From a virus, in the IMG/VR virus record IMGVR_UViG_3300044620_000592, positions 41,670 to 105,669 of that record: DNA of 64,000 bases. One strand, 5' to 3'. A program made the translations under genes and the position numbers. Below the pieces are notes generated by a model. It saw only the letters and a program-made list of their open reading frames with translations. It did not search any database and was not told the DNA's origin. Within the stretch, counting starts at the first letter, position 1. Every line of letters starts with the position of its first letter. Shown piece by piece: positions 1 through 64,000 of the stretch.

Positions 1-3000
1 ACCAATACTCTTAGTATCTTCTGTGTCTTGCCTTGCCCCCGCATCGGCAATTGCTCTTGCTTCATCAATTTGCCCAGCATAAACTGCCATCGCATAATTA
101 CGTCTAGTATTAAGACGGTTAAGGGCTCTTTGCTCTTCGGCTTCTCTAAGTTTGTTTTGGTATTCTTGCTCTTTTGTAAGTTTTTCTTCAGCTTTTGCAA
201 CATCCTCAATTTTTTTAATTTGAGCATCATAAATTAAAAGAGATGCTTCTTTTTGATCTTTCAACGAGTTTGTTATAGATTCAACAACAGCAGTCATTGC
301 ATCCTTAATACGGCTTGCAATTTCTTCTTGGACTTCTTTCTTGATGTCTTTTAGCGCTTGAGCTGCTCTCTTTGCTAATTCCTTAGCGCCTTCATCAGCG
401 CCTTCAGATAAACCTTCACCAGTTGCATTGGCAATTTGCTCTTGCATTGGGTCTGTATCAACCTCAACATTATCGTCTTTCTTGCCCTTGCCGCCTAGTG
501 TGACTTTTCCTTTTGAAGCATCAATACCGCCCTTCTTTAAACCACCAAGTTTGTTTTTGATACCCTTAGCAGATTTATCAATAAGGCCATTAACAGCACC
601 TGTTGCTTTATCAACTGTGCTATTGACAACGCTAGTTGCTGAATCGACCATTCCTTTTGCGCCATTTACTACGCTTCTAAATTTATTATTAATACCTTTA
701 AATTTGTCACCAATTCCAAAAGGTAGCATTGATGCGAGTTTTAATACTCCAGTTATTGGCCAAACTAGATATTCAATCATCCCTTTAGCAAGAAGGCCAA
801 TAAGGCTAACAACTCCCTTTACAAGACCACCAGCAAGGCTGACTATAACTTTAAATCCAATTGCAAAAGCATTAACAAAAAATTCAGCAGCAAAAGCTAC
901 AGCAGCCATTAAGAAAGAGAATGCTTTCTTCCAATTACCTTGGAATAGCGATACAACTGCTCCAACAATGTTTATAATCATATAAAGGTATGGCTTAATG
1001 AACTTCTCAACAATCATTTTGAAAACATTAGCTACAAACTTAAAGACTACTGCAATACCAGAGAATGCTTTACCAAGACCTTGGACAGCACCTTCTGAGC
1101 CTTTTGCTCCGTTTCCAAAATGAGCAAACAAGTCAATAATAGGGCGGACAAGTTCAAGAACTGCATCTTTAACAGTAGTAAATGCCTCTTTAACAGTTTT
1201 AATTCCAGAAGATCCCGCTTTCTTAAAACTGTCTAGATTCTTCATTACAAGCATTACAGCAACGCCGATTGCAAGAATTATAATTCCAATACCAGAAGCG
1301 ATAAGTGTTAACTTCATTATCTTCAGAGCAGCTGTCCCAAGATTTGTTGATGTTACAAAACCTTTCATCGCAGCAGACATTCTTGCAAAGAATCTTGGCG
1401 CTTCAACGCCAGCAGCAGCATGCTGCATTCTTAATGCAAGCATTGCATCTTTAGCGCCTTTTACACTCTTCTTGTATCCTTCTATTGGAGCAGTTGCAAG
1501 ACCCTTGGCTGTACCGCCAAGTTCTTTTATTCTGTCGGGAGCAGCTTCTCTTGATCTTCCTACTGCTTCTGCGACTTGAGCAGCTCTTCCTTTAATTCCA
1601 CCTCTGTAGATATCCGATGCTCTGTCAGCAGTAATTTCTCTGCCCTTATACATATTTTGCCCAGTGAATACATCAAGATCTAAATTTTTTCTACTAAGCG
1701 TTCTCTTGGCTAATGTTCTCTTTTCAAGAGTCTCTCTAGTATCCTCATAAGCCTGCAGAGCATCTTTCTCTCCAGTGGTCATTCTTCTAAAACGACCACT
1801 CGCTCCTCTGATACCGGCCGCTCCTGAAGTAACACCAGATGCCTGCAGAGCGACTGCCTCCTGCACCATGTCGCCTACGGACTTTGAGAATCGACCACCA
1901 GGACCTCTACCACCTGTAGTTGGATAACCTTTAGCCAACAAACTTTGTTTGATCATCTCTTCAGTTTTTCTTAGGATTTCTCTTTCATCTGCATCCATTG
2001 GCCCCATACGACCACTGGGGCCTCTTACTCCCGCAGCGCCAGACATAACCCCAGTTTTCTGAAGCTTCAAAGCAGATTTCATTTGGGATGTAAAAGAAGG
2101 TTTTGCAGCAACAGGTGCGCCAGTAATTGGGTCAATAACTGAAGTACCAGTAATTGGAGCTAATGATTCTCTAACTGCTTTTTGAGCATTAACTTGTCTA
2201 GACAATGCCATTGGAGCAGTGCTTTGCTCTTGCAAAGCACCAGTCATTAATCCAATTTTATTTGCGAGTCTTCCAACCGGACCTTCACCAGATGCAAGAG
2301 TTGCAAGGAATGTCGCAAACTTCCCATTTGTATTAACAACGGTATCACCAACAACAGTTAATGGCTTAGATAGTCTAAGCATTGCTGATGAACTAGCAAC
2401 AGCTTCAACTGACAATGTTTTAAGGGATGGCAAAAAGGAGAGAAGGACTTTCGCAACGCTACCCATTGCAAGTCTAAACTGACCGAAGACAAAGATGAGT
2501 GGTCCAATTGCAGCAGTTGCTCCAGCAACAAGAAGAGCAACAGTTGATATTAATTGCTTAGTTCTACCATCAAGACTAGACCATGCAGTAATCAACTTAT
2601 TTGAAATATCTGTAATTTTTTCTATTGCAGGTCTTGCCCCTTTGATGATATCAGTAGCAAAAGCTTTAAAGTTGTTTTTAAGAATTGATATTTGTGTGTC
2701 AAGAGAACCTAATGCGACATCTAATTCTCTTTGTGCAACCTCAGCAGCGTTGGCTGCGCCTGCAAGTTGAATAAAGCTAGCTCGACCAGCCTCCGTATTA
2801 ACTTGACCAATTAAGTCTACTCCTTCTGTTCTTTGAGCTTTTACAATCTCATCAGTAACAGCTTGTCTAACTTTTCTAGCTTCTTTAACTTGCGCTAGAG
2901 TTACTCTACCAAAACCATCAATTTGCGCCGTTTCTCCCTCTTTAATCTGAGCTGTTGCAATTCTGGCAATAATTCCAATATCTTGATAACTCTTAATAAG

Positions 3001-4521
3001 AGGAAGGTTTGCATTAGATGACTTATTAGCCGAAATTATTGCTTGGTTTGCAAATCCTTGGAGTTTCTTTTCTGCAGACTCTAAACTTACAGTATTTGAT
3101 TTAAGAACTTCATCAAAGTCTGCCATCTGAGCAAGTGCAACTTCCATTCTTGGACCTTGACGAACACCAAAAACTTTTGCAAAGAACTCCATTGCGCCTT
3201 CTTGACCTGCTGCGCTGTTCTTTAGTTCATTAAAACCATCAATAAGAGATTGAATAGCATCAAGACCAGTACCTTTAATTGCGGTAAAGTTAGTATCATA
3301 CTCTTTTGATAATCTTCTAAACAAGTCAGCATTTTGCTTTGTTGGAGCAACAAGTCTCTGCAAAGAAACTTTAATTGAGTTAGCGGATGCTCCAACTTCA
3401 AAACCAGCAGCCTTCATTGGAGCAAGCATTCCAGCAAGTTCAGTCATTGAAAGACCAAATGAGGAACCAGCAGCAGCGACTTCTGGGAAAGCATCTCCCA
3501 AGTCTCTTAGAGTCAATGCAGTTACGTTTTCAACAGAGTTGAAAAGATTTAATTGAGCAGTTGCTGCGCCGATTGCAGCAATTTCTCTTTCTTCAAAGGT
3601 CATCTTTCTAGATTGACCCGACATTTGCATAGCTCGCTGAGCTTGGAAGTAAAGGCTTTGTACAAGATCTTTGGCTGCACCAATATCCATGTCACCAAGT
3701 TTTTCAGTAACAGCAGCTAATTCAGTAATCTTTGCAATGCTCTCTTCGCTTTGGATACCTAATTCAGCAAAGTCTCCTGCCAATCCGACTGTTAAACTCT
3801 TGGCAAGACCGAATCTATTGCTAATTTTTCCAAGAGATTTATCAAGCCTGTCATAGCGATCAACCATTCCTTGAAGTTGCTTAGATTGCTCCTTAGTTGC
3901 CCCAACAAGGTCAACATTCATCTTCTTCGCAGCGGCCTCAAGATTTGGTGCAACATTTTCAAGAACTTTATTTAATCTTACAAATTCTTTATCAACTGAC
4001 ACAAGAGCTTGGAGACCGTATCTTGCAAAACCAACCATTGGGGTTGTAAGACCAATAATAAGACTTCGACCAACGAACTGCGCATCCTTGCCAAGACGCT
4101 TCTGCTCTTGCGCTACGCTCTTTAAGTCCTCTGTAAGACCTCTTAGACGAATTCCCTTTAAAGCAGACTCATAAGCCTTAAGGTCGGAAACAGCGGCTTT
4201 TCTGAATGAGGCAGATGCTCCAGTAGCAAACTTAAACTCTGTGCCCATTCCGGCAATTTCTTTTCTTACCCTTCCAATCTCATTGGTAAGAACAGAGTTG
4301 TTTCTAGAAAGTTGATCAATTGTTTTAGCGTGAGCTTTTAATGATGAGTCAGCAGAGCCTACAGCAGCAGAGAGAGCCTTGCTTCTTGCGCTAAGGTTGT
4401 TCATTGGGGCTACAGAACCCCTTACAACAGCATTGAGCTGTTGCATAGCATTGCTAAGCTTATAAACATCCGCTACGCCCGCAGTCGCTACGGCAATTAC
4501 AATATCTACATCACTAGCCAT
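1..4521 (-). CDS. tape measure protein (3' end beyond window)
   Basis: ATG at 4521 (MASDVDIVIAVATAG...), frame appears open to the window edge; Ala-rich helical with TP901-type segment FNSVENVTALTLRDLGDAFPEVAAAGSSFGLSMTELAGML; directly downstream of tail chaperones; absent from the ORF track presumably because no stop lies in the window. Confidence 0.9.
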   Translation of the reverse strand, partial: MASDVDIVIAVATAGVADVYKLSNAMQQLNAVVRGSVAPMNNLSARSKALSAAVGSADSSLKAHAKTIDQLSRNNSVLTNEIGRVRKEIAGMGTEFKFATGASASFRKAAVSDLKAYESALKGIRLRGLTEDLKSVAQEQKRLGKDAQFVGRSLIIGLTTPMVGFARYGLQALVSVDKEFVRLNKVLENVAPNLEAAAKKMNVDLVGATKEQSKQLQGMVDRYDRLDKSLGKISNRFGLAKSLTVGLAGDFAELGIQSEESIAKITELAAVTEKLGDMDIGAAKDLVQSLYFQAQRAMQMSGQSRKMTFEEREIAAIGAATAQLNLFNSVENVTALTLRDLGDAFPEVAAAGSSFGLSMTELAGMLAPMKAAGFEVGASANSIKVSLQRLVAPTKQNADLFRRLSKEYDTNFTAIKGTGLDAIQSLIDGFNELKNSAAGQEGAMEFFAKVFGVRQGPRMEVALAQMADFDEVLKSNTVSLESAEKKLQGFANQAIISANKSSNANLPLIKSYQDIGIIARIATAQIKEGETAQIDGFGRVTLAQVKEARKVRQAVTDEIVKAQRTEGVDLIGQVNTEAGRASFIQLAGAANAAEVAQRELDVALGSLDTQISILKNNFKAFATDIIKGARPAIEKITDISNKLITAWSSLDGRTKQLISTVALLVAGATAAIGPLIFVFGQFRLAMGSVAKVLLSFLPSLKTLSVEAVASSSAMLRLSKPLTVVGDTVVNTNGKFATFLATLASGEGPVGRLANKIGLMTGALQEQSTAPMALSRQVNAQKAVRESLAPITGTSVIDPITGAPVAAKPSFTSQMKSALKLQKTGVMSGAAGVRGPSGRMGPMDADEREILRKTEEMIKQSLLAKGYPTTGGRGPGGRFSKSVGDMVQEAVALQASGVTSGAAGIRGASGRFRRMTTGEKDALQAYEDTRETLEKRTLAKRTLSRKNLDLDVFTGQNMYKGREITADRASDIYRGGIKGRAAQVAEAVGRSREAAPDRIKELGGTAKGLATAPIEGYKKSVKGAKDAMLALRMQHAAAGVEAPRFFARMSAAMKGFVTSTNLGTAALKIMKLTLIASGIGIIILAIGVAVMLVMKNLDSFKKAGSSGIKTVKEAFTTVKDAVLELVRPIIDLFAHFGNGAKGSEGAVQGLGKAFSGIAVVFKFVANVFKMIVEKFIKPYLYMIINIVGAVVSLFQGNWKKAFSFLMAAVAFAAEFFVNAFAIGFKVIVSLAGGLVKGVVSLIGLLAKGMIEYLVWPITGVLKLASMLPFGIGDKFKGINNKFRSVVNGAKGMVDSATSVVNSTVDKATGAVNGLIDKSAKGIKNKLGGLKKGGIDASKGKVTLGGKGKKDDNVEVDTDPMQEQIANATGEGLSEGADEGAKELAKRAAQALKDIKKEVQEEIASRIKDAMTAVVESITNSLKDQKEASLLIYDAQIKKIEDVAKAEEKLTKEQEYQNKLREAEEQRALNRLNTRRNYAMAVYAGQIDEARAIADAGARQDTEDTKSIG

Positions 4522-4569
4522 TTGGTACCTCTTAAATTATCGCATTTTATATTGCAAAACGCAATGAAT

Positions 4570-4908
4570 TTATCCAGCAATTTCAAAGCCAAGGCCAATT
4601 GGAATATCTCTATAGTTATCTGCGGTGATTGAGTTATCCTCTGGAGGAAGTGGATCGTACCAGTCATCATCAAAGTCAACTTCTCCTCCAAATGCAACAG
4701 CAGATGCTTTGATTGTTTTTGTATATTCATTACCACATGCGCGGTAAAGCAAAAACAACTCATGCAAAAGCAAAGAGTCTTCTAATTCTTCTAAACTTTT
4801 CCACGCACCTATTTGTACAAAAACTTCTGATTCATACTTCAATAGGGGAAGATCATCCCAAGCGGTTACTTCGCCTGAACTTGCTGACCCTCCCTCTACT
4901 GGTTTGGG
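4570..4908 (-). CDS. tail assembly chaperone, frameshift extension (gpGT-like C-terminal part)
   Basis: The -1 frame from slippery CCCAAAC (4902-4908) is open into the 4570..4842 ORF; lies between chaperone and tape measure. Confidence 0.75.
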   Translation of the reverse strand, partial: PKPVEGGSASSGEVTAWDDLPLLKYESEVFVQIGAWKSLEELEDSLLLHELFLLYRACGNEYTKTIKASAVAFGGEVDFDDDWYDPLPPEDNSITADNYRDIPIGLGFEIAG

Positions 4909-5210
4909 TCGCCACCCATAGCAACTGCCATGAGTTCTTGGAATGAACGGAGGTCGAGAGCGTCTTCCAATGCATCATCATCAGCTGCCAACTCTGGGTC
5001 AACCTTCTTGAGTGCAATTTTTGCTGCTGCAACCATCTTGTCAATGTCCTCATCTGTGAGGTTACCTTCGTCAGTTGTCTTCATATCATTTGCAACCTTC
5101 ATAAAGTCTCTCAGTGAGCGAATGGTCAGGGGTTTAATTGTGCGAACTTTTCCGTCAGCAAACACAATGTCTGTACCCTTATACATATCTACATTCTTAT
5201 TATTAGCCAT
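4896..5210 (-). CDS. tail assembly chaperone (gpG-like)
   Basis: 104 aa acidic ORF between tail tube and tape measure, ending at a slippery heptamer. Confidence 0.8.
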   Translation of the reverse strand: MANNKNVDMYKGTDIVFADGKVRTIKPLTIRSLRDFMKVANDMKTTDEGNLTDEDIDKMVAAAKIALKKVDPELAADDDALEDALDLRSFQELMAVAMGGDPNQ

Positions 5211-5309
5211 TTTAAAATGTCCTACCTTTGTCTATAAAAAGGGAAAATCCCTTGTGCAATATATTATCACACAAGGGATTGCCCTAAGTACCAGTTTGTA
5301 GTTTTTTAA

Positions 5310-5903
5310 TTACAGGTCGTCAATAATCTTGCCGTACTCGTAGTTAGTGTCTGTTGACACTGGGAGGATACGGAAAGAGACTGCAAAGACGGATGCCTCT
5401 GCTCTCTTCATGCTGATTGTTGATGATTCCATTGAGATTGCTCTCTTTGTTCTGAACTTACGCAACTTCGTTACTGAAGCAGTTGAACCAGGGGCATTGC
5501 CCTCGATTTGTACTGCCTTTTCGAATGGGTAAACGCCTTGTCCACCAAACTTGAAAGTTCTTGTATTTAAACCGTCAAGTGTATTAACGATGTCTGCGCC
5601 ACTTGAGTCGCTGTTTGCGATTTCCGTGTTGTAGCTCCACGCAATAGCGAGGTTTCTCAATGTACCTTCAGCCATAGTTGTCTTAACCATAACCTTAACT
5701 TTCGATTGAATAACCTTTGCTGCGTCACCGAATTGATCAACCTCAATGTCAACCATGTCTGGCTGCCAAGAGATTTCCACACCACCTTGGGTGTAGCCAA
5801 CATCGGTAAGAGCATCGAAATCTACACCTGTCATTGTTGTGTTGGAAGCTCCAACTTTAACGACTGCTTCACCGACTACGATATTTGCTGCTTCTGTTGC
5901 CAT
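5310..5903 (-). CDS. major tail (tube) protein
   Basis: 197 aa with DVGYTQGGVEISW motif typical of siphovirus tail tubes; synteny. Confidence 0.8.
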   Translation of the reverse strand: MATEAANIVVGEAVVKVGASNTTMTGVDFDALTDVGYTQGGVEISWQPDMVDIEVDQFGDAAKVIQSKVKVMVKTTMAEGTLRNLAIAWSYNTEIANSDSSGADIVNTLDGLNTRTFKFGGQGVYPFEKAVQIEGNAPGSTASVTKLRKFRTKRAISMESSTISMKRAEASVFAVSFRILPVSTDTNYEYGKIIDDL

Positions 5904-5918
5904 TTTTTTTCTCCTAAA

Positions 5919-6113
5919 TTATTCGAGGAAGAAAATTTTCTTTCCTCTTCTGTCACGCCATTTAGCGATCTTTTTTACATGGTCTGGGTTGACCTCATCT
6001 TGCTTTCGACCTATTCCTAAGCCCTTTTGCCATTCAAAATCGTAAGTTTTGGAACCCATCCTGACGGTATAACCTTCAGTTTTACCTATGTATGTAATAG
6101 TAGTATACTTCAT
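5919..6113 (-). CDS. hypothetical protein
   Basis: Short ORF in the tail operon. Confidence 0.6.
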   Translation of the reverse strand: MKYTTITYIGKTEGYTVRMGSKTYDFEWQKGLGIGRKQDEVNPDHVKKIAKWRDRRGKKIFFLE

Positions 6114-6134
6114 ATCTTATTAGCATACCATACT

Positions 6135-6551
6135 CTAATAAGAAGTTGAGTATATTCTAAAGCTTAAATCCATTTGATACCAGCCTTCTTTCTCCAAAGG
6201 CTCCAGCAACCCAGAACCTACAAATATTGCAGACTTAAATCTATGGTTACTACTCTCAATTCCACCACTATCTCCAATTGTATCACCTCTGCCCAAGAGA
6301 TAAATCATTCTTTCAGATATTTTAAACATTCTATCAACATCACTATCATAAATTGAGTAAGTAATATTATCAAACCTATTCCAGTAGGACTCAACTGAAG
6401 GAATTGATGGATTAAAATAATAAACAATAAACGGAGGAGGCTCTGTTCCATACCCAATAATTGGGAAGAAGTTCATGGTTTTTCCGGCAATCTGTTGAAG
6501 GACTGTATCTTCTTTTAGAAAAGTATTAACATCATAAACACTTATTGTCAT
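6135..6551 (-). CDS. putative tail terminator
   Basis: 138 aa with PPFIVY motif; position upstream of tail tube. Confidence 0.55.
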   Translation of the reverse strand: MTISVYDVNTFLKEDTVLQQIAGKTMNFFPIIGYGTEPPPFIVYYFNPSIPSVESYWNRFDNITYSIYDSDVDRMFKISERMIYLLGRGDTIGDSGGIESSNHRFKSAIFVGSGLLEPLEKEGWYQMDLSFRIYSTSY

Positions 6552-7105
6552 CTTCCACCTGCTCTACTTCTAATTGATGGCAAATCTGACAAACCAGTTG
6601 AACCACCTCTTGGACCAAAGCCAAATCTCTTAATTGCATACTGCAAGTTCTCTAAAACAATTCTACGAGCATCCTGCTTCACTTCGTCAGCATGACCGCG
6701 CATGCTTGGTATCTTTGCAGACCATAAAGCACTTGGGTATGGAGGAACAGACTCCGGCCTTAAAACCATTCTGTAAGCACCTCTAGATTTAACTCTATAG
6801 GCTTTTCGACCTTTCAAGAAAACCGAGGCAACAATAAAGGCATCTGCTCCATTTCTTGTTTTCATACCTTTTTCTGGCTTAATTGTCAACTTATATCCTA
6901 AATCTCCACTTGGAGAAATTTCATATGCCAAGTATCTTGAAGCAGGATACATTGCATAAAGTTTTTGAGATATATTATCTGCGCTTCTGTACAAGCCAGA
7001 TTGCTGAATTGACGCAATACGATTAGGAAAGCTATCAATCTTATTAATAAGCGCATCCATTTGCCTTGTTGCATTGGAGTTAATATTCATATTATACATT
7101 CTCAA
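6548..7105 (-). CDS. putative tail completion/neck protein
   Basis: Basic 185 aa ORF between head closure and terminator genes. Confidence 0.5.
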   Translation of the reverse strand: MRMYNMNINSNATRQMDALINKIDSFPNRIASIQQSGLYRSADNISQKLYAMYPASRYLAYEISPSGDLGYKLTIKPEKGMKTRNGADAFIVASVFLKGRKAYRVKSRGAYRMVLRPESVPPYPSALWSAKIPSMRGHADEVKQDARRIVLENLQYAIKRFGFGPRGGSTGLSDLPSIRSRAGGR

Positions 7106-7466
7106 CCACCCTTCTTGTAGTGATTAGATAATGATGTAATTTGCCTTTATAGCCCATGTACTTGCGAATGCTTATAATCTCTAATGGTCCAGACTCAAGG
7201 ACAACCCCGGCTCTATCCACGACATTTTGAATCCGATTGTTGTAAGTAATATACTGAGCATCTTGGTGTGAGACATAAAACTCATACTGATCAATGTTGT
7301 CAATATATGGCTCAATTCTTCTTTCGCTTCGCTGGGATTGGAATACCGCAGGTATCGTAGCAGCCTTGCTAAAAGTTATTGTCTTTTGACCAGCAGCATT
7401 ATTACTGGTTATTTTTTCGTATACATCAATCTTGTGTACAAATCTTAAATAAGTTTTTGCACTCAT
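7092..7466 (-). CDS. putative head-closure (stopper) protein
   Basis: 124 aa, beta-rich, SPP1 gp16-like layout; synteny. Confidence 0.55.
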   Translation of the reverse strand: MSAKTYLRFVHKIDVYEKITSNNAAGQKTITFSKAATIPAVFQSQRSERRIEPYIDNIDQYEFYVSHQDAQYITYNNRIQNVVDRAGVVLESGPLEIISIRKYMGYKGKLHHYLITTRRVVENV

Positions 7467-8377
7467 TAGACAACATAATCCATCACAAACAATGTGTAAT
7501 CCATAAGCAGAACATCAGCCTCGATGTTCCCAGTTGTCTCATAGAAAGAGTCTTTCATGTAAACAGTAAGAGCATCCATTTCAACTCTTGTCATGCCATG
7601 CATTCTGTATTCCGAATCATTATTCATTGCATCGGCAATCAGCAAAGAAGCGGCCTGCTTAACATTGTCGGGAATAAATCTCCAGCCAAAGTTGCCAATA
7701 ATCTGGTATGTAGAGTCAAGATCCCATTTGCCCAAAACAAAGACTTGCTCTGGCAGGGATGTCTTCCTAAAGCGGATGTTATAGGTTGTATCAAAATTGA
7801 AAGGCTGTCTTACCTTCTCAACTTTATCAACCGTTTCACTAAGAAGGATTAATTCATCGCTTGTTCCAAAGTCTTGGATAACAGATACTAGATCAGAAAC
7901 CGGAATTGGGAGTCTCATGCTCGAATAGTTATTGCCATTCATCAGCAAGGTTTTATTTTCATAATATTCAAAAGACTGTCCACAGTAGGTGTCAATTGTA
8001 TTTTTTACCCTTTTGGCAATTGCCTCAAACTTGGACTCAAATTCATTCTCAAGCTCTGGATATTCATCAAAGAACTCAGCTGCCGTAATGTAGGGGGTAA
8101 AGACATTGATGTACTTAGATTGGGTGTATGTCACCCCAGAAACCGCATAGGTGAAATCAGCCTTGTAACGCCCTGAGGAATTTAAAATATAGATTCCAGA
8201 GCTTTGTTGACCAAAGGTGATTGTATAAACCCCTGTGCCTGTTCTGGTGGCGCTGGTTGGTCCTGAAACCAAATCCCCAAGCTCATGATACAGGGATACC
8301 GATACCAGATTTGATGTTGGGTCACTTGGTAGCGTTAGCGTAAGGGTTTTAGATGTGTTGATCTTTACTTCATCCAT
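7466..8377 (-). CDS. head-tail adaptor with N-terminal Ig-like domain
   Basis: IDTYCGQSF and GWRFIPDNVKQAASLL motifs typical of gp6/gp15 adaptors. Confidence 0.65.
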   Translation of the reverse strand: MDEVKINTSKTLTLTLPSDPTSNLVSVSLYHELGDLVSGPTSATRTGTGVYTITFGQQSSGIYILNSSGRYKADFTYAVSGVTYTQSKYINVFTPYITAAEFFDEYPELENEFESKFEAIAKRVKNTIDTYCGQSFEYYENKTLLMNGNNYSSMRLPIPVSDLVSVIQDFGTSDELILLSETVDKVEKVRQPFNFDTTYNIRFRKTSLPEQVFVLGKWDLDSTYQIIGNFGWRFIPDNVKQAASLLIADAMNNDSEYRMHGMTRVEMDALTVYMKDSFYETTGNIEADVLLMDYTLFVMDYVV

Positions 8378-8418
8378 TATGCTTTAATTATACAGCATAT
8401 AGGTTTAGTTGGTAAATC

Positions 8419-8709
8419 TCAAAACCCCCAAAAATGTTTCAATATCGATAAACTTGCCAAAACCACCCAAGCGACATTGAAAAGGATGATTGTTGGAAGG
8501 GTCTTGCGTGTTGAAGTCCAAATAAGAGCAACGCTGGAAATGATGGCAAAAATATATAACCACCAGAATTGCTTGCCGAGAAGAAGCCCTGGGAAGATAA
8601 TTGCAATCTTGGTAGCAAAGCCACAAGCCTCTACTGTATTAACACTTGTCCAGTATGAGCGATTACTCATGGTCTTGACAGCATTAATTATTTTTTGAAA
8701 AAATTCCAT
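8419..8709 (-). CDS. hypothetical membrane protein
   Basis: 96 aa with about three hydrophobic segments. Confidence 0.6.
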   Translation of the reverse strand: MEFFQKIINAVKTMSNRSYWTSVNTVEACGFATKIAIIFPGLLLGKQFWWLYIFAIISSVALIWTSTRKTLPTIILFNVAWVVLASLSILKHFWGF

Positions 8710-9497
8710 TTTTTATTTTCTTTTTCTAAAATTTCTAAGTCTGTTGATTTTTGTTTTTTTCTATAAAACAAATTTCTATCAGGGGCAATCAAAGAACCTT
8801 CTCCAAGTCCTGAAGCCTCTAAGAATCTACTATAACTCTCATTACCCCAAACAATTCTCTTAAAAGAATCACGCCTAGTGATGGGAACAAGGTATTGCAT
8901 CGGAGTTCCTGCGGGGATAGTGAATTCCTTATCTGTGGTTATGTTCAACACAACATGTATGTGATGGTAATAATCTGTATGCACAACCCCAGGTACAACC
9001 GTGTAGTTAGGATTTGGCTCATGCAACATTGGCAATGCCATTAATGAAACACCTTTGTGAGTAATATAAAGCCAAGGGGAAACCAGTTTGGGGTATTGCG
9101 CCGTTGGTATTTTCTTCAGAGTTGAGAACGGACATCCTTCAGAACTTTCATTATCAAATCCTTCAACTGCAAATCCCTTATCCCCATACCTAGACAGTTT
9201 TAACTCAAAACGCTTGCCATCAATTGCTGGCCTTACCGTAACATCTGTCCATAGGGGGATGACAATTCCATGAGTTATATAATCATACGTTCCTTGGCAT
9301 CGTCTAATTGAACCTTTTTTCTTTGAAAGATTTTTCCACCATGAGGGGAGCTGACTCCAAGGGAGGTATGGGGGCAGATGCATCAAACGATTATCAGTAG
9401 GAATGACAACAATCTCACCACGCTTGGGCTTAGGAATGTCTTTTTTATATTGAATAATTTTATATTTGTATTTGCCTGAGCGCCTCAGCATGATCAA
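8688..9497 (-). CDS. hypothetical protein (beta-rich; true start may be slightly downstream)
   Basis: 269 aa; PGVVHTDYY and IPAGTPMQY motifs of a kind seen in phage accessory oxygenase clusters. Confidence 0.6.
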   Translation of the reverse strand: MIMLRRSGKYKYKIIQYKKDIPKPKRGEIVVIPTDNRLMHLPPYLPWSQLPSWWKNLSKKKGSIRRCQGTYDYITHGIVIPLWTDVTVRPAIDGKRFELKLSRYGDKGFAVEGFDNESSEGCPFSTLKKIPTAQYPKLVSPWLYITHKGVSLMALPMLHEPNPNYTVVPGVVHTDYYHHIHVVLNITTDKEFTIPAGTPMQYLVPITRRDSFKRIVWGNESYSRFLEASGLGEGSLIAPDRNLFYRKKQKSTDLEILEKENKKWNFFKK

Positions 9498-10920
9498 CCT
9501 TTGCTTGTGATGTTTGGTCTAGTTTAATATCAGAAATCAATTTATGAACATATTCTTCTGTTCCGTATGCTTTTATCATTTCTCTAGCCTTTTTTGCTGA
9601 GAGCAGTTTTTGACCTTGAGCGACATGGTAAAAATGAGGAACCAAAAACATTTCATAATTGACCGATGGGATATCATACAAGAAAGGAGGTCTCTCTTGC
9701 CATAGTTCTAAAAGATTTGTTAAATACCCTGGCTTCTTCATTAACTTTTGCTGTCTCCACATTGGGGTATCATCTCTATCTGAGATGTAATGAAGGGATA
9801 TCATTGCCAATATATTTTCCATCATCATATTCATCTTATTGTTATAATCTTCTTCTATCTTCTTAGAGCCGTGATTATAAGTACTCAAGTTATGCATTAA
9901 GTATCTTGCTTGTTGGATTGTTGAGCCAATAGATGTTGCCTCAATAGGTTCAACAAAAGCAGCAGCAAGACCTACTGCTACGCAATTCTTTGACCAGAAT
10001 TTCTTCAAGTGACCAGGATCAAATTTAAAACTTCTTTTTGGTTCAACTTCACGACCTAAAAGTTCAGACACTTCTCTAACTGCTTGATCATCGGTGCAGT
10101 GATTTGAAGAATAGATATATCCATTACCCCTTCTGTCTTGAGTTGGTATTTCAAAGACCCATCCATTGGCTATTGCTCTTGCCCTTGTGTATGGTCTAAT
10201 CTGACCGGAAGGGTCACTTTCAGTTGGGAAAGCTATTGCAGAATCCATTTGTAGATAATCTTTATAAGAAACCCATTCGGTATTGCCAATCTCTGACATC
10301 AGAGTTCTTTTAAAGCCTGTAGCGTCAATCCAGAAATCAGACTCAAAAGCCTCAAGATTATCTAGAACAACAGAATCGATATATCCACTTTCTGGATTTA
10401 AATTAACCTTAATCACTTCTGCGTCAATTATTTTAATATTTCTAATAACGCACAATTCAGATAAATAATTATTCAAAGCAAAAGTATCAAAATGGAATTG
10501 ATTTACTGATTGATGAGGATGGTTTGCATTTATTTTATTTTCAATAATTCCTCTAGAGATCATATTTTCAGTCAGAGTTTTTCCGTCTTGGATCAATCCG
10601 TTATAGGCAGCATAATATCCAACAGGCTCATGAACTTCAGTCCTTGAAACACTGTGGATATAGTCAGGGGTATGATTAGTCCAGTTCTCAAAACGAATAC
10701 CGTATTTATGAGTAGCTCGCGATTTAACAATCATCTCTCCAAGCGGAATATCGCAAATGTCCATAAACATGCGCCAGTGCTCAGTTGAGCCTTCGCCAAC
10801 CCCAACTATGCCAATTTTAGAAGAAGATATCATATTTATCTCCCTAAATGGGAATGCTTTTCTTAACATTAATGCAGTAACAAGCCCAGCCGTTCCGCTA
10901 CCTACAATTGTTATTTTCAC
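9460..10920 (-). CDS. flavin-dependent tryptophan halogenase family protein (PrnA-like)
   Basis: GSGTAG FAD motif, GVGEGS, WVFEIP (WxWxIP-like), FVEPIEATSI. Confidence 0.85.
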   Translation of the reverse strand: MKITIVGSGTAGLVTALMLRKAFPFREINMISSSKIGIVGVGEGSTEHWRMFMDICDIPLGEMIVKSRATHKYGIRFENWTNHTPDYIHSVSRTEVHEPVGYYAAYNGLIQDGKTLTENMISRGIIENKINANHPHQSVNQFHFDTFALNNYLSELCVIRNIKIIDAEVIKVNLNPESGYIDSVVLDNLEAFESDFWIDATGFKRTLMSEIGNTEWVSYKDYLQMDSAIAFPTESDPSGQIRPYTRARAIANGWVFEIPTQDRRGNGYIYSSNHCTDDQAVREVSELLGREVEPKRSFKFDPGHLKKFWSKNCVAVGLAAAFVEPIEATSIGSTIQQARYLMHNLSTYNHGSKKIEEDYNNKMNMMMENILAMISLHYISDRDDTPMWRQQKLMKKPGYLTNLLELWQERPPFLYDIPSVNYEMFLVPHFYHVAQGQKLLSAKKAREMIKAYGTEEYVHKLISDIKLDQTSQAKVDHAEALRQIQI

Positions 10921-11978
10921 AAATAAATCAACCTTTCTATTGCAAGATTTGGATCAATTGCATAATCATCTTTATTATAACCTTTCGGACCCCTTATATC
11001 TTCAAGAAGATCAAAAAACCCTTTGCTTTCTGTATCAATATCATTTGCAAAACAGAATTGGTATACAACCTGTTCACAAATTCTTTTTTCTTCTTCAAGA
11101 ATAGAGGAGGGAATTTGTGGTTTTTGTGGATGGTTTAAAAACAAAGTGTTCAGCGACTTATATCTGCATTTATTATAGATATATTCTTTAAGAGATTCAG
11201 GCTCTTCAAAATTTTCGAATGGAATACTGGCTGAAAAATCAATTCCTTTTATATACCTAGCCAACTGCATATCAGGCTGTGAGGAAAGAATCTCCTCAAG
11301 AGTCTCTTGAGGCATATCGAGAGATTCCAAAAGCTTAACGGCTGCTAGGGCGATTTCCTCTGTGTTGTTGAATGGTTCTTTAGTTGACTCTGCCCATTCA
11401 TGGATTAATTTAAACATCCCAGAAAGAGTTCGTGAACCAGAATACAAACTATGATGATCTGCATTTTTATTTTCTGTAGCTGTTGTTTCAAGTCTTGCAA
11501 TATGGCCAATACCGCTAAAGTTTAAAATATTAAAAACTTTGGTATATGTGTACTGATTAGGAGCTGGCTCAAATGTAATACCGCCATACCTACCTGCATC
11601 ACACCTTGTAAAATTAAATCTATTCACTTCACTTCCATAATTTGAAGGAACAACACCGGAATTGGCAAAAATATAAAAATTAAATTTATCTAAACTTTTA
11701 TTATTAAAAGTAGTAGCGCAATCTTCATATGTTGTTAGTTCAATAGGTCTAATTTGTTCACCCTTCTTGAAAATACAGTCATGAAAACTAACTGTTGCAA
11801 GAGGGTGAAAAGCAACTATTGAACCATTACTTATCGAAAAAATTTCATAACCAGAATCAAGATTAATATATCCATCTGGGGTGTTGAATTGAACTTCAAA
11901 ATCATCAGTTAGGTCAGTAAAAGCGTAATAGTAGTATTTTGTTAAATCAGCTTCAAAGATATTTTTCATATAAACCAC
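10917..11978 (-). CDS. hypothetical protein
   Basis: 353 aa ORF overlapping its neighbours. Confidence 0.7.
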   Translation of the reverse strand: MVYMKNIFEADLTKYYYYAFTDLTDDFEVQFNTPDGYINLDSGYEIFSISNGSIVAFHPLATVSFHDCIFKKGEQIRPIELTTYEDCATTFNNKSLDKFNFYIFANSGVVPSNYGSEVNRFNFTRCDAGRYGGITFEPAPNQYTYTKVFNILNFSGIGHIARLETTATENKNADHHSLYSGSRTLSGMFKLIHEWAESTKEPFNNTEEIALAAVKLLESLDMPQETLEEILSSQPDMQLARYIKGIDFSASIPFENFEEPESLKEYIYNKCRYKSLNTLFLNHPQKPQIPSSILEEEKRICEQVVYQFCFANDIDTESKGFFDLLEDIRGPKGYNKDDYAIDPNLAIERLIYL

Positions 11979-12565
11979 ATTACCATACTATATTTTATAC
12001 CATTCGTAACAGGGTGAGCTATATGGGTATAAGGAAAATTAGATGGGAATAAAACTAGACTATTCTTTTCTAATTTAATAGTTTTATTAAAGTATGGGAA
12101 TTCCAACTCTCCTCCTTCAAAATCCTCACCAAAACATGCAACAAGGCTTAAAACCCTCTGGTTCTCTGAGCTATGGTCATGATGTGCATGATATTGAGCA
12201 TTATTCTCATATTTAAGAAGTTGCATTCCATCTGCTCCTCTCAAGAATAAATCATAGGATTTTCTATAATCCCAAATACACTGGTCAATTGATAGAAAAA
12301 TTTTCTTATAAGAATCAGAAATCTCTTTTATATCCTCTACAACTTCATCCTGCAGAAGCGGGGATAAGGGGGCTTCAAGAGAGCTTCTATGTTCTGACTC
12401 TTGGGTACCGTAGTCACCCCCATCGCCAGTTATAGATCTTTTCCAATCAAGATAGGGCCAAGGTTGTTGCGCTTGTTCTTCGAATTTTTCTATGAAGTTC
12501 CCAACATCAAAATAGTTTTTGTAAATCCAAACGGCTGGCATTTCTTCTATTTTTTCAATCAACAT
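11966..12565 (-). CDS. 2OG-Fe(II) oxygenase (prolyl 4-hydroxylase-like)
   Basis: HHD...EGGELEF...FPSNFPYTH...K motifs. Confidence 0.85.
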   Translation of the reverse strand: MLIEKIEEMPAVWIYKNYFDVGNFIEKFEEQAQQPWPYLDWKRSITGDGGDYGTQESEHRSSLEAPLSPLLQDEVVEDIKEISDSYKKIFLSIDQCIWDYRKSYDLFLRGADGMQLLKYENNAQYHAHHDHSSENQRVLSLVACFGEDFEGGELEFPYFNKTIKLEKNSLVLFPSNFPYTHIAHPVTNGIKYSMVMWFI

Positions 12566-12956
12566 TATAACTAAAACTTTCTAATATGTTATTATTTTGA
12601 ATAATATTACAATTCTTAATTCCACTAAGGTTCTCTAAAATTAAGAATCTAGCTTTATGCTTTTCACAAAGAATAGGTCTATATTCAACTTTATTTACTT
12701 CTAATAAAATACCTTTATTAAATGAAATAAAATCATTTTCATAAGATACTACTTGATGAAAATGTTTTTTTGCATTTTTATTATAAAAAATATAATTATT
12801 TTCTGGGACTTCCAGCACTTGAGATTTGGTTCTATCAAAATCTAGATTTTTAATTCCATCAAAAAGACCAATGTTTACTGGTAGATTATTGTCTTTAGCC
12901 AATATTTGCGCTTCAGCAATATTAGATTCGTTTGGACAAAAAATTATCCTTCTCAT
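12555..12956 (-). CDS. hypothetical protein
   Basis: 133 aa operonic ORF. Confidence 0.6.
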   Translation of the reverse strand: MRRIIFCPNESNIAEAQILAKDNNLPVNIGLFDGIKNLDFDRTKSQVLEVPENNYIFYNKNAKKHFHQVVSYENDFISFNKGILLEVNKVEYRPILCEKHKARFLILENLSGIKNCNIIQNNNILESFSYNVD

Positions 12957-12957
12957 T

Positions 12958-13191
12958 TTAAAGGTTCGAAATTTTCTCTTTAATTAAGTTATAGCGATTG
13001 TACAAAGTAAACAAGCGATACTCATTGCTTGGCGCTTCTCTTTCTGAGAGGGTACTTATTAGTGATTGGTCATAAGTATCAGGATCTTCACCAATGCTTA
13101 AAATTAAATTATAAATACTCATTTCAAGACCGGTTAAGGTAGATTCAAGAGCTTGCCTTTTTTGCTCATTTGTTAGTGAAAAATTAATCAT
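12958..13191 (-). CDS. hypothetical protein (possible fibre chaperone)
   Basis: 77 aa with SD, directly downstream of a fibre gene. Confidence 0.6.
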   Translation of the reverse strand: MINFSLTNEQKRQALESTLTGLEMSIYNLILSIGEDPDTYDQSLISTLSEREAPSNEYRLFTLYNRYNLIKEKISNL

Positions 13192-13199
13192 TATTACTC

Positions 13200-14723
13200 C
13201 TATGCGTTAAGAATGGTAAGAACAGTTCCATCACTACCAGACACTCCACTAAGTGTACCACCAGAAACGCTTGTTGTCACGCTTACTGGCTGGGTTTCTG
13301 TTAGGATAAGAATTCCTCCACCACCGCCAGATCGACCATTGGCACCTGCTGTTGTTGATCCATTTGTTCCGGAAGTTCCTGCAGATCCTGCAGAGCCTCC
13401 AGCGCCACCAGATACAGGAAAATGCCCAGTGTGTCTTGCTGAACCAGCATAGCGATAATCATCATTGCTATGAACACCTTGTTGGTCGTGCCTTCCTCTA
13501 GCCTGATGTCCTCCATCTACAGGGTTTCCTTTAAAATCTACATGGTCTGGGCAGTTGTCATGCTCATGATAATAAACTTCAAAAATTGCTCCGCTTGTGT
13601 GAGCATGGTTGTAGGCTGTCCCCCCGCTGTGACCGAATGGACCTCCGATTGTATGGTTTAAACCATTTTGATGGAAATAATCAGAAGCCGAAGCTCGCGG
13701 ATAATGTGTCGTTGAAGCATGCCCATAGGCGGGAGAAGAACCCCCATGATGATTAGCAGGGTAAAGACATGTAGCGCCATGATGAGTTGTTGTCCAATAA
13801 CCAAATGCATGATTTGATTGTATAGCGGAGACAGGAGTGGTCGGTAATGCAGGGGCGGGAGTGCTGGCATGTGCCCCATGTACACCATCACCAGTTCTGT
13901 AATGGGCAATGTTGTCAGTAGTGTAAGAAAGATGTTCAGTTGGAGCTGCTGACCCCGGACTTCCTGCTGCTCCATTTGTTGCGCCCGTTCCGGTAGCAGA
14001 TGAGCCTCCTGTTGAAGCATTTGAACCTCTAGACATGATAGTACCAGAGCCAGTAATTAATTTGGCAATGACAACAACAACACCGCCCCCTCTTGCTCCT
14101 AATCCGCCTGCTGCGGCTGGAGGCGTTGAACCAGCAACGCCGTTTGTTCCAGGGGTTCCTGCAGATCCAGGACCGCCAGGTGCCAGTGCATTTCTATTAA
14201 GAGTGCCTGCCCCCCCTGGACCTCCTGAAGTCGCACCAGAGCCATTAGCAGCAGGAGTAACTGTTCCAGCAGCACCAGTTTCTCCACCTGCACCACCTGT
14301 GAAAGCATTGAAGTTTCCAGATGCACTTACATGACCACCATTTAAAATATTTTCAACATAAGCGCGAACGCTTGAGGAAACTTGTGATGCTGTGTATGTT
14401 ACACCAGCAGCATTTCCTCCAATTGAGTTTGTTGTACTTGTTGCAAGAGGAGTTGTTCCAGCAACTGTGCCAGTATTAACAGTTGCTCCAGTATCAATTC
14501 CAATAGTTCCATTAAGAGTCAATGTGTTTTTTACAAAGACTTTAAAACCATTTGTGTTAAGATGAACACTATTGTTTACTGTTAAATTATCGTAATACAT
14601 ATCTCTAGTAAGAGATGTATTTGAGGCAATTACAACGGTGCCATCTTGACCGCCTCCATACACAGAGTCATTACCAATTCTTTGAACTTTTGCCGGTGAG
14701 TTGTATCTTTCTATGCCAGTCAT
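13200..14723 (-). CDS. glycine-rich tail fibre/adhesin with His-rich insert
   Basis: Gly-rich flanks, GxxG repeats and central His-rich segment; N-terminus similar to 14725..15474. Confidence 0.7.
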   Translation of the reverse strand: MTGIERYNSPAKVQRIGNDSVYGGGQDGTVVIASNTSLTRDMYYDNLTVNNSVHLNTNGFKVFVKNTLTLNGTIGIDTGATVNTGTVAGTTPLATSTTNSIGGNAAGVTYTASQVSSSVRAYVENILNGGHVSASGNFNAFTGGAGGETGAAGTVTPAANGSGATSGGPGGAGTLNRNALAPGGPGSAGTPGTNGVAGSTPPAAAGGLGARGGGVVVVIAKLITGSGTIMSRGSNASTGGSSATGTGATNGAAGSPGSAAPTEHLSYTTDNIAHYRTGDGVHGAHASTPAPALPTTPVSAIQSNHAFGYWTTTHHGATCLYPANHHGGSSPAYGHASTTHYPRASASDYFHQNGLNHTIGGPFGHSGGTAYNHAHTSGAIFEVYYHEHDNCPDHVDFKGNPVDGGHQARGRHDQQGVHSNDDYRYAGSARHTGHFPVSGGAGGSAGSAGTSGTNGSTTAGANGRSGGGGGILILTETQPVSVTTSVSGGTLSGVSGSDGTVLTILNA

Positions 14724-14724
14724 A

Positions 14725-15474
14725 TTAAACCAATTGAGAGTATATCACTGTACCATTGGCACAACCTGTACCACCTGTAACATCAGTTGTAAGACCTGAT
14801 GGCAATGTTGCACCACTGGAAATAACGATTATTACTCCACCGCCTCCTCCACCACTGCCAGCTAAGCCAGCAGCGTCAAAATAAGATGTAGCAGTTGCAG
14901 AGATATAACGAGATGCAATAATTAGAACTCCACCACCTGCACCGCTAGAACCACCTGCACCACCTCTTAAGAACAGCGGGGTTGTATTGCTTGCATTAAG
15001 TACATAGCCTCTTACAGATTGAGTTGGCTGATACCAATACCCTGTAAGAGTCGCTGAGTTTGCCAAGTCAGGCTTTACACCAGTGCCTCCTTGTGCAACG
15101 GTTGGAGGAGTTGCAGTTTGAGATGCGCTGTTACCGCCAAGACTATTGGTAACAGCCGTGTTAGTAGCACCGCCTCCTGAAATCGTTCCAGTTCCTGAGA
15201 AGCCAGTTGTCATCGTGTAATTATTCGCCGTTCCAACTCCGATAGTAGAGTTGGAGTTAAGTGTTAAAAGATTCTTTACAAAAACTCTATAACCAGCAGT
15301 GTTTAAAACAACATCAGAGTTGACAGTAAGATTGTAATAAAACTTATCAGTTGTCAATGTTGTATTAGCAGAAATTGTTACTGTCCCATCAGAGCCAGTT
15401 CCATAAATTGGGTCTGGGGCATCGATAAATGATCCAAAAGCGTTTAAAGCAGGGAACCTAGATATACCGGCCAT
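14725..15474 (-). CDS. glycine-rich tail fibre-associated protein
   Basis: YGTGSDGTVTISANTTL...GGGGG; paralogous to 13200..14723. Confidence 0.7.
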   Translation of the reverse strand: MAGISRFPALNAFGSFIDAPDPIYGTGSDGTVTISANTTLTTDKFYYNLTVNSDVVLNTAGYRVFVKNLLTLNSNSTIGVGTANNYTMTTGFSGTGTISGGGATNTAVTNSLGGNSASQTATPPTVAQGGTGVKPDLANSATLTGYWYQPTQSVRGYVLNASNTTPLFLRGGAGGSSGAGGGVLIIASRYISATATSYFDAAGLAGSGGGGGGVIIVISSGATLPSGLTTDVTGGTGCANGTVIYSQLV

Positions 15475-15833
15475 TATGACTCCTCAACTCCAAAGATTGT
15501 CACATTCAATGCAGAGTTTGCAGAGCATAGGAATGTAATCTGATCACTTGTTGTATTGCTTGCCGTGTTACCATTATTGATTAAAACCATCGAGCAGTTA
15601 AAAGCAAGAGTTTCATTAGCATTAATAGTAATATTGCTTAAGATATCGTGAGTATTCGCCTCAGCAACATTGAGGGGTTTTAAACGGATTGTTGCAGTTC
15701 TTGCAGATGCTGTTGTATTTGTAATAAGAATTTGTTTAACGATTGTGGTTGTGTTAAGAGGGACAGTATAAGCAACAGCAGTAACTGTTGATATTTGTGT
15801 TGGGCCAGCTAATCTTTTCTGAATTACAGCCAT
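15474..15833 (-). CDS. virion structural protein (small beta-sandwich)
   Basis: YTVP...IVKQILITNT pattern; similar to 21165..21497. Confidence 0.6.
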   Translation of the reverse strand: MAVIQKRLAGPTQISTVTAVAYTVPLNTTTIVKQILITNTTASARTATIRLKPLNVAEANTHDILSNITINANETLAFNCSMVLINNGNTASNTTSDQITFLCSANSALNVTIFGVEES

Positions 15834-16636
15834 TATATAACCTCCATATAGAATCTGATCATGTTGTCACGAACAGTATTTCTATTTACCCATAAACTAC
15901 CATTATACTCCAAAACCTCTCCAGAAGATGGGGAATCGATGCTCACATCATGCATCCATTCAAGGTGATTATTTCCCGGAAGGACTCTGATAACTATTTG
16001 ACCATTTGAGCTGCCAATGATTGTTACAAAGGCAACTGCGAAATCATGCTGTGGTTTTACTTTTGTTAATTTTCCTGCAACAGTTGGGTGAGCATAAAGA
16101 ATATCTCCGGCAGCCCATGTTTCATCTCCAACAGCAAGACCGCTAGATACAGTTCCTCTTGTGTCCAAACCACGCAATGTCCCAAAGCTCATTACTTCAC
16201 CACTTTGACCATCCGTCAAGGTTTGAGTAAGAATTCCTATTGCCCTAAGTTCCGAATTTTCTGTTCCCGTTGTTTCAAAGGGGACTATGTTAATTCTTCC
16301 ACTGCCTTCTGCTCCATTAGCGGAAACAAAAGTTCCTTTTACAATTGTTGAACCACTATCATTCCGAACAAGAAAGGTATTTGGGATACTACTGTTGACC
16401 CATTCTGTACCGTCATACATCAGACCTTGATAAGTCAAAGGAGTATCTATTACAACATCTGTTAGTTCATCAAGTAACGATGCACCGCCCGAACTTCCGA
16501 ACTCAACAATTGTATTAGAACTATTTTTATAATAAAGTTTTCCATCAGCATAGTTAAGACCCAACTCACCGAATTCAAGGGAAGAGGGGACATTAGAAGC
16601 GGTACCTGAATTTTTAATTTTAATGGTATTAGCCAT
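15833..16636 (-). CDS. tail fibre protein
   Basis: N-terminal LEFGELGLNYADGKLYYK fibre motif; LDELTDV repeat. Confidence 0.7.
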   Translation of the reverse strand: MANTIKIKNSGTASNVPSSLEFGELGLNYADGKLYYKNSSNTIVEFGSSGGASLLDELTDVVIDTPLTYQGLMYDGTEWVNSSIPNTFLVRNDSGSTIVKGTFVSANGAEGSGRINIVPFETTGTENSELRAIGILTQTLTDGQSGEVMSFGTLRGLDTRGTVSSGLAVGDETWAAGDILYAHPTVAGKLTKVKPQHDFAVAFVTIIGSSNGQIVIRVLPGNNHLEWMHDVSIDSPSSGEVLEYNGSLWVNRNTVRDNMIRFYMEVI

Positions 16637-16648
16637 TACTTCCTCCTA

Positions 16649-17746
16649 CTAGAAAGTACCGCCATCTACTGTATCAGACCATGCAGGTACACCTGCTACA
16701 ACTTTTAAGAACTGACCTGTTGTTCCGATTCCAAGATTAGAAAGGGTGTTCCCAGATGAGGAGTAAAGTAAATCACCAGTTGTGTAAGAAGTAAGACCAG
16801 TACCACCAGATGTTGAAGCAATTGCTGTGCCATTCCATACACCAGTCACAATAGTGCCAAGTGTAGTCAAACTTGAGTATATGACTCCTGACCCTAAAGT
16901 TGTATTTGAAAGAACTGAAGTTCCAGCGATTTCGTAAACTTTTCCTGCAACGAGATTTAAATCTTCAGATGAAGTCCATGCGTCTGTTGCATCAACCCAG
17001 TTGAAGGTTTTGTTTGTTGCGCCAAGAATTGTAATACCAGCGCCATCAGCCGTTGTATCTGTTGGAGTAGCAACATTTGCAAGAACAATATTCTTATCCT
17101 CAACAACCAGAGTTGCGGTATTAAGAGTTGTTGTATTCCCATTAACAATCAAGTCTCCTGTAACGGTAAGTGTATTTCCAATTGTTACATCATCTGGAAG
17201 ACCAATTGTTACAGCACCAGTCCAAGGACCAGTGCCAGTGCCAGAGACAGTAACTTCATTTGATGTTCCTGTGACTGATGTAACAGCAGCTGTTCCAAGA
17301 TCGCTAATTTGTGAACCAGTAATTGAAATCGTTGTATTACCAGCAGCAGTTAGACGACCATCTCCTTGTACAGTGAATGTAGCAACAGTATTTGCACTAC
17401 CATAAGAACCGACTGTGACTGCTGTATTGCCAAGAGTAACTCCAGAAATTGCATTGTCAACATAAAGTTTTGTTGCAGCATGAGTGTTTGCTGTTGGAGT
17501 AGGTACAAGAACAAGACCATTGAAAGTCTTATTTCCTGATACTGTTTGAACACCAGAGAGGGTCAAATATGCGCCTGCACCACCAATTGCCTCTACTGTT
17601 GTAGCAGTGCCTCCTGCACCGCCTGAACCTTTACCGTAGTAAAGAACATCATCTACTTCGTTATATGCAAGCTCTGCATTCTCTAACGAACCTGGAGCCC
17701 CAGCATTACCGGAGCCTCTTCTTTTAATTCTAATTGTATTTGCCAT
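16649..17746 (-). CDS. tail fibre protein
   Basis: LENAELAYNEVD N-terminus, AATKLYVD, Thr/Gly-rich, DGGTF end. Confidence 0.7.
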   Translation of the reverse strand: MANTIRIKRRGSGNAGAPGSLENAELAYNEVDDVLYYGKGSGGAGGTATTVEAIGGAGAYLTLSGVQTVSGNKTFNGLVLVPTPTANTHAATKLYVDNAISGVTLGNTAVTVGSYGSANTVATFTVQGDGRLTAAGNTTISITGSQISDLGTAAVTSVTGTSNEVTVSGTGTGPWTGAVTIGLPDDVTIGNTLTVTGDLIVNGNTTTLNTATLVVEDKNIVLANVATPTDTTADGAGITILGATNKTFNWVDATDAWTSSEDLNLVAGKVYEIAGTSVLSNTTLGSGVIYSSLTTLGTIVTGVWNGTAIASTSGGTGLTSYTTGDLLYSSSGNTLSNLGIGTTGQFLKVVAGVPAWSDTVDGGTF

Positions 17747-18021
17747 TAATAATTTCCTCCGTCTAATAGCGTGTTTGCAATTGAGTGAACATGGTCACTT
17801 CTGCTAAACAGGGTTGACACCCCAGAAGAAGCTGCTCTTGCAATATCCGCTGGATCTCCACCACTTAAAAAAGGCTCACCACCCAAAACGATTGTTGCGG
17901 GGGCGGCCAAAACTGTTGTAACCTCAGATGACTGAACACTAAGCGCAGTGATATCTGATTCTGAAATTGTTACATTGGTAATATCACCAGACGTAACAGT
18001 TACATAGGTAACTTCACCCAT
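17746..18021 (-). CDS. small fibre-associated protein
   Basis: SRSDHVH motif and DGGNY end; start reassigned to 18021. Confidence 0.55.
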   Translation of the reverse strand: MGEVTYVTVTSGDITNVTISESDITALSVQSSEVTTVLAAPATIVLGGEPFLSGGDPADIARAASSGVSTLFSRSDHVHSIANTLLDGGNY

Positions 18022-18346
18022 GATTAACCTCTCTTGAAACAACTGCTGTTCCACTTATCAAAGTGGTTACAATTGAACCGTTAAGCTCTTGCAAGTCATA
18101 AATATATGAACCAGCATCTATGTTAGATGTTTGCTCTGGAGTTAAACTAAATGTTAAAACACCGTTAGCAGCATTTGTAATTGCCGTTGTGAATGTTACA
18201 GCAGTATCTGAAGACTTACTCTTCCTAAGTTGAGCAGTATATACACGCCCTGTTATATTAATAGCAGTATTACTACTATTTCTAATCCTTAATTCGTGGA
18301 GATATGTATCTCCTTGATATATACTAATTTCTCTTTTAGCAGCCAT
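18014..18346 (-). CDS. baseplate upper protein N-terminal-like (BppU-like) virion protein
   Basis: ISIYQGDT...AANGVLTFSLT...YIYDLQ pattern. Confidence 0.55.
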   Translation of the reverse strand: MAAKREISIYQGDTYLHELRIRNSSNTAINITGRVYTAQLRKSKSSDTAVTFTTAITNAANGVLTFSLTPEQTSNIDAGSYIYDLQELNGSIVTTLISGTAVVSREVNHG

Positions 18347-18348
18347 CG

Positions 18349-18429
18349 TTAGCAGTCACATTCCTCGCAACCACAATCGCATTGGTCAACACACTCACAA
18401 CCGCAAGCACATGTTTTGTTTCTAGACAT
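18349..18429 (-). CDS. 26-aa Cys-rich metallothionein-like microprotein
   Basis: MSRNKTCACGCECVDQCDCGCEECDC; GGAG SD; fills the gap between neighbours. Confidence 0.7.
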   Translation of the reverse strand: MSRNKTCACGCECVDQCDCGCEECDC

Positions 18430-18441
18430 AGAATCTCCTAA

Positions 18442-18975
18442 TTAAGCAGCACCAGGCTTAGGCAATGCTCTCCAAGCTGCTTCAAACTTTGCAGCGTCTT
18501 TTGCCATCTCTGGAGAAAGCTCTAAATGTAACCACTTCCCTCCAAAACTACCAGCATTATCAGACTCGGTAAAAATTTTTACCCCAGCCTCATTCTCACC
18601 TCTTGAGCACCTAAATCCGCGACCATACCCTTGATTCTTGTCCTTAGGGTTTGCATCAAATGCATAGTCATGAATTTCTTCAATACCTAACTCTTTAGTG
18701 TACTTAATGAACCAGTTCCACATTTCGACTCCAACTTTACGGTCTTTGTAGCCGATGTCGCATGCTGCACCAGTTGCGTGAACGCTCAGGAATTTCTCCA
18801 TGCCTGGGTCGCCAATCTTTTTACCAGCGGTCTTGGAATTTCTCATCAATCTTGGGACATAAATCCCCATGTTGGAAGTTTTCCATCTTTTTCCACAAAG
18901 TTCAACTAACTTCTGGGTTCCAGGCTGTGCGCCCTTACCATCAAAACTTGGATAATAGCTATACTTTCTTGGCAT
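18442..18975 (-). CDS. endolysin, Zn peptidase M15-like
   Basis: SVHATGAACD and WLHLE motifs; adjacent to holin-like genes. Confidence 0.65.
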   Translation of the reverse strand: MPRKYSYYPSFDGKGAQPGTQKLVELCGKRWKTSNMGIYVPRLMRNSKTAGKKIGDPGMEKFLSVHATGAACDIGYKDRKVGVEMWNWFIKYTKELGIEEIHDYAFDANPKDKNQGYGRGFRCSRGENEAGVKIFTESDNAGSFGGKWLHLELSPEMAKDAAKFEAAWRALPKPGAA

Positions 18976-19175
18976 TATTTACCAGCCTTGACTTTACCAA
19001 ATGCTAAATCATTTGGGTTTACATAGCGTAAAATCACTGGAAGAGCTGCAGCCCAGAGTGCGTTTGCAGCCATCTTTACATCACCGGTTGAAACATAGAC
19101 AGCAACAGCTGCGCCTAAAACACTTCTACCGTAGGAGGCAATCATTGCCTTATTTTCTTCTGAAATCTTAATCAT
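18975..19175 (-). CDS. holin-like membrane protein
   Basis: 66 aa, two hydrophobic helices, basic tail. Confidence 0.6.
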   Translation of the reverse strand: MIKISEENKAMIASYGRSVLGAAVAVYVSTGDVKMAANALWAAALPVILRYVNPNDLAFGKVKAGK

Positions 19176-19225
19176 AAAATTCTCCTTTGCGGCCTAAAAC
19201 CACTTATTTACAGTATACATTAGTC

Positions 19226-19468
19226 TCATTCTTCAGGCTTACTTTTTGCCTTGCTGAATATTGACTCAATTTCATCTTCAGATAACTTTCCGTCATCAAG
19301 AAAGGCATTTGCAAGACCTTCTACGACTTTAGCAACACCGCCAATTCCGGCCATAAAAATAGCCTTTGGCAAGCTAACGCCAGCAACAGCACCAGCGCCA
19401 ATAACGCCAAGACCTGATGCACCGAAAACAGCAAGTATTCTCAATAGGATATTATTTACACTAGACAT
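19226..19468 (-). CDS. small membrane protein
   Basis: Two Gly/Ala hydrophobic helices and a charged C-terminus. Confidence 0.6.
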   Translation of the reverse strand: MSSVNNILLRILAVFGASGLGVIGAGAVAGVSLPKAIFMAGIGGVAKVVEGLANAFLDDGKLSEDEIESIFSKAKSKPEE

Positions 19469-19635
19469 TAATCCTCCTTTTTAATTAATACACCAAACAT
19501 ATGAACAACAAAAGCAGCAACAGTTAGCCACAATCCATAAGTTTGAGTTTTACCAGATAATGTAATTAAAACAATTACACCTCCGGATAATGTCCATGCC
19601 AAAGCATGGAGTTCGTTTAAGATTTTTTTAAACAT
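19468..19635 (-). CDS. 55-aa membrane protein (not in ORF track)
   Basis: MFKKILNELHALAWTLSGGVIVLITL...; stop/start overlaps with both neighbours. Confidence 0.65.
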   Translation of the reverse strand: MFKKILNELHALAWTLSGGVIVLITLSGKTQTYGLWLTVAAFVVHMFGVLIKKED

Positions 19636-21140
19636 TATTTTCTCCTTGATCGACTGCTACCTCGATCTCCATTTCCAGAACCACCATCTCCTGATGGTCC
19701 ACCAGCACCTCCACCTGATGGCGCAGAACCGCCTCCAGAGGGCATGGGAGCCGTTGTAATCGTTGTTAACACCGTTGTTACGGCAATCAGGGCTCTTCTT
19801 GCTTTTACATCTATCTCAGAACCTGTAGGAACATAATCATCAAGCCCCTCTCCAAAGATGTCAATTTCTGTTTCAAATTCTTCTTTGATGTCATTTGGGG
19901 CATTCGTCAGGGCTTCAACAAGGGCATTCTCTTGCTCTAACGACAAGTCAGAAACTGTTATCTCAGCAAAAATTTCCCCGGCTTGCTCTGGAGTGATGCT
20001 CTCCAAGACTTTTTCACTTGTCGCAAGTTCACTTGCTTGATCTGAAGACAGTTCAGAGTCAAGAATTTTATCAACAATATTTGCTACTTCTTCTTGCGAT
20101 ACTGAATCTGAATCAATAGCACTTATAACTTCAGTAACCTGCTCATCATTTAGCCTTTCATTTGAATTAAGTATCTCAATAACTTCTTGAACAATAGCTG
20201 CTGTTGGAGCAATTGTTGTTGTCGTAGTTGTAGTAGGTGCTACTGTTGTAGAAACGACTGTGGTTGTTGTAGTTGTTGGAATTGGCACAGTTGTTGGAGC
20301 AATTGTTGGAAATACAAAAACACTTGTAGTTGTAGGCGGTATAGTTGTTGTTGATGAAGTTGTTGTGCTTGTGGTTGTTGTGGTTGATGTTGTACTTGTG
20401 GTTGTCGTAGGGATTGGCAAAGTCAATCCAGATACCTCATTGCTCCAACCCGAATAGACCGGAATAGAGTCGTTATCAGCACGAACTTTAAACTTATATT
20501 CAGTATTTGGTGCAAGATCCTCAACGACTGTAGATGTTTGAATGGATGACGCTGCCCAGCCAGTAAGCCAATTGTCATTTGAGAAAAAAACAGCATATCT
20601 TTCCACCTGTACATTGGATTGTTCTGGGGCATCCCATGATAAATAAACTTTGTTTTGGTTTGTAGATGTGACTATAAGATTCTGTGGACTATTCAAATAT
20701 GGAGCAATAGTGGTTGTAGTTGTACTGCTCGTTGTGGTGCTTGAAGTTGTTGTTGATGGAATTTGAGTTGGTACCGAGTCGGTTTCAATATCGTAGAAAT
20801 TTCCATACCACCTATTAGGGTCTCCACAGCAAACACCTGTGCGTAAACGATAGGTTCCAGATTCTTGCACATTATAAGAAATATAGGAATCTAAACCAAA
20901 ATGGTCATCATTCGCAGCTAACAGCCCGTCATTGCTGTCGTAAAGCCAAAACATGCTGTCAATCCCGTATTGCTGAGCGGTTGCTCGCACGGTGAAGGTT
21001 GTTCCAGATTCAAGTTGGAAATAAAAATCTCCAGCACTTTCAGTTCTAAAAGTCTCGGCTTTGGCGGGGCTTGAAAAGAAGGATAAGATTAATATAGGTG
21101 CTAATAACCATGAGCCTTTTTTAAATCTTAATCTTCTCAC
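19635..21140 (-). CDS. secreted/surface protein with PPC-like and fibronectin type III domains and Thr-rich linkers
   Basis: Signal peptide, LLAANDD motif, LSWDAP...LAPNTEYKFKVRA, poly-Thr tracts. Confidence 0.75.
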   Translation of the reverse strand: MRRLRFKKGSWLLAPILILSFFSSPAKAETFRTESAGDFYFQLESGTTFTVRATAQQYGIDSMFWLYDSNDGLLAANDDHFGLDSYISYNVQESGTYRLRTGVCCGDPNRWYGNFYDIETDSVPTQIPSTTTSSTTTSSTTTTTIAPYLNSPQNLIVTSTNQNKVYLSWDAPEQSNVQVERYAVFFSNDNWLTGWAASSIQTSTVVEDLAPNTEYKFKVRADNDSIPVYSGWSNEVSGLTLPIPTTTTSTTSTTTTTSTTTSSTTTIPPTTTSVFVFPTIAPTTVPIPTTTTTTVVSTTVAPTTTTTTTIAPTAAIVQEVIEILNSNERLNDEQVTEVISAIDSDSVSQEEVANIVDKILDSELSSDQASELATSEKVLESITPEQAGEIFAEITVSDLSLEQENALVEALTNAPNDIKEEFETEIDIFGEGLDDYVPTGSEIDVKARRALIAVTTVLTTITTAPMPSGGGSAPSGGGAGGPSGDGGSGNGDRGSSRSRRK

Positions 21141-21164
21141 ATAACAATAATACTAGATTATTGA

Positions 21165-21497
21165 TTAAGCGGAATACTCAACTCCACTAATGGTAAAAGT
21201 ACATTTATTATTGGCATTTACAACATGAATTTTATATCCAGAGTCTAAAACTGTTGTTGTATCAACAGAAACAGTCTCACTAGCGTTAATTGTAAAAGAT
21301 TTAAAGAGTGCATTATTATTTCCAGGAGTTCCAGAAGGAGTTAAGATGTGCATATCAAATAATACAGAAGCACCTGTCGTATTGCATATAGTAATTGTTT
21401 TTAAGATTGTATAAGAACCTGTGTCTGTTGACACGGTATAAACATTGGATGCTGTATCGTTTCCAATATATAAAGATTTTGGTGTTAAATTAGCCAT
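21165..21497 (-). CDS. virion structural protein
   Basis: Similar to 15474..15833. Confidence 0.6.
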   Translation of the reverse strand: MANLTPKSLYIGNDTASNVYTVSTDTGSYTILKTITICNTTGASVLFDMHILTPSGTPGNNNALFKSFTINASETVSVDTTTVLDSGYKIHVVNANNKCTFTISGVEYSA

Positions 21498-21841
21498 TAG
21501 ACCCCCATCCAGTTAAGTATTTGATTATCATATACAGTTGTATTCATTGATTGAACAGTAGTCGCATCAAGAACATGATCTACTAATTCACCAACTGTAT
21601 GATCTATTGCAGTTGTGCCATCGTAACCTCTGCTTAAAACAGTAAATGTATTAGCACTTCTGCTTGATATTAAAACCTTTTCTTCATATGGGTTTCCACG
21701 ACCTATTGACACAACGAAGCTGTTTAAATCGCCAGATGGAAATGTTGAGCCATCTGTCACAGAGAAAGATGTAGCGGAGTTTGAAATATTCGCACTTAAA
21801 GCCTGTGCAACAACTGCACCAGCAAATTCTCTTCTTTCCAT
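21497..21841 (-). CDS. virion structural protein
   Basis: SRGYDGTTAIDH motif common in phage structural proteins. Confidence 0.6.
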   Translation of the reverse strand: MERREFAGAVVAQALSANISNSATSFSVTDGSTFPSGDLNSFVVSIGRGNPYEEKVLISSRSANTFTVLSRGYDGTTAIDHTVGELVDHVLDATTVQSMNTTVYDNQILNWMGV

Positions 21842-21849
21842 ATTACCTC

Positions 21850-22236
21850 TTAGTCAATTGTGATATCAAGATCGCCAGTTGCAACTCTAAGAGTGTCACC
21901 AGCGTCAAGAACTTTGTTTGCAGTTAATGTTCCGTAAACTAAAAGATTTCCACCTGTGCTGTTGTCCATGATTCCAATTGCAACGATTGTGCATGCTGGC
22001 ATGTCAGGGAAATCAATGTTTGCATTGTTTGATGTAGCACCACCGCTTGAGGCGGTAAAAAGACCTGCAAGGGCTTTTCTTGAATAAGAAGCACCAGTTG
22101 CTTCTGTGCCCGCTGTTGAATCAGTTGGAGCAGTTGTAAACAACGCTAGATGAGTTGTTGGCATTGTATATGATGTAGTTCCAACTACATGATCAAGAAT
22201 TTTGTTTTCAGCATAATCGCTAAGGCTACCTGCCAT
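21850..22236 (-). CDS. virion structural protein
   Basis: LSDYAENKILDH...LALFTTAP pattern of phage tail proteins. Confidence 0.65.
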   Translation of the reverse strand: MAGSLSDYAENKILDHVVGTTSYTMPTTHLALFTTAPTDSTAGTEATGASYSRKALAGLFTASSGGATSNNANIDFPDMPACTIVAIGIMDNSTGGNLLVYGTLTANKVLDAGDTLRVATGDLDITID

Positions 22237-22238
22237 AA

Positions 22239-22562
22239 TTAATCCTCCTTAGAATTAAGATAATCTTCCAATTCTAACTGATCTGGAAGTCTGAAGTTTT
22301 CAAGGGTAAGAAGGAAAGCGGCCTCTGCTTCTGATACTTCTTGAATATTGTTTTGTCTTGTAAAATGAACTTCACCGGAAACATAAGATGCACCGCTCTC
22401 AAATATAACAACAACTTTGCCAGATTCAGTTTTAACTTCTTCAGCCTTTTTTTCGGCTTTGGCTTTTGGAGCAGCAGCTTTTTTGGCTGGTGCTTTCTTT
22501 ACAGTGTTCTTTTCTTCTTTACCAGAAGTAACATCTGTGCTTTTAATAACATTATCACTCAT
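22239..22562 (-). CDS. hypothetical protein with Lys/Ala-rich segment
   Basis: Start reassigned to MSDNV at 22562; downstream of capsid gene. Confidence 0.6.
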   Translation of the reverse strand: MSDNVIKSTDVTSGKEEKNTVKKAPAKKAAAPKAKAEKKAEEVKTESGKVVVIFESGASYVSGEVHFTRQNNIQEVSEAEAAFLLTLENFRLPDQLELEDYLNSKED

Positions 22563-22648
22563 AGGTAATAGATTACCACATATGTTTAAATAATGCGAGA
22601 AGGAGAGGATTTCTCCTCTCCTTCCGCACACATTTTTAGTTATGAATA

Positions 22649-23680
22649 TTAGAGGCTACGAAGCTTAACATTCTTACCGATTACATAAGAATCAGCATTT
22701 TCAATGTTAGATCCAACTCTCATGAATTGTGTATATTCAATCGTGTCGGTCTTTGGCTTGAACTGACGGTAAACGGTAATGTCACGGTGGATACCAATGA
22801 TGCGGTTGTTAGGGAATGTTAATTCAACATGACCATGTGAACCAGCAGCACCAGAGTAATCACCAGATACTGTTTCTGGCATCAAAGGAACTTCAAGCAA
22901 TGGAATACCGAATGGTGCGATACCAGTTGAACCTGGACCGCCATTTGCTCTCATAGCTCCCTGAAGGAATGCCATATCACCAACGGTAGATGCTGGTGAT
23001 GGTGCGCCTGCTGTTGCAGCAGTTGCGGAGTTTGGATTACCCAAGCTATAAATGGTGTCTTGCACAACACCCGAACCGGTGAAGAATCTCAATTCATTTC
23101 TGCGCTGGAGATACTTGGTTGGGAGGTTGCGGAGGATACGGTCGTATGTAGCGCGGGAAACTTGGTTTCCTGCCTCATCTACGGTACGGCCATTTGCCTT
23201 TGCAAGCTTGATAAAGCCATCAAGAGCCTTAATAAGACCATTGTTGGAGGAGGTGTTACCATTGATGAACAAGTCGTCAAGGTCGTTGGCTGTCTGACGA
23301 GCCATAACCTGTGCGATGTGATCTTCAAGAGAAGCACCCTCGATGTTGTCCTCTAAGGACTCTGTTGACACAGCCCAATCAAGACGAAGCTTGACAGTGC
23401 TTAATGAAACCTTGCTGAATGTTACAGCAGCATTGGTGCCATCGTCAGTTGCCTCGGTTGCCTTGGAAAGCAAACGAGTACCAACAGAAACCTTATCGAT
23501 TTCCATTTGTGGTGTACGCATGCGAACGACTCTAGCGTTCTGCATGAGTACGGATTGGTCAATAACGTAATCTAAGAAGCGGTTGGACTGAGCTGGCTTT
23601 AACAAACCACCTGAATCATTGCCAACAACGCCCGTTGTTACTTCATTAGCCTTTGAAAGAATTTCTTCTTGTGATGCCAT
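22649..23680 (-). CDS. major capsid protein (HK97 fold)
   Basis: 343 aa; GGLLKPAQSNRFLD, ESLEDNIEG, DLFINGN; follows protease/scaffold. Confidence 0.9.
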   Translation of the reverse strand: MASQEEILSKANEVTTGVVGNDSGGLLKPAQSNRFLDYVIDQSVLMQNARVVRMRTPQMEIDKVSVGTRLLSKATEATDDGTNAAVTFSKVSLSTVKLRLDWAVSTESLEDNIEGASLEDHIAQVMARQTANDLDDLFINGNTSSNNGLIKALDGFIKLAKANGRTVDEAGNQVSRATYDRILRNLPTKYLQRRNELRFFTGSGVVQDTIYSLGNPNSATAATAGAPSPASTVGDMAFLQGAMRANGGPGSTGIAPFGIPLLEVPLMPETVSGDYSGAAGSHGHVELTFPNNRIIGIHRDITVYRQFKPKTDTIEYTQFMRVGSNIENADSYVIGKNVKLRSL

Positions 23681-23697
23681 ATATTTTTTCCTCCTAC

Positions 23698-25269
23698 TTA
23701 TGACTTATAACCCAGGGCGCTAATAACGCTCTGTGGCAAATACATGTTTCCCCAGATAGAATCTGACTTAGCGAGCTCATCGCCCTCTTCCTCTTCTTCT
23801 TCCGGATCAACGCTTTTCTTGATAGCACCAGCGTCAGCAAACTTGCTGACTTGCTCTTCTGTTTCAGCGAGAGCCTTTTCTGCTGCTTCTAATTTTTCTT
23901 GAAGCTCAATTGTGTTGGCTTCAAAACCCTTTGCAATATTGTCGATCTTTTCGTTAAGCGAAGCCTCAACCTCTTCTTTGATAGAAGTAGCGAAGTTAGC
24001 CAGTTTGTCATCAACAACAGCACTAAGAGCATCTTTAAGGACTTCAATATCCATATTTTCCTCCTGTGTGTTAATAGTAACTTCAACTTGGGTTGAAGCA
24101 TCCTCTTGAACATCTGGGACAAGCCAATTGACCATACGCTTTAAAAGCGATAATCTATTTATTTCTTGTTCATTCATGTTTAAGACCTTATCATAGTTTA
24201 CATCATTCTGCAATGTTTCATCTTGCGTTTTAATGATTTCTACTAGTTCTTCCATTTTATAAGAACTCATTTCTTTTTTCTCCTTTTTCTTTTTTGGTGT
24301 TGTAGGTGTAATAAATTGATTACCCTGTGTTGGATTTTTAATTCCAGAACCCATACCGGAAGAAGTAACTTCTCCTTCCTTTTCCATTTCAGAATCAACA
24401 GACTTCTCTTTTGTGTTCTGATATCTCTCAAGGAGTCTTCTTCCTTTTGCTGCTAATTCCGCAGCGTCTTGAGCATTCTGAGGAACTGGTTCGCCCCATG
24501 CAGCAGCAGAAAGAGCCAATCTTGTTGGCTCTCCATTTGGCTTTTTCATTGGGCCAGATGGGTTTGTAAAAAATCTTGTTAAAAAAGAGCCTTTTCTACG
24601 CATTTTTTCAGGAGTATCTGCTCGCCCCTTTACCCCTGGTTTAAGGTTTGCACCTTCTGTTTCTTTGAAGTGAGCACGACCAGCAGCGGTAAGTCCACCT
24701 TTTGGATCCTTGAGAGGGGCTTTTGCTTTTTCAATATCAAAATCAATTCCTTCAACAACATCAAGGATGTAATCCAAATTTCCATCCGTATCCATTTTGA
24801 TAATGTCAACAGTCGCAAGCGCATTGGCTGGGTTGTCGACTAAACTCAACTCACCTAATGTATATTTTTTAATAACATTAACTGGTCTTCCTCTAAACAT
24901 CTTTTCTGTAGACTCAGCCTTTTCCATAATCTTTCCACCAATAGAAAATGCTTGAAGAGTTCCATCGAGAATTTTTTCCCAAGTATCTTGGGCTCCCTTT
25001 GATATGTAAGCACTTACTTTAATAGCCTTATATCTTTCACCATCTTCAGATTCAATCTCAACTGGTTCATAACTAATAGCCTTGCCTACGGCAATGGGGT
25101 GGTGCATTTCTCGGATATTTCCACCCCAGTTTTTAAATGCCTCAAGAGAAGCATTGAATTCAACAATGTCTCCAGATTTATCAATATTATCAGCAGTTGC
25201 AATACCGCTTACAATTCTTTCCTCTTTTTTGATCATATCAATTGGGAAAGATAAATTAAAGTTTTCCAT
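23698..25269 (-). CDS. prohead protease-scaffold fusion with inserted domain
   Basis: HK97-type protease motifs (REMH, AFSIGG, ELSLVDNPAN), central insert and C-terminal coiled coil. Confidence 0.85.
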   Translation of the reverse strand: MENFNLSFPIDMIKKEERIVSGIATADNIDKSGDIVEFNASLEAFKNWGGNIREMHHPIAVGKAISYEPVEIESEDGERYKAIKVSAYISKGAQDTWEKILDGTLQAFSIGGKIMEKAESTEKMFRGRPVNVIKKYTLGELSLVDNPANALATVDIIKMDTDGNLDYILDVVEGIDFDIEKAKAPLKDPKGGLTAAGRAHFKETEGANLKPGVKGRADTPEKMRRKGSFLTRFFTNPSGPMKKPNGEPTRLALSAAAWGEPVPQNAQDAAELAAKGRRLLERYQNTKEKSVDSEMEKEGEVTSSGMGSGIKNPTQGNQFITPTTPKKKKEKKEMSSYKMEELVEIIKTQDETLQNDVNYDKVLNMNEQEINRLSLLKRMVNWLVPDVQEDASTQVEVTINTQEENMDIEVLKDALSAVVDDKLANFATSIKEEVEASLNEKIDNIAKGFEANTIELQEKLEAAEKALAETEEQVSKFADAGAIKKSVDPEEEEEEGDELAKSDSIWGNMYLPQSVISALGYKS

Positions 25270-25311
25270 AAAGACCTCGTAATCTTAAATTATACACTAT
25301 AAAGCGTATCT

Positions 25312-25578
25312 TTAACCAAAAGCCATTACAGCGATTGTTACGCCAGATGTAATTACTTGAAACTTTGTATAGTCTCCATACAATTCAACATAGCCAGCAT
25401 TGCCTTCGGCAGTTGAGGGAATTAGTACCCTCAATGGTCCACCATTGACTTCGACAACAGCATCTGTTGCATTGCTTGCATTGTAAAATTTAATAGAAGA
25501 TGTATGTCTTCCAACACTTACTTCACCATCGGTGCTTGTAACACTTGTGTCTGAATAGACTAAAGTTTGTTCACTCAT
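25312..25578 (-). CDS. hypothetical virion protein
   Basis: Small beta-rich ORF; start reassigned to MSEQT. Confidence 0.6.
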   Translation of the reverse strand: MSEQTLVYSDTSVTSTDGEVSVGRHTSSIKFYNASNATDAVVEVNGGPLRVLIPSTAEGNAGYVELYGDYTKFQVITSGVTIAVMAFG

Positions 25579-27202
25579 TATTTTCTCCTTCAAATACCTT
25601 AACGGTATCTACATTATCGCCAGAATCTTGATTCTGACCTCTTTCTGCTTGGTCTCCTGAGCCTTGAACACCAGGGGGTGTTGAACCTGCATCAGACCTA
25701 GATTTTGGCGGAAGTGAGGCAGCGTTGTTAGAATTACCTATCGGTGCGCCAGCAGCTTCCTTTTTAACATTTGTTGGGTATGGAAGAACATCATCTCCAC
25801 TCTTGCGCTCTGGCAATCCAACCTTGCCTCTAACCTCGTTAGGTGACATAACCTCTGTTCTGAGATATCTGTCGTAGATTCTTGACTCCATCTCTTCATC
25901 CATAAGGTCAATCTTCTTAAGTTTAAATTGAAGTAAATCAGTAAATTCAGCAACAATTCTATTAATCTTCTTTTCAATTACCGCTTGGTCTGGACCAATA
26001 ACCTGCATCTTAAATGTCTTATCAGCATCTCTTGAAACAGCCAAGTTTGCGTTATCGTAGACACCGACTTTTGGAGCAGGAACTCTGTTTGCAACAAGTA
26101 TTTCATCACGGTTTGATTTGCGGTATTTGTCAAATGAAGCATCCTGAATACCGGCCTCAAGTTTTTCAAACTTAATATCAGTATCTGAACCTACAGATGC
26201 AGGGATTGGAATAATCAATGTTCCATGATTTCGACCCTTAACTTCATTTCTAAAATAGTTAACAAGCTCTTGTTTTGAGCGTTGACTAATCTTTGCACCT
26301 TTTAGAATGATTGCATAACGAGGAATTGCCTTGTTTTCAAAGTAGTCAATATTGTATTCTTTTGCAAACTTATCTCCAACAATCGCAGCAGCAGCTGACA
26401 CTGCCGATGGAATCCCGTAATATGTGTGATTTGGAGAATACATTTTAAAGTGAATAATCTCGTTAGGATTTGGATCCATGTTGATTGGGTCTTCAGTTTC
26501 TGTATCTTGGAAGTTTCTAAAATACACTGCCTGAATCTTATTGCTTCTAGAAATCTGAACATAGCCATCACGATTTCTTCTAACGCGAACCATTGTGCCG
26601 GGTATATGACCTATATAACCAATCTTTCCAGCGTTATTGCGACCAATTTCTAAATAGCCATTGCCAATGGTAAGAACATCTTGCCAAACGCGAACCATAG
26701 TTTCAATAAGGGTTTCTTCAATGTTAAGATTTTCAAATATCTCATCAAGATCTTCTTTTAAATCCTGCATTTGTCTTCTTGTTCTATCGAGTTTTGCTCT
26801 GTCGTCTTGGACTCTTTCAATTTTTCTTTTTGCTTTTAATGTTTCATTAAACTCAAAACCAAGACCAACAGTGTTCATAACTCTTGCGTTAATTGCAGCA
26901 TAGTGAATTGAACTTTGATCATATAGATGAGCAAGATTGTCTAAATCATATGGAGGATTAATAATATCCCAAAGAGAATATCCATTAACAACTAATGGAT
27001 CAACATATTTAGTCTGTGTGCCATCTGTGCCCTCATATTTTTTCTGAAGGCGTGATGCTTTTCTCTTCATTCTTGGAGAAAGAGAATCAATCTTTACATT
27101 TAAGAAGGGGTCTGTAATTTTCTTCTCAACCTCAAAAGAGCTATAAGAAATATCATCAAGCTCCTGTGATTCTTCTTCTTGTACGACTTCCCATTTTTGC
27201 AT
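25571..27202 (-). CDS. portal protein (PBSX-like)
   Basis: NEIIHFK...YYGIP, YFENKAIP, RDEILVANRVP, SPNEVR motifs. Confidence 0.9.
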   Translation of the reverse strand: MQKWEVVQEEESQELDDISYSSFEVEKKITDPFLNVKIDSLSPRMKRKASRLQKKYEGTDGTQTKYVDPLVVNGYSLWDIINPPYDLDNLAHLYDQSSIHYAAINARVMNTVGLGFEFNETLKAKRKIERVQDDRAKLDRTRRQMQDLKEDLDEIFENLNIEETLIETMVRVWQDVLTIGNGYLEIGRNNAGKIGYIGHIPGTMVRVRRNRDGYVQISRSNKIQAVYFRNFQDTETEDPINMDPNPNEIIHFKMYSPNHTYYGIPSAVSAAAAIVGDKFAKEYNIDYFENKAIPRYAIILKGAKISQRSKQELVNYFRNEVKGRNHGTLIIPIPASVGSDTDIKFEKLEAGIQDASFDKYRKSNRDEILVANRVPAPKVGVYDNANLAVSRDADKTFKMQVIGPDQAVIEKKINRIVAEFTDLLQFKLKKIDLMDEEMESRIYDRYLRTEVMSPNEVRGKVGLPERKSGDDVLPYPTNVKKEAAGAPIGNSNNAASLPPKSRSDAGSTPPGVQGSGDQAERGQNQDSGDNVDTVKVFEGENNE

Positions 27203-27540
27203 TAAATAATCCTTTTATGAGCAAAGTGAGCATCAAGATAATCTTCAAATGGGTCTGCGACTAGACCATTTGATAATCTTTCTGCTTGGTCATCTCTTTC
27301 TGATGCAGAAATTTTTCTAGCACCGGCAACCCAACTAGCATGACCGGAATCAGAACCAGTCCAATATCGAGCAGCTTCAGCGACTTTTTTTTCAATTATC
27401 GGATCATTCATCAATCCCTCAGCACAAAGAACACCATCACCGTCTGATAAAGGAAGACCGTCTTCCATAATCCAAACGCATACGCCATATGCTCTTTCGG
27501 GAACCCAAATTTTTTTATCCTTGATAATATCAAAACTCAT
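27202..27540 (-). CDS. hypothetical protein
   Basis: 112 aa, coupled to the portal gene. Confidence 0.65.
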   Translation of the reverse strand: MSFDIIKDKKIWVPERAYGVCVWIMEDGLPLSDGDGVLCAEGLMNDPIIEKKVAEAARYWTGSDSGHASWVAGARKISASERDDQAERLSNGLVADPFEDYLDAHFAHKRII

Positions 27541-27602
27541 ATGTGTACAATTCTACATCACTTTTAATAAATTATCTACACACAGATGACACTTTTGAAT
27601 CA

Positions 27603-29675
27603 TTATTGCGAAATGTTGTCTTTAATAAGTTTAATTTCGCAAGAATCTGTTGTGCAATATGCCTCACCAACTGCGTCAGCAGCCATACCAGCGTAAACAC
27701 CAGCAAAGTCAATTGGGAATAAATCTAATGTTTCTTTAGAATATTCCTCCTCTGTAATTTGAGTATAAGGCATTTGAGGGTATGTAAAGTTTCCAGATGG
27801 AAGGAATGAAACAGTTTTAAGTTGTCCATCATACATATGAAGTACAGTACCTACATATTCTTTTTCAGTTTCTGAGTCAAATGAGATAGTTACTGATACT
27901 GAGTTATCTGACCAATACCTCTGAGCTACAGATGCAATTGCCATTTTTTCAAAAATAGTAACATCTTTCTCTGCTCGCTTAGCGTCAGATTTAATTGGGA
28001 AGAATACAACACTTGTTGTGTCTGGTGATTCAGATGCAGGCTCCACTCTATAATTAGCCATTTTAAACAGCGGAAGCATTGGGTCATCATTGCCAAATCG
28101 AATAGCGCGAAGGAAATACTTACCACCCGGAGTCCAATGGACACCTGGAGATTCACCGGCCAAGATTGAAACCGTGCCAGATGGCTTAACGGTTGTCATC
28201 TTGATTGATTCACGAATGCCAAACCACTCTGAGTACACATTGTCATATCTCTTAACAACCTCATAGCCTTGGTCCATCCATTCACGAAGTACAGGGATTC
28301 CATGAATATCAGCAAAGTTTGCAATACCAGACATTGATGCACCAATACGGCGATTTCTCTGCATGATTGCATTTGTCTTTTCCCAGTGAGTAGGAAGTAG
28401 TGTTACAGTCTTTGCATAGAGATATGCGAATTTCAAAGTGCGCTTATAGTCCTCAAGTGACTCATGACGATTTAAATAAGTCTCAACGAGCGTACAGCAC
28501 TCATACGACTCAAGCGACTGCTCAGCACAGGGGTTATATCCAGCAACACGCCAGTCCTTGTTGTTTGGTGGATCAATAAGACGACCATACTTACGAGACA
28601 TATCCATCCAGATAACACCTGGCTCTCCATTAAGAGCAATGCCATCAACAATGTTTGAAATATCTGCACCGACTGTTGTTTCAATTGAATTGTTACTCAT
28701 CCAACCCCAGCCTGGATTTTCTGGATCATAGGAGTTTCTTTCTGGGTATACTTCTGAGTTTTTAAGATTTAATGTTTCAGGTGTGTTTCGACCAATAAAC
28801 AATTCTGCCGAACGGCGAACATTGCCAGAAACAACACAAACTCCAATGAGATTTCCCAAGTCTGCAATATCAACAGTCGTTAACTTTTCACCAGCACGAC
28901 CTTCAAACTTTTTCTTAATTGCATTGTGCAGTTTGATTAAAGGCTCTGGACCAGAAGCAGTTCCACCGAAAGTTGCAATAGGTGAACCATAAGGGCGAAT
29001 AAGGCTATAGTCAAAGTTGATAGGGCTTTGATCAGGCTTAAGATATGAGTTGATCAAATCCCCAGTTGCTCTTGCCCAACTCTCACGATCATCAGCAATA
29101 ATGTCAAGAATAGGAGTTTTTTTTGGCTCATAGATTGTAAATTCTTTATCAGAGCCTTTATCGTCAAAGCCAACACCAATTCCAAGCATTGATGCTTCCA
29201 TCAAGAATGTAAAAGGCTCTGCCGGATTATCTTTGCTCATTTCAGATGTAGATACAAAAGCACAGTTCTGAAGAGCTGCTGAGTTCTTGTGAACATTGAC
29301 AAGTGGAGTTCCCATAATCCAAAGACCACGACCGGGGGGTGTCCACTTCAAGTTGAAAAGGCGATCAAAGGCCTCTTTTGCACTAGCCTGAGCCTTAACC
29401 CCATTCCAAGGAAGACGATTTTTTTTGCAATGATCTTTTTGCAATGAGTACATTCCATTAATGACTCTTTCGCAAACATCAACCCAAGTCTCTTTTGCTC
29501 CGTCAGCTTTCTTGCGAGAATATGTACGAAGGAAAGTAATCTCTCCAACAGAATTCCCTGCTGCGTCTCTGTAGCCAAAAGGCGCAGTTTTATCATTGTA
29601 CGATGAAACAAAATCATCGCTCAATTTAAATGAAAAAAGAGGCGTTGAAGCCTCTGAAAAATGTGTAGTAACCAT
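27603..29675 (-). CDS. nrdJ: adenosylcobalamin-dependent (class II) ribonucleotide reductase
   Basis: PPGRGLW, GNVRRSA, NPCAE, TVKPSGT and C-terminal CTTDSC motifs. Confidence 0.92.
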   Translation of the reverse strand: MVTTHFSEASTPLFSFKLSDDFVSSYNDKTAPFGYRDAAGNSVGEITFLRTYSRKKADGAKETWVDVCERVINGMYSLQKDHCKKNRLPWNGVKAQASAKEAFDRLFNLKWTPPGRGLWIMGTPLVNVHKNSAALQNCAFVSTSEMSKDNPAEPFTFLMEASMLGIGVGFDDKGSDKEFTIYEPKKTPILDIIADDRESWARATGDLINSYLKPDQSPINFDYSLIRPYGSPIATFGGTASGPEPLIKLHNAIKKKFEGRAGEKLTTVDIADLGNLIGVCVVSGNVRRSAELFIGRNTPETLNLKNSEVYPERNSYDPENPGWGWMSNNSIETTVGADISNIVDGIALNGEPGVIWMDMSRKYGRLIDPPNNKDWRVAGYNPCAEQSLESYECCTLVETYLNRHESLEDYKRTLKFAYLYAKTVTLLPTHWEKTNAIMQRNRRIGASMSGIANFADIHGIPVLREWMDQGYEVVKRYDNVYSEWFGIRESIKMTTVKPSGTVSILAGESPGVHWTPGGKYFLRAIRFGNDDPMLPLFKMANYRVEPASESPDTTSVVFFPIKSDAKRAEKDVTIFEKMAIASVAQRYWSDNSVSVTISFDSETEKEYVGTVLHMYDGQLKTVSFLPSGNFTYPQMPYTQITEEEYSKETLDLFPIDFAGVYAGMAADAVGEAYCTTDSCEIKLIKDNISQ

Positions 29676-29746
29676 GTCAACTCCTAAATATATGTAAAGA
29701 CAATACTACCAAAAGAAGTTCATGCTCGCACTAGATAATGCTTGGG

Positions 29747-30760
29747 TCAATTGAATGTATTTTGATAATCTTTGTATCTTTCAAGAATCTTATCAGCAAC
29801 AGAATCCCAAGACCATTCAGAATGAATAATTCTTGCAGACTTCATAGCAAAGTCTGAAATTTCATCATATTCATTAACAACACTTTGCATGGTTTTTAAA
29901 AGTTCGTCAATATCTGGAGAGGCCCATAGACCTGTATCATCATTGTATACATGGTCATGCCAAGAGGCTTTTGTCATTGTTGCTGAAATAGGAATACCCA
30001 GATGGGCATAGTCTGTACAGCCAGTAGCGTTTGTAATAATGGTTGGAAGTCCTGTAGCCATTGACTCTAAAGGAATCAAGCCAAAACCTTCTCCGCTTGT
30101 TGGATAAACCATACAATGACATTTATGATAAAGCCGTACTAATTCATCCGTAGTAAAGATGTCTGGTATCCCAACAATTTGAGGATGCTCAATTGCATTT
30201 ACCAAATTACCATTAATATAAACTTCTGCATGACAGAAGTTGTTATATTTAAGAACTAGCCTATAATCATCATCACCATCATAGAGTTCTAGGAAAGCGT
30301 CTACAACAAGTTGTGCATTCTTTCTTTTAGAATCTCCACCGACATGAAGGAATACAAATCTATTTGTTAACTCTCTCTCATAAATTTCCCATTCTGGAGT
30401 AACTCCATGAGGTATTACATGAATATTTGTATGAACCTTATTCTGAAGATAGATATCTTTAACAAAATTAGATGTTGCCCAGATTTCATCACACTGAGAC
30501 ATATGGTAAAACCAGTTTTTTGGTACTTTAGTTGACTCCCAAGGAGTATAACCTACTTTATATTTATTTTTTAATCTATAATATAAAGGACTACAAAAGT
30601 TAATGTGATAATCAATTTCTTCTCTGCTATAAAAAACAGCAGTTTCTTTTTTCTGAAGAGCCAAGATGGTATTAATACCAGCATTGTAATAACCTTGGCT
30701 ATACCAAAGTTCTCCAGATTCATCTAAATTGTTGAGGCTAAACCAGCTAATTTTATTCAT
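29747..30760 (-). CDS. glycosyltransferase (GT4/GT-B)
   Basis: RKN and EGFGLIPLESMATGLP motifs. Confidence 0.85.
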   Translation of the reverse strand: MNKISWFSLNNLDESGELWYSQGYYNAGINTILALQKKETAVFYSREEIDYHINFCSPLYYRLKNKYKVGYTPWESTKVPKNWFYHMSQCDEIWATSNFVKDIYLQNKVHTNIHVIPHGVTPEWEIYERELTNRFVFLHVGGDSKRKNAQLVVDAFLELYDGDDDYRLVLKYNNFCHAEVYINGNLVNAIEHPQIVGIPDIFTTDELVRLYHKCHCMVYPTSGEGFGLIPLESMATGLPTIITNATGCTDYAHLGIPISATMTKASWHDHVYNDDTGLWASPDIDELLKTMQSVVNEYDEISDFAMKSARIIHSEWSWDSVADKILERYKDYQNTFN

Positions 30761-30770
30761 TAATCTTTAC

Positions 30771-30992
30771 TTATATTTGATCTTCAGCAAATGCGTTTAA
30801 ACATACTACACCTTTTGCAATCAATGCATGGGCAGTTTCTTCAGAAATTTCACAAGTAATTGGGCGATCAGAGTACATACATCTTGTCGCAGCCATATAA
30901 AAATCACCAAAACTAAATACAGTAATGTGATCAGGGTCAACAATAATGGCAGGGCCGTAGTCATCAGACTCAACAACCGCAATTATTTCCAT
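30771..30992 (-). CDS. hypothetical protein
   Basis: Leaderless-type start 6 nt after TATGAT. Confidence 0.55.
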   Translation of the reverse strand: MEIIAVVESDDYGPAIIVDPDHITVFSFGDFYMAATRCMYSDRPITCEISEETAHALIAKGVVCLNAFAEDQI

Positions 30993-31188
30993 AGTATCAA
31001 TCATAGCATTCTTATAATTCTTTATAAACAATATAATCTAAGTACTATAAGTACTTAAAGCACACTTAGCATACTAGGAGTACTACGCATGCTGACATGC
31101 TTTAGCATACAGCAGTTGTCAAATCAATGTGTCCAAGAAAAGACTTTTTTTAAAGAATTTTTTGAATTCTTCATGGTAGGATTTCATC

Positions 31189-31887
31189 ATGAGTTACAAG
31201 AATACAGTATTTGATGTTTTAGATCACGGAGAAGTTGAACTTTTAGATGTGATGGGCAACGATGTTGCCATTGTTAACGCAGCGAAGGTTTCTTTTGCTG
31301 CACAGGTCAAGGAGATGGATGAATCTTCAATTGGCTTAATTAATTACCTTATGAAGAATAAGCATGCTACTCCGTTTGAGCATGTTATTTTTAAGTTTAG
31401 AATTAAGGCTCCAATTTTTGTAACGAGAGAGTGGATGAGACATAGATGGTCATCATTTAACGAAATGAGTATGAGATATCATGTTCCTCCAGTTATTGAT
31501 TATTATATTCCTGCTTATGACAAAATTAGAAAGCAAACTGGAAAACCCGGCGCTTATAAGTTTGAAGAAATTGAAGATCTAGAAGTTAAGGAACTTGTAT
31601 ATTACAACTTTCAAAATGTAATCAATCAGGCAGATAAGGCTTATCACACTCTTCTAGAGGCCGGTGTTGCTAAAGAGATTGCTCGATGTGTACTGCCAGT
31701 AACTCAATATACAGAGTTTATTTGGACAGTCAATGCAAGATCTTTAATTAATTTCTTGAGCTTGAGAAATGAAGAAGCTGCTCAGTACGAGATTAGAGAG
31801 TTTGCGGAGATTATTGAGATGTTGTTTGCTTATGCTCTACCATTTACTCACATGGCTTTTACAGGTTCTGGCAGAACAGCAATTTAA
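31189..31887 (+). CDS. thyX: flavin-dependent thymidylate synthase
   Basis: HATPFEH and RHRWSSFNEMSMRY motifs. Confidence 0.95.
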   Translation: MSYKNTVFDVLDHGEVELLDVMGNDVAIVNAAKVSFAAQVKEMDESSIGLINYLMKNKHATPFEHVIFKFRIKAPIFVTREWMRHRWSSFNEMSMRYHVPPVIDYYIPAYDKIRKQTGKPGAYKFEEIEDLEVKELVYYNFQNVINQADKAYHTLLEAGVAKEIARCVLPVTQYTEFIWTVNARSLINFLSLRNEEAAQYEIREFAEIIEMLFAYALPFTHMAFTGSGRTAI

Positions 31888-31890
31888 TAA

Positions 31891-32169
31891 ATGAGGGTTG
31901 TTAATTATCCGCATGATTATGAATTAAATGATATTCATAGCTTATCAATAACAATTAAAGCCGTTCCATTTGAGGGTTACTTTGTACCAGCATTTGTAAT
32001 TACATCTCCAGAGGATGACTATGAAATAACAATTGACGAGCTTAACTGTTTAATGGATGGTATTGAGATTGCAACGAAGAAAATTGACGATATAATAGAT
32101 TTTATATTAAGAAATAAGGTTTTTAATCAAAAGGAGGAACCAGATGTTGATGGGGAGAGTGATTCCTGA
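31891..32169 (+). CDS. hypothetical protein
   Basis: Operonic ORF. Confidence 0.6.
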   Translation: MRVVNYPHDYELNDIHSLSITIKAVPFEGYFVPAFVITSPEDDYEITIDELNCLMDGIEIATKKIDDIIDFILRNKVFNQKEEPDVDGESDS

Positions 32170-32431
32170 TTTTCCATATCCGGTAAAGCTATGTCCATAC
32201 TGCAATCGTCAGCTTGTAGTGGTTAATGCCATTCATTGGCATGAAGACCCATATCAGTTTAAAGCCGTGTATTTAGACCCTAATCCAAAATGTCCGGTCT
32301 ATGATGAAGAAGCTCTTCAGGCTTATGCGAGAATTTATTACACATCTGAAGATGCTTTCAATTACTTTAGAGATGTCCAGATTCCTGTCCAAAGATGGAG
32401 TCAAGAAGATTTATATTCTATTTATCAATAG
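32144..32431 (+). CDS. hypothetical protein (CxxC)
   Basis: SD GGAGG; CPYC motif. Confidence 0.6.
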   Translation: MLMGRVIPDFPYPVKLCPYCNRQLVVVNAIHWHEDPYQFKAVYLDPNPKCPVYDEEALQAYARIYYTSEDAFNYFRDVQIPVQRWSQEDLYSIYQ

Positions 32432-32454
32432 TTTAATGGTATAATTAGTCTACT

Positions 32455-33435
32455 ATGCCTGTAAATCCTTGCTCTGAAAATGGAAACCCCGGATTTAAAT
32501 GGGGAGATAGTGGAAAGTGCTATATCTACACTCGCGGTGACACGGAATCGATGGGTGAGGCAAAGCGCAAGGCAACTGTTCAGGGACTTGCAACTGGCGA
32601 GTATGAATCCGAGAAGTCCTTTGATGAAGAGCAGTTGGAGCAAACTTTAAAGTCATTAAAAGAATGGTTTAAAGAAAAATGGGTTGACATCTCAAGACCA
32701 AAACCCGGTGGTGGATTTGAACCTTGCGGTCGTAGCGATGCAAGCACTGGTAAATATCCAAAGTGCGTTCCTGCGTCAAGGGCAGCTCAAATGAGTCCTG
32801 AGCAGATTGCGTCTGCTGTACGTAGGAAAAGAACTGCTGAGGCAACTCAAGCAAGAGATGGCAAGAAGCCAATATATGTGTCTACAGATAAAGAAAAAAT
32901 AGAAAAAGCCAATACTCCTATTGATCCTGAACTTTATGCAAGGGTTAAAGCGGAGGCAAAGGCTAAATTCGATGTATATCCTTCAGCCTATGCAAATGCA
33001 TGGCTTGTTCGAGAATATAAAAAAAGAGGAGGAGGTTACAGAGTGACAAAAGAAAATGTGGAAAAAGTCGCAGAAGATCTTGCAGAAGAAGAAGCTGCAC
33101 TTGCAGATGCTTTAATAACAATTGCATCAAATTATGGCAAGTTTAATGAAGATGAAACCGGCATTTGGGCTGGCTATGATGAGCCAGACGAAAATGAGGT
33201 TAAAGACATTGGAGTTAAATGTGCGAATTGTGTTCTATATGAGGGTGATGGCATTTGTAAAATTATTGCCCAAAAAGTAGAAGAAGAAGGAAAATGCAGA
33301 TTTGCTGTAATTCCAGATGGACTCGTAAAACCAGAAATGGAAGATGAATACGAAGAAGAGGATGACGAAGAAGAAGATTCAATGTCTACCCTCGTCTCTA
33401 TGCTTAGAGATTTATTAAATAATAAGGAGAAATAA
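32455..33435 (+). CDS. multi-module hypothetical protein with C-terminal Cys cluster
   Basis: Modules GFKWGDSGKCY, EWFKEKWVDI, PSAYANAW and CANC...C...C. Confidence 0.75.
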   Translation: MPVNPCSENGNPGFKWGDSGKCYIYTRGDTESMGEAKRKATVQGLATGEYESEKSFDEEQLEQTLKSLKEWFKEKWVDISRPKPGGGFEPCGRSDASTGKYPKCVPASRAAQMSPEQIASAVRRKRTAEATQARDGKKPIYVSTDKEKIEKANTPIDPELYARVKAEAKAKFDVYPSAYANAWLVREYKKRGGGYRVTKENVEKVAEDLAEEEAALADALITIASNYGKFNEDETGIWAGYDEPDENEVKDIGVKCANCVLYEGDGICKIIAQKVEEEGKCRFAVIPDGLVKPEMEDEYEEEDDEEEDSMSTLVSMLRDLLNNKEK

Positions 33436-33436
33436 A

Positions 33437-33817
33437 ATGAAATACAACATTGATAAAATGATTCAAGATCATGACGCAATGAAGTCTTGGCATGAGGGTA
33501 TGGCTAAATCAGCCGCCGATAGCATGCAGGACCATATCAAAGCAGCTGCTTGGCATAACTCACAGGCTGACATTATGAAGTCTATGATGAGCGAAGTACC
33601 TCTTGATCCAGAAAAGAAGGTTACAACCATTCCTACCGCTGGATCAGCACAAACACCAGTTTCTGGTGCCGGTATGACAGCACCAACAAAGCAGATTGCT
33701 CTTGACCCAGAAGTTAAGAAGTCTGACTTGGTTGCTATTCTTAGCGAGCATGTAGCTGAATATGGCGATTTCGACATGGAAGTTGAAGCCATTGCTAAAT
33801 TCCTTTTGAACGACTAA
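33437..33817 (+). CDS. hypothetical protein
   Basis: 126 aa with SD. Confidence 0.7.
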   Translation: MKYNIDKMIQDHDAMKSWHEGMAKSAADSMQDHIKAAAWHNSQADIMKSMMSEVPLDPEKKVTTIPTAGSAQTPVSGAGMTAPTKQIALDPEVKKSDLVAILSEHVAEYGDFDMEVEAIAKFLLND

Positions 33818-34008
33818 TGGATGCAAGCATTATTGGTGTAGTAATTGCAGGAGTGTTTTCTGTTCTTGTTACTCTTATTCAGAAAACAAGAAAAGAAAAT
33901 AAAGAAGATCATAACATGGTCTACGACTCACTTCAAAACTTACACGATGATGTTCGTTCGGTTAATGAGAAATTAGATAATCATATTGATTGGCATTTGA
34001 ATAAATAA
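33817..34008 (+). CDS. small membrane-anchored coiled-coil protein
   Basis: N-terminal TM helix followed by coiled coil. Confidence 0.65.
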   Translation: MDASIIGVVIAGVFSVLVTLIQKTRKENKEDHNMVYDSLQNLHDDVRSVNEKLDNHIDWHLNK

Positions 34009-34015
34009 AAAGTCT

Positions 34016-34080
34016 AGAGCGTCTCTTGGTAGTGATATTTCGAAAGATTATTACTAACTCCAAGAGACGCTCTTTTTTTT
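34016..34080 (+). terminator. intrinsic terminator (long stem)
   Basis: agagcgtctcttgg...ccaagagacgctct followed by a T run. Confidence 0.75.
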
Positions 34081-34145
34081 GCAAACTCGATGAAAATGCC
34101 CTGATTATCTGATATGATTCTTGAACATCTCAACAAAAGGAAGAA

Positions 34146-34571
34146 ATGCTTACAAAAGAACAAGAAAACAATCTCATTTCAAGAATCCCAAAAGGAACGA
34201 TTGAAGAAGATTTGCGTGTTGCCTACTCTGTTATTGCTGGTTTGAGAGATGATAAATCACCAGCACAAGTTTCTGCTTACTACTCAGCTTCAATCGAATC
34301 TGTGAACAAATGGTTCCAGTTCTTTGAGGTTGAAATTCCCGATGGCGCGTCTAAGAAGGGCAAAGGTCGAAAGGGTAAAGACTTGTCGGCCTATATGAAA
34401 AACAATACCGGAAGAGTAATTACTCCAAAAATTGTTGCTGACGAGGTTGGGATATCTTTACCTACTTTTTATAATTATTATAATGCAAATAGGCACTTGT
34501 TTAAAAAAGTAAAAAGAGGAGAGTTCCAAATTGCAGATCCAAAACAAGAAAGAGCGGAGAATAAGAAATGA
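34146..34571 (+). CDS. HTH DNA-binding protein
   Basis: ITPKIVADEVGISLPTFYNYY helix-turn-helix. Confidence 0.65.
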   Translation: MLTKEQENNLISRIPKGTIEEDLRVAYSVIAGLRDDKSPAQVSAYYSASIESVNKWFQFFEVEIPDGASKKGKGRKGKDLSAYMKNNTGRVITPKIVADEVGISLPTFYNYYNANRHLFKKVKRGEFQIADPKQERAENKK

Positions 34572-35257
34572 GTTTGATTGAAAAGTCTTTGGCTGTTGAT
34601 AGCAAAGTATTTGAAACATGGGAAGATGCTGACAAATTTTGTGTATCTAAAATTTTTAGATTTTCAGAGCAGTGTGGTAATGCTTCTTTGTCACAGTGTA
34701 TTGAACTTGTTGTAAATTCATCCACTATTTCTAATAACAACATATTTGCTTATATGACATTTAGAACAGATAATGAAATTGACTTCCTTAAAAGCATTAT
34801 TGATCAATACCTAGAATCAGGGCTTGAAATGCTTGAGCCAAATTCTTTTAGCAGTCATGAAGAGTTGCAAACTGTTATTGAAGCACATCAAGCGATGTTT
34901 CTTCTCATGGCTCATAGCGCTATCAAGCTTTTTGACCAGCTTCAGAATGATGAAAGATACAAATCTTTTATAAATGTATTTCTCTCAGAAACAATGATTG
35001 CAGAAACTGTTGCAAAAAAACAGCGTGATTATGGCCCAAACAATGTTTCAAAATTTGGAGTTTCCGGATTAGTTGTAAGAATTCACGATAAAATTGCAAG
35101 ACTCGATAATCTCCTTTCTTCATCTAGGAAAGGACAGAACTCTGTAAAGAACGAAACTGTCTTTGATACATTGCTTGACATTGTTGGCTATTCAACGGTT
35201 GCTCTGCTTTGGGTTAATGGCTGGTTTCTCACACCTATGAGTATTGATAAGCCATGA
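34568..35257 (+). CDS. nucleotide-modification-associated (DUF1599-like) protein
   Basis: KKQRDYG...RIHDKIARL...DTLLDIVGYS motif. Confidence 0.7.
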   Translation: MSLIEKSLAVDSKVFETWEDADKFCVSKIFRFSEQCGNASLSQCIELVVNSSTISNNNIFAYMTFRTDNEIDFLKSIIDQYLESGLEMLEPNSFSSHEELQTVIEAHQAMFLLMAHSAIKLFDQLQNDERYKSFINVFLSETMIAETVAKKQRDYGPNNVSKFGVSGLVVRIHDKIARLDNLLSSSRKGQNSVKNETVFDTLLDIVGYSTVALLWVNGWFLTPMSIDKP

Positions 35258-35859
35258 CAACAATTGTTGGAATACAGGGTGATGGGTATTCACTGATTTG
35301 TACAGACTCAAGAGTTTCTTCATTTGATGAGGGAGGCATGGCCTACCAGATTACGACTCTTGGAACTGGAACATCAAAAGTTGCACAAAACGGTAGATAC
35401 CTACTTGGAGCTGCTGGTGATGTTAGAGCTATCAATATTCTTCATCATGTATTTATTCCACCAGCGCCTCCTTTTTCAGAAGGTGGTGTAAAACTAGATC
35501 ATTTTATTACTCAGAAGTTTATTCCACAGCTTAGGAACTGTTTTGAAAATACTGGATATGCAATGCCAGATAATGACGCTAAAGATCATATTGCAGAACA
35601 TTCATCTCAAATTCTTGTAGTTGTAAATGGTACTATATATATTATTGATGGAGACTATTCTTGGACTTCGGACAAGACTGGAATCTATGCAATAGGAACT
35701 GGCTCATCGTATGCGCTTGGGGCATTATATGCATTGTCAAATGGAAAAGAAATGACAATGCCAAAAGCCAAAGTAGCAATTAATAAAGCTTTATCAATCG
35801 CTTCTAAATTTGATCCGTATACAGGGGCTCCGTTCCAAACTTTTATACAGGAGCAATAA
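35254..35859 (+). CDS. HslV/proteasome beta-like Ntn threonine protease
   Basis: MTTIVG start, DSR, AIGTGSSYALG, DPYTG. Confidence 0.8.
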   Translation: MTTIVGIQGDGYSLICTDSRVSSFDEGGMAYQITTLGTGTSKVAQNGRYLLGAAGDVRAINILHHVFIPPAPPFSEGGVKLDHFITQKFIPQLRNCFENTGYAMPDNDAKDHIAEHSSQILVVVNGTIYIIDGDYSWTSDKTGIYAIGTGSSYALGALYALSNGKEMTMPKAKVAINKALSIASKFDPYTGAPFQTFIQEQ

Positions 35860-36032
35860 TGCCGACATACCAATATAAGTGTCTTAATGGTCATGAATTT
35901 GAAGAGACTCGAAAGATAAACGAAGACCAAAAAATAACCCTCTGTTCAGAGTGCGGACACGCTCTTAAGCAGGTATACTCATCACCGGGTATCCAGCTTA
36001 AAGGCGGGGGCTTCTATCGTAATAATCGATAG
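35859..36032 (+). CDS. FmdB-family zinc ribbon protein (not in ORF track)
   Basis: MPTYQYKCLNGHEFE...CSECG...KGGGFY. Confidence 0.8.
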   Translation: MPTYQYKCLNGHEFEETRKINEDQKITLCSECGHALKQVYSSPGIQLKGGGFYRNNR

Positions 36033-36045
36033 TGTATAATTATTA

Positions 36046-36142
36046 CGACACCTCTGTGTCTGTTGCGCGAGTGCAGGCTACCTTGAGGATCGTTATAGTT
36101 ACGCCAAAGCCCCGTGTTTAAAAGCATGGGGCTTTGGTTTTT
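36046..36142 (+). ncRNA. candidate small structured RNA or attenuator upstream of P450
   Basis: TATAAT at 36035-36040, hairpin GACAC/GTGTC, ends in terminator ccaaagccccgtg...catggggctttgg plus T run. Confidence 0.4.
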
Positions 36143-36153
36143 ATAGGAGAAAT

Positions 36154-37389
36154 ATGGCTATTAATGTAAATGATATGGAACTACCTTATGTTCCGGCAAA
36201 GATTATTAAATCAGATTTAGATGCATACGATCAATTTCTTATTGGAATTGATGCGCGTGAAAAAAGTTGGATTGCAACAACTAATCTTTCATATATAATT
36301 TTAGATCATGATCATTCTTTTAAAATGTCAAGAGATACAAGATGGCATAATGGCTTATCACTTTTAAGTGATTTAAATCCTCATTTTGATGAAAAAACAA
36401 AAGAAGGTCGAAGAAAAATAATTATAAATCTTGAAGGTAATGACCATCTGAGATTGAAGAGAATTATTGGACCAGTCTTTTCTCCTAAAAATGCAGACTC
36501 ATTAAGGCCAGATATGGAAAAAGCCATTAATGAGATTATTGATGCCGTTATTGAAAGTGGTGAATGTGATTTACAAAAGGATATATTTAATAAATATCCG
36601 TCATATATTATTACAAAAATACTTGGTATTCCAAATTCTGATTGGGAAGAGTTTAGTAGATGGGCTGATATTACATTTAGTACATTTGCAGGCAACTATG
36701 ACCAAGATCCAGAAGAAGTTCGCAATACGCAAAAGAAACTTGATAAGTACACTCAAAATTTAGTATATGAAAAAAGAAACAATCTTGGAAATGACCTTGT
36801 GTCGATGTTAATCACTGCAGAATCCGATGGGGAAAAATTAACCGATTCTGAGATTGTGCATTTAATTCAAGCGGTTTTAATGGGTGGACTTGATACGACA
36901 AAGCATCAGTTAGGTCTTATTTCAATAATGTTAGCAGACCAGCCAGAACTAATTGATATGTTATCTAAAGATATAAATGTTCAAGAAATTATTGAAGAGT
37001 CAATTCGGTTAGATGGTGTATTTAAATATGTGATAAGAGTTGCATCTGAAGATATTGAATATAATGGCGTTTTGTTCCCTAAGGGTACAATTATCTCTCC
37101 AGCATTAATGGTTGGTAATTACGATGAGTCGACATTTAATGATGCTGGAAGCTTTATGGTAGATAGACCAAACAGGAAGGGCGCAACTCTTTCATTCGGA
37201 GCTGGAATTCATTATTGCCTAGGTGCATCTATAGCAAGAGCTCAGATACAAGAAGCTATGAGGGCTATTGCAAAAAGAATGCCGGACTATCAGATCAATG
37301 GGGATGTTGTGTATAAGAAAGCATATGAAGCAGTATGGGGAGCCAGATCCCTCCCTGTTAAATTTACTCCAGGGAATAAAAATGCCTGA
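36154..37389 (+). CDS. cytochrome P450
   Basis: I-helix GGLDTT, ExxR (ESIR), heme motif FGAGIHYCLG. Confidence 0.92.
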   Translation: MAINVNDMELPYVPAKIIKSDLDAYDQFLIGIDAREKSWIATTNLSYIILDHDHSFKMSRDTRWHNGLSLLSDLNPHFDEKTKEGRRKIIINLEGNDHLRLKRIIGPVFSPKNADSLRPDMEKAINEIIDAVIESGECDLQKDIFNKYPSYIITKILGIPNSDWEEFSRWADITFSTFAGNYDQDPEEVRNTQKKLDKYTQNLVYEKRNNLGNDLVSMLITAESDGEKLTDSEIVHLIQAVLMGGLDTTKHQLGLISIMLADQPELIDMLSKDINVQEIIEESIRLDGVFKYVIRVASEDIEYNGVLFPKGTIISPALMVGNYDESTFNDAGSFMVDRPNRKGATLSFGAGIHYCLGASIARAQIQEAMRAIAKRMPDYQINGDVVYKKAYEAVWGARSLPVKFTPGNKNA

Positions 37390-38038
37390 GTTAAATGCAA
37401 ACACACCACCAATTCATTGCTATGTGAGGGGCAACTTTTTGACGAACCAAAAACACAGTCATGATATGAAGTTCCCTGTTGTTATCTTTGGTGTCGCTTC
37501 TATTACAGATAGAGCACCGGTATTTCATTTTCTTATGGAAGATGGCGGAGTTTGGTGGAGAGCGCCAATTAGTGCTTTCTGTATGAGGGAAGATAGCCCT
37601 GTTGTTGATATTCACGATTTAGTGATGTGGAACTGTTTCTCTCCATACATCACTGTCACCACATTTGAGCACATGCGAGGCAGATCAATGACCTATGTGG
37701 ACCGGCATAAAGAAGATGTAAATGGAAAATACCTATTCACTCTAGACTGGCATCATCCGGATAACAATATTGTTGACTCTAATTATTCAATTAACTCAGC
37801 CAATCATAAATGCGGTCATGTGATTGAGCGAGAAGATGGTAACTTTGCTATCCAACCTAACAATCGTGTGCATCTTTGGGATCCTTCACATACAACCAAA
37901 AAAGGTGTTCATCTGATTGACCGTGAAGTAAGTGATTACATCTGGGGAGTTGAAGATGGCTCTAAATGGTTGACATCCGATGATTACGCATATAATTACG
38001 ATGTTCAGAATGTGGAGAATAAAAAAAATGTCAAATGA
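37382..38038 (+). CDS. hypothetical phage protein
   Basis: Start reassigned to MPELNANTP, overlapping the P450 stop. Confidence 0.7.
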   Translation: MPELNANTPPIHCYVRGNFLTNQKHSHDMKFPVVIFGVASITDRAPVFHFLMEDGGVWWRAPISAFCMREDSPVVDIHDLVMWNCFSPYITVTTFEHMRGRSMTYVDRHKEDVNGKYLFTLDWHHPDNNIVDSNYSINSANHKCGHVIEREDGNFAIQPNNRVHLWDPSHTTKKGVHLIDREVSDYIWGVEDGSKWLTSDDYAYNYDVQNVENKKNVK

Positions 38039-38309
38039 ATATGAGGCAACAATTCGTGATATGCAAAAGAGCATTGACGAATACGAAAAGAATCTGAGCA
38101 ACTGGATGAAGGTAGCAGAAAAGTACTCAATTGACGCTACACTTGCTAAGATGGAAAGGGATACATATCTTTCCATGATGAAAGAAGTTCACAGGGCAGT
38201 AGCCAATGTAGGCCCGGTTCCTCAATACCACGCCCATGTGATGAGAAAACATCGGGCTGAATGGCCTACACTGTGGAAAGCTATTGATAGGATTCTTGAT
38301 AGTCTTTAA
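38028..38309 (+). CDS. hypothetical protein
   Basis: Coupled ORF. Confidence 0.6.
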   Translation: MSNEYEATIRDMQKSIDEYEKNLSNWMKVAEKYSIDATLAKMERDTYLSMMKEVHRAVANVGPVPQYHAHVMRKHRAEWPTLWKAIDRILDSL

Positions 38310-38312
38310 CTC

Positions 38313-38384
38313 TCGGAGATTGTGTAATTGGCAGCACAAATGGTTTTGGTCCATTTAGTCAGGGTTCGAGTCCTTGTCTCCGAA
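38313..38384 (+). tRNA. tRNA-Gln(TTG)
   Basis: Acceptor TCGGAGA/TCTCCGA, anticodon stem aatgg/ccatt, GGTTCGAGTCC T arm. Confidence 0.85.
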
Positions 38385-38386
38385 CT

Positions 38387-38599
38387 ATGGAAAATAAAAA
38401 ACAAACAACTTCAGTTACAACCATTCTACTGGTTGTATTTGTAGTATTAAAGTTAACCAATAATATTGACTGGTCATGGTGGTGGGTATTGTCCCCCATC
38501 TGGATTCCAATTGCCTTTATTGCAGTAATTGCAATATCCATTGGGATTCTAATGGCTTTGTTTGGGAGTAGGGAAGTTCATGAGTCTAACGGTAATTGA
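38387..38599 (+). CDS. small membrane protein
   Basis: IDWSWWWVLSPIWIP motif. Confidence 0.7.
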   Translation: MENKKQTTSVTTILLVVFVVLKLTNNIDWSWWWVLSPIWIPIAFIAVIAISIGILMALFGSREVHESNGN

Positions 38600-39152
38600 A
38601 GATTTCATCCTCAAAGATAAACAAGACGAGCTTGAGGCTTATGTAAAGGACTCAAAGTTCCCTTACCGCTTTCATAAGATTCATAACTATGGGGCTGGAG
38701 GCGCAGCTTGGGGAGAAGATCTCCAACTGACCCATCATCTGATGATGTATGGGGAACATGACGTATCTCCACACTTCCCTATCATTGCTCCGTTGTATGA
38801 CACCCTTACAAAATTGTATGGCAGTATCACCTTCTTCAGAGCGAAGGTCAACTGTACCTTCCCTAGCGTCACAATGTCTCCATATGCCCCTCAGGAGCCC
38901 CATGTCGATTTAAAATACGAGGATGGTCGTTCTGTTCCACACCTCGTATGTTTGTATTATATAAATAATGCGGATGGCCCGACATATTTTTATGACGGGA
39001 ATGGTAGAATTACACATAAGATTGAACCCGATAAGGGAACGGCGGTGATTTTTGATGGTAGTATTATGCATGCGGGCAGCAATCCGGTTAACTTCCCTTA
39101 TCGATTCGCTTTTAACATTAATTTTAGGCAAGGTACAAGCGAAAAGCTTTGA
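38580..39152 (+). CDS. 2OG-Fe(II) oxygenase-like protein
   Basis: PHVD...LYYINNADGPT...FDGSIMH...R motifs. Confidence 0.75.
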   Translation: MSLTVIEDFILKDKQDELEAYVKDSKFPYRFHKIHNYGAGGAAWGEDLQLTHHLMMYGEHDVSPHFPIIAPLYDTLTKLYGSITFFRAKVNCTFPSVTMSPYAPQEPHVDLKYEDGRSVPHLVCLYYINNADGPTYFYDGNGRITHKIEPDKGTAVIFDGSIMHAGSNPVNFPYRFAFNINFRQGTSEKL

Positions 39153-39427
39153 TATGATGATAAACAACAGCAAGGGTGGCCCAAAAAGGTACTATTCGCA
39201 TGGCAAGCGTAGGAGCAATCGTGGCTTCCCCCAAAATTCGAAGGGTCACCGACTTTCCCACCTTATCCCAGCAAATTATGTCTATGTATATCCCATTAGA
39301 GAGAGTATGGAATGATAGAAAACATCATCAGTGGAGTTATCCTAGCCTCTATAGGAGTCTTATTCTATATTACTAATAAGACTGAAAAAAATTAAACCCG
39401 AAATTCAATTATAAAGAAAGAATTATT

Positions 39428-39820
39428 ATGTTAAATATTATTAAGAAACTAAACAAACTCATTTCCAAGAGTAAAAAAATTGAAGTTGAGACTCCTTCTG
39501 TGTTCTCTAATGAGAAATACGAAGAGATTCAAGCATTTGTATATAGAGACCTCGATCTAATCAAGAAGAAAGCTGCATACGCAGCATATATTCAGAATCT
39601 CCCCGAACCTTTATCTGCTGAAGCCCAAGAAAAGATTAGACTCCGCAAGATTGAGCTCTCTCAAACAGTCGATAAGATGATTAGAGCCCATAAACCCGCA
39701 CTTGACAAGCTTGCGAAGTCTGAGACACCCAAGAGAATCGAAATCAATCTTCCTGAGTATGTTTTGGAAATCGACCAATCCCCGATTCCCCGACATCCCC
39801 GAACCCCCAAATCATTGTGA
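39428..39820 (+). CDS. hypothetical protein
   Basis: 130 aa with SD. Confidence 0.6.
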   Translation: MLNIIKKLNKLISKSKKIEVETPSVFSNEKYEEIQAFVYRDLDLIKKKAAYAAYIQNLPEPLSAEAQEKIRLRKIELSQTVDKMIRAHKPALDKLAKSETPKRIEINLPEYVLEIDQSPIPRHPRTPKSL

Positions 39821-40083
39821 GACGAATATTCTTCAAAAATTTAATAAAAATTTTTGATGGCAAACTCCCAATCCGATATTATCGAAAATTTTAGTATATA
39901 TCGATGCAATGCTATGCATGCTTTCAGCTGCGAACATCCGGGGACTGTTCGCAGGGTCAATGGTTAGGGGATACCCCTAGGGGTATAGGGGATCATTTTT
40001 TATGCACTCCCGTGCATAATCATTCACCGAAACCCTTTATTTACAAGGGTGCGCCACCCCTAATGCATGCCCTAATGAATGAC

Positions 40084-40113
40084 TTGCGAAGGGGGGGCGG
40101 GGGCGTGTAACCT
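40084..40113 (+). promoter_or_regulatory. sigma70-type promoter, leaderless
   Basis: TTGCGA-18-TAACCT-7-ATG. Confidence 0.65.
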
Positions 40114-40120
40114 TTCAGGT

Positions 40121-40615
40121 ATGGCAACTAAGTCAGTCCCAACCAAGAGCAAGGCGCGCGTCGTGCGCTCTGCCACCCCTACCGTTACCAAGAGCGCCGT
40201 ACTAGCGCATTTGGCAACCGCCCGCACAGCGAACAAGGCGAAAGGCGTGAAAGCCTTTTACACGGGAGCGCAAGCCGATTCCCTCGCCTCTGCCGTTGCC
40301 CGTGCCCACAAGTTCCCCACACTCACCGAGGCGGGTCTTGTGGTCAAGGGTGCAAGCGTTCCCAAGACCGCCCAAGACGGGGCAGACCGCCGAGCCTTTG
40401 CCCGTGCGAACCGTGCCACCCTTGTCAATGTCTCCGACATTCTTGGCGAGAGCAAGAACGGGGAAATTACCCATGACCGCCCTGAGAACACCGTGCGTGT
40501 TCGCTTGGCAAGTATCGCCAAGGCTCTTGGCTTGCCAGCGGACACCTACTACGCCGTAAGGGCGGAGGCATACGCCGAGGGCGAGACCCCAAAGGTCTAC
40601 ATCCTCCGCAAATAG
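40121..40615 (+). CDS. basic Ala/Lys-rich hypothetical protein (paralogue of 41665..42075)
   Basis: High-GC ORF; DRPENTVR...YYAVRAEAYAEGETP shared with 41665. Confidence 0.8.
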   Translation: MATKSVPTKSKARVVRSATPTVTKSAVLAHLATARTANKAKGVKAFYTGAQADSLASAVARAHKFPTLTEAGLVVKGASVPKTAQDGADRRAFARANRATLVNVSDILGESKNGEITHDRPENTVRVRLASIAKALGLPADTYYAVRAEAYAEGETPKVYILRK

Positions 40616-40634
40616 CGGAGGGTGAACCCTCACG

Positions 40635-40665
40635 GGGGCGAGAGTCGCAAGGCTCTCGCCCCTTT
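40635..40665 (+). terminator. intrinsic terminator
   Basis: ggggcgagag/ctctcgcccc followed by TTT. Confidence 0.75.
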
Positions 40666-40700
40666 CCCCTTTTATGGGGAGTGCTGCAAAACTCCAGGAC

Positions 40701-40714
40701 CGAACGTCTGTTCG
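40701..40714. promoter_or_regulatory. LexA (SOS)-box-like palindrome
   Basis: CGAAC-GTCT-GTTCG. Confidence 0.35.
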
Positions 40715-40967
40715 CCCGGCGCGCGGGAGGAGCTTCGCACTTTGATCCCGTGTTAGTGTAACTTTAGACAGGGCGTGTAATTTTAGTACAAAAATCTTTA
40801 TGCCCGTGTAATATTACAGCTGATACCTTTATGGAAACTGTGTAACATTACACACTGTGTAACTCTAGGTATCCGTGTAATATTAGCTCCAGGAAGTTTA
40901 TGAAAAAGATCCGTGTAATCTTAGAAATAGTGTTGTATTCCTCTTAGTAATCCTGTAAGGTAACACT

Positions 40968-41183
40968 ATGAATAATTTCACGATAAGCATTAAAGAGACC
41001 GCCAAGACGATGGAGTTCACCATCACATTCGAGGAGCCTTATCGCACAGACGATAAGTTTGCCGCGAATGGTGCGCGTGTTCGTATTTGGGACTTCATTC
41101 AGAGGAACCGTATCCAGTACAGCCGACACACTAAGACCAAGCGTGTTGATGACTACTCATTCACAATGGGTATTTGGAAGTAG
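40968..41183 (+). CDS. hypothetical protein, leaderless cassette gene
   Basis: TTGTAT-17-TAAGGT-6-ATG; terminator at 41197-41226. Confidence 0.75.
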   Translation: MNNFTISIKETAKTMEFTITFEEPYRTDDKFAANGARVRIWDFIQRNRIQYSRHTKTKRVDDYSFTMGIWK

Positions 41184-41664
41184 GGGGATACACACAGGGA
41201 GGGGGCCGCTTGGCCCCCTTCTTTTTGTCTCCAGCTTCGTGTAACATTACAACCCTGTGTAACATTACAGAACTACCTAGTAGTGCAGGTAGGTGTAACA
41301 TTACAAAACTCTCAAATTGTAGTATGCGCTACAAATCGTGTGTGTAACATTACACAAGGTACCTTTATGGGATTGCTCACGCGGGTGGAGCTCCCCAGTT
41401 TCACGTAGGAGACGCACCCGCGAGAGAATAAGGTAGTTTCTACCATAATTGAGTATGAAATTGTAATCGGGCTTGTAATATTACAAGTCTTTCCGTTATT
41501 CAATTCCCTACTACATTCGCTAGGTAAAGTCAAGTCATTATGGGCATTTTCCCAGCTGGATTTTTTCTAGATTATTTTCCCTAAATGCGTAACTTTACAC
41601 AGTTTGTCGGGTAGTATTTTCTTGTTGGCAATTCCGCCAACTTGTCCCGAAAGGTAGTGCCGAA

Positions 41665-42075
41665 ATGTCTAAGCGTCATCAAGCACAATGGAAGAAGCGC
41701 AAGGCTTCTTATCTCAAGCAAATAGCCGAAGCCAATAAGGTGAACGCTAGTCGGGGAGTAAAGCAATTTTACTTTTCCGATGACCTAATCAACCTCATCG
41801 TTGATGCCGATTTTGCGCCAGTTATGCCAGTTGATATGTTGGGTCGTTCATTCGTTCAGGGTGAGGCTAGGCGTTCATTCTGTATTGAAATTGACGCTAT
41901 GCCAGTTGAGGTTGAGAACGCTACCCGAAAGGCTACGACCGACCGACCCGAAAATGCAGTTCGGGCTAATCTGTTGAGTTTCATGAAACTCATCGGAAAG
42001 AATGAGTATTACGCCATTCGGGGAGAGTCGTACCGTGAGGGTGAGATTCCGCCAGTTTGGGTTGTTCGGGTCTAG
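41665..42075 (+). CDS. hypothetical protein (paralogue of 40121..40615)
   Basis: DRPENAVR...YYAIRGESYREGEIP; SD GAAAGG; terminator at 42093-42117. Confidence 0.8.
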   Translation: MSKRHQAQWKKRKASYLKQIAEANKVNASRGVKQFYFSDDLINLIVDADFAPVMPVDMLGRSFVQGEARRSFCIEIDAMPVEVENATRKATTDRPENAVRANLLSFMKLIGKNEYYAIRGESYREGEIPPVWVVRV

Positions 42076-42327
42076 TCCCCGAACACTTACGGAAGCCCCC
42101 CGAAAGGGGGGCTTTTTCGTTTCCCCAAAAAAGGCCGGTACCTTGTAAAGTTACACCCAGTGTAATATTACAAAAAGAACCTTTATGTGGAGTGTGTAAT
42201 TTTACGAGAAATAACTTTATGGAAGGCTAAAACTTTTTTCGTGTAATATTTGGGAAATGCTTGCAATTGCTTTTCCAGCTGGTAGTATTTCTAATACAAG
42301 GCAATAGCCCATAGAGAAAGATAAGAA

Positions 42328-42618
42328 ATGAAAGTTCAAGAATTACAGACACCAAATCTTGTAGAGTTGGTAATGCCATATGAGATGTATAGATTTCTTC
42401 TTTACTGCATGGCTACCTATGAAAATCCAAAAGACACCGACATGAAGCAGGTCTACAAGAATTGCTGGGAGTTTGCAGAGTCTCTCGGTGCAGAGTCACC
42501 CCATCACTTCATTTCAGAGAATGATGGTTTCATGAAACTTTACCACCACCAGCTGGTAGTGCTTAGAGGACAGGCAGAAGCACAAGCCGAAAAGGTTGCA
42601 AAGGTAATCAAAAAGTAG
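42328..42618 (+). CDS. hypothetical cassette gene
   Basis: SD GAAAG; hairpin at 42626-42647. Confidence 0.75.
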   Translation: MKVQELQTPNLVELVMPYEMYRFLLYCMATYENPKDTDMKQVYKNCWEFAESLGAESPHHFISENDGFMKLYHHQLVVLRGQAEAQAEKVAKVIKK

Positions 42619-42917
42619 TAGGGAAGGTAGAGAGGAAACTCTCTACCGGCCTGCAATTGTGTAATATTACAAACCTGTGTAATATTACATGCCGTTGCTT
42701 TATGGCGGGCAGGTGTAATGCCTTGTTTTATCAAACATTACACCTGCTGTAACATTACACGAAGCTGGATGAAATAGAGTGTGTAATTTAAGACTGTGTA
42801 ACTTTATGGGATCGTGTAACATTAGCCAATTGCATTATGGAACTAATCCAAAAAATATTTCCTGGAATATTAGAAATTGACTTGCATAGCTTGTGTAATA
42901 TTTGTATCCTTACAGGT

Positions 42918-43163
42918 ATGAGTTACACACAACTTTCACGCCCATACCGCCTAGAGTTCAAGCCCCGTATGCAGACAATTTTTGCTCGCATGATTGTCTG
43001 TAACAATTGCCGACCTGCTGGCGAGAAATTGCTGGCTGGTCATATGTTCTTCGGCGCTCTCAGCGTCAAGCACCTTGACCGCTTCGCAGATGTCAAGTGC
43101 GACTTCTGCGAGAACGAAATCTGCAAGGAGCCTGCTCCCTGCAAGTGCCACCGCTGCAAATAG
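42918..43163 (+). CDS. Cys-rich zinc-finger-like protein, leaderless
   Basis: TTGCAT-17-TATCCT-7-ATG; CNNC, CDFC, CKCHRC motifs. Confidence 0.75.
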   Translation: MSYTQLSRPYRLEFKPRMQTIFARMIVCNNCRPAGEKLLAGHMFFGALSVKHLDRFADVKCDFCENEICKEPAPCKCHRCK

Positions 43164-43392
43164 CGGGGCTAAAGTTACAGGGAGTGCCCTCCCTCCCTGT
43201 AACACTTCCAGGGCCATGTAATGTTACACACCAGTTGTAATATTACGCGAAGCTGGATAGATTTGAGTGTGTAAGTTTACACACCGGGTAAGGTCTGATC
43301 GTGTAACATTAGCCCCCGGGCTTTATGGAAATTTTTTCTGTAACATTAGAAATAGAGTTGTTCTTTGTGTTTGGTTCTGTTAGGATTTCCTC

Positions 43393-43734
43393 ATGACCTA
43401 CTCACCTAAGCCCTATCAGACCACTTCTGCGCTTCAAGCCGACCACAAGTATTTCCGTACTTTGGTCATGCTTGGAGACATTACTATCTCATCAGAAGGC
43501 ATCATAGATATGACCGTCAATGATGCACCTACTAGCATCTACTCTTTCCTTCATAATGAGGTAGAAGAAAAGTTGTTCAATGTCTATGACACTTACTGCC
43601 TTGGCGGTTATGAAGATGAGACACTCGCAATGATTCAGCGCAAAGAATTAAAGATGTCAATGGTTGAGTTTTACACTCGCCAAATCCGTTACGCAATGGA
43701 TGAGATTTATGACGAACTAGTGAAGAGGGGGTAG
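43393..43734 (+). CDS. hypothetical cassette gene, leaderless
   Basis: TTGTTC-17-TAGGAT-6-ATG; hairpin at about 43745-43778. Confidence 0.8.
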   Translation: MTYSPKPYQTTSALQADHKYFRTLVMLGDITISSEGIIDMTVNDAPTSIYSFLHNEVEEKLFNVYDTYCLGGYEDETLAMIQRKELKMSMVEFYTRQIRYAMDEIYDELVKRG

Positions 43735-44004
43735 AATTACACGGAGAGTCCCCTAGTATTACACTAGGGGATTTCTCCCCCGGCTTTGTGTAACATTACA
43801 TACCTAATCTTACAGGCGGGCGTAAGTCGCTTCACCACAGCTATTACGCCCGCAGTAATATTACACGGAGCTGGATGGATTTGAGTGTGTAAGTTAAGAT
43901 CGTGTAACTTTATGTAGTTGTATTATGCAATCTATTAAAAAATATCTTTGTGTAATATTTGGAAATGCTTGACGGAGCTAATGTTACACATTACAGTGGT
44001 ACAC

Positions 44005-44220
44005 ATGAAGTCAGCGATAGCAACCGAAAAGTTACACAAAATCTGCACCGACAGCACCAACTGCCAGTGCCCTATTATTACAGAGGACAAGGCTTGTTCT
44101 ATTGTTACACTCATTAACGAGTTTGTAACTGAAACAAATCCCGTAGCAATTACCTTTGACAAGGCAGAAGATTACGACAAGTTCCTCGCTTATATTACAC
44201 TAGCAAGTTTGAGGGGGTGA
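44005..44220 (+). CDS. hypothetical cassette gene, leaderless
   Basis: TTGACG-17-TACAGT-7-ATG (MKSAIATEK). Confidence 0.7.
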   Translation: MKSAIATEKLHKICTDSTNCQCPIITEDKACSIVTLINEFVTETNPVAITFDKAEDYDKFLAYITLASLRG

Positions 44221-44228
44221 AAAATTAC

Positions 44229-44372
44229 ATGAGTACAGATGAAATCGTTTTGTTCTTTTCCGTCTTTGGATTCCTTTGCGGATATGGCACTTGCGCCTTT
44301 GGAAATGCATTGGCTAAAGCTACACCGGTCAAAAATTACAGACCTTACGACTGGGCGATAGACGGGGAGTAA
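44229..44372 (+). CDS. 47-aa membrane peptide (not in ORF track)
   Basis: MSTDEIVLFFSVFGFLCGYGTCAFG...PYDWAIDGE; SD GAGGGGG; terminator at about 44396-44432. Confidence 0.6.
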   Translation: MSTDEIVLFFSVFGFLCGYGTCAFGNALAKATPVKNYRPYDWAIDGE

Positions 44373-44578
44373 AATTACAGATCTCCCAAAAGTTACACGG
44401 TTCCTAATGTTACAGGGGCCGTGTTTCTTTTTGTCCCGGAACTGTAATATTACGCACCTTGTAATATTACATAGATGTCCGGAAAATGCAGTAGATAATT
44501 GTTTGCTGTAATATTAGGAAATGGTTGTTTTGGCCTTGGCTATTTGGTAGTGTTTCATTTATGAAAGGAGGTAGTCAT

Positions 44579-44704
44579 ATGAAGCTTGCAGTGCTTTACC
44601 CGAACGGGTACAAGTCTCCAATTTCGGAGGAGCAGGTCGCGAAGCACGGGCTGCGAGTAGGAATGCTCACACCGTTCACGCGCTTGCCAATCGTGGAACT
44701 CTAG
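44579..44704 (+). CDS. 41-aa hypothetical protein (not in ORF track)
   Basis: Promoter TTGTTT-17-TAGTGT, SD AAAGGAGGT, MKLAVLYPNGYKSPISEEQV...; hairpin at about 44717-44750. Confidence 0.7.
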   Translation: MKLAVLYPNGYKSPISEEQVAKHGLRVGMLTPFTRLPIVEL

Positions 44705-45075
44705 AGTTACACGGTGAGAACGGGGAGGGTCGAATGACCCTCCCCTATTCTTACAGAGCACTGTGTAACATTACAAGGGCGGGCGTAAGGTTCACACTCT
44801 TGTAACCTTACGCCCGCGTGTAAGATTACACCATGCGAGTAGATTTTAGTATGTGATTGTAATATTACATAGCCTGGCTTTATGGCGTGTAATTTTAGAA
44901 CTGATCGTGTAACTTTAGGTAAGCTATGTAACATTAGATAAAACTCTGTAACTTTACCTGTAACAATAGGAAATAGCCTATCTGTTCACTTACTGTTCAC
45001 CTAGATTCCACCTTCTGTTTACCTTGGGCTGTTATCTTGGTAAATGTCAAGGGGAAGCACCTCCGAGACACCAAA

Positions 45076-45091
45076 TGTTTCACGTGAAACA
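45076..45091. promoter_or_regulatory. parS: canonical parS centromere site
   Basis: TGTTTCACGTGAAACA, perfect match to the widespread bacterial parS consensus. Confidence 0.8.
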
Positions 45092-45116
45092 TTGGTCAAG
45101 CCGAAAGGTAGTCATA

Positions 45117-45413
45117 ATGGAATTCGAGTTTATCGATGAGAACGAAATCGAGGCAGTACGCCGAGGTCGTAAGTCAAATGTCTCAGCCGAACTGGTTGAA
45201 GCATTCCGCACAATGCCCAAGGGCAAGGCAGTCAAGGTCAAGGGTCTCAGCGTAGACCCGAAGTCGGAAGACTTCAAGAATGACAAGGCTACCGCCTCCG
45301 CTACCATCCGTACCGCAGGTCGCTTGGCAGGCGTGAAGGTCTCCATCTCATGGAGCCCCGAAGGTATCCCTCAGGTGACCACCAAGGTCGCCAAGGCTGC
45401 AAAAGTCAAGTAG
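45117..45413 (+). CDS. small basic protein with RGR motif, paralogue 1
   Basis: MEFEFIDENEIEAVRRGRKS...; SD GAAAGG. Confidence 0.85.
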   Translation: MEFEFIDENEIEAVRRGRKSNVSAELVEAFRTMPKGKAVKVKGLSVDPKSEDFKNDKATASATIRTAGRLAGVKVSISWSPEGIPQVTTKVAKAAKVK

Positions 45414-45422
45414 CCCAAGTTC

Positions 45423-45546
45423 GCTTGGAGGGGTCGGGACACCCCTCCAAGCACAGGGGCTGAAGTAGGTGCATGGTGCATGGGGAGACCCCATGACAGC
45501 GGTTAGGATGTTTCCGCCATGAAACACACTTACCTCAGTCCCCTGT
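45423..45546 (+). ncRNA. candidate structured RNA
   Basis: Hairpin gcttggagggg/cccctccaagc, then a long stem acagggg-ctgaagtaggtg/cacttacctcagtcccctgt enclosing two helices. Confidence 0.45.
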
Positions 45547-46027
45547 CCCCCCAGGATCTGTGTAATATTACAGACTGTGTAATATTACGAGCGGGTGTAA
45601 TTTTACTTACCTGTGAAAATTACACCCGTGCAAATTGTGTAATATTACAGGGTATTTTTAGTGTGCGTTTGTAATATTACAGTACCCCTGGAGCTACGCT
45701 CGATCGTGTAACTTTAGAAGCTGTGTAACATTAGCCGTGTAACTTTATGCGCGTGTAATACTAGACCGATCGTGTAACATTAGAAGCTTGCACACTACAA
45801 CCAACTTTTTTAATTATTTGGGTTGTTGGTGAGGAAATGCGAAATATGGCGATATCGTTCTACTTGTCAGATTGACACTCGGTTAGGTTCGGGGTTAGGC
45901 GGGGCGCAAGCCCCTAGCAATTTCCCCCCCTAATGGTTCTGATAGACATGAGTGATGGATAGTAAGTAACACTATCGTTCCGAAAGTTACACTCGTACAA
46001 TTTATTACACGAAAGGCAGTAACCATT

Positions 46028-46324
46028 ATGGACTTTGAGTTCATTGACGAAAACGAGATTGAGAGCGTTAAGCGTGGTCGCAAGTCCAACGCTAGCCCCG
46101 AACTCGTAAAGGCACTATCAGAGGTTCCAGCAGGCAAGGTTGTAAAAATTACAGCAATGTCAGTTGACCCAGCCTCTGAGGACTTTAAGAACGACAAGGC
46201 AACAATGTCGGCAAGCATTCGCACGGCTGGCAAGTTGGCAGGCGTAAAGGTTTCCATTTCATGGAGTCCAGCAGGCGTTCCACAAGTCAAAGTGTCTAAG
46301 CCTAAGGCTAAGGCTGGCAAGTAA
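46028..46324 (+). CDS. small basic protein with RGR motif, paralogue 2
   Basis: MDFEFIDENEIESVKRGRKS...; terminator at 46352-46390. Confidence 0.85.
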   Translation: MDFEFIDENEIESVKRGRKSNASPELVKALSEVPAGKVVKITAMSVDPASEDFKNDKATMSASIRTAGKLAGVKVSISWSPAGVPQVKVSKPKAKAGK

Positions 46325-46796
46325 TCGCTGGGTCTAATTGACCTACCGATAGGAACAACCCCCGTGAGTGTTCTTCACGGGGGTTGTTCTGCGTACCCAT
46401 GAAAGTCCGGCCGGAGGAAGATCTATTATTACACGACACCTAATATTACAGAGGTTCTATTATTACACCGGATCTAAAATTACAGAGCTCCAGGAATCCA
46501 GCTTGTGTAATATTACAGCCAGCACCTTTATGTAATATTACATAGCTCGATGGGTGTAAGTTGATATCCCCCGTCAACTTACACCCATGTAATATTACAG
46601 AGAATTCTATTAGATTATAATATATATTATGAATTAGATTAAGCTTTATCTAATCTATAACTTTATGTAACCTTTATGTGTAACATTACACGCATCTTTA
46701 TGTGGTGTAATGTTACAACCTGGTACAATAAAAAAACGGATCAGTTTCCTGACCCGTTTCTTTAACTTTTGGAATGAGTATTGTTTTATTTAATTC

Positions 46797-47150
46797 TTAA
46801 GCGATTTTCTTAAGAAATGGGACATTATTTACATCCCAAATAATGCCAACTTTTGCCCAACCTGAAGCTTTTGCCTGAGAGCGAAGAATTGCTGAATTCT
46901 TTGCTTTGGCATTTTTCTTCTCTTCAAGTGTAACAATTTCGTTATCCAATGCGAACATTGGAACACGAACAGTTTGCCCAACTTTTGCTTTACTCAAAAA
47001 AGCAACCAATTCAGGAACAACATGAGCCTTACGCCCACGCTTTACTGATTCAATTTCTTCTTCATTAATGAACTCAAATTGCATGTTCATTTCCTTCTCA
47101 TTTTCTTCTGGATTTTCTTCAGGATTTCCTGAAGTATTTTTTGAAGCCAT
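46797..47150 (-). CDS. small basic protein with RGR motif, paralogue 3 (inverted)
   Basis: QFEFINEEEIESVKRGRKA...; own promoter (TAAGGT) and terminator at about 46729-46763. Confidence 0.8.
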   Translation of the reverse strand: MASKNTSGNPEENPEENEKEMNMQFEFINEEEIESVKRGRKAHVVPELVAFLSKAKVGQTVRVPMFALDNEIVTLEEKKNAKAKNSAILRSQAKASGWAKVGIIWDVNNVPFLKKIA

Positions 47151-47585
47151 TTTCTTACTCTTTCTTTTATTTAATTAACTCATTCCTTGAGTCAATGTCC
47201 ACCTTACCGCCTAAACGTAGCAACAACAACCTATCCAAAAAATTAACAATTAAAAACTTAATTACCGAGCTTATTCTTCATCCATTTTCCGATCTGTTGT
47301 TTTAGCAGCTAGCGGGGGTTGTGTAATATTACGTTAGTGTAATATTACAAAATACTCAAATTATAGTGTGTAATATTACGTTGATCACCTTTATGGAGAT
47401 CTAAAAGATTATCTAATTTATTATCTAATCTTTTATTGCCTGGTACCTTTATGGGAGCTCATTTAATTCCCCTAAAGAAACATTATTCCTAAGGTTGGTA
47501 ATCTAATTATCAGACGGTAGGATATTTATAGGCTGACATTTAGCCGAAAAACCAAATCTATTTCCTAACGTGAAAGATAATCCAA

Positions 47586-48047
47586 ATGACCACCGAACCA
47601 ATTGACGAAATGTTTATTGCAATCCATAGTCTTACATTATGTATTGAAGTAGAAATTACTACAACAGAACATTTCCTTAAAACTGAAATTGAATATTCAA
47701 AAATTAATGGATATCAAACACAGATCAATTTCCTAACCCGATTTAGCGAGATATTCGATAAAGTTATCTCTAAGCCTTTCTATGAGAAAGTCTTTATTCC
47801 AAATATGGAAGAAAAAATGGATGCCGATACAATGGATTTCCTTTTTAGCTATAGCTATCTTAAGAATTTCTTTAAGGAATTCCATAAGGCTAACATTCTT
47901 CTAACAAAACACTTTAAGGATGCCTATACCCTAAGCGAAGTCAATAACGATATTCGTAACGCTTATCCAGGTATTGGTCATAATCCCGAACTCTTCCCTC
48001 ATCAGGAACTAATTCAATATCTAGGTTCAATGGGTAAAGGGAAGTAA
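47586..48047 (+). CDS. hypothetical protein
   Basis: 153 aa with SD GAAAG. Confidence 0.7.
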   Translation: MTTEPIDEMFIAIHSLTLCIEVEITTTEHFLKTEIEYSKINGYQTQINFLTRFSEIFDKVISKPFYEKVFIPNMEEKMDADTMDFLFSYSYLKNFFKEFHKANILLTKHFKDAYTLSEVNNDIRNAYPGIGHNPELFPHQELIQYLGSMGKGK

Positions 48048-48052
48048 AAACA

Positions 48053-48538
48053 ATGTCAAACTTTGAAACAATATTCAATAATCCAGAAAAAGCAATGGCT
48101 ATCATTTTTCATATGACTAATAGCCATGAAATAGCTGCTCAAACCATTACCGATATTCATAAAGGTATTCTTAAGGCAACTGAAATTGTTAACCAAACTT
48201 CTAACTTTCTCGAAAAGTTAAATTTTATGAAGATTCCTCAGACAATGATTGATAATCTTGAAAAGGCTAATAATGCACGTGATTCTTTTGCTAATATCCT
48301 AGAGAATCTAAAAGCTGAAAGGATAGATTATGATAAATACATCATGGAAATCTATTCCTTAACTCTTGAGCTTTGCATAATTGGTCAACAAATTACTGCT
48401 GTTTTTGGTAATACTGATGAATTCGGAATTGACCATTTATTTCCTAATCGTGAATCTTTCTTCAAAGAGATATACGATCTATTTACCGAGCTTTCATTTC
48501 AGTCAAAAGACGTAGTTCAAGAATACGCTAGTCTTTAG
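48053..48538 (+). CDS. hypothetical helical protein
   Basis: 161 aa; terminator at 48553-48581. Confidence 0.7.
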   Translation: MSNFETIFNNPEKAMAIIFHMTNSHEIAAQTITDIHKGILKATEIVNQTSNFLEKLNFMKIPQTMIDNLEKANNARDSFANILENLKAERIDYDKYIMEIYSLTLELCIIGQQITAVFGNTDEFGIDHLFPNRESFFKEIYDLFTELSFQSKDVVQEYASL

Positions 48539-49842
48539 CCAATTCTTTAGAGAAAGGGGCAGGTTTTCCTGCCCCTTTTTTCATGCCTGCAATCATGTGT
48601 AACATTACACCAATTGTAATATTACAGGAACCCTGCTGGAATAGAGTGTGTAATATTACACCGCTATTCTTTATGGAAATCAAATCCAAATACTAATGTT
48701 TATCCAAATCCTAACATCCGGCCAACTTTATGGCGGGCAATAGGCTTACCTAATATGGGATCTAAAGTCCGGGTCTATTCAGAACCTAATTAACTACCTA
48801 TAGATAGGTATTACATCATTGTAATTCCCATATTTAGCACCTCAAAACGCACACTAAAATTCTCACAAATAAAAACGACGTTATTTATGAGTATTTTACT
48901 GTCTTTTTGATTGATTTAATAGACAATTAGTCTATTTATTACTTATTTTATAACATTTATCTATCTTTATGGGGGGTACAAATAACCGAAATTATGGCTA
49001 TTGGGGGGTTTATATAGATATATATCCCTATAGATAGGAGAATACATAGATAGGTCTACACCAGTTTATTAATAAGATCTGTACCTTTATTTAGAACGCT
49101 TTACAGCATCATTAATAGATTTGGACCCTTCTGAGAATCTATTCCTTGGTACTTCGCTGAATACCTTAAAGGAATCTATTCATCTATCTATATCTTATCC
49201 CTATGAATACTTCTATCTATACTTCTTCTAGAGGTATATCTTAGTTATAACCCGGAAATCAGGGTTTATTCGTAGAATACTTCTACTCCGATTCGCAATC
49301 ATGACCGTAATACCATTCATTAGCCTCTTCTTCATCCAATAGATCAAACAATCTATCGCATTCCGGGCATTCCATCTTTGTTTTAACCTTCATATCTTTT
49401 CCTTATCCTATGACCATAAACAATAGGTCAAATAAGACCCAACAGATAGACACAACCATCATCAAAGGCAATAGAAAGGCTGAAACCGTATCCATCTCCT
49501 TATATGAATCAACCGAATTCCTATCCATCTTCCAAAGTGCATATAGCAATACCACTCCCAATATATTCAAAATAATCATTCCATACCCTTTCGTATGTTT
49601 ATGCATGATCCCGTATGGATATGCATTTCCTTGTATTCACATATAGTATCTTTTGGCCACTTTTGCCAATCCATACCAATATCAAAAGCCCCCTCCTAAT
49701 CTCTCCTCATTGGCTACTGAATAGCTTTCTAAGGGTCTTAAAGATTAGAAAAGGGCAATCACATAGCCCATTTTCTTTTTTACAATATTGAATGGTATTA
49801 GAAATAATCCTAAGTACAATTAATATTAAGTATTAGGGTTAT

Positions 49843-51548
49843 TTACTTGACAATATCATGGCTAACCATTTGGTCATTAAGAGGCTCAACGATAAGTCCA
49901 ACTCCATCTTTTGTCATACCAAAGATGCAACCCGAATCATTTCCTTCAGGATCAGATGAAGCATAAATCATACTTCCATCTTCAAAGACAATCGCTACTG
50001 GAAAGCCTCCCCAACTATTTTCCCAACCTTCAGCGTCAAGCTCAAGTTTATTCATCATTCTAACTTCAGTTACTTTTAAGCCTACTGGATAGGCTACTTT
50101 CTTTTTTGTCATTATTCTTTCCTTTTGTTTTAACCGATGTAATCGCCATAGGCATTAAAATATTGTTCTAAATCATCTAATTTTCCACACCATTCTGATG
50201 GGTCTCTAGAATCATGAATATTCTGCAATTCATTAACCAATTTTAAAGAATTATTGGTAGTAAACCATACTGGGTTAGATTGCTTAATAGCATCCCAAAT
50301 GTGATTTTTTTGGCTAACCAATTCACCTTCGAAATAGTCATAATAGAAACTATCAGCAATGAGCCAACCAGCAGCACATTTCATATCTGGAGCTTGACCA
50401 GCAATCAGATTATCTAGAATTTCAGATTCCCATTCCAAAAGGCTATCTAAATCATCAGGTGGTTCGGATTGTGTAATGATATCCTCTGCTTTATTCCTAG
50501 CTTTATCAATAAGATCAGCTGAATAACCACGATATACACAATTGTCAGTTAAATCTTTTGATTGCTCATCTTGGTCAAGAAGCATCATTTTTACATATTT
50601 AAATGCTTCTTTATCGTTTGTGATTACATTATTCATCATCTTCATCCTCTTCCATTTCAACTTCATCACCCTCAATGACGGTAAAAAGACCATTCAAATA
50701 AGTCTTCAACTGGTTAGGGGTAACATTGCCTAATTCTGCTTCCATCTCCGCAAGGATAAATTCAGCAATATCCTTATCCTTTGGGATTTGAGCAATGTAA
50801 CGGCCAACTACATAGTATTGTTTAAGCATTGTATTTTCTTTCTTATTGTGGTTTTGGGATACAGGTTCGTGAACAAAATGAGGAGTTATTTTCTTCATAA
50901 ATAACTCCCTTAATCAATTGTCTTGAACAGGTTGGGCAAATAAAAGGTTCAGCATTTTTTGAACCAAAATACATAACGGCTTTGCCAAGCAAAACCTTAG
51001 TCATTTCCTTACTTTGCCCTGCAATTGGTTTCGCAGGCTTTTTCTTAGTTGCCATGTTATTCTCCTATTTTTTCTGATGTGGTAAATGAATTCTCAAACT
51101 CAATCTTTGCTTCTCTAAGGAAGGCTCTGATTTCTTTTTCAGTAACTAAAGTATCTCTGTAACCTCTAGAATGATCCGAAGCGTAACTCTTAGCGATTCT
51201 CTTAGCCCAAACCGTTTCTGACTCTGTAGAAACATTCGTGCTCAATCCGAAATGCTTTATAATAACCTTAGGTGTCAGGTATGTCTTAATGGTTTCTTCC
51301 CCATTCCATACACTATAAAGACAGAAGTTATCGTACTTTTCAAATAACTTCCATCTTGCATAGAAATCCGGACCATTTTTGTAATTGATATTACCAATCC
51401 CTAATGCCATAGAACCAAATACTAATGATTTAGTTTCTACATTTAAATCTTCCTGTTCGCCAGGAAGTCCTACATTAATCTTTGTCCAAAGCTCATCTGG
51501 ATAATCTTTGAAATACTTTACATTTTCTGTTGACCAATTTAAAGTCAT
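49843..51548 (-). other. run of hypothetical CDSs (49843..50112, 50130..50693, 50629..50898, 50843..51055 zinc-finger-like, 51057..51548)
   Basis: Contiguous, coupled minus-strand ORFs. Confidence 0.65.
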
Positions 51549-51691
51549 TTTATTTTCCTTACTCTATTTCTTCTGCTTCTGCGGAGAAATCTCTGTTTTT
51601 GATTTCTCCATTAATTAACATATCTTTTGCTATCTCTTCAGCAATAGCACTATTGCCAGCTTCAACATCTACTGATGTCCAAATTGATACT

Positions 51692-52054
51692 CTATAGGTT
51701 TGCATACTTTTTCAATTCGTCAAGTAAAGACGCAGGAATATCTGTATCGTTACCTTCATCATCAACTTGACCAAAGAATACAACATCACCTGCAATGTAA
51801 TCCCCAAGCAAAACTCTTTGCCCAGAGTTATACCAAAGTTCAGTAGCGGTTTTGTTTTCTTCTAACCCCAAGAATTTACCTTCTTCATTGATATAGCAAA
51901 AGTATGGCTTATCACCAAAGCTAACCGCCTCGATATAACCACCTACAACTTCACCAATTTGTGTGTAAAAGCCATTGTAAAGAAATTCTTCAACTTCTCC
52001 ATTTACTCTTACAATTGTTCCTACAATCATATTATTTTCCTTATCTGTTGTCAT
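51692..52054 (-). CDS. DUF3846-like protein
   Basis: VGGYIEAV...INEEGKFLGLEEN..AT...IAGDVV motif. Confidence 0.7.
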   Translation of the reverse strand: MTTDKENNMIVGTIVRVNGEVEEFLYNGFYTQIGEVVGGYIEAVSFGDKPYFCYINEEGKFLGLEENKTATELWYNSGQRVLLGDYIAGDVVFFGQVDDEGNDTDIPASLLDELKKYANL

Positions 52055-52055
52055 T

Positions 52056-54331
52056 TTAGTAAAGACCTAACTCTTCTCTTTGCTCATCTGAAATCATTGT
52101 TACAACACTTCTGCTGCCCATTGAGTCATGATGAGATAATGAATACTCAATGCGATCATTGAATACTTTTCCTTTAATATGCCATCCACTATTAACTGTC
52201 ATAAGATTCAATAAAGATTCTGCATCTTTTGCTTGACCATATCCACTATGATTTCCATCCCATAATGCTAAGTTGGATACTTTCCACCACATTGTTTCAT
52301 TTTGTTCAAACAATCCTGAAGTAATATCCTGAAAGTCTTCTAATGCAGATTCCCAGCATTCACCTTCACAATCAATTTCCAATGCCTCAAACATTACAAA
52401 ATCATCATTGTAATCTCCATCAGCACACATGCATTCATTACTGAATGCGAACTCATATACTTTTTCTGTTTCCATTATTTGATAATCCTTTGATAATCTT
52501 GTATAGCAAAGATGCAAGCAATCTCTCCATTGCCTAAATCTTTAACATCTCCATTGCCTAATAGTGTTTCGTAAATTTTATTGATAGCTTCATTCTCACT
52601 TTCGGATTCAATAAAATATGCAGCAGTTGTTATTACTGTATAACCGGGCATTAGTATTCCTCTCCACTTTCATCTTGAAAAATCAAATCACTAACATCTG
52701 TTCTATGTCCCCAACCACAACTAAAGTCATCTCTTGCCATTTCGTGAATCATTTCAATTACATCATCTAATGTAATCTCCAGTTCATTATCGCTATCTCT
52801 ATTGTCTTCTCTGATTTGCTCAACGACTTTTTCGACATCATAAGAGATAACTTTAGTTACATTAATTCTCTCCGGCCATTCTTCTGGTAATTCATTGTCC
52901 ATTGCTTAACGCCTTTCTAAATACAAAGTCAACTCTTTTGTCCCAAGCTTCATAAACTTCTTTCTTAAACACATTGTTAACAGAACGAAGATTTAAAATA
53001 TTAGTAATCTCATGTTTGATAGCTTGAACTTCTTCAATAGTCCATTCTCTACTTGCAACATAAGATTTAACTTCTTGTACGCTTGCTTCACCTTTTTTGT
53101 ATGCTGAATAATCATCAGTCATATTGTAATACCAATCTGCTCTCATAATCATTTGAGCAATATCTAATGCTTCCATTGAATTCATTTTTTAATCTCCATA
53201 GTGTCGTAAAAGTCAAAGTCTTTATAAATTTCATCACATTCAATGCCATCATTTTCTAGAATATTAATTGCATCTTTTTCATCTTCAGCATCAATATAAT
53301 AAATTTCAGCATAGTGATAGTTTTTAACTACTTGATATGTTTTCATTACTTTTCCCATCTTCTAGTAATTAATACATGAACTGTATCTTCATCAAGATTT
53401 CTATATTCAAATGGATCATCTAAGATCATTTCTAAAGCTTGCTCCTTATTCTCTGCTATAACTTCATACACAAGAGTATAAGTATAGTCTTCATAAATTT
53501 TATAACTAGGCATATCAGTCCCTTGGGAATGGAATATTATATTGAGATTTAATTATCTCAATAATTTCATCAATACATTCACCATCTGTAATCTCTTCTC
53601 CCGGCAATTGCAATACTTCAACAATCCGTTCAACGATTTCTTTGTCTTTACTCACTTCTTCTCCATAGTTCTATTCTGTGCGATAATTGCAAATGTTGTT
53701 GATAACTGTGCATGAATCTGTGCTTCAACCAAAGAGAAAGGAGTTGTATTAAAAAATACTCCTTTTTGTGGTTTAGTTGAAAGCATTAACTCACTTGCAC
53801 ATTCAGCATGAAAAATTGACAATGCTTCAAAGTTTTCTGTTTCAATATAATTGTCTTGAACTTCAATATCGTTCTCTGACCAACTAAGTATTGTTCTCAT
53901 ATTATTTCTTTCTATTAAAATTGACGTGTGTCAAAGTTATTTTTTGTATGGAATGTGATTGTAAAACAACCATTATCTTCGTCAGGTAATTCAACTTCAG
54001 TGATATTTAACCACCAATCATTTTTATCATCTCTGACAACAACTTGGATATCTTCACTAATCGTGTCCAAAATAGCCTTCAATTCTTTTACTGTAATTGT
54101 TGGGCTAAAGCCGTCTGTTTTGATTGAAAACTTTTCGCAAATGTTATCAAACCATTTAGCGTACTCATAAATCCATTCATCAAAAGAACCATTAAAAGGG
54201 TAACTATCTCCAGTCGTACCATTATCCTCAGTTGATAATTTCTCCCAAGCATGAGTTAATTTCATAATGGGTTCCCAAAGAGCACCAGCAGCTTCTATAA
54301 ATTGTTTTCTTACAATGTGATTGTTTTCCAT
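52056..54331 (-). other. run of small acidic hypothetical CDSs (52056..52475, 52475..52651, 52651..52902, 52892..53185, 53182..53346, 53346..53513, 53652..53900, 53915..54331)
   Basis: Stop/start-coupled ORFs, several shorter than the 60-aa track cutoff. Confidence 0.65.
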
Positions 54332-54429
54332 TTTTTTTATTCCTATCTTTCTTTATGGGGTGATATAAAAAGAGACCAGCTATAAATGCCCCGATTTTCC
54401 CTAAACGACATTTATAACTGATCTCTTAG

Positions 54430-54502
54430 CGCTTTCAGTAAGATTCGAACTTACAACCTACTGATTAGAAGTCAGTTGCTCTATCCATTGAGCTATGAAA
54501 GC
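54430..54502 (-). tRNA. tRNA-Arg(TCT)
   Basis: Cloverleaf GCTTTCA...ctgacTTCTAAtcag...TGAAAGC. Confidence 0.85.
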
Positions 54503-54579
54503 ATAAAGGTATATTAGTTATTTTTATTCACACATATACCAGATGCGATGTTTTGAGGTAATAACTTAACCTCGTTCCT

Positions 54580-55101
54580 TTACACTTTAAAACCCCAGTT
54601 ACTAAATCCACCACCATGATATAGAAGGTATTTAGCAACTTTTATATTGCATTTTTCTTTAAGGAGAACTGTCATATCTCCCCAACGCTTTCCGCAAACT
54701 ATCTGCGTTACCGTTGTCCAAGATGAATTTATTTGCAATAAGCCTGAGTCATAAGAATCAACAGCACTACATCTTTTATAGACATTAGCAGCTGATACTT
54801 TACAATTTTTGTGTGACTTACCTTTCTTATAATTCCAACCAATTGCTTTTGGTTGACATCTTGACTCTCTCCACATAATGTAAGAGAATATTTGTACAGG
54901 TAATCCTTCATCTTTAATCATTTGATTATATTGAGGACATCTGTACTCTTCACCTTTCGGTATTTTTTGTTTAACTATCGAGATTTGTCTCTTTAGCTCT
55001 TTGTCACTTAATTCTTTAGCCTGTACGGGGAGTGAAGTAACAACACTTCCCAGACTTAATATCAATGTGATTGATAATAATCGTTTTATAAACCTAGACA
55101 T
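54580..55101 (-). CDS. secreted lytic transglycosylase (SLT/Rpf-like)
   Basis: Signal peptide; IMWRESRC, DSGLLQIN, NIKVAKYL motifs. Confidence 0.75.
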   Translation of the reverse strand: MSRFIKRLLSITLILSLGSVVTSLPVQAKELSDKELKRQISIVKQKIPKGEEYRCPQYNQMIKDEGLPVQIFSYIMWRESRCQPKAIGWNYKKGKSHKNCKVSAANVYKRCSAVDSYDSGLLQINSSWTTVTQIVCGKRWGDMTVLLKEKCNIKVAKYLLYHGGGFSNWGFKV

Positions 55102-55297
55102 ATTTCGCTCCTTTAGTTGTTGGGTTTACGATTTCTGTAAAACAGATAAACGCATTAGCATTTGCTAAGGTGTGCGAAACGAGGTCGTAGCATATTTATC
55201 TACATTCAATGCTCACTCGCTTCACTATTAATTGTCAATAAGCACCACCTCCTCTAAAAAATGGATAAATACAATTATATCACTTAATGTCATATAG

Positions 55298-55371
55298 TAC
55301 CGAATATGGGAATTGAACCCATTCAGGAAACTTATAAGATTTCTTCCGTCAAACCGTTCGGACCATTCGGC
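55298..55371 (-). tRNA. tRNA-Ile(TAT)
   Basis: Acceptor GCCGAAT/ATTCGGT, anticodon loop CTTATAA, GGTTCAATTCC. Confidence 0.7.
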
Positions 55372-55383
55372 TCATTTGGTTAA

Positions 55384-55767
55384 TTAAAAATCATCATCTT
55401 CATTATACAGCTCTTCTAACTCTTTTACCGTTGATAAGATCTGCTCTAATACTTCTCTTGCTCTGTGTACATTCAGCAATGGATTATCCATAAGATGTTC
55501 CCTGGCTAAAGCATAATCCATTGCGTAATCAGAAAGTAATTTTTCAAGAGGTACATCTGTACCAACAGATACTAATCTAAATATCTGACCTAGATGGTAC
55601 ATAAGGCCGTATATTAATCCCGGCATAAACATTTCATCTATGTTCTTGCCATCTTTTTTGAATGATTCAAGGATATATTCCATTGAACTTAAATCATCAC
55701 TTATGTATGATGAAAACATCTGCAATGCATAATCTGTATACAGATCGTTTTTGTTACTCATCTTCAT
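55384..55767 (-). CDS. hypothetical protein
   Basis: 127 aa with SD. Confidence 0.65.
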   Translation of the reverse strand: MKMSNKNDLYTDYALQMFSSYISDDLSSMEYILESFKKDGKNIDEMFMPGLIYGLMYHLGQIFRLVSVGTDVPLEKLLSDYAMDYALAREHLMDNPLLNVHRAREVLEQILSTVKELEELYNEDDDF

Positions 55768-55789
55768 CTCCTTTCTTTTATTTTTTTAG

Positions 55790-55862
55790 TAGGGGCTATG
55801 GGATTCGAACCCATGACCAATAGATTAAAAGTCTACTGCTCTACCAACTGAGCTAAACCCCC
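55790..55862 (-). tRNA. tRNA-Lys(TTT)
   Basis: TAGCTCAGTTGGTAGAGC D arm, CTTTTAA loop, GGTTCGAATCCC. Confidence 0.9.
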
Positions 55863-55872
55863 ATCTTTTGAG

Positions 55873-56451
55873 TTATTGCTTTTCTAACTCAAGAGCTTTT
55901 GCTTTAGCGCGTTCCTTTTCCCATTGAATTTGCCAATTCTTGGAAAAAGTATCAGCCTGAGACAATTCTCCAAACTTATATTCTTCTCCATCATCATACT
56001 GAATCTGAACAGAACCTTGTTGCTTGAGCATTTTACCATCTGTAAATAGGAATCGATAGTAGTCTTCATTTTCTTCACCTTTGAATTCAATGTAACTTCC
56101 ATCTTTTACATAACCAGCAAAGCACTGCAAGAAGTAATCTTCATTGCCGGTCTTATTGCTATAGATAATGTTAGTCATATTACCATCGTTGTCAAACTCA
56201 CAGTCAAAGTCTAAAGCAGCAAGGATGCTAATCATATCCTTACAAGTTTCTGGATAGTTATGTTCCATCCAAGAGAACCATTTGTTTCTAGGATATCTAT
56301 CACCTTCAACTTGATCATTATTTGTACCGTATGAACCACCACGTTTTAAATCGTGATAGTCATTCAATTCGCACATCTTCTTGTAAACATCTTCAAAATG
56401 TTTTTTATCAAGAAAAAACTGTACTTCAGTTGTATTTACATAATAACCCAT
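55873..56451 (-). CDS. hypothetical phage protein
   Basis: 192 aa; MGYY...GSYIEFKGE pattern. Confidence 0.7.
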   Translation of the reverse strand: MGYYVNTTEVQFFLDKKHFEDVYKKMCELNDYHDLKRGGSYGTNNDQVEGDRYPRNKWFSWMEHNYPETCKDMISILAALDFDCEFDNDGNMTNIIYSNKTGNEDYFLQCFAGYVKDGSYIEFKGEENEDYYRFLFTDGKMLKQQGSVQIQYDDGEEYKFGELSQADTFSKNWQIQWEKERAKAKALELEKQ

Positions 56452-56481
56452 TGGGTTCCTTTCTTTTGTTATTTATAACAG

Positions 56482-56565
56482 TAGGGATAATGGGACTCGA
56501 ACCCATACAATATTACTATTGGAAAGTTTTAAGCCTTCTGCGTCTGCCAATTCCGCCATATCCCC
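56482..56565 (-). tRNA. tRNA-Leu(TAA)
   Basis: GGCGGAATTGGCAGACGC D arm, CTTAAAA loop, long variable arm. Confidence 0.85.
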
Positions 56566-56614
56566 AAACCTTTTTGCTAAACCAAACAACCGCTTGTTTT
56601 ATGCAATATATTGA

Positions 56615-57052
56615 TTAAATTTTAGTACATAGCGAAGAGGTATATTTTTCAAGTTTAGAAACATATAATTCCCAACCTTCCTTATGCAATTTTGTATGAC
56701 AACCGTTACATAACAATACAAGATTGTTAAGATCATCATTTCCTCCATTTGAAACAGGAACAATATGATGAACTTGAAGATTAAAAGAATCTAATTTGTT
56801 TAAACAAAGACGACATGTAAACTCATCTCGCTGCTTAATAGTTTCTCTTAACTCCGCATTTACACCATGTCGAAATGTCCCGTTTTCAATTTTCTTTTGT
56901 GCTTTCTTGTAGTTAGCATTTTTAACCTTGTAGTCAATATTCTCTTTACAGAGGCTATTACCACACCATCTTTTACTCCTATAAAATTCTGTTTTTGTTG
57001 TTAAAAAACAATCACCACAACCAGCACAAATAACCTTTCGATTACTTGTCAT
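56615..57052 (-). CDS. HNH endonuclease
   Basis: CRLC...VHHIVP...NLVLLCNGCH. Confidence 0.85.
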   Translation of the reverse strand: MTSNRKVICAGCGDCFLTTKTEFYRSKRWCGNSLCKENIDYKVKNANYKKAQKKIENGTFRHGVNAELRETIKQRDEFTCRLCLNKLDSFNLQVHHIVPVSNGGNDDLNNLVLLCNGCHTKLHKEGWELYVSKLEKYTSSLCTKI

Positions 57053-57339
57053 AATCTAATACCAATCTTTTCTAGTGGAGAACCACTATTGACAATACCA
57101 ACATTTTTGTATGGGTATCTTAATTTAATTTCTTTTGAAAAAGCTGAGCCTACAGAGTCAGCTTTTAACACACTTAATATGTCAAACATAGGAACATCAT
57201 TATAGATATAAGATTGTCCGGATTTAAACTTAACTCCTAACAAGCCTTTTGAACCATCGTTATGATAGTGCATATATTTAACAGTTGATGAATCTATCTC
57301 TGACCAAATAATGTTTACAATTCCGCTTTTATTCAACAT
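57049..57339 (-). CDS. KTSC domain protein
   Basis: DSSTV...LGVKFKSGQSYIY.DVP...ADSVGSAF. Confidence 0.75.
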   Translation of the reverse strand: MLNKSGIVNIIWSEIDSSTVKYMHYHNDGSKGLLGVKFKSGQSYIYNDVPMFDILSVLKADSVGSAFSKEIKLRYPYKNVGIVNSGSPLEKIGIRL

Positions 57340-57646
57340 CTTTCCCCTTAGCTAATTCTTCAGGCGTAATCCCTTGTGCAACCAGTTCTGAATGATAAGC
57401 AATATTCTTAGTTATCTCCCTGGAAGTTGCTGAATTCGGATTATAAAAGAATTCTTTAGAATGGCCGGAAGCATTAGCATCAGTTGAATATTGAAAGATT
57501 CTTGCATTCCAATTGTCAGGCTTAAAGCCAAACTGATTCTGGAACACTTGCGAAGCCATAGACACAGCTTCTTGCACACTATTAACAGAATCTATTTTAA
57601 TAGGGAATCTATATTCAACTATGAAATATTCGTTATGCTTAGGCAA
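57329..57646 (-). CDS. hypothetical protein
   Basis: 105 aa. Confidence 0.6.
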   Translation of the reverse strand: MPKHNEYFIVEYRFPIKIDSVNSVQEAVSMASQVFQNQFGFKPDNWNARIFQYSTDANASGHSKEFFYNPNSATSREITKNIAYHSELVAQGITPEELAKGKDVE

Positions 57647-57809
57647 CTATGGCTCCAATCATTATAACCAAATAAACTAAAACTAAAAAGACAAAAACAG
57701 GGAAAGCAATAAAAAGCAAAAATAGGCAAATCATTGCCAATACAAAGCATTGTAAATAGTACATAAATCTTCTTTCTCAGAAATCCTTTCTGTATCCTAC
57801 ATCGCTCTT

Positions 57810-59261
57810 TTAAACGATGCTTTCACTACCATTCGTTATTTTGAAGATTTGAAGAATAAGTTCGCCCATTCTTGAATCGGCTACTTCTCTAAACATTCTT
57901 CCTTCCATATTGCCATCACCAATTCCTGTTGAATAGTGATCCCATTCATGAACTAATGTAGACATGATTTTTACGATTGTTTCATTTTCTGCAAACTCAC
58001 GATTAATTAGGATTGTCTTATTCATATGAGTTGGGTCATCTTCATCGGGTAACTCAAGAGTAAGCCCATTACAAACAATATCTTCATCTTCCTCAGTATA
58101 AACTCCAACAATATAATCAAAGTTAATTGTTGGTACTACTGTCTCAATTATTTTAATTGCTTGATTTAACTTACTAAACCCATTGATATCCATAGAGTAT
58201 TCATACTTAAAAGACTCTCCAAAGACGCTCTGTGCAGTTGTAATGCCTCTATTAAGTAAAAAGGTATAAATACCCTCATGGTCAATTTGAAAAGGTTTGT
58301 AACCTTTTGACTCAATTGTTTTAATAGCATTTACTGATGATTCAAGAGTCTTAATCAAAACATGATTTGGATATAATTCATCAAATGCTTCTTTCCACAA
58401 TTCGCCAGTAATTCCGTAATTAAAAACATGAGTAGCAATAGAGTCAAACTCGAAATAATTCTCAATGTCAGCATTAACCATTGCTTCAAGAACTTTCTTA
58501 ATCAGATCCTTATCATTAAGTTTTGTCCAACAACGTACAATTTCCATACCCATATCCCATGAGCTAGCAATTGTTCTTTCTTCATTCAATTCAAGATTGT
58601 CAAATTCATAGTCAAAGATTCCATACATAGTTTCTCTTCCAATGTTTTCAGCAGCTTTTTCATCAGAATAAACCAAAACACCTTTTACATAAACTCTAAA
58701 AGTGTCATCAATATGGTTATACAATTTAAAATTGCCATCTGAATAAAGAGCATAACGATTTACTGAGAAATACTTTGCAAAATTCTCATGAATTCTCATC
58801 ATCTCTTCTGTTGCCGTAAAGTAAACAGAAAACTCACCCGGACAATGAACAATTTCTTCAACATCAATAATGTCAATTGACCAAGCTAGGCCACTAATTC
58901 TACTTTCATCTATTGCGTTAGAAACAACTTCACGATAAATCTGAAAGTCATTTGTCCACGAAAGCAGACCTGCTTCTGCAGTAAATGACGAAGGCTTTTC
59001 GTAATCTCCATAGTCATAGAATACGCAAGGAATTCCATCATCTTCTTTGATTACATATTTAAGAATGTAATCACCCTTATTATCACTTCCTACAAATGCC
59101 CAGTCCATTCCTTTCCTAATTGCAGCAATTGGCGCAAACTTAATACCAGATCCGAACTGACCAATTGTCTCATCATTATCCCTCTTTGTAGACAGACCTA
59201 ATTTTTCAAGACCAAGACGATTGACTTCTTTAACCTTATTTGTAACTTTAATGTATTTCAT
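57810..59261 (-). CDS. GHKL (Hsp90-like) ATPase fused to a HExxH domain
   Basis: LGLSTK...IGQFGSGIK, REVVSNAIDE, C-terminal LVHEWDH. Confidence 0.65.
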   Translation of the reverse strand: MKYIKVTNKVKEVNRLGLEKLGLSTKRDNDETIGQFGSGIKFAPIAAIRKGMDWAFVGSDNKGDYILKYVIKEDDGIPCVFYDYGDYEKPSSFTAEAGLLSWTNDFQIYREVVSNAIDESRISGLAWSIDIIDVEEIVHCPGEFSVYFTATEEMMRIHENFAKYFSVNRYALYSDGNFKLYNHIDDTFRVYVKGVLVYSDEKAAENIGRETMYGIFDYEFDNLELNEERTIASSWDMGMEIVRCWTKLNDKDLIKKVLEAMVNADIENYFEFDSIATHVFNYGITGELWKEAFDELYPNHVLIKTLESSVNAIKTIESKGYKPFQIDHEGIYTFLLNRGITTAQSVFGESFKYEYSMDINGFSKLNQAIKIIETVVPTINFDYIVGVYTEEDEDIVCNGLTLELPDEDDPTHMNKTILINREFAENETIVKIMSTLVHEWDHYSTGIGDGNMEGRMFREVADSRMGELILQIFKITNGSESIV

Positions 59262-59332
59262 AACATTAACCTTTCTTTATGGGCGACATAGAGGGGTAAT
59301 CATTCGACTACCCCTCCACATCATTTAAATTA

Positions 59333-60826
59333 TTAAACTAAATCCAATGGGATTGTTGTTGTTTGCTGATTAGCAATTTCTTGAGCACGAAGAACTTCTC
59401 TAGCCTTTTCCGCTTCAATAGCGTCAGCGTATTGCGTAAGTTCTAACTGAAACTGTTGGCGAAGGCTAGGAGCAATCTCTGCAATAATCTCAGACTTAGC
59501 ATCTTCAATCATTTTCTTTGTATTAGCCTTATCAATAGCGCTAACAATGTCTGCTACGAATTCTTCATCTTTAAGAAGAAGATAACGTATTGCTTTCTTC
59601 ACAGTTGAAGTTGCAAGATCACCAGTTGTGCAATGAGTAACAGGACTATATGCGCGCATCAATTGCTGAAGCTTTTCCTCAACATCAATCTCTTCAACAT
59701 ACTCAGACCAATCTGTTTCGCGAACTACGTCTCTTACAGTATCTTCAATGTCAATATTATAGTCAAACCATGTCTGAATTTTTCCGTCAAGGTCAACTTC
59801 ATCAATTGCATCCTCAATCTTTTCATCAAGAATTTCACTAACTTTTTCATCAAGGTCTTGCAAGATTGCTTCGGAAAGAGTTTCCAAACCATCTTCGCTA
59901 ATATCGAGTGTTACATTTAATCTATTCATTTTCTTATTTCTTTCTATTATTGTTCTGTGTCTACAATTTGTATTGCAAAATCCCAAAGATAGGAATTTTC
60001 ACTAATTTTTCTCTGAGCATGGTCGCCCCAATCTTGCCAATGATAAAACATATTTCTTACATATCCATCATTGTCAACTCTAACTTCAATCCAATCTGCT
60101 GGTCCACCTCCAGATAAAATAATTTTAATTACTTTAAATGATTCAATACCGGCAGGAAATTCATTAAGCTCTCTCAATGCATTTTCTACATCTTCAGACG
60201 AAGATTCATTGTCTCCAATAATGTCATTTAGATTTTCTAAATAAGCATTTCGGTCTTCCATATGTGAATCAATTACTTGTTCACAAGTTTTCTTTTTTGT
60301 TTCCATTTTACATTCCTAAATATTCTAGTAGGTTCTTTTCAAATTCCTCTAATGATTTTGAGTACTGAAGCATCTTTGCAAGGTCGTTTTTAACGCCATT
60401 CAATATACTAAATAAAGAGGAGACTTTTTCTTGCTGACAAAATTCATAGAAGAATATATAATCATTGGCCGTAGCAGTAACATATGCCATTTTTGAAGGA
60501 GTATGATCAACTGTATAAAAAGGCACAAGCCAACCTCCATTTCGACCTTCAAGCGTATATCCACCATAACCATAAATATGACATACTTCAGAAGCTGTAT
60601 TAAAAAATGATTCAGTAGCTAAATCATAAGCTTGAATATATTCTTCATCACTCATCAAACGAGTAACGCCATGATATTTAATATTCATAGCATATTTACC
60701 TTCGTGAGTAGTAACTGAATATTTATTCTTATAACCAATTACTGTAAGAAATGCTTCATTCACTTTCATATACCTTTCCATTAGCAGCTTTAAAGCCTTT
60801 GTCGTATTCTTTTGAAATATCAACAC
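59333..60826 (-). other. hypothetical CDSs (59333..59986, 59947..60306, 60308..60826)
   Basis: Contiguous acidic ORFs. Confidence 0.65.
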
Positions 60827-61250
60827 CAGTTATTGAACCAGTATATTGAACTTCTTCCTCACTTGGAGGCATATACTCTTTCGTTTTTGCATGCCAAAAA
60901 CCAACAGCATACCAATATTTTTCTACCGAGCTTGTCATACTCTATTTTCCATTCTGACATTTTTAATAATCATCCTTATCTTGCTCACTGGCTTTTCTTT
61001 TTCCTTGGCCTATTCTTTTTCTTTTTGATAACAAAAGGAATGTTCAATGCTTTTTTAATCTCGGAGATTGTTACCTTTACATCAAAATTAAGATTTTCAT
61101 CCATCTGAATACTTCTCAATTTCGCTGTATGTATAACTAATGTTTCCTAGAAATGTTGGAATTGAATTCCTTTCTTCTAAGATGTCAGCAATTTGTTTTG
61201 CTTCATTCATAGAAGTTAGATCAAGTATTGTTTCATTAATAACTTTAATT

Positions 61251-61547
61251 TTAAACTTTGTTGTTGTCATTTACTTTTACCGTTGTAATAGATACGTCTC
61301 TAGCAGTAACTGTTTGAGTTCGCAAAAGTTTAATTCTTTCCTTTGGGGTGAGTCCTCCCCAAACCCCAAAGGCTTCATCATTCTTTAGTGCATACTCAAG
61401 GCATTCACTTTTAACTGTGCAAATATTGCAGAATGCTTTTACATCATTCGCTTGCTTTACAGCACCCTTTGTGCCAGGTTCAGGGTAAAACAATTCTGTA
61501 TCTTGTCCTAAACATGCAGCATTTAAACGCCAATTTTCATTACTCAT
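61251..61547 (-). CDS. whiB: WhiB family transcription factor
   Basis: WRLNAAC...FYP...C..C.V...C...GVWGG. Confidence 0.92.
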   Translation of the reverse strand: MSNENWRLNAACLGQDTELFYPEPGTKGAVKQANDVKAFCNICTVKSECLEYALKNDEAFGVWGGLTPKERIKLLRTQTVTARDVSITTVKVNDNNKV

Positions 61548-62370
61548 TTACATCCCAATAAGGTAGTGATTTTGATTCTTCCCGCATAACAGGAAGAACT
61601 TCTTTTTGCAGAAACTCATAATACTCATCAACATTAAAGCCATCTACAATGAGATTACTAATGATATTAGAGTAGTTAAAACAAAGACCAAGGATTACTC
61701 CAAACATCTTATCTTCAACTAATACGGGTTCTCCTTCTTCATCTTGATAACAGATATTTACGCAATTCATCATGAATTCCATTCTGCTTTCATCAGATGT
61801 AAAATCAGTCTTTGACATAAGCCCAACAATTTGTTCAAGAACCATATGTGATTCTGAACCATCAGTCATACCATCAGCCATAGATGATTTCATTTTTTCA
61901 ATGTGATTAAAATCTTCTTCGTTAAACATCTATCCCTTTCAGTCGTTAAAGAATTCAATAAATGCATCATTAAGTGAACCAGTAGCATCACCGTAATCAT
62001 AAACTGGTTCATCAGGTGAATCAGAGAAGTTAAGAATACTTCCAATCAAACCCTTTTCAGAATTTGAACCGGAGATAATAAGCTTAACCCTACGCCTTTC
62101 TGGATGCTTACTTGGAGCTCCATCTACTTCTCCATCTGCATTCAAAGGCGCAGCCCAACCCCAAGTTACAATTGAAAGATAATCAAATGACTTTGCATTA
62201 TCTGTATCTTCAAGGCTTTCAATAAGGTCATACACATCAGCACAGCGACCAATAACCTCATGAGTAAGAGTATCCCCATTCTGATGCAAACCATATGCAA
62301 TAGCAGATGATCCATCTTTGTCAAAGTTGAGCGTATTATTAATAAGCTCTAGTGTTTTAAAATTTTCCAT
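61540..62370 (-). other. two hypothetical CDSs (61540..61929, 61939..62370)
   Basis: ORF track; coupled. Confidence 0.65.
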
Positions 62371-62384
62371 TTTTCTTTTCTTTC

Positions 62385-62921
62385 TTAATTGTTGTTAATA
62401 TATTGGTCAAAGAGATATTCTTCATCAAAGTATGATGAAATAAGTTCTGCTTGGTAATTTTCTTTTCTTTCACCAGAACCCCATATTGCACTTCCACAAA
62501 AGCCCATACCGCATTCTTCATAGTAAATGCAGAATAAAAGGTTAGGGTAATCTTCAGAAATTTTGTCAAATGCTTCTAATGGCGGAGCCCAAGCACTTTC
62601 AAAATTAAAAGCAATTGTTGCTGTACCATCTGAATTCTCAGTATAATCTTGACCTGTATGCAAATCAGATTCCGGCCATTTGGTTCCCCATTTGTCAATT
62701 CGCCAGTCATACCAACTCTTATAACCAAACTTTTCTTGATTGGCTAATTGTTGTTCATCTGGATTCATTGATACATCACCTATATTCAATTCCTCAGGAG
62801 TTGGATAAAGCTTTTCTAAAAGTGAATATTCATCTTCACCAATGGTAATTACTTCCATTAGCTTTTTCATATCTTCTTGCCTGCCATGAATAGACAAGTT
62901 ATTACTACACCAATTAGGCAT
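62385..62921 (-). CDS. DUF1281/YubB-like ferredoxin-fold protein
   Basis: MPNWCSN...WYDWRIDKWGTKW...FESAWAPP. Confidence 0.75.
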   Translation of the reverse strand: MPNWCSNNLSIHGRQEDMKKLMEVITIGEDEYSLLEKLYPTPEELNIGDVSMNPDEQQLANQEKFGYKSWYDWRIDKWGTKWPESDLHTGQDYTENSDGTATIAFNFESAWAPPLEAFDKISEDYPNLLFCIYYEECGMGFCGSAIWGSGERKENYQAELISSYFDEEYLFDQYINNN

Positions 62922-63473
62922 TTTCTTCTACTTTCTTGTTTTGATAATTTGCATTTGCACACTGATAACAGATTTTTTCTGTAAGTTCAACGCAACCTAA
63001 AATCCAAGCATCAGTTCCTGAATAAACAAGATTCTCAGTTGTACCACATTCAATACATATTTTAGTCATTTTCTTTTTCTTCTTTCTCAAAGAGTGAATC
63101 CCAATCGGACTTCACATATTTAACATTACCTTCATCATCAACATATGCTGTTAATACCATTGTTGCACTAAAAAGTGCATTGTTTTCATTTTCCATTTTC
63201 TTCTTCCTTTTCGAAGTCTGTTTGATTTTCGTAATAAACTAAATAACATCCCCAACACATTGGGTTCTGTACATCAGAAATATCACAACATAATTCTGTT
63301 TTAAATTTCATCATCTTCATCTATAATCATAGGTCCATCTCCCATTTCACATTTACCACAAAGCAAATCTGGGCCCCACCATGAACCAATAAAAGTACCG
63401 TGTTCACAATATTGAGACTTATCATTTCTGTCCCAATCGTATTCATCACCGTATTGATAATCATCTTCCATTT

Positions 63474-63983
63474 TTAATCCTCAAATAATTTTAATTGGTT
63501 AGGGTTTTCTTTTACCGGGAATATTGGTCTATCAAAACCTTGTTCATCACACCATTCATTCCACTCTCCCCATCTTTCGGGGTTACACAAATTAGAATTT
63601 AAAATTGCTTTTAAAACATCATTGTCTTTAATTTCACAATGTTGATACAGTTCAACACCCATATTGTTTGCTAATTCATAATACAATTCCTCAGCCCAAT
63701 TTTCTTTTTCTGGATTAATCATGTTCTTCAAATAATCTTCCATATTATTAAACATATCAACCATTTCTGCATGCTCCATTTCTAAATAATGATCTTCATT
63801 AGCAATTGAATACTCATCCAATTCGTTATGCCAAGTCATCGCAGCAATAAAAGCATTAGTAATGTTTTCTTCAACAACATCACCTGGACTTTTAAGGATA
63901 CGGCAAACCAAACGATCAACTGAATTAACAGCCCAATGCTTATAAGTTTCAATTCTAAAATCATTAGGATATCGCTTAATCAA
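63474..63983 (-). CDS. hypothetical protein (may start beyond the window)
   Basis: ORF track. Confidence 0.55.
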   Translation of the reverse strand: MIKRYPNDFRIETYKHWAVNSVDRLVCRILKSPGDVVEENITNAFIAAMTWHNELDEYSIANEDHYLEMEHAEMVDMFNNMEDYLKNMINPEKENWAEELYYELANNMGVELYQHCEIKDNDVLKAILNSNLCNPERWGEWNEWCDEQGFDRPIFPVKENPNQLKLFED

Positions 63984-64000
63984 ATCATTTGATATAACTT

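Follow-up and report, generated by a model that had tools for sequence, protein, structure and literature searches.

Promoter-terminator gene cassettes separated by a repeated 12-bp box in the genome of an uncultured phage

The genome of an uncultured phage, complete at 105,669 bp (IMG/VR record IMGVR_UViG_3300044620_000592), carries an 8.6-kb stretch in which a dozen tiny self-contained gene units are separated by spacers filled with copies of one 12-bp box. With moderate confidence, we interpret this stretch as a hyperplastic cassette region resembling the promoter-early stem-loops (PeSLs) of other phages, in which the boxes are predicted to be both operators of a phage regulator and recombination hotspots. 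The window analysed comprised 64,000 nucleotides of this genome, and all coordinates refer to it. The phage is probably siphovirus-like with an actinobacterial host. It encodes WhiB, its closest portal matches are those of Streptomyces phages, and four units (g2, g5, g6 and g7) appear to be leaderless, which together indicated such a host. Its lifestyle is probably lytic.

Exact TGTAAYATTACA gave 44 strand-matches (approximately 31 sites) in the window, compared to 0.05 expected from shuffled sequences. All of these were located within 40807-48660, and none was found outside the array in the complete genome. A position weight matrix built from the boxes placed 75 of 77 sites scoring at least 14 bits, and 88 of the 96 scoring at least 12 bits, inside 40.0-48.8 kb. 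These results confirmed the box array reported in the initial annotation and its confinement to this region. Counting of TGTAA/TTACA half-sites yielded approximately 94 boxes, with 3-13 in a spacer. The array had been described as beginning at 40084; the boxed array itself was upheld, but clusters begin only at 40757, and a lone box (40106) lies ahead of g1. No match to the motif was found in the literature.

The boxes are a single motif, gTGTAAYWTTA[C/G]R, present in two orientations. Although all of them had been described as palindromic, this was true only of the perfect ones, as about two thirds are oriented and have a weak second half (TTAG). Most spacers are ordered << <> >>, with weak-half-first boxes past the stop codon, perfect palindromes in the middle and strong-half-first boxes at the promoter. 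Forward weak boxes reach up to the -35 element, and reverse weak boxes follow the terminator. Box pitch is 16-19 bp with modes of 17 (11 times), 18 (7 times) and 19 bp (5 times), in agreement with the 17-19 bp spacing of box pairs observed earlier; the 17-19 bp pitch of this phage compares to 16 bp in its relatives. In the one orthologous spacer that was aligned, the terminal one, 75% of box positions were identical three ways, compared to 40% of the rest of the spacer. The GCTGGAT...GAGTGTGTAA block recurred at the three places first noted, and a fourth copy was located in the terminal spacer. Spacers measured 213-614 bp, longer than the 150-450 bp initially estimated.

The array consists of 12 transcription units (g1, g2, g3, g4, g5, g6, g7+g7b, g8, g9, g10, g11 on the minus strand, and g12+g13), which matches the number of mini-units with promoter and terminator first proposed. 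Every unit combines a sigma-A-like promoter and a strong hairpin terminator with one or two orphan genes. Hairpins were present at all 12 unit ends, 0-27 nt from the stop codon, with dG values of -20 to -37 kcal/mol. Six promoters are composites in which a box keeps a fixed phase to the promoter elements, in the order box, 6-7 nt, TTGnnn, 16-17 nt and TAnnnT. All six are on the plus strand; the reverse strand and 200 shuffles contained none. Strict box-promoter composites are scarce in relatives (0-1 per relative). Features of the array are listed in Table 1. The coding sequence of g7 contains five TTACA-type half-boxes.

Table 1 Features of the cassette array and an upstream candidate regulator, in window coordinates.
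Feature	Position	Strand	Description
Candidate trans-acting factor	34146..34571	+	141-aa basic protein with GRGRK arm
g1	40121..40615	+	164 aa, A-family paralogue, GC 0.61, pI 10.3; box 40106 abuts start; no PHROG or Pfam match
Spacer 1	40616..40967		Hairpin terminator, ~8 boxes, then composite promoter (box 40914, TTGTAT-17-TAAGGT); g2 ATG 6 nt past -10 (leaderless g2)
g2	40968..41183	+	71 aa orphan, found in no other compared phage
Spacer 2	41184..41664		Terminator, ~7 boxes, four being perfect TGTAACATTACA
g3	41665..42075	+	136 aa, A-family paralogue, 35% identical to g1
Spacer 3	42076..42327		Terminator, 4 boxes, composite promoter (box 42242, TTGCAA-16-TAGTAT)
g4	42328..42618	+	96 aa orphan; G002 and G003 homologues 57-61% identical
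Spacer 4	42619..42917		Terminator, ~10 boxes, GCTGGAT...GAGTGTGTAA block at 42764; composite promoter TTGCAT-17-TATCCT, ATG 7 nt on (leaderless g5)
g5	42918..43163	+	~81 aa, Cys-rich orphan; start at 42837 rejected, true start 42918
Spacer 5	43164..43392		Terminator stem formed by box pair, 7 boxes, block at 43252; composite promoter TTGTTC-17-TAGGAT (leaderless g6)
g6	43393..43734	+	113 aa orphan; no PHROG or Pfam match
Spacer 6	43735..44004		Terminator, ~10 boxes, block at 43870; composite promoter TTGACG-17-TACAGT (leaderless g7)
g7 + g7b	44005..44361	+	g7 71 aa (start 44005), g7b 40 aa
g8 cassette	44440..44869	+	Recently exchanged; identity to G003 bounded by boxes
g8	44579..44704	+	41 aa, Shine-Dalgarno sequence; promoter TTGTTT-17-TAGTGT behind box 44507
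Spacer 8	44705..45116		Terminator, 11 boxes; five >> run (44888-44959), 12-20 bp pitch
g9	45117..45413	+	98 aa, RGR-family paralogue
Spacer 9	45414..46027		Terminator, 13 boxes (five consecutive >>, 45707-45773), long leader after
g10	46028..46324	+	98 aa, RGR-family paralogue, 71% identical to g9
Spacer 10	46325..46796		Terminator, four << boxes (46422-46473, exact 17-bp pitch), palindromes, bidirectional terminator
g11	46797..47150	-	117 aa, inverted RGR-family paralogue, GC 0.36
Spacer 11	47151..47585		3 boxes, two CTTTATGG elements
g12 + g13	47586..48538	+	153 aa + 161 aa, AT-rich orphans, GC 0.31-0.33
Terminal spacer	48539..48700		Terminator, 3 palindromic boxes, block at 48635

The cargo genes range in GC content from 0.31 to 0.61 and include two paralogue families, A and RGR, as well as one inverted copy (g11), as had been noted from the sequence. 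PHROG and Pfam searches of the cargo proteins gave no families. Six related viral contigs have an array of the same type in the same slot, and the contigs are permuted relative to one another. The boxes formed one block in each of five relatives, in which a reversed control pattern gave 0 matches. In clade II the box is a variant, TGTAAG(W)TTACA, and both the slot and the box order are unchanged; the half-site and palindromic core are conserved over the two clades, but the central bases differ between them. The cargo of the seven arrays comprises 57 families, 42 of them singletons, and RGR is the only family present in all seven.

Comparison of the relatives demonstrated cassette exchange. Over the g8 cassette, identity to G003 reaches 95.6%, compared to at most 78% everywhere else, and this high identity begins at box 44443 and ends past box 44858-44869. 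Direct repeats that contain boxes flank two indels between G002 and G003, and a homologue of g13 lies within a cassette of G002 that is missing from G003. In all three gain, loss or swap events examined, the junctions were inside a palindromic box. The junctions hold 5-12 bp of flanking identity past the box, with an 82-bp overlap in one case. Together with the syntenic flanks and hypervariable cargo, these breakpoints supported the earlier suggestion of a modular region shuffled between spacers.

An operator array is our preferred reading of the boxes, and a plausible one, because they are oriented and tightly pitched, are more conserved than the surrounding spacer, retain their half-site in two clades and have no visible host regulon. 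In the scheme that we infer, host sigma-A-type promoters (TTGnnn-16/17-TAnnnT) would drive the cassettes, several yielding leaderless mRNAs. A phage-encoded DNA-binding protein would bind as a dimer on the palindromes and spread across the weak sites, and could thereby regulate every cassette promoter jointly; after a presumed early phase it would most likely shut these promoters off. Because copies of the box separate all the cassettes and recur in related phages, the box also supplies short homology for recombination, by which cassettes may be inserted, deleted or swapped. The RecA and RuvC encoded by the phage are the likely enzymes. Some observations run against the operator reading. Box-promoter phasing may reflect duplicated promoter modules instead of functional constraint, boxes repeated every 16-19 bp are out of helical phase, which is unusual for cooperative activators or repressors, and the many boxes that sit downstream of a gene or within a terminator stem have no obvious part in transcription initiation.

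Candidates for the box-binding protein are the RGR family and the 34146 protein, neither of which significantly matches a known DNA-binding family. The g10 protein carries the invariant RGR motif, and its AF2 model has a pLDDT of 77.7. The RGR family had no Pfam or PHROG match, its Foldseek hits had E values of at least 0.1, the best VIA Z of the model was 5.6, which is below noise, and no homologue was found in GenBank phages. The 34146 protein model has a C-terminal winged-HTH-like domain, with HTH_23 matched only at E=0.023 and Foldseek E values of at least 0.03. Genomes G001-G005 all retain this gene upstream of the array, as does G407, the single clade II genome searched; it was not found in G408, a 30%-complete fragment.

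Early promoters must fire ahead of any phage protein, and approximately 90 packed AT-rich sites would be an effective sink. Both points favor a host protein, either nucleoid-associated or a transcription factor, that is recruited by the boxes for early transcription or titrated by them as a sponge, as does the proximal box at about -54 to -43, the place of UP elements and class I activators. We consider a host binder unlikely. Across a sample of 301 Actinomycetota genomes, outside which the true host lineage may lie, the box showed no excess, with 3 single hits compared to 2 control hits, and isolated box pairs in bacterial genomes were scattered among unrelated taxa. The clade-specific central bases are a better fit to co-evolution with a phage protein than to a fixed host factor.

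The junctions also bear on whether the boxes are sites of a dedicated recombination or transposition system, with integron- or transposon-like gene capture as their main role and regulation secondary. Each cassette is bracketed by inverted box sets (>> gene <<), and an unrecognised specialised enzyme would then excise and insert the cassettes. Such bracketing resembles multi-site transposon ends, the box begins with TG and finishes with CA, its palindromic core is conserved across clades, and all three mapped junctions fall inside it. This system is nevertheless unlikely, as no tyrosine or other integrase, serine recombinase or resolvase, or rve-type transposase was found in the complete genome, RecA and RuvC are present, and up to 13 boxes per spacer are far above the need of a recombination site. 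The identity past the boxes, including the 82-bp overlap, fits homology-driven exchange.

WhiB-type factors act at sigma-A region 4 beside AT-rich DNA. The WhiB of this phage, and AT-rich boxes directly upstream of -35 in six promoters, would be expected if the boxes were promoter elements (for alpha-CTD, WhiB-sigma-A or an unrecognised phage sigma factor) and the spacers stacked tandem promoters. That reading is improbable: boxes occur in both orientations, many of them downstream of genes or within terminators, and within a run it is just the final box that stands in phase with the -35 and -10 elements. Furthermore, the phage WhiB lacks an AT-hook tail, no sigma-70 region 2 was found in the phage, and a sigma-70-type consensus scan gave 11 promoter-like sites compared to 23 in shuffles. 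An iteron-type origin, copy-control region or partition centromere, which the initial annotation had also raised, is very improbable and gained no support: dense direct and inverted copies of one short site recall iterons plus operators, and the iteron-binding initiators RepE and Pi are among the best structural neighbours of the RGR model, but those matches fall under the tool's stated noise level, the twelve clusters span 8 kb interleaved with genes where one or two would be expected, the pitch differs from the usual two helical turns, and Pfam scans covering approximately 100 phage proteins found no Rep, ParA or ParB family.

The cassette region had been called undescribed, which holds for the motif and the phage lineage but not for the concept. 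PeSLs of T4-type myoviruses are repeated intergenic modules composed of a sigma-70-like early promoter, AT-rich upstream DNA and a stem-loop terminator; they cluster in hyperplastic regions upstream of ORFans, and recombination between them distinguishes close relatives (Arbiol et al. 2010, PMC2839356; Comeau et al. 2014, PMC4122927). Promoter-terminator cassettes are likewise inserted, deleted and replaced among the relatives studied here. In contrast to the PeSLs of T4-type phages of Gram-negatives, the present cassettes belong to a siphovirus-like actinophage and all form one contiguous block, their junctions are on a separate 12-bp box and not on the promoter or terminator, and the ordered << <> >> boxes (3-13 per spacer, approximately 90 in 8 kb) have no PeSL counterpart.

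Cluster O mycobacteriophages, also actinophages with tens of short dyad-symmetric repeats, carry 17-bp repeats that are mostly intergenic and denser toward one genome end, and for which a dimeric binding protein is predicted (Cresawn et al. 2015, PMC4351075). Those repeats are scattered genome-wide, mostly singly, with few if any in rearrangements and no promoter link (PMC4351075), whereas the present boxes are stacked in one block, partly promoter-phased and located at recombination junctions. Cluster A stoperators, as outlined in the same paper, are many short asymmetric operators, oriented to transcription and bound by one phage repressor that silences transcription, which occur as single sites over the whole genome of temperate phages with an immunity repressor (PMC4351075). 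On that outline, they share with the predicted operator described here a multi-copy, short, oriented site in an actinophage, but the present array has a palindromic core, both orientations in each spacer and an extent of only 8 kb, in a phage that lacks an integrase.

The genes of the region are presumed to be expressed early, and the region may have the host-takeover role raised in the initial annotation. In large lytic phages, host-takeover modules such as the terminal-redundancy module of SPO1 and the pre-early region of T5 are compact blocks of many small genes of unknown function, arranged in short operons that each have a strong host-type promoter and a terminator, and the present array similarly packs small genes of unknown function with their own promoters and terminators. 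We know of no dense shared operator box in those modules. Integrons, too, are linear runs of small unrelated mobile cassettes, with imperfect palindromic sites between them at which gain and loss occur. In this array, however, there is no IntI-type integrase, the sites are 12 bp long and several per spacer in place of one attC of 57-141 bp, and each cassette owns a promoter and a terminator.

The spacers of the array had been described in the initial annotation as saturated with a 12-bp palindrome, and this enrichment was real. Exact TGTAAYATTACA gave 44 strand-matches (approximately 31 sites), every one within the array, against an expectation of 0.05 from dinucleotide shuffles, and there were no further exact matches outside the array in the whole 105,669-bp viral record, which CheckV classes as complete and of which the window is the final 64 kb. 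The exact palindrome is merely the core of a larger box family. Anchored on the TGTAA/TTACA half-site, approximately 94 boxes were identified in the spacers, with 3-13 in each, and a weight matrix built from them placed 75 of the 77 sites scoring at least 14 bits within one 8.8-kb block. The boxes share a single consensus, gTGTAAYWTTA[C/G]R. Roughly one box in three is a perfect palindrome (<>); in the remainder the second half is weak (TTAG), which gives the box an orientation, and when reverse-class boxes were flipped their consensus agreed with that of the forward class. In most spacers, << boxes follow the stop codon and terminator, <> boxes lie mid-spacer, and >> boxes run up to the promoter, so that each cassette is bracketed as >> promoter-gene-terminator <<. 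Some << boxes make up the terminator stem. Box pitch was tight: the modes were 17, 18 and 19 bp, with a harmonic spacing of 34-37 bp. The recurrent GCTGGAT...GAGTGTGTAA block reported earlier was found again at its three positions and at one more (Table). An Rfam scan of the array produced zero matches above the gathering score, and a literature search for the box returned incidental matches only, the single regulatory one being an 18-bp gammaproteobacterial pentose-phosphate motif.

Several smaller features accompany the boxes. A second element, CTTTATGG, was present within 40.0-48.8 kb in 19 copies on the + strand and 1 on the - strand, usually 8 nt downstream of a palindromic box, and its ATG often starts a mini-ORF of 1-13 codons whose stop is the TAA of the next box. 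GATC directly precedes eight >> boxes (GATCGTGTAAC), and a Dam-type methylase gene is present in the phage. This adjacency was rejected as a conserved feature, since it applies to 8 of the 18 GATCs in the array compared to 0-4 in relatives, and it therefore probably arose as spacer modules were duplicated. Genome-wide, GATC was scarce (181 observed versus 330 expected outside the array). Just two strong boxes lie outside the array; they are <<-type, 26 bp apart and approximately 110 bp past the stop of an unrelated, glycosyltransferase-like gene, and were rejected as a clue because they indicate no regulator.

The array contains 12 transcription units: g1, g2, g3, g4, g5, g6, g7+g7b, g8, g9, g10, g11 (inverted) and g12+g13. 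Terminator hairpins were found at the ends of all 12, with dG of -20 to -37 kcal/mol and 0-27 nt from the stop codon, and a long U-tract was missing from several of them. Six units carry a phase-locked composite of box, 6-7 nt, TTGnnn, 16-17 nt and TAnnnT, which at the sequence level is a predicted promoter. The six composites all lie on the + strand; the reverse strand and 200 shuffles contained none. Such strict phasing was a frequent feature of this genome alone and not of its relatives. Because the ATG of g2, g5, g6 and g7 sits only 6-7 nt past the -10 element, leaderless mRNAs are predicted for these genes, and this placement shifts the starts of g5 and g7 (Table). The GC content of the cargo spans 0.61 (g1) down to 0.31 (g13), and paralogues form two families, the A-family (g1 and g3) and the RGR family (g9, g10 and the inverted g11). 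Ten scanned cargo proteins yielded no PHROG match and no credible Pfam match, two reaching an E of about 0.09, far under the cut-off. Five TTACA-type half-boxes were observed in the g7 coding sequence; g7 is either a gene invaded by boxes or not a real gene.

Table. Coordinates of array features and of other elements of the phage genome and its relatives (window positions unless a genome is named)
Feature	Position	Strand	Remark
Box-studded cassette block (array)	40.0-48.8 kb		
Exact TGTAAYATTACA matches	40807-48660		
GCTGGAT...GAGTGTGTAA block	42764, 43252, 43870, 48635		
CTTTATGG element	40800-48730		
GATC-preceded >> boxes	40908-45768		
g5, shifted start	42918		
g7 (shifted start at 44005)	44005-44220		
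Half-boxes in g7	44025, 44071, 44098, 44188, 44218		
g8 cassette	44440-44869		
Boxes bounding g8-cassette identity to G003	44443; 44858-44869		
ORF-free region	48700-49400		
34146 protein	34146-34571	+	141 aa, basic
WhiB-like transcription factor	61254-61547	-	PF02467, E=8e-22
Auxiliary genes: cytochrome P450; ferredoxin-type PHROG; two 2OG-Fe(II) oxygenases; tryptophan-halogenase-like protein	36154-37389, 37298-38038, 38580-39152; 9460-10920	+, +, +; -	P450, PF00067, E=2e-26; halogenase-like, E=3e-105
Five tRNA genes	38313-38385, 54429-56565		Gln, Arg-TCT, Ile-TAT, Lys, Leu-TAA
Strong boxes outside array	G000:C1:4517-4560 (4517, 4543)		
Replication/recombination block	G000:C1:600-19600		RecA, RuvC, C5 cytosine methylase, Dam methylase, several glycosyltransferases and methyltransferases
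Second box cluster in relative G001	G001:C1:79351-79423		

A paired-box scan and a search for RGR relatives, performed independently, led to the same viral contigs. With single boxes, the scan of viral contigs was unselective (119+ chance matches); the paired-box pattern succeeded. In five whole relative records, boxes were restricted to one 4-6 kb block each; the exceptions were lone stray sites in G002 and G003 and, near 79.4 kb in the complete genome G001, a cluster of three boxes approximately 20 kb from the main array. The reversed control pattern gave 0 matches in all of the relatives' records. In a more distant clade, where RGR is about 48% identical, TGTAAYATTACA was absent and 17-18 copies of TGTAAGTTTAC-type boxes occupied the same genomic slot, with the << <> >> order kept and a pitch of 16 bp. 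These boxes indicate that the half-site is conserved across a broad lineage and that the box centre drifts. When one orthologous, non-exchanged spacer was aligned, three-way identity was 75% in boxes compared to 40% in the spacer sequence around them. No GenBank phage matched the array by megablast. The convergent + and - gene blocks are separated by an ORF-free region whose identity to both G002 and G003 is about 75%. This region contains a highly conserved segment, AATCCAAATCCTAACATCC..CTTTATGGCGGGGCAATAGG, plus several CTATAGATAGG-like repeats, and may function as an origin or packaging site or specify a small RNA.

On either side of the array, genes were syntenic with those of G002 and G003, with amino-acid identities of 45-87%, but the cargo was not alike. 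Across seven arrays, 96 ORFs fell into 57 families, of which 42 were singletons, and RGR was the sole family found in all seven. The initial annotation had proposed that relatives be compared for cassette gain, loss or reordering with breakpoints in spacers, and this comparison was positive: the three recombination events examined, mapped at base level, had their junctions in boxes. The g8 cassette was 95.6% identical to G003, all other sequence being at most 78% identical, and this identity starts at one box and stops right after another (Table). G002 and G003 are collinear and 90-93% identical. The g8 cassette is an insertion in G003, between direct repeats of approximately 24 bp that end in a box, and the repeat is single-copy in G002. 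Conversely, a G002-specific cassette of approximately 830 bp with a g13-like gene has ccattTGTAATATTACA-type sequence on both borders, which is single-copy in G003.

The polarity, tight pitch and conservation above background of the boxes, and their restriction to promoter-terminator spacers, argue for DNA-level protein-binding sites rather than passive repeats. No host regulon was evident among 301 sampled Actinomycetota genomes, in which GTGTAAYATTACA gave 3 single matches compared to 2 for the control pattern. The paired-box scan of bacterial genomes returned 13 isolated pairs from unrelated taxa, which offered no host or prophage clue. Since no host regulon was evident and the bacterial pairs were isolated and taxonomically scattered, the evidence leans toward a phage-encoded box binder.

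Two candidate binders, RGR and the 34146 protein, co-occur with arrays. RGR has an invariant R16-G17-R18, is present in 2-3 copies in most arrays examined, and forms 307+ clusters, every one annotated hypothetical, on contigs of up to 110 kb. It had no Pfam match, no PHROG match and no named neighbours in the protein atlas, and tblastn found no homologue in GenBank phage records. Foldseek comparison of its AF2 model (pLDDT 77.7) with the PDB gave nothing at E<=0.001; the best Z in a wide VIA search was 5.6 (RepE), under the tool's noise level, and the sub-noise matches include several winged-helix domains. The gene for the 34146 protein lies upstream of the array in G002-G005, as well as in G407, and the protein was found in G001 too. 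It carries an invariant helix, ISLPTFYN(Y/F)YNANR, and a GRGRK arm; its C-terminal H-H-H-beta-beta unit had weak local Foldseek matches, mostly to winged-HTH regulators, and HTH_23 was its only Pfam match, at a sub-threshold E of 0.023.

The main host clue is a canonical WhiB-like transcription factor with the Cys4 and GVWGG core and without an AT-hook tail. By portal protein, the closest isolates were Streptomyces siphoviruses (44% identity). The portal, WhiB and leaderless starts point to an actinobacterial host, and the phage GC content of 33-45% suggests a low-GC one. We infer the host identity, lifestyle, environment and expression timing of the phage; its hosts are probably aquatic, uncultured, low-GC actinobacteria. 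Of 401 sampled Actinomycetota genomes, 209 had WhiB homologues, but the matches bore no taxon labels and this route to a narrower host was dropped. The 401- and 301-genome aggregate counts include the unpublished genomes G274, G088, G342, G154, G349, G232, G180, G007, G094, G024, G126, G245, G054 and G397, for which no single-genome result was relied upon.

By analogy, the closest system in function is the promoter-early stem-loop (PeSL) of T4-type phages, which combines a sigma-70-like early promoter, AT-rich upstream DNA and a stem-loop terminator, lies before ORFans in hyperplastic regions and mediates modular shuffling (PMC2839356, PMC4122927). The array shares with PeSL a sigma-70-like promoter in a repeated intergenic module (the six predicted composites), a stable stem-loop in that module (the hairpins at 12/12 unit ends), a hyperplastic site upstream of ORFans (42 of 57 cargo families are singletons between syntenic flanks), and indels or replacements among close relatives that end in the repeated modules (the three events). 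It differs in lineage, since PeSL belongs to T4-type myoviruses, whereas the array phage has a portal nearest to Streptomyces siphoviruses and encodes WhiB. Furthermore, the PeSL repeat is the promoter/stem-loop itself, whereas here the junctions fall in a distinct 12-bp repeat, the box, and stacked, ordered boxes are without PeSL counterpart.

The nearest described actinophage repeats are the Cluster O 17-bp dyad repeats and the Cluster A stoperators. Both are dispersed single sites, and the Cluster O repeats are reported as unlinked to promoters or rearrangements (PMC4351075). Stoperators of Cluster A mycobacteriophages are asymmetric, all oriented with transcription and dispersed genome-wide, whereas the boxes are in both orientations in most spacers, have a palindromic core and are concentrated in one block (75/77 sites). 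Stoperator phages are temperate and carry an immunity repressor with an integrase or partition system; here no integrase or resolvase was found, and the candidate DNA binders have no family assignment and may include a repressor. Searches of the complete genome in six frames found no tyrosine integrase (PF00589; controls matched 14/14), and no serine recombinase, rve transposase or sigma-70 region 2. An iteron origin or partition centromere has one or two direct-repeat clusters beside a Rep or Par gene, whereas the array has twelve box clusters interleaved with genes; Pfam scans of about 100 proteins found no Rep or Par family, and RepE and Pi were only sub-noise fold neighbours of RGR. Membership as an integron fails, as integrons have an adjacent IntI tyrosine recombinase, absent here, and one attC (a 57-141 bp imperfect palindrome) per promoterless cassette, whereas the array has 3-13 12-bp boxes per spacer and a separate promoter and terminator for every cassette.

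In the mechanism that we propose, the structural and comparative steps are those observed in the array and its relatives, and we infer the binding, direction of regulation, timing and recombination pathway. At the start of infection, host RNA polymerase would fire the cassette promoters. A box-binding protein made by the phage would then fill the palindromes and spread onto weak flanking sites, and the bound protein would regulate the entire block jointly, with shut-off the most probable direction. Because the same box separates every cassette from the next and recurs throughout the relatives, it could serve as short homology, and phage RecA/RuvC-type recombination at boxes would delete, insert and exchange cassettes during co-infection. 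A stronger version, which we consider improbable, holds that the array is a gene-capture and control platform in which one phage protein (RGR or the 34146 protein) coats approximately 90 ordered boxes, switches a dozen promoters as a block and synapses palindromes to promote cassette excision and insertion, making it a recombinase-independent or novel-recombinase integron analogue in lytic actinophages abundant in metagenomes. Should a single protein indeed coat the entire array, the result would be a compact natural switch for multiple promoters.

These results extend modular shuffling mediated by regulatory cassettes, so far documented for T4-type myoviruses, to unrelated large actinophages, a lineage that is widespread in metagenomes, as its 307+ RGR protein clusters show, none of them represented in GenBank phage records. 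The new feature is a 12-bp operator-like box, stacked approximately 90 times in an ordered and polar way, which marks cassette junctions to the base and has no described counterpart; it also provides a simple sequence handle to locate such regions in metagenomes. Dozens of orphan genes are concentrated in the array under one presumptive regulatory logic, which makes it a defined place to seek host-takeover or anti-defence functions.

On its minus strand, the left 30 kb of the window carries the identified virion genes (portal, head protease and major head protein) alongside genes of metabolism, among them RNR and tryptophan halogenase. The P450, ferredoxin-type, 2OG-Fe(II) oxygenase and halogenase-like genes (Table) form an unusual auxiliary set for a phage and suggest phage-encoded small-molecule or nucleotide modification chemistry. 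The codons decoded by the five phage tRNAs are mostly A/T-ending.
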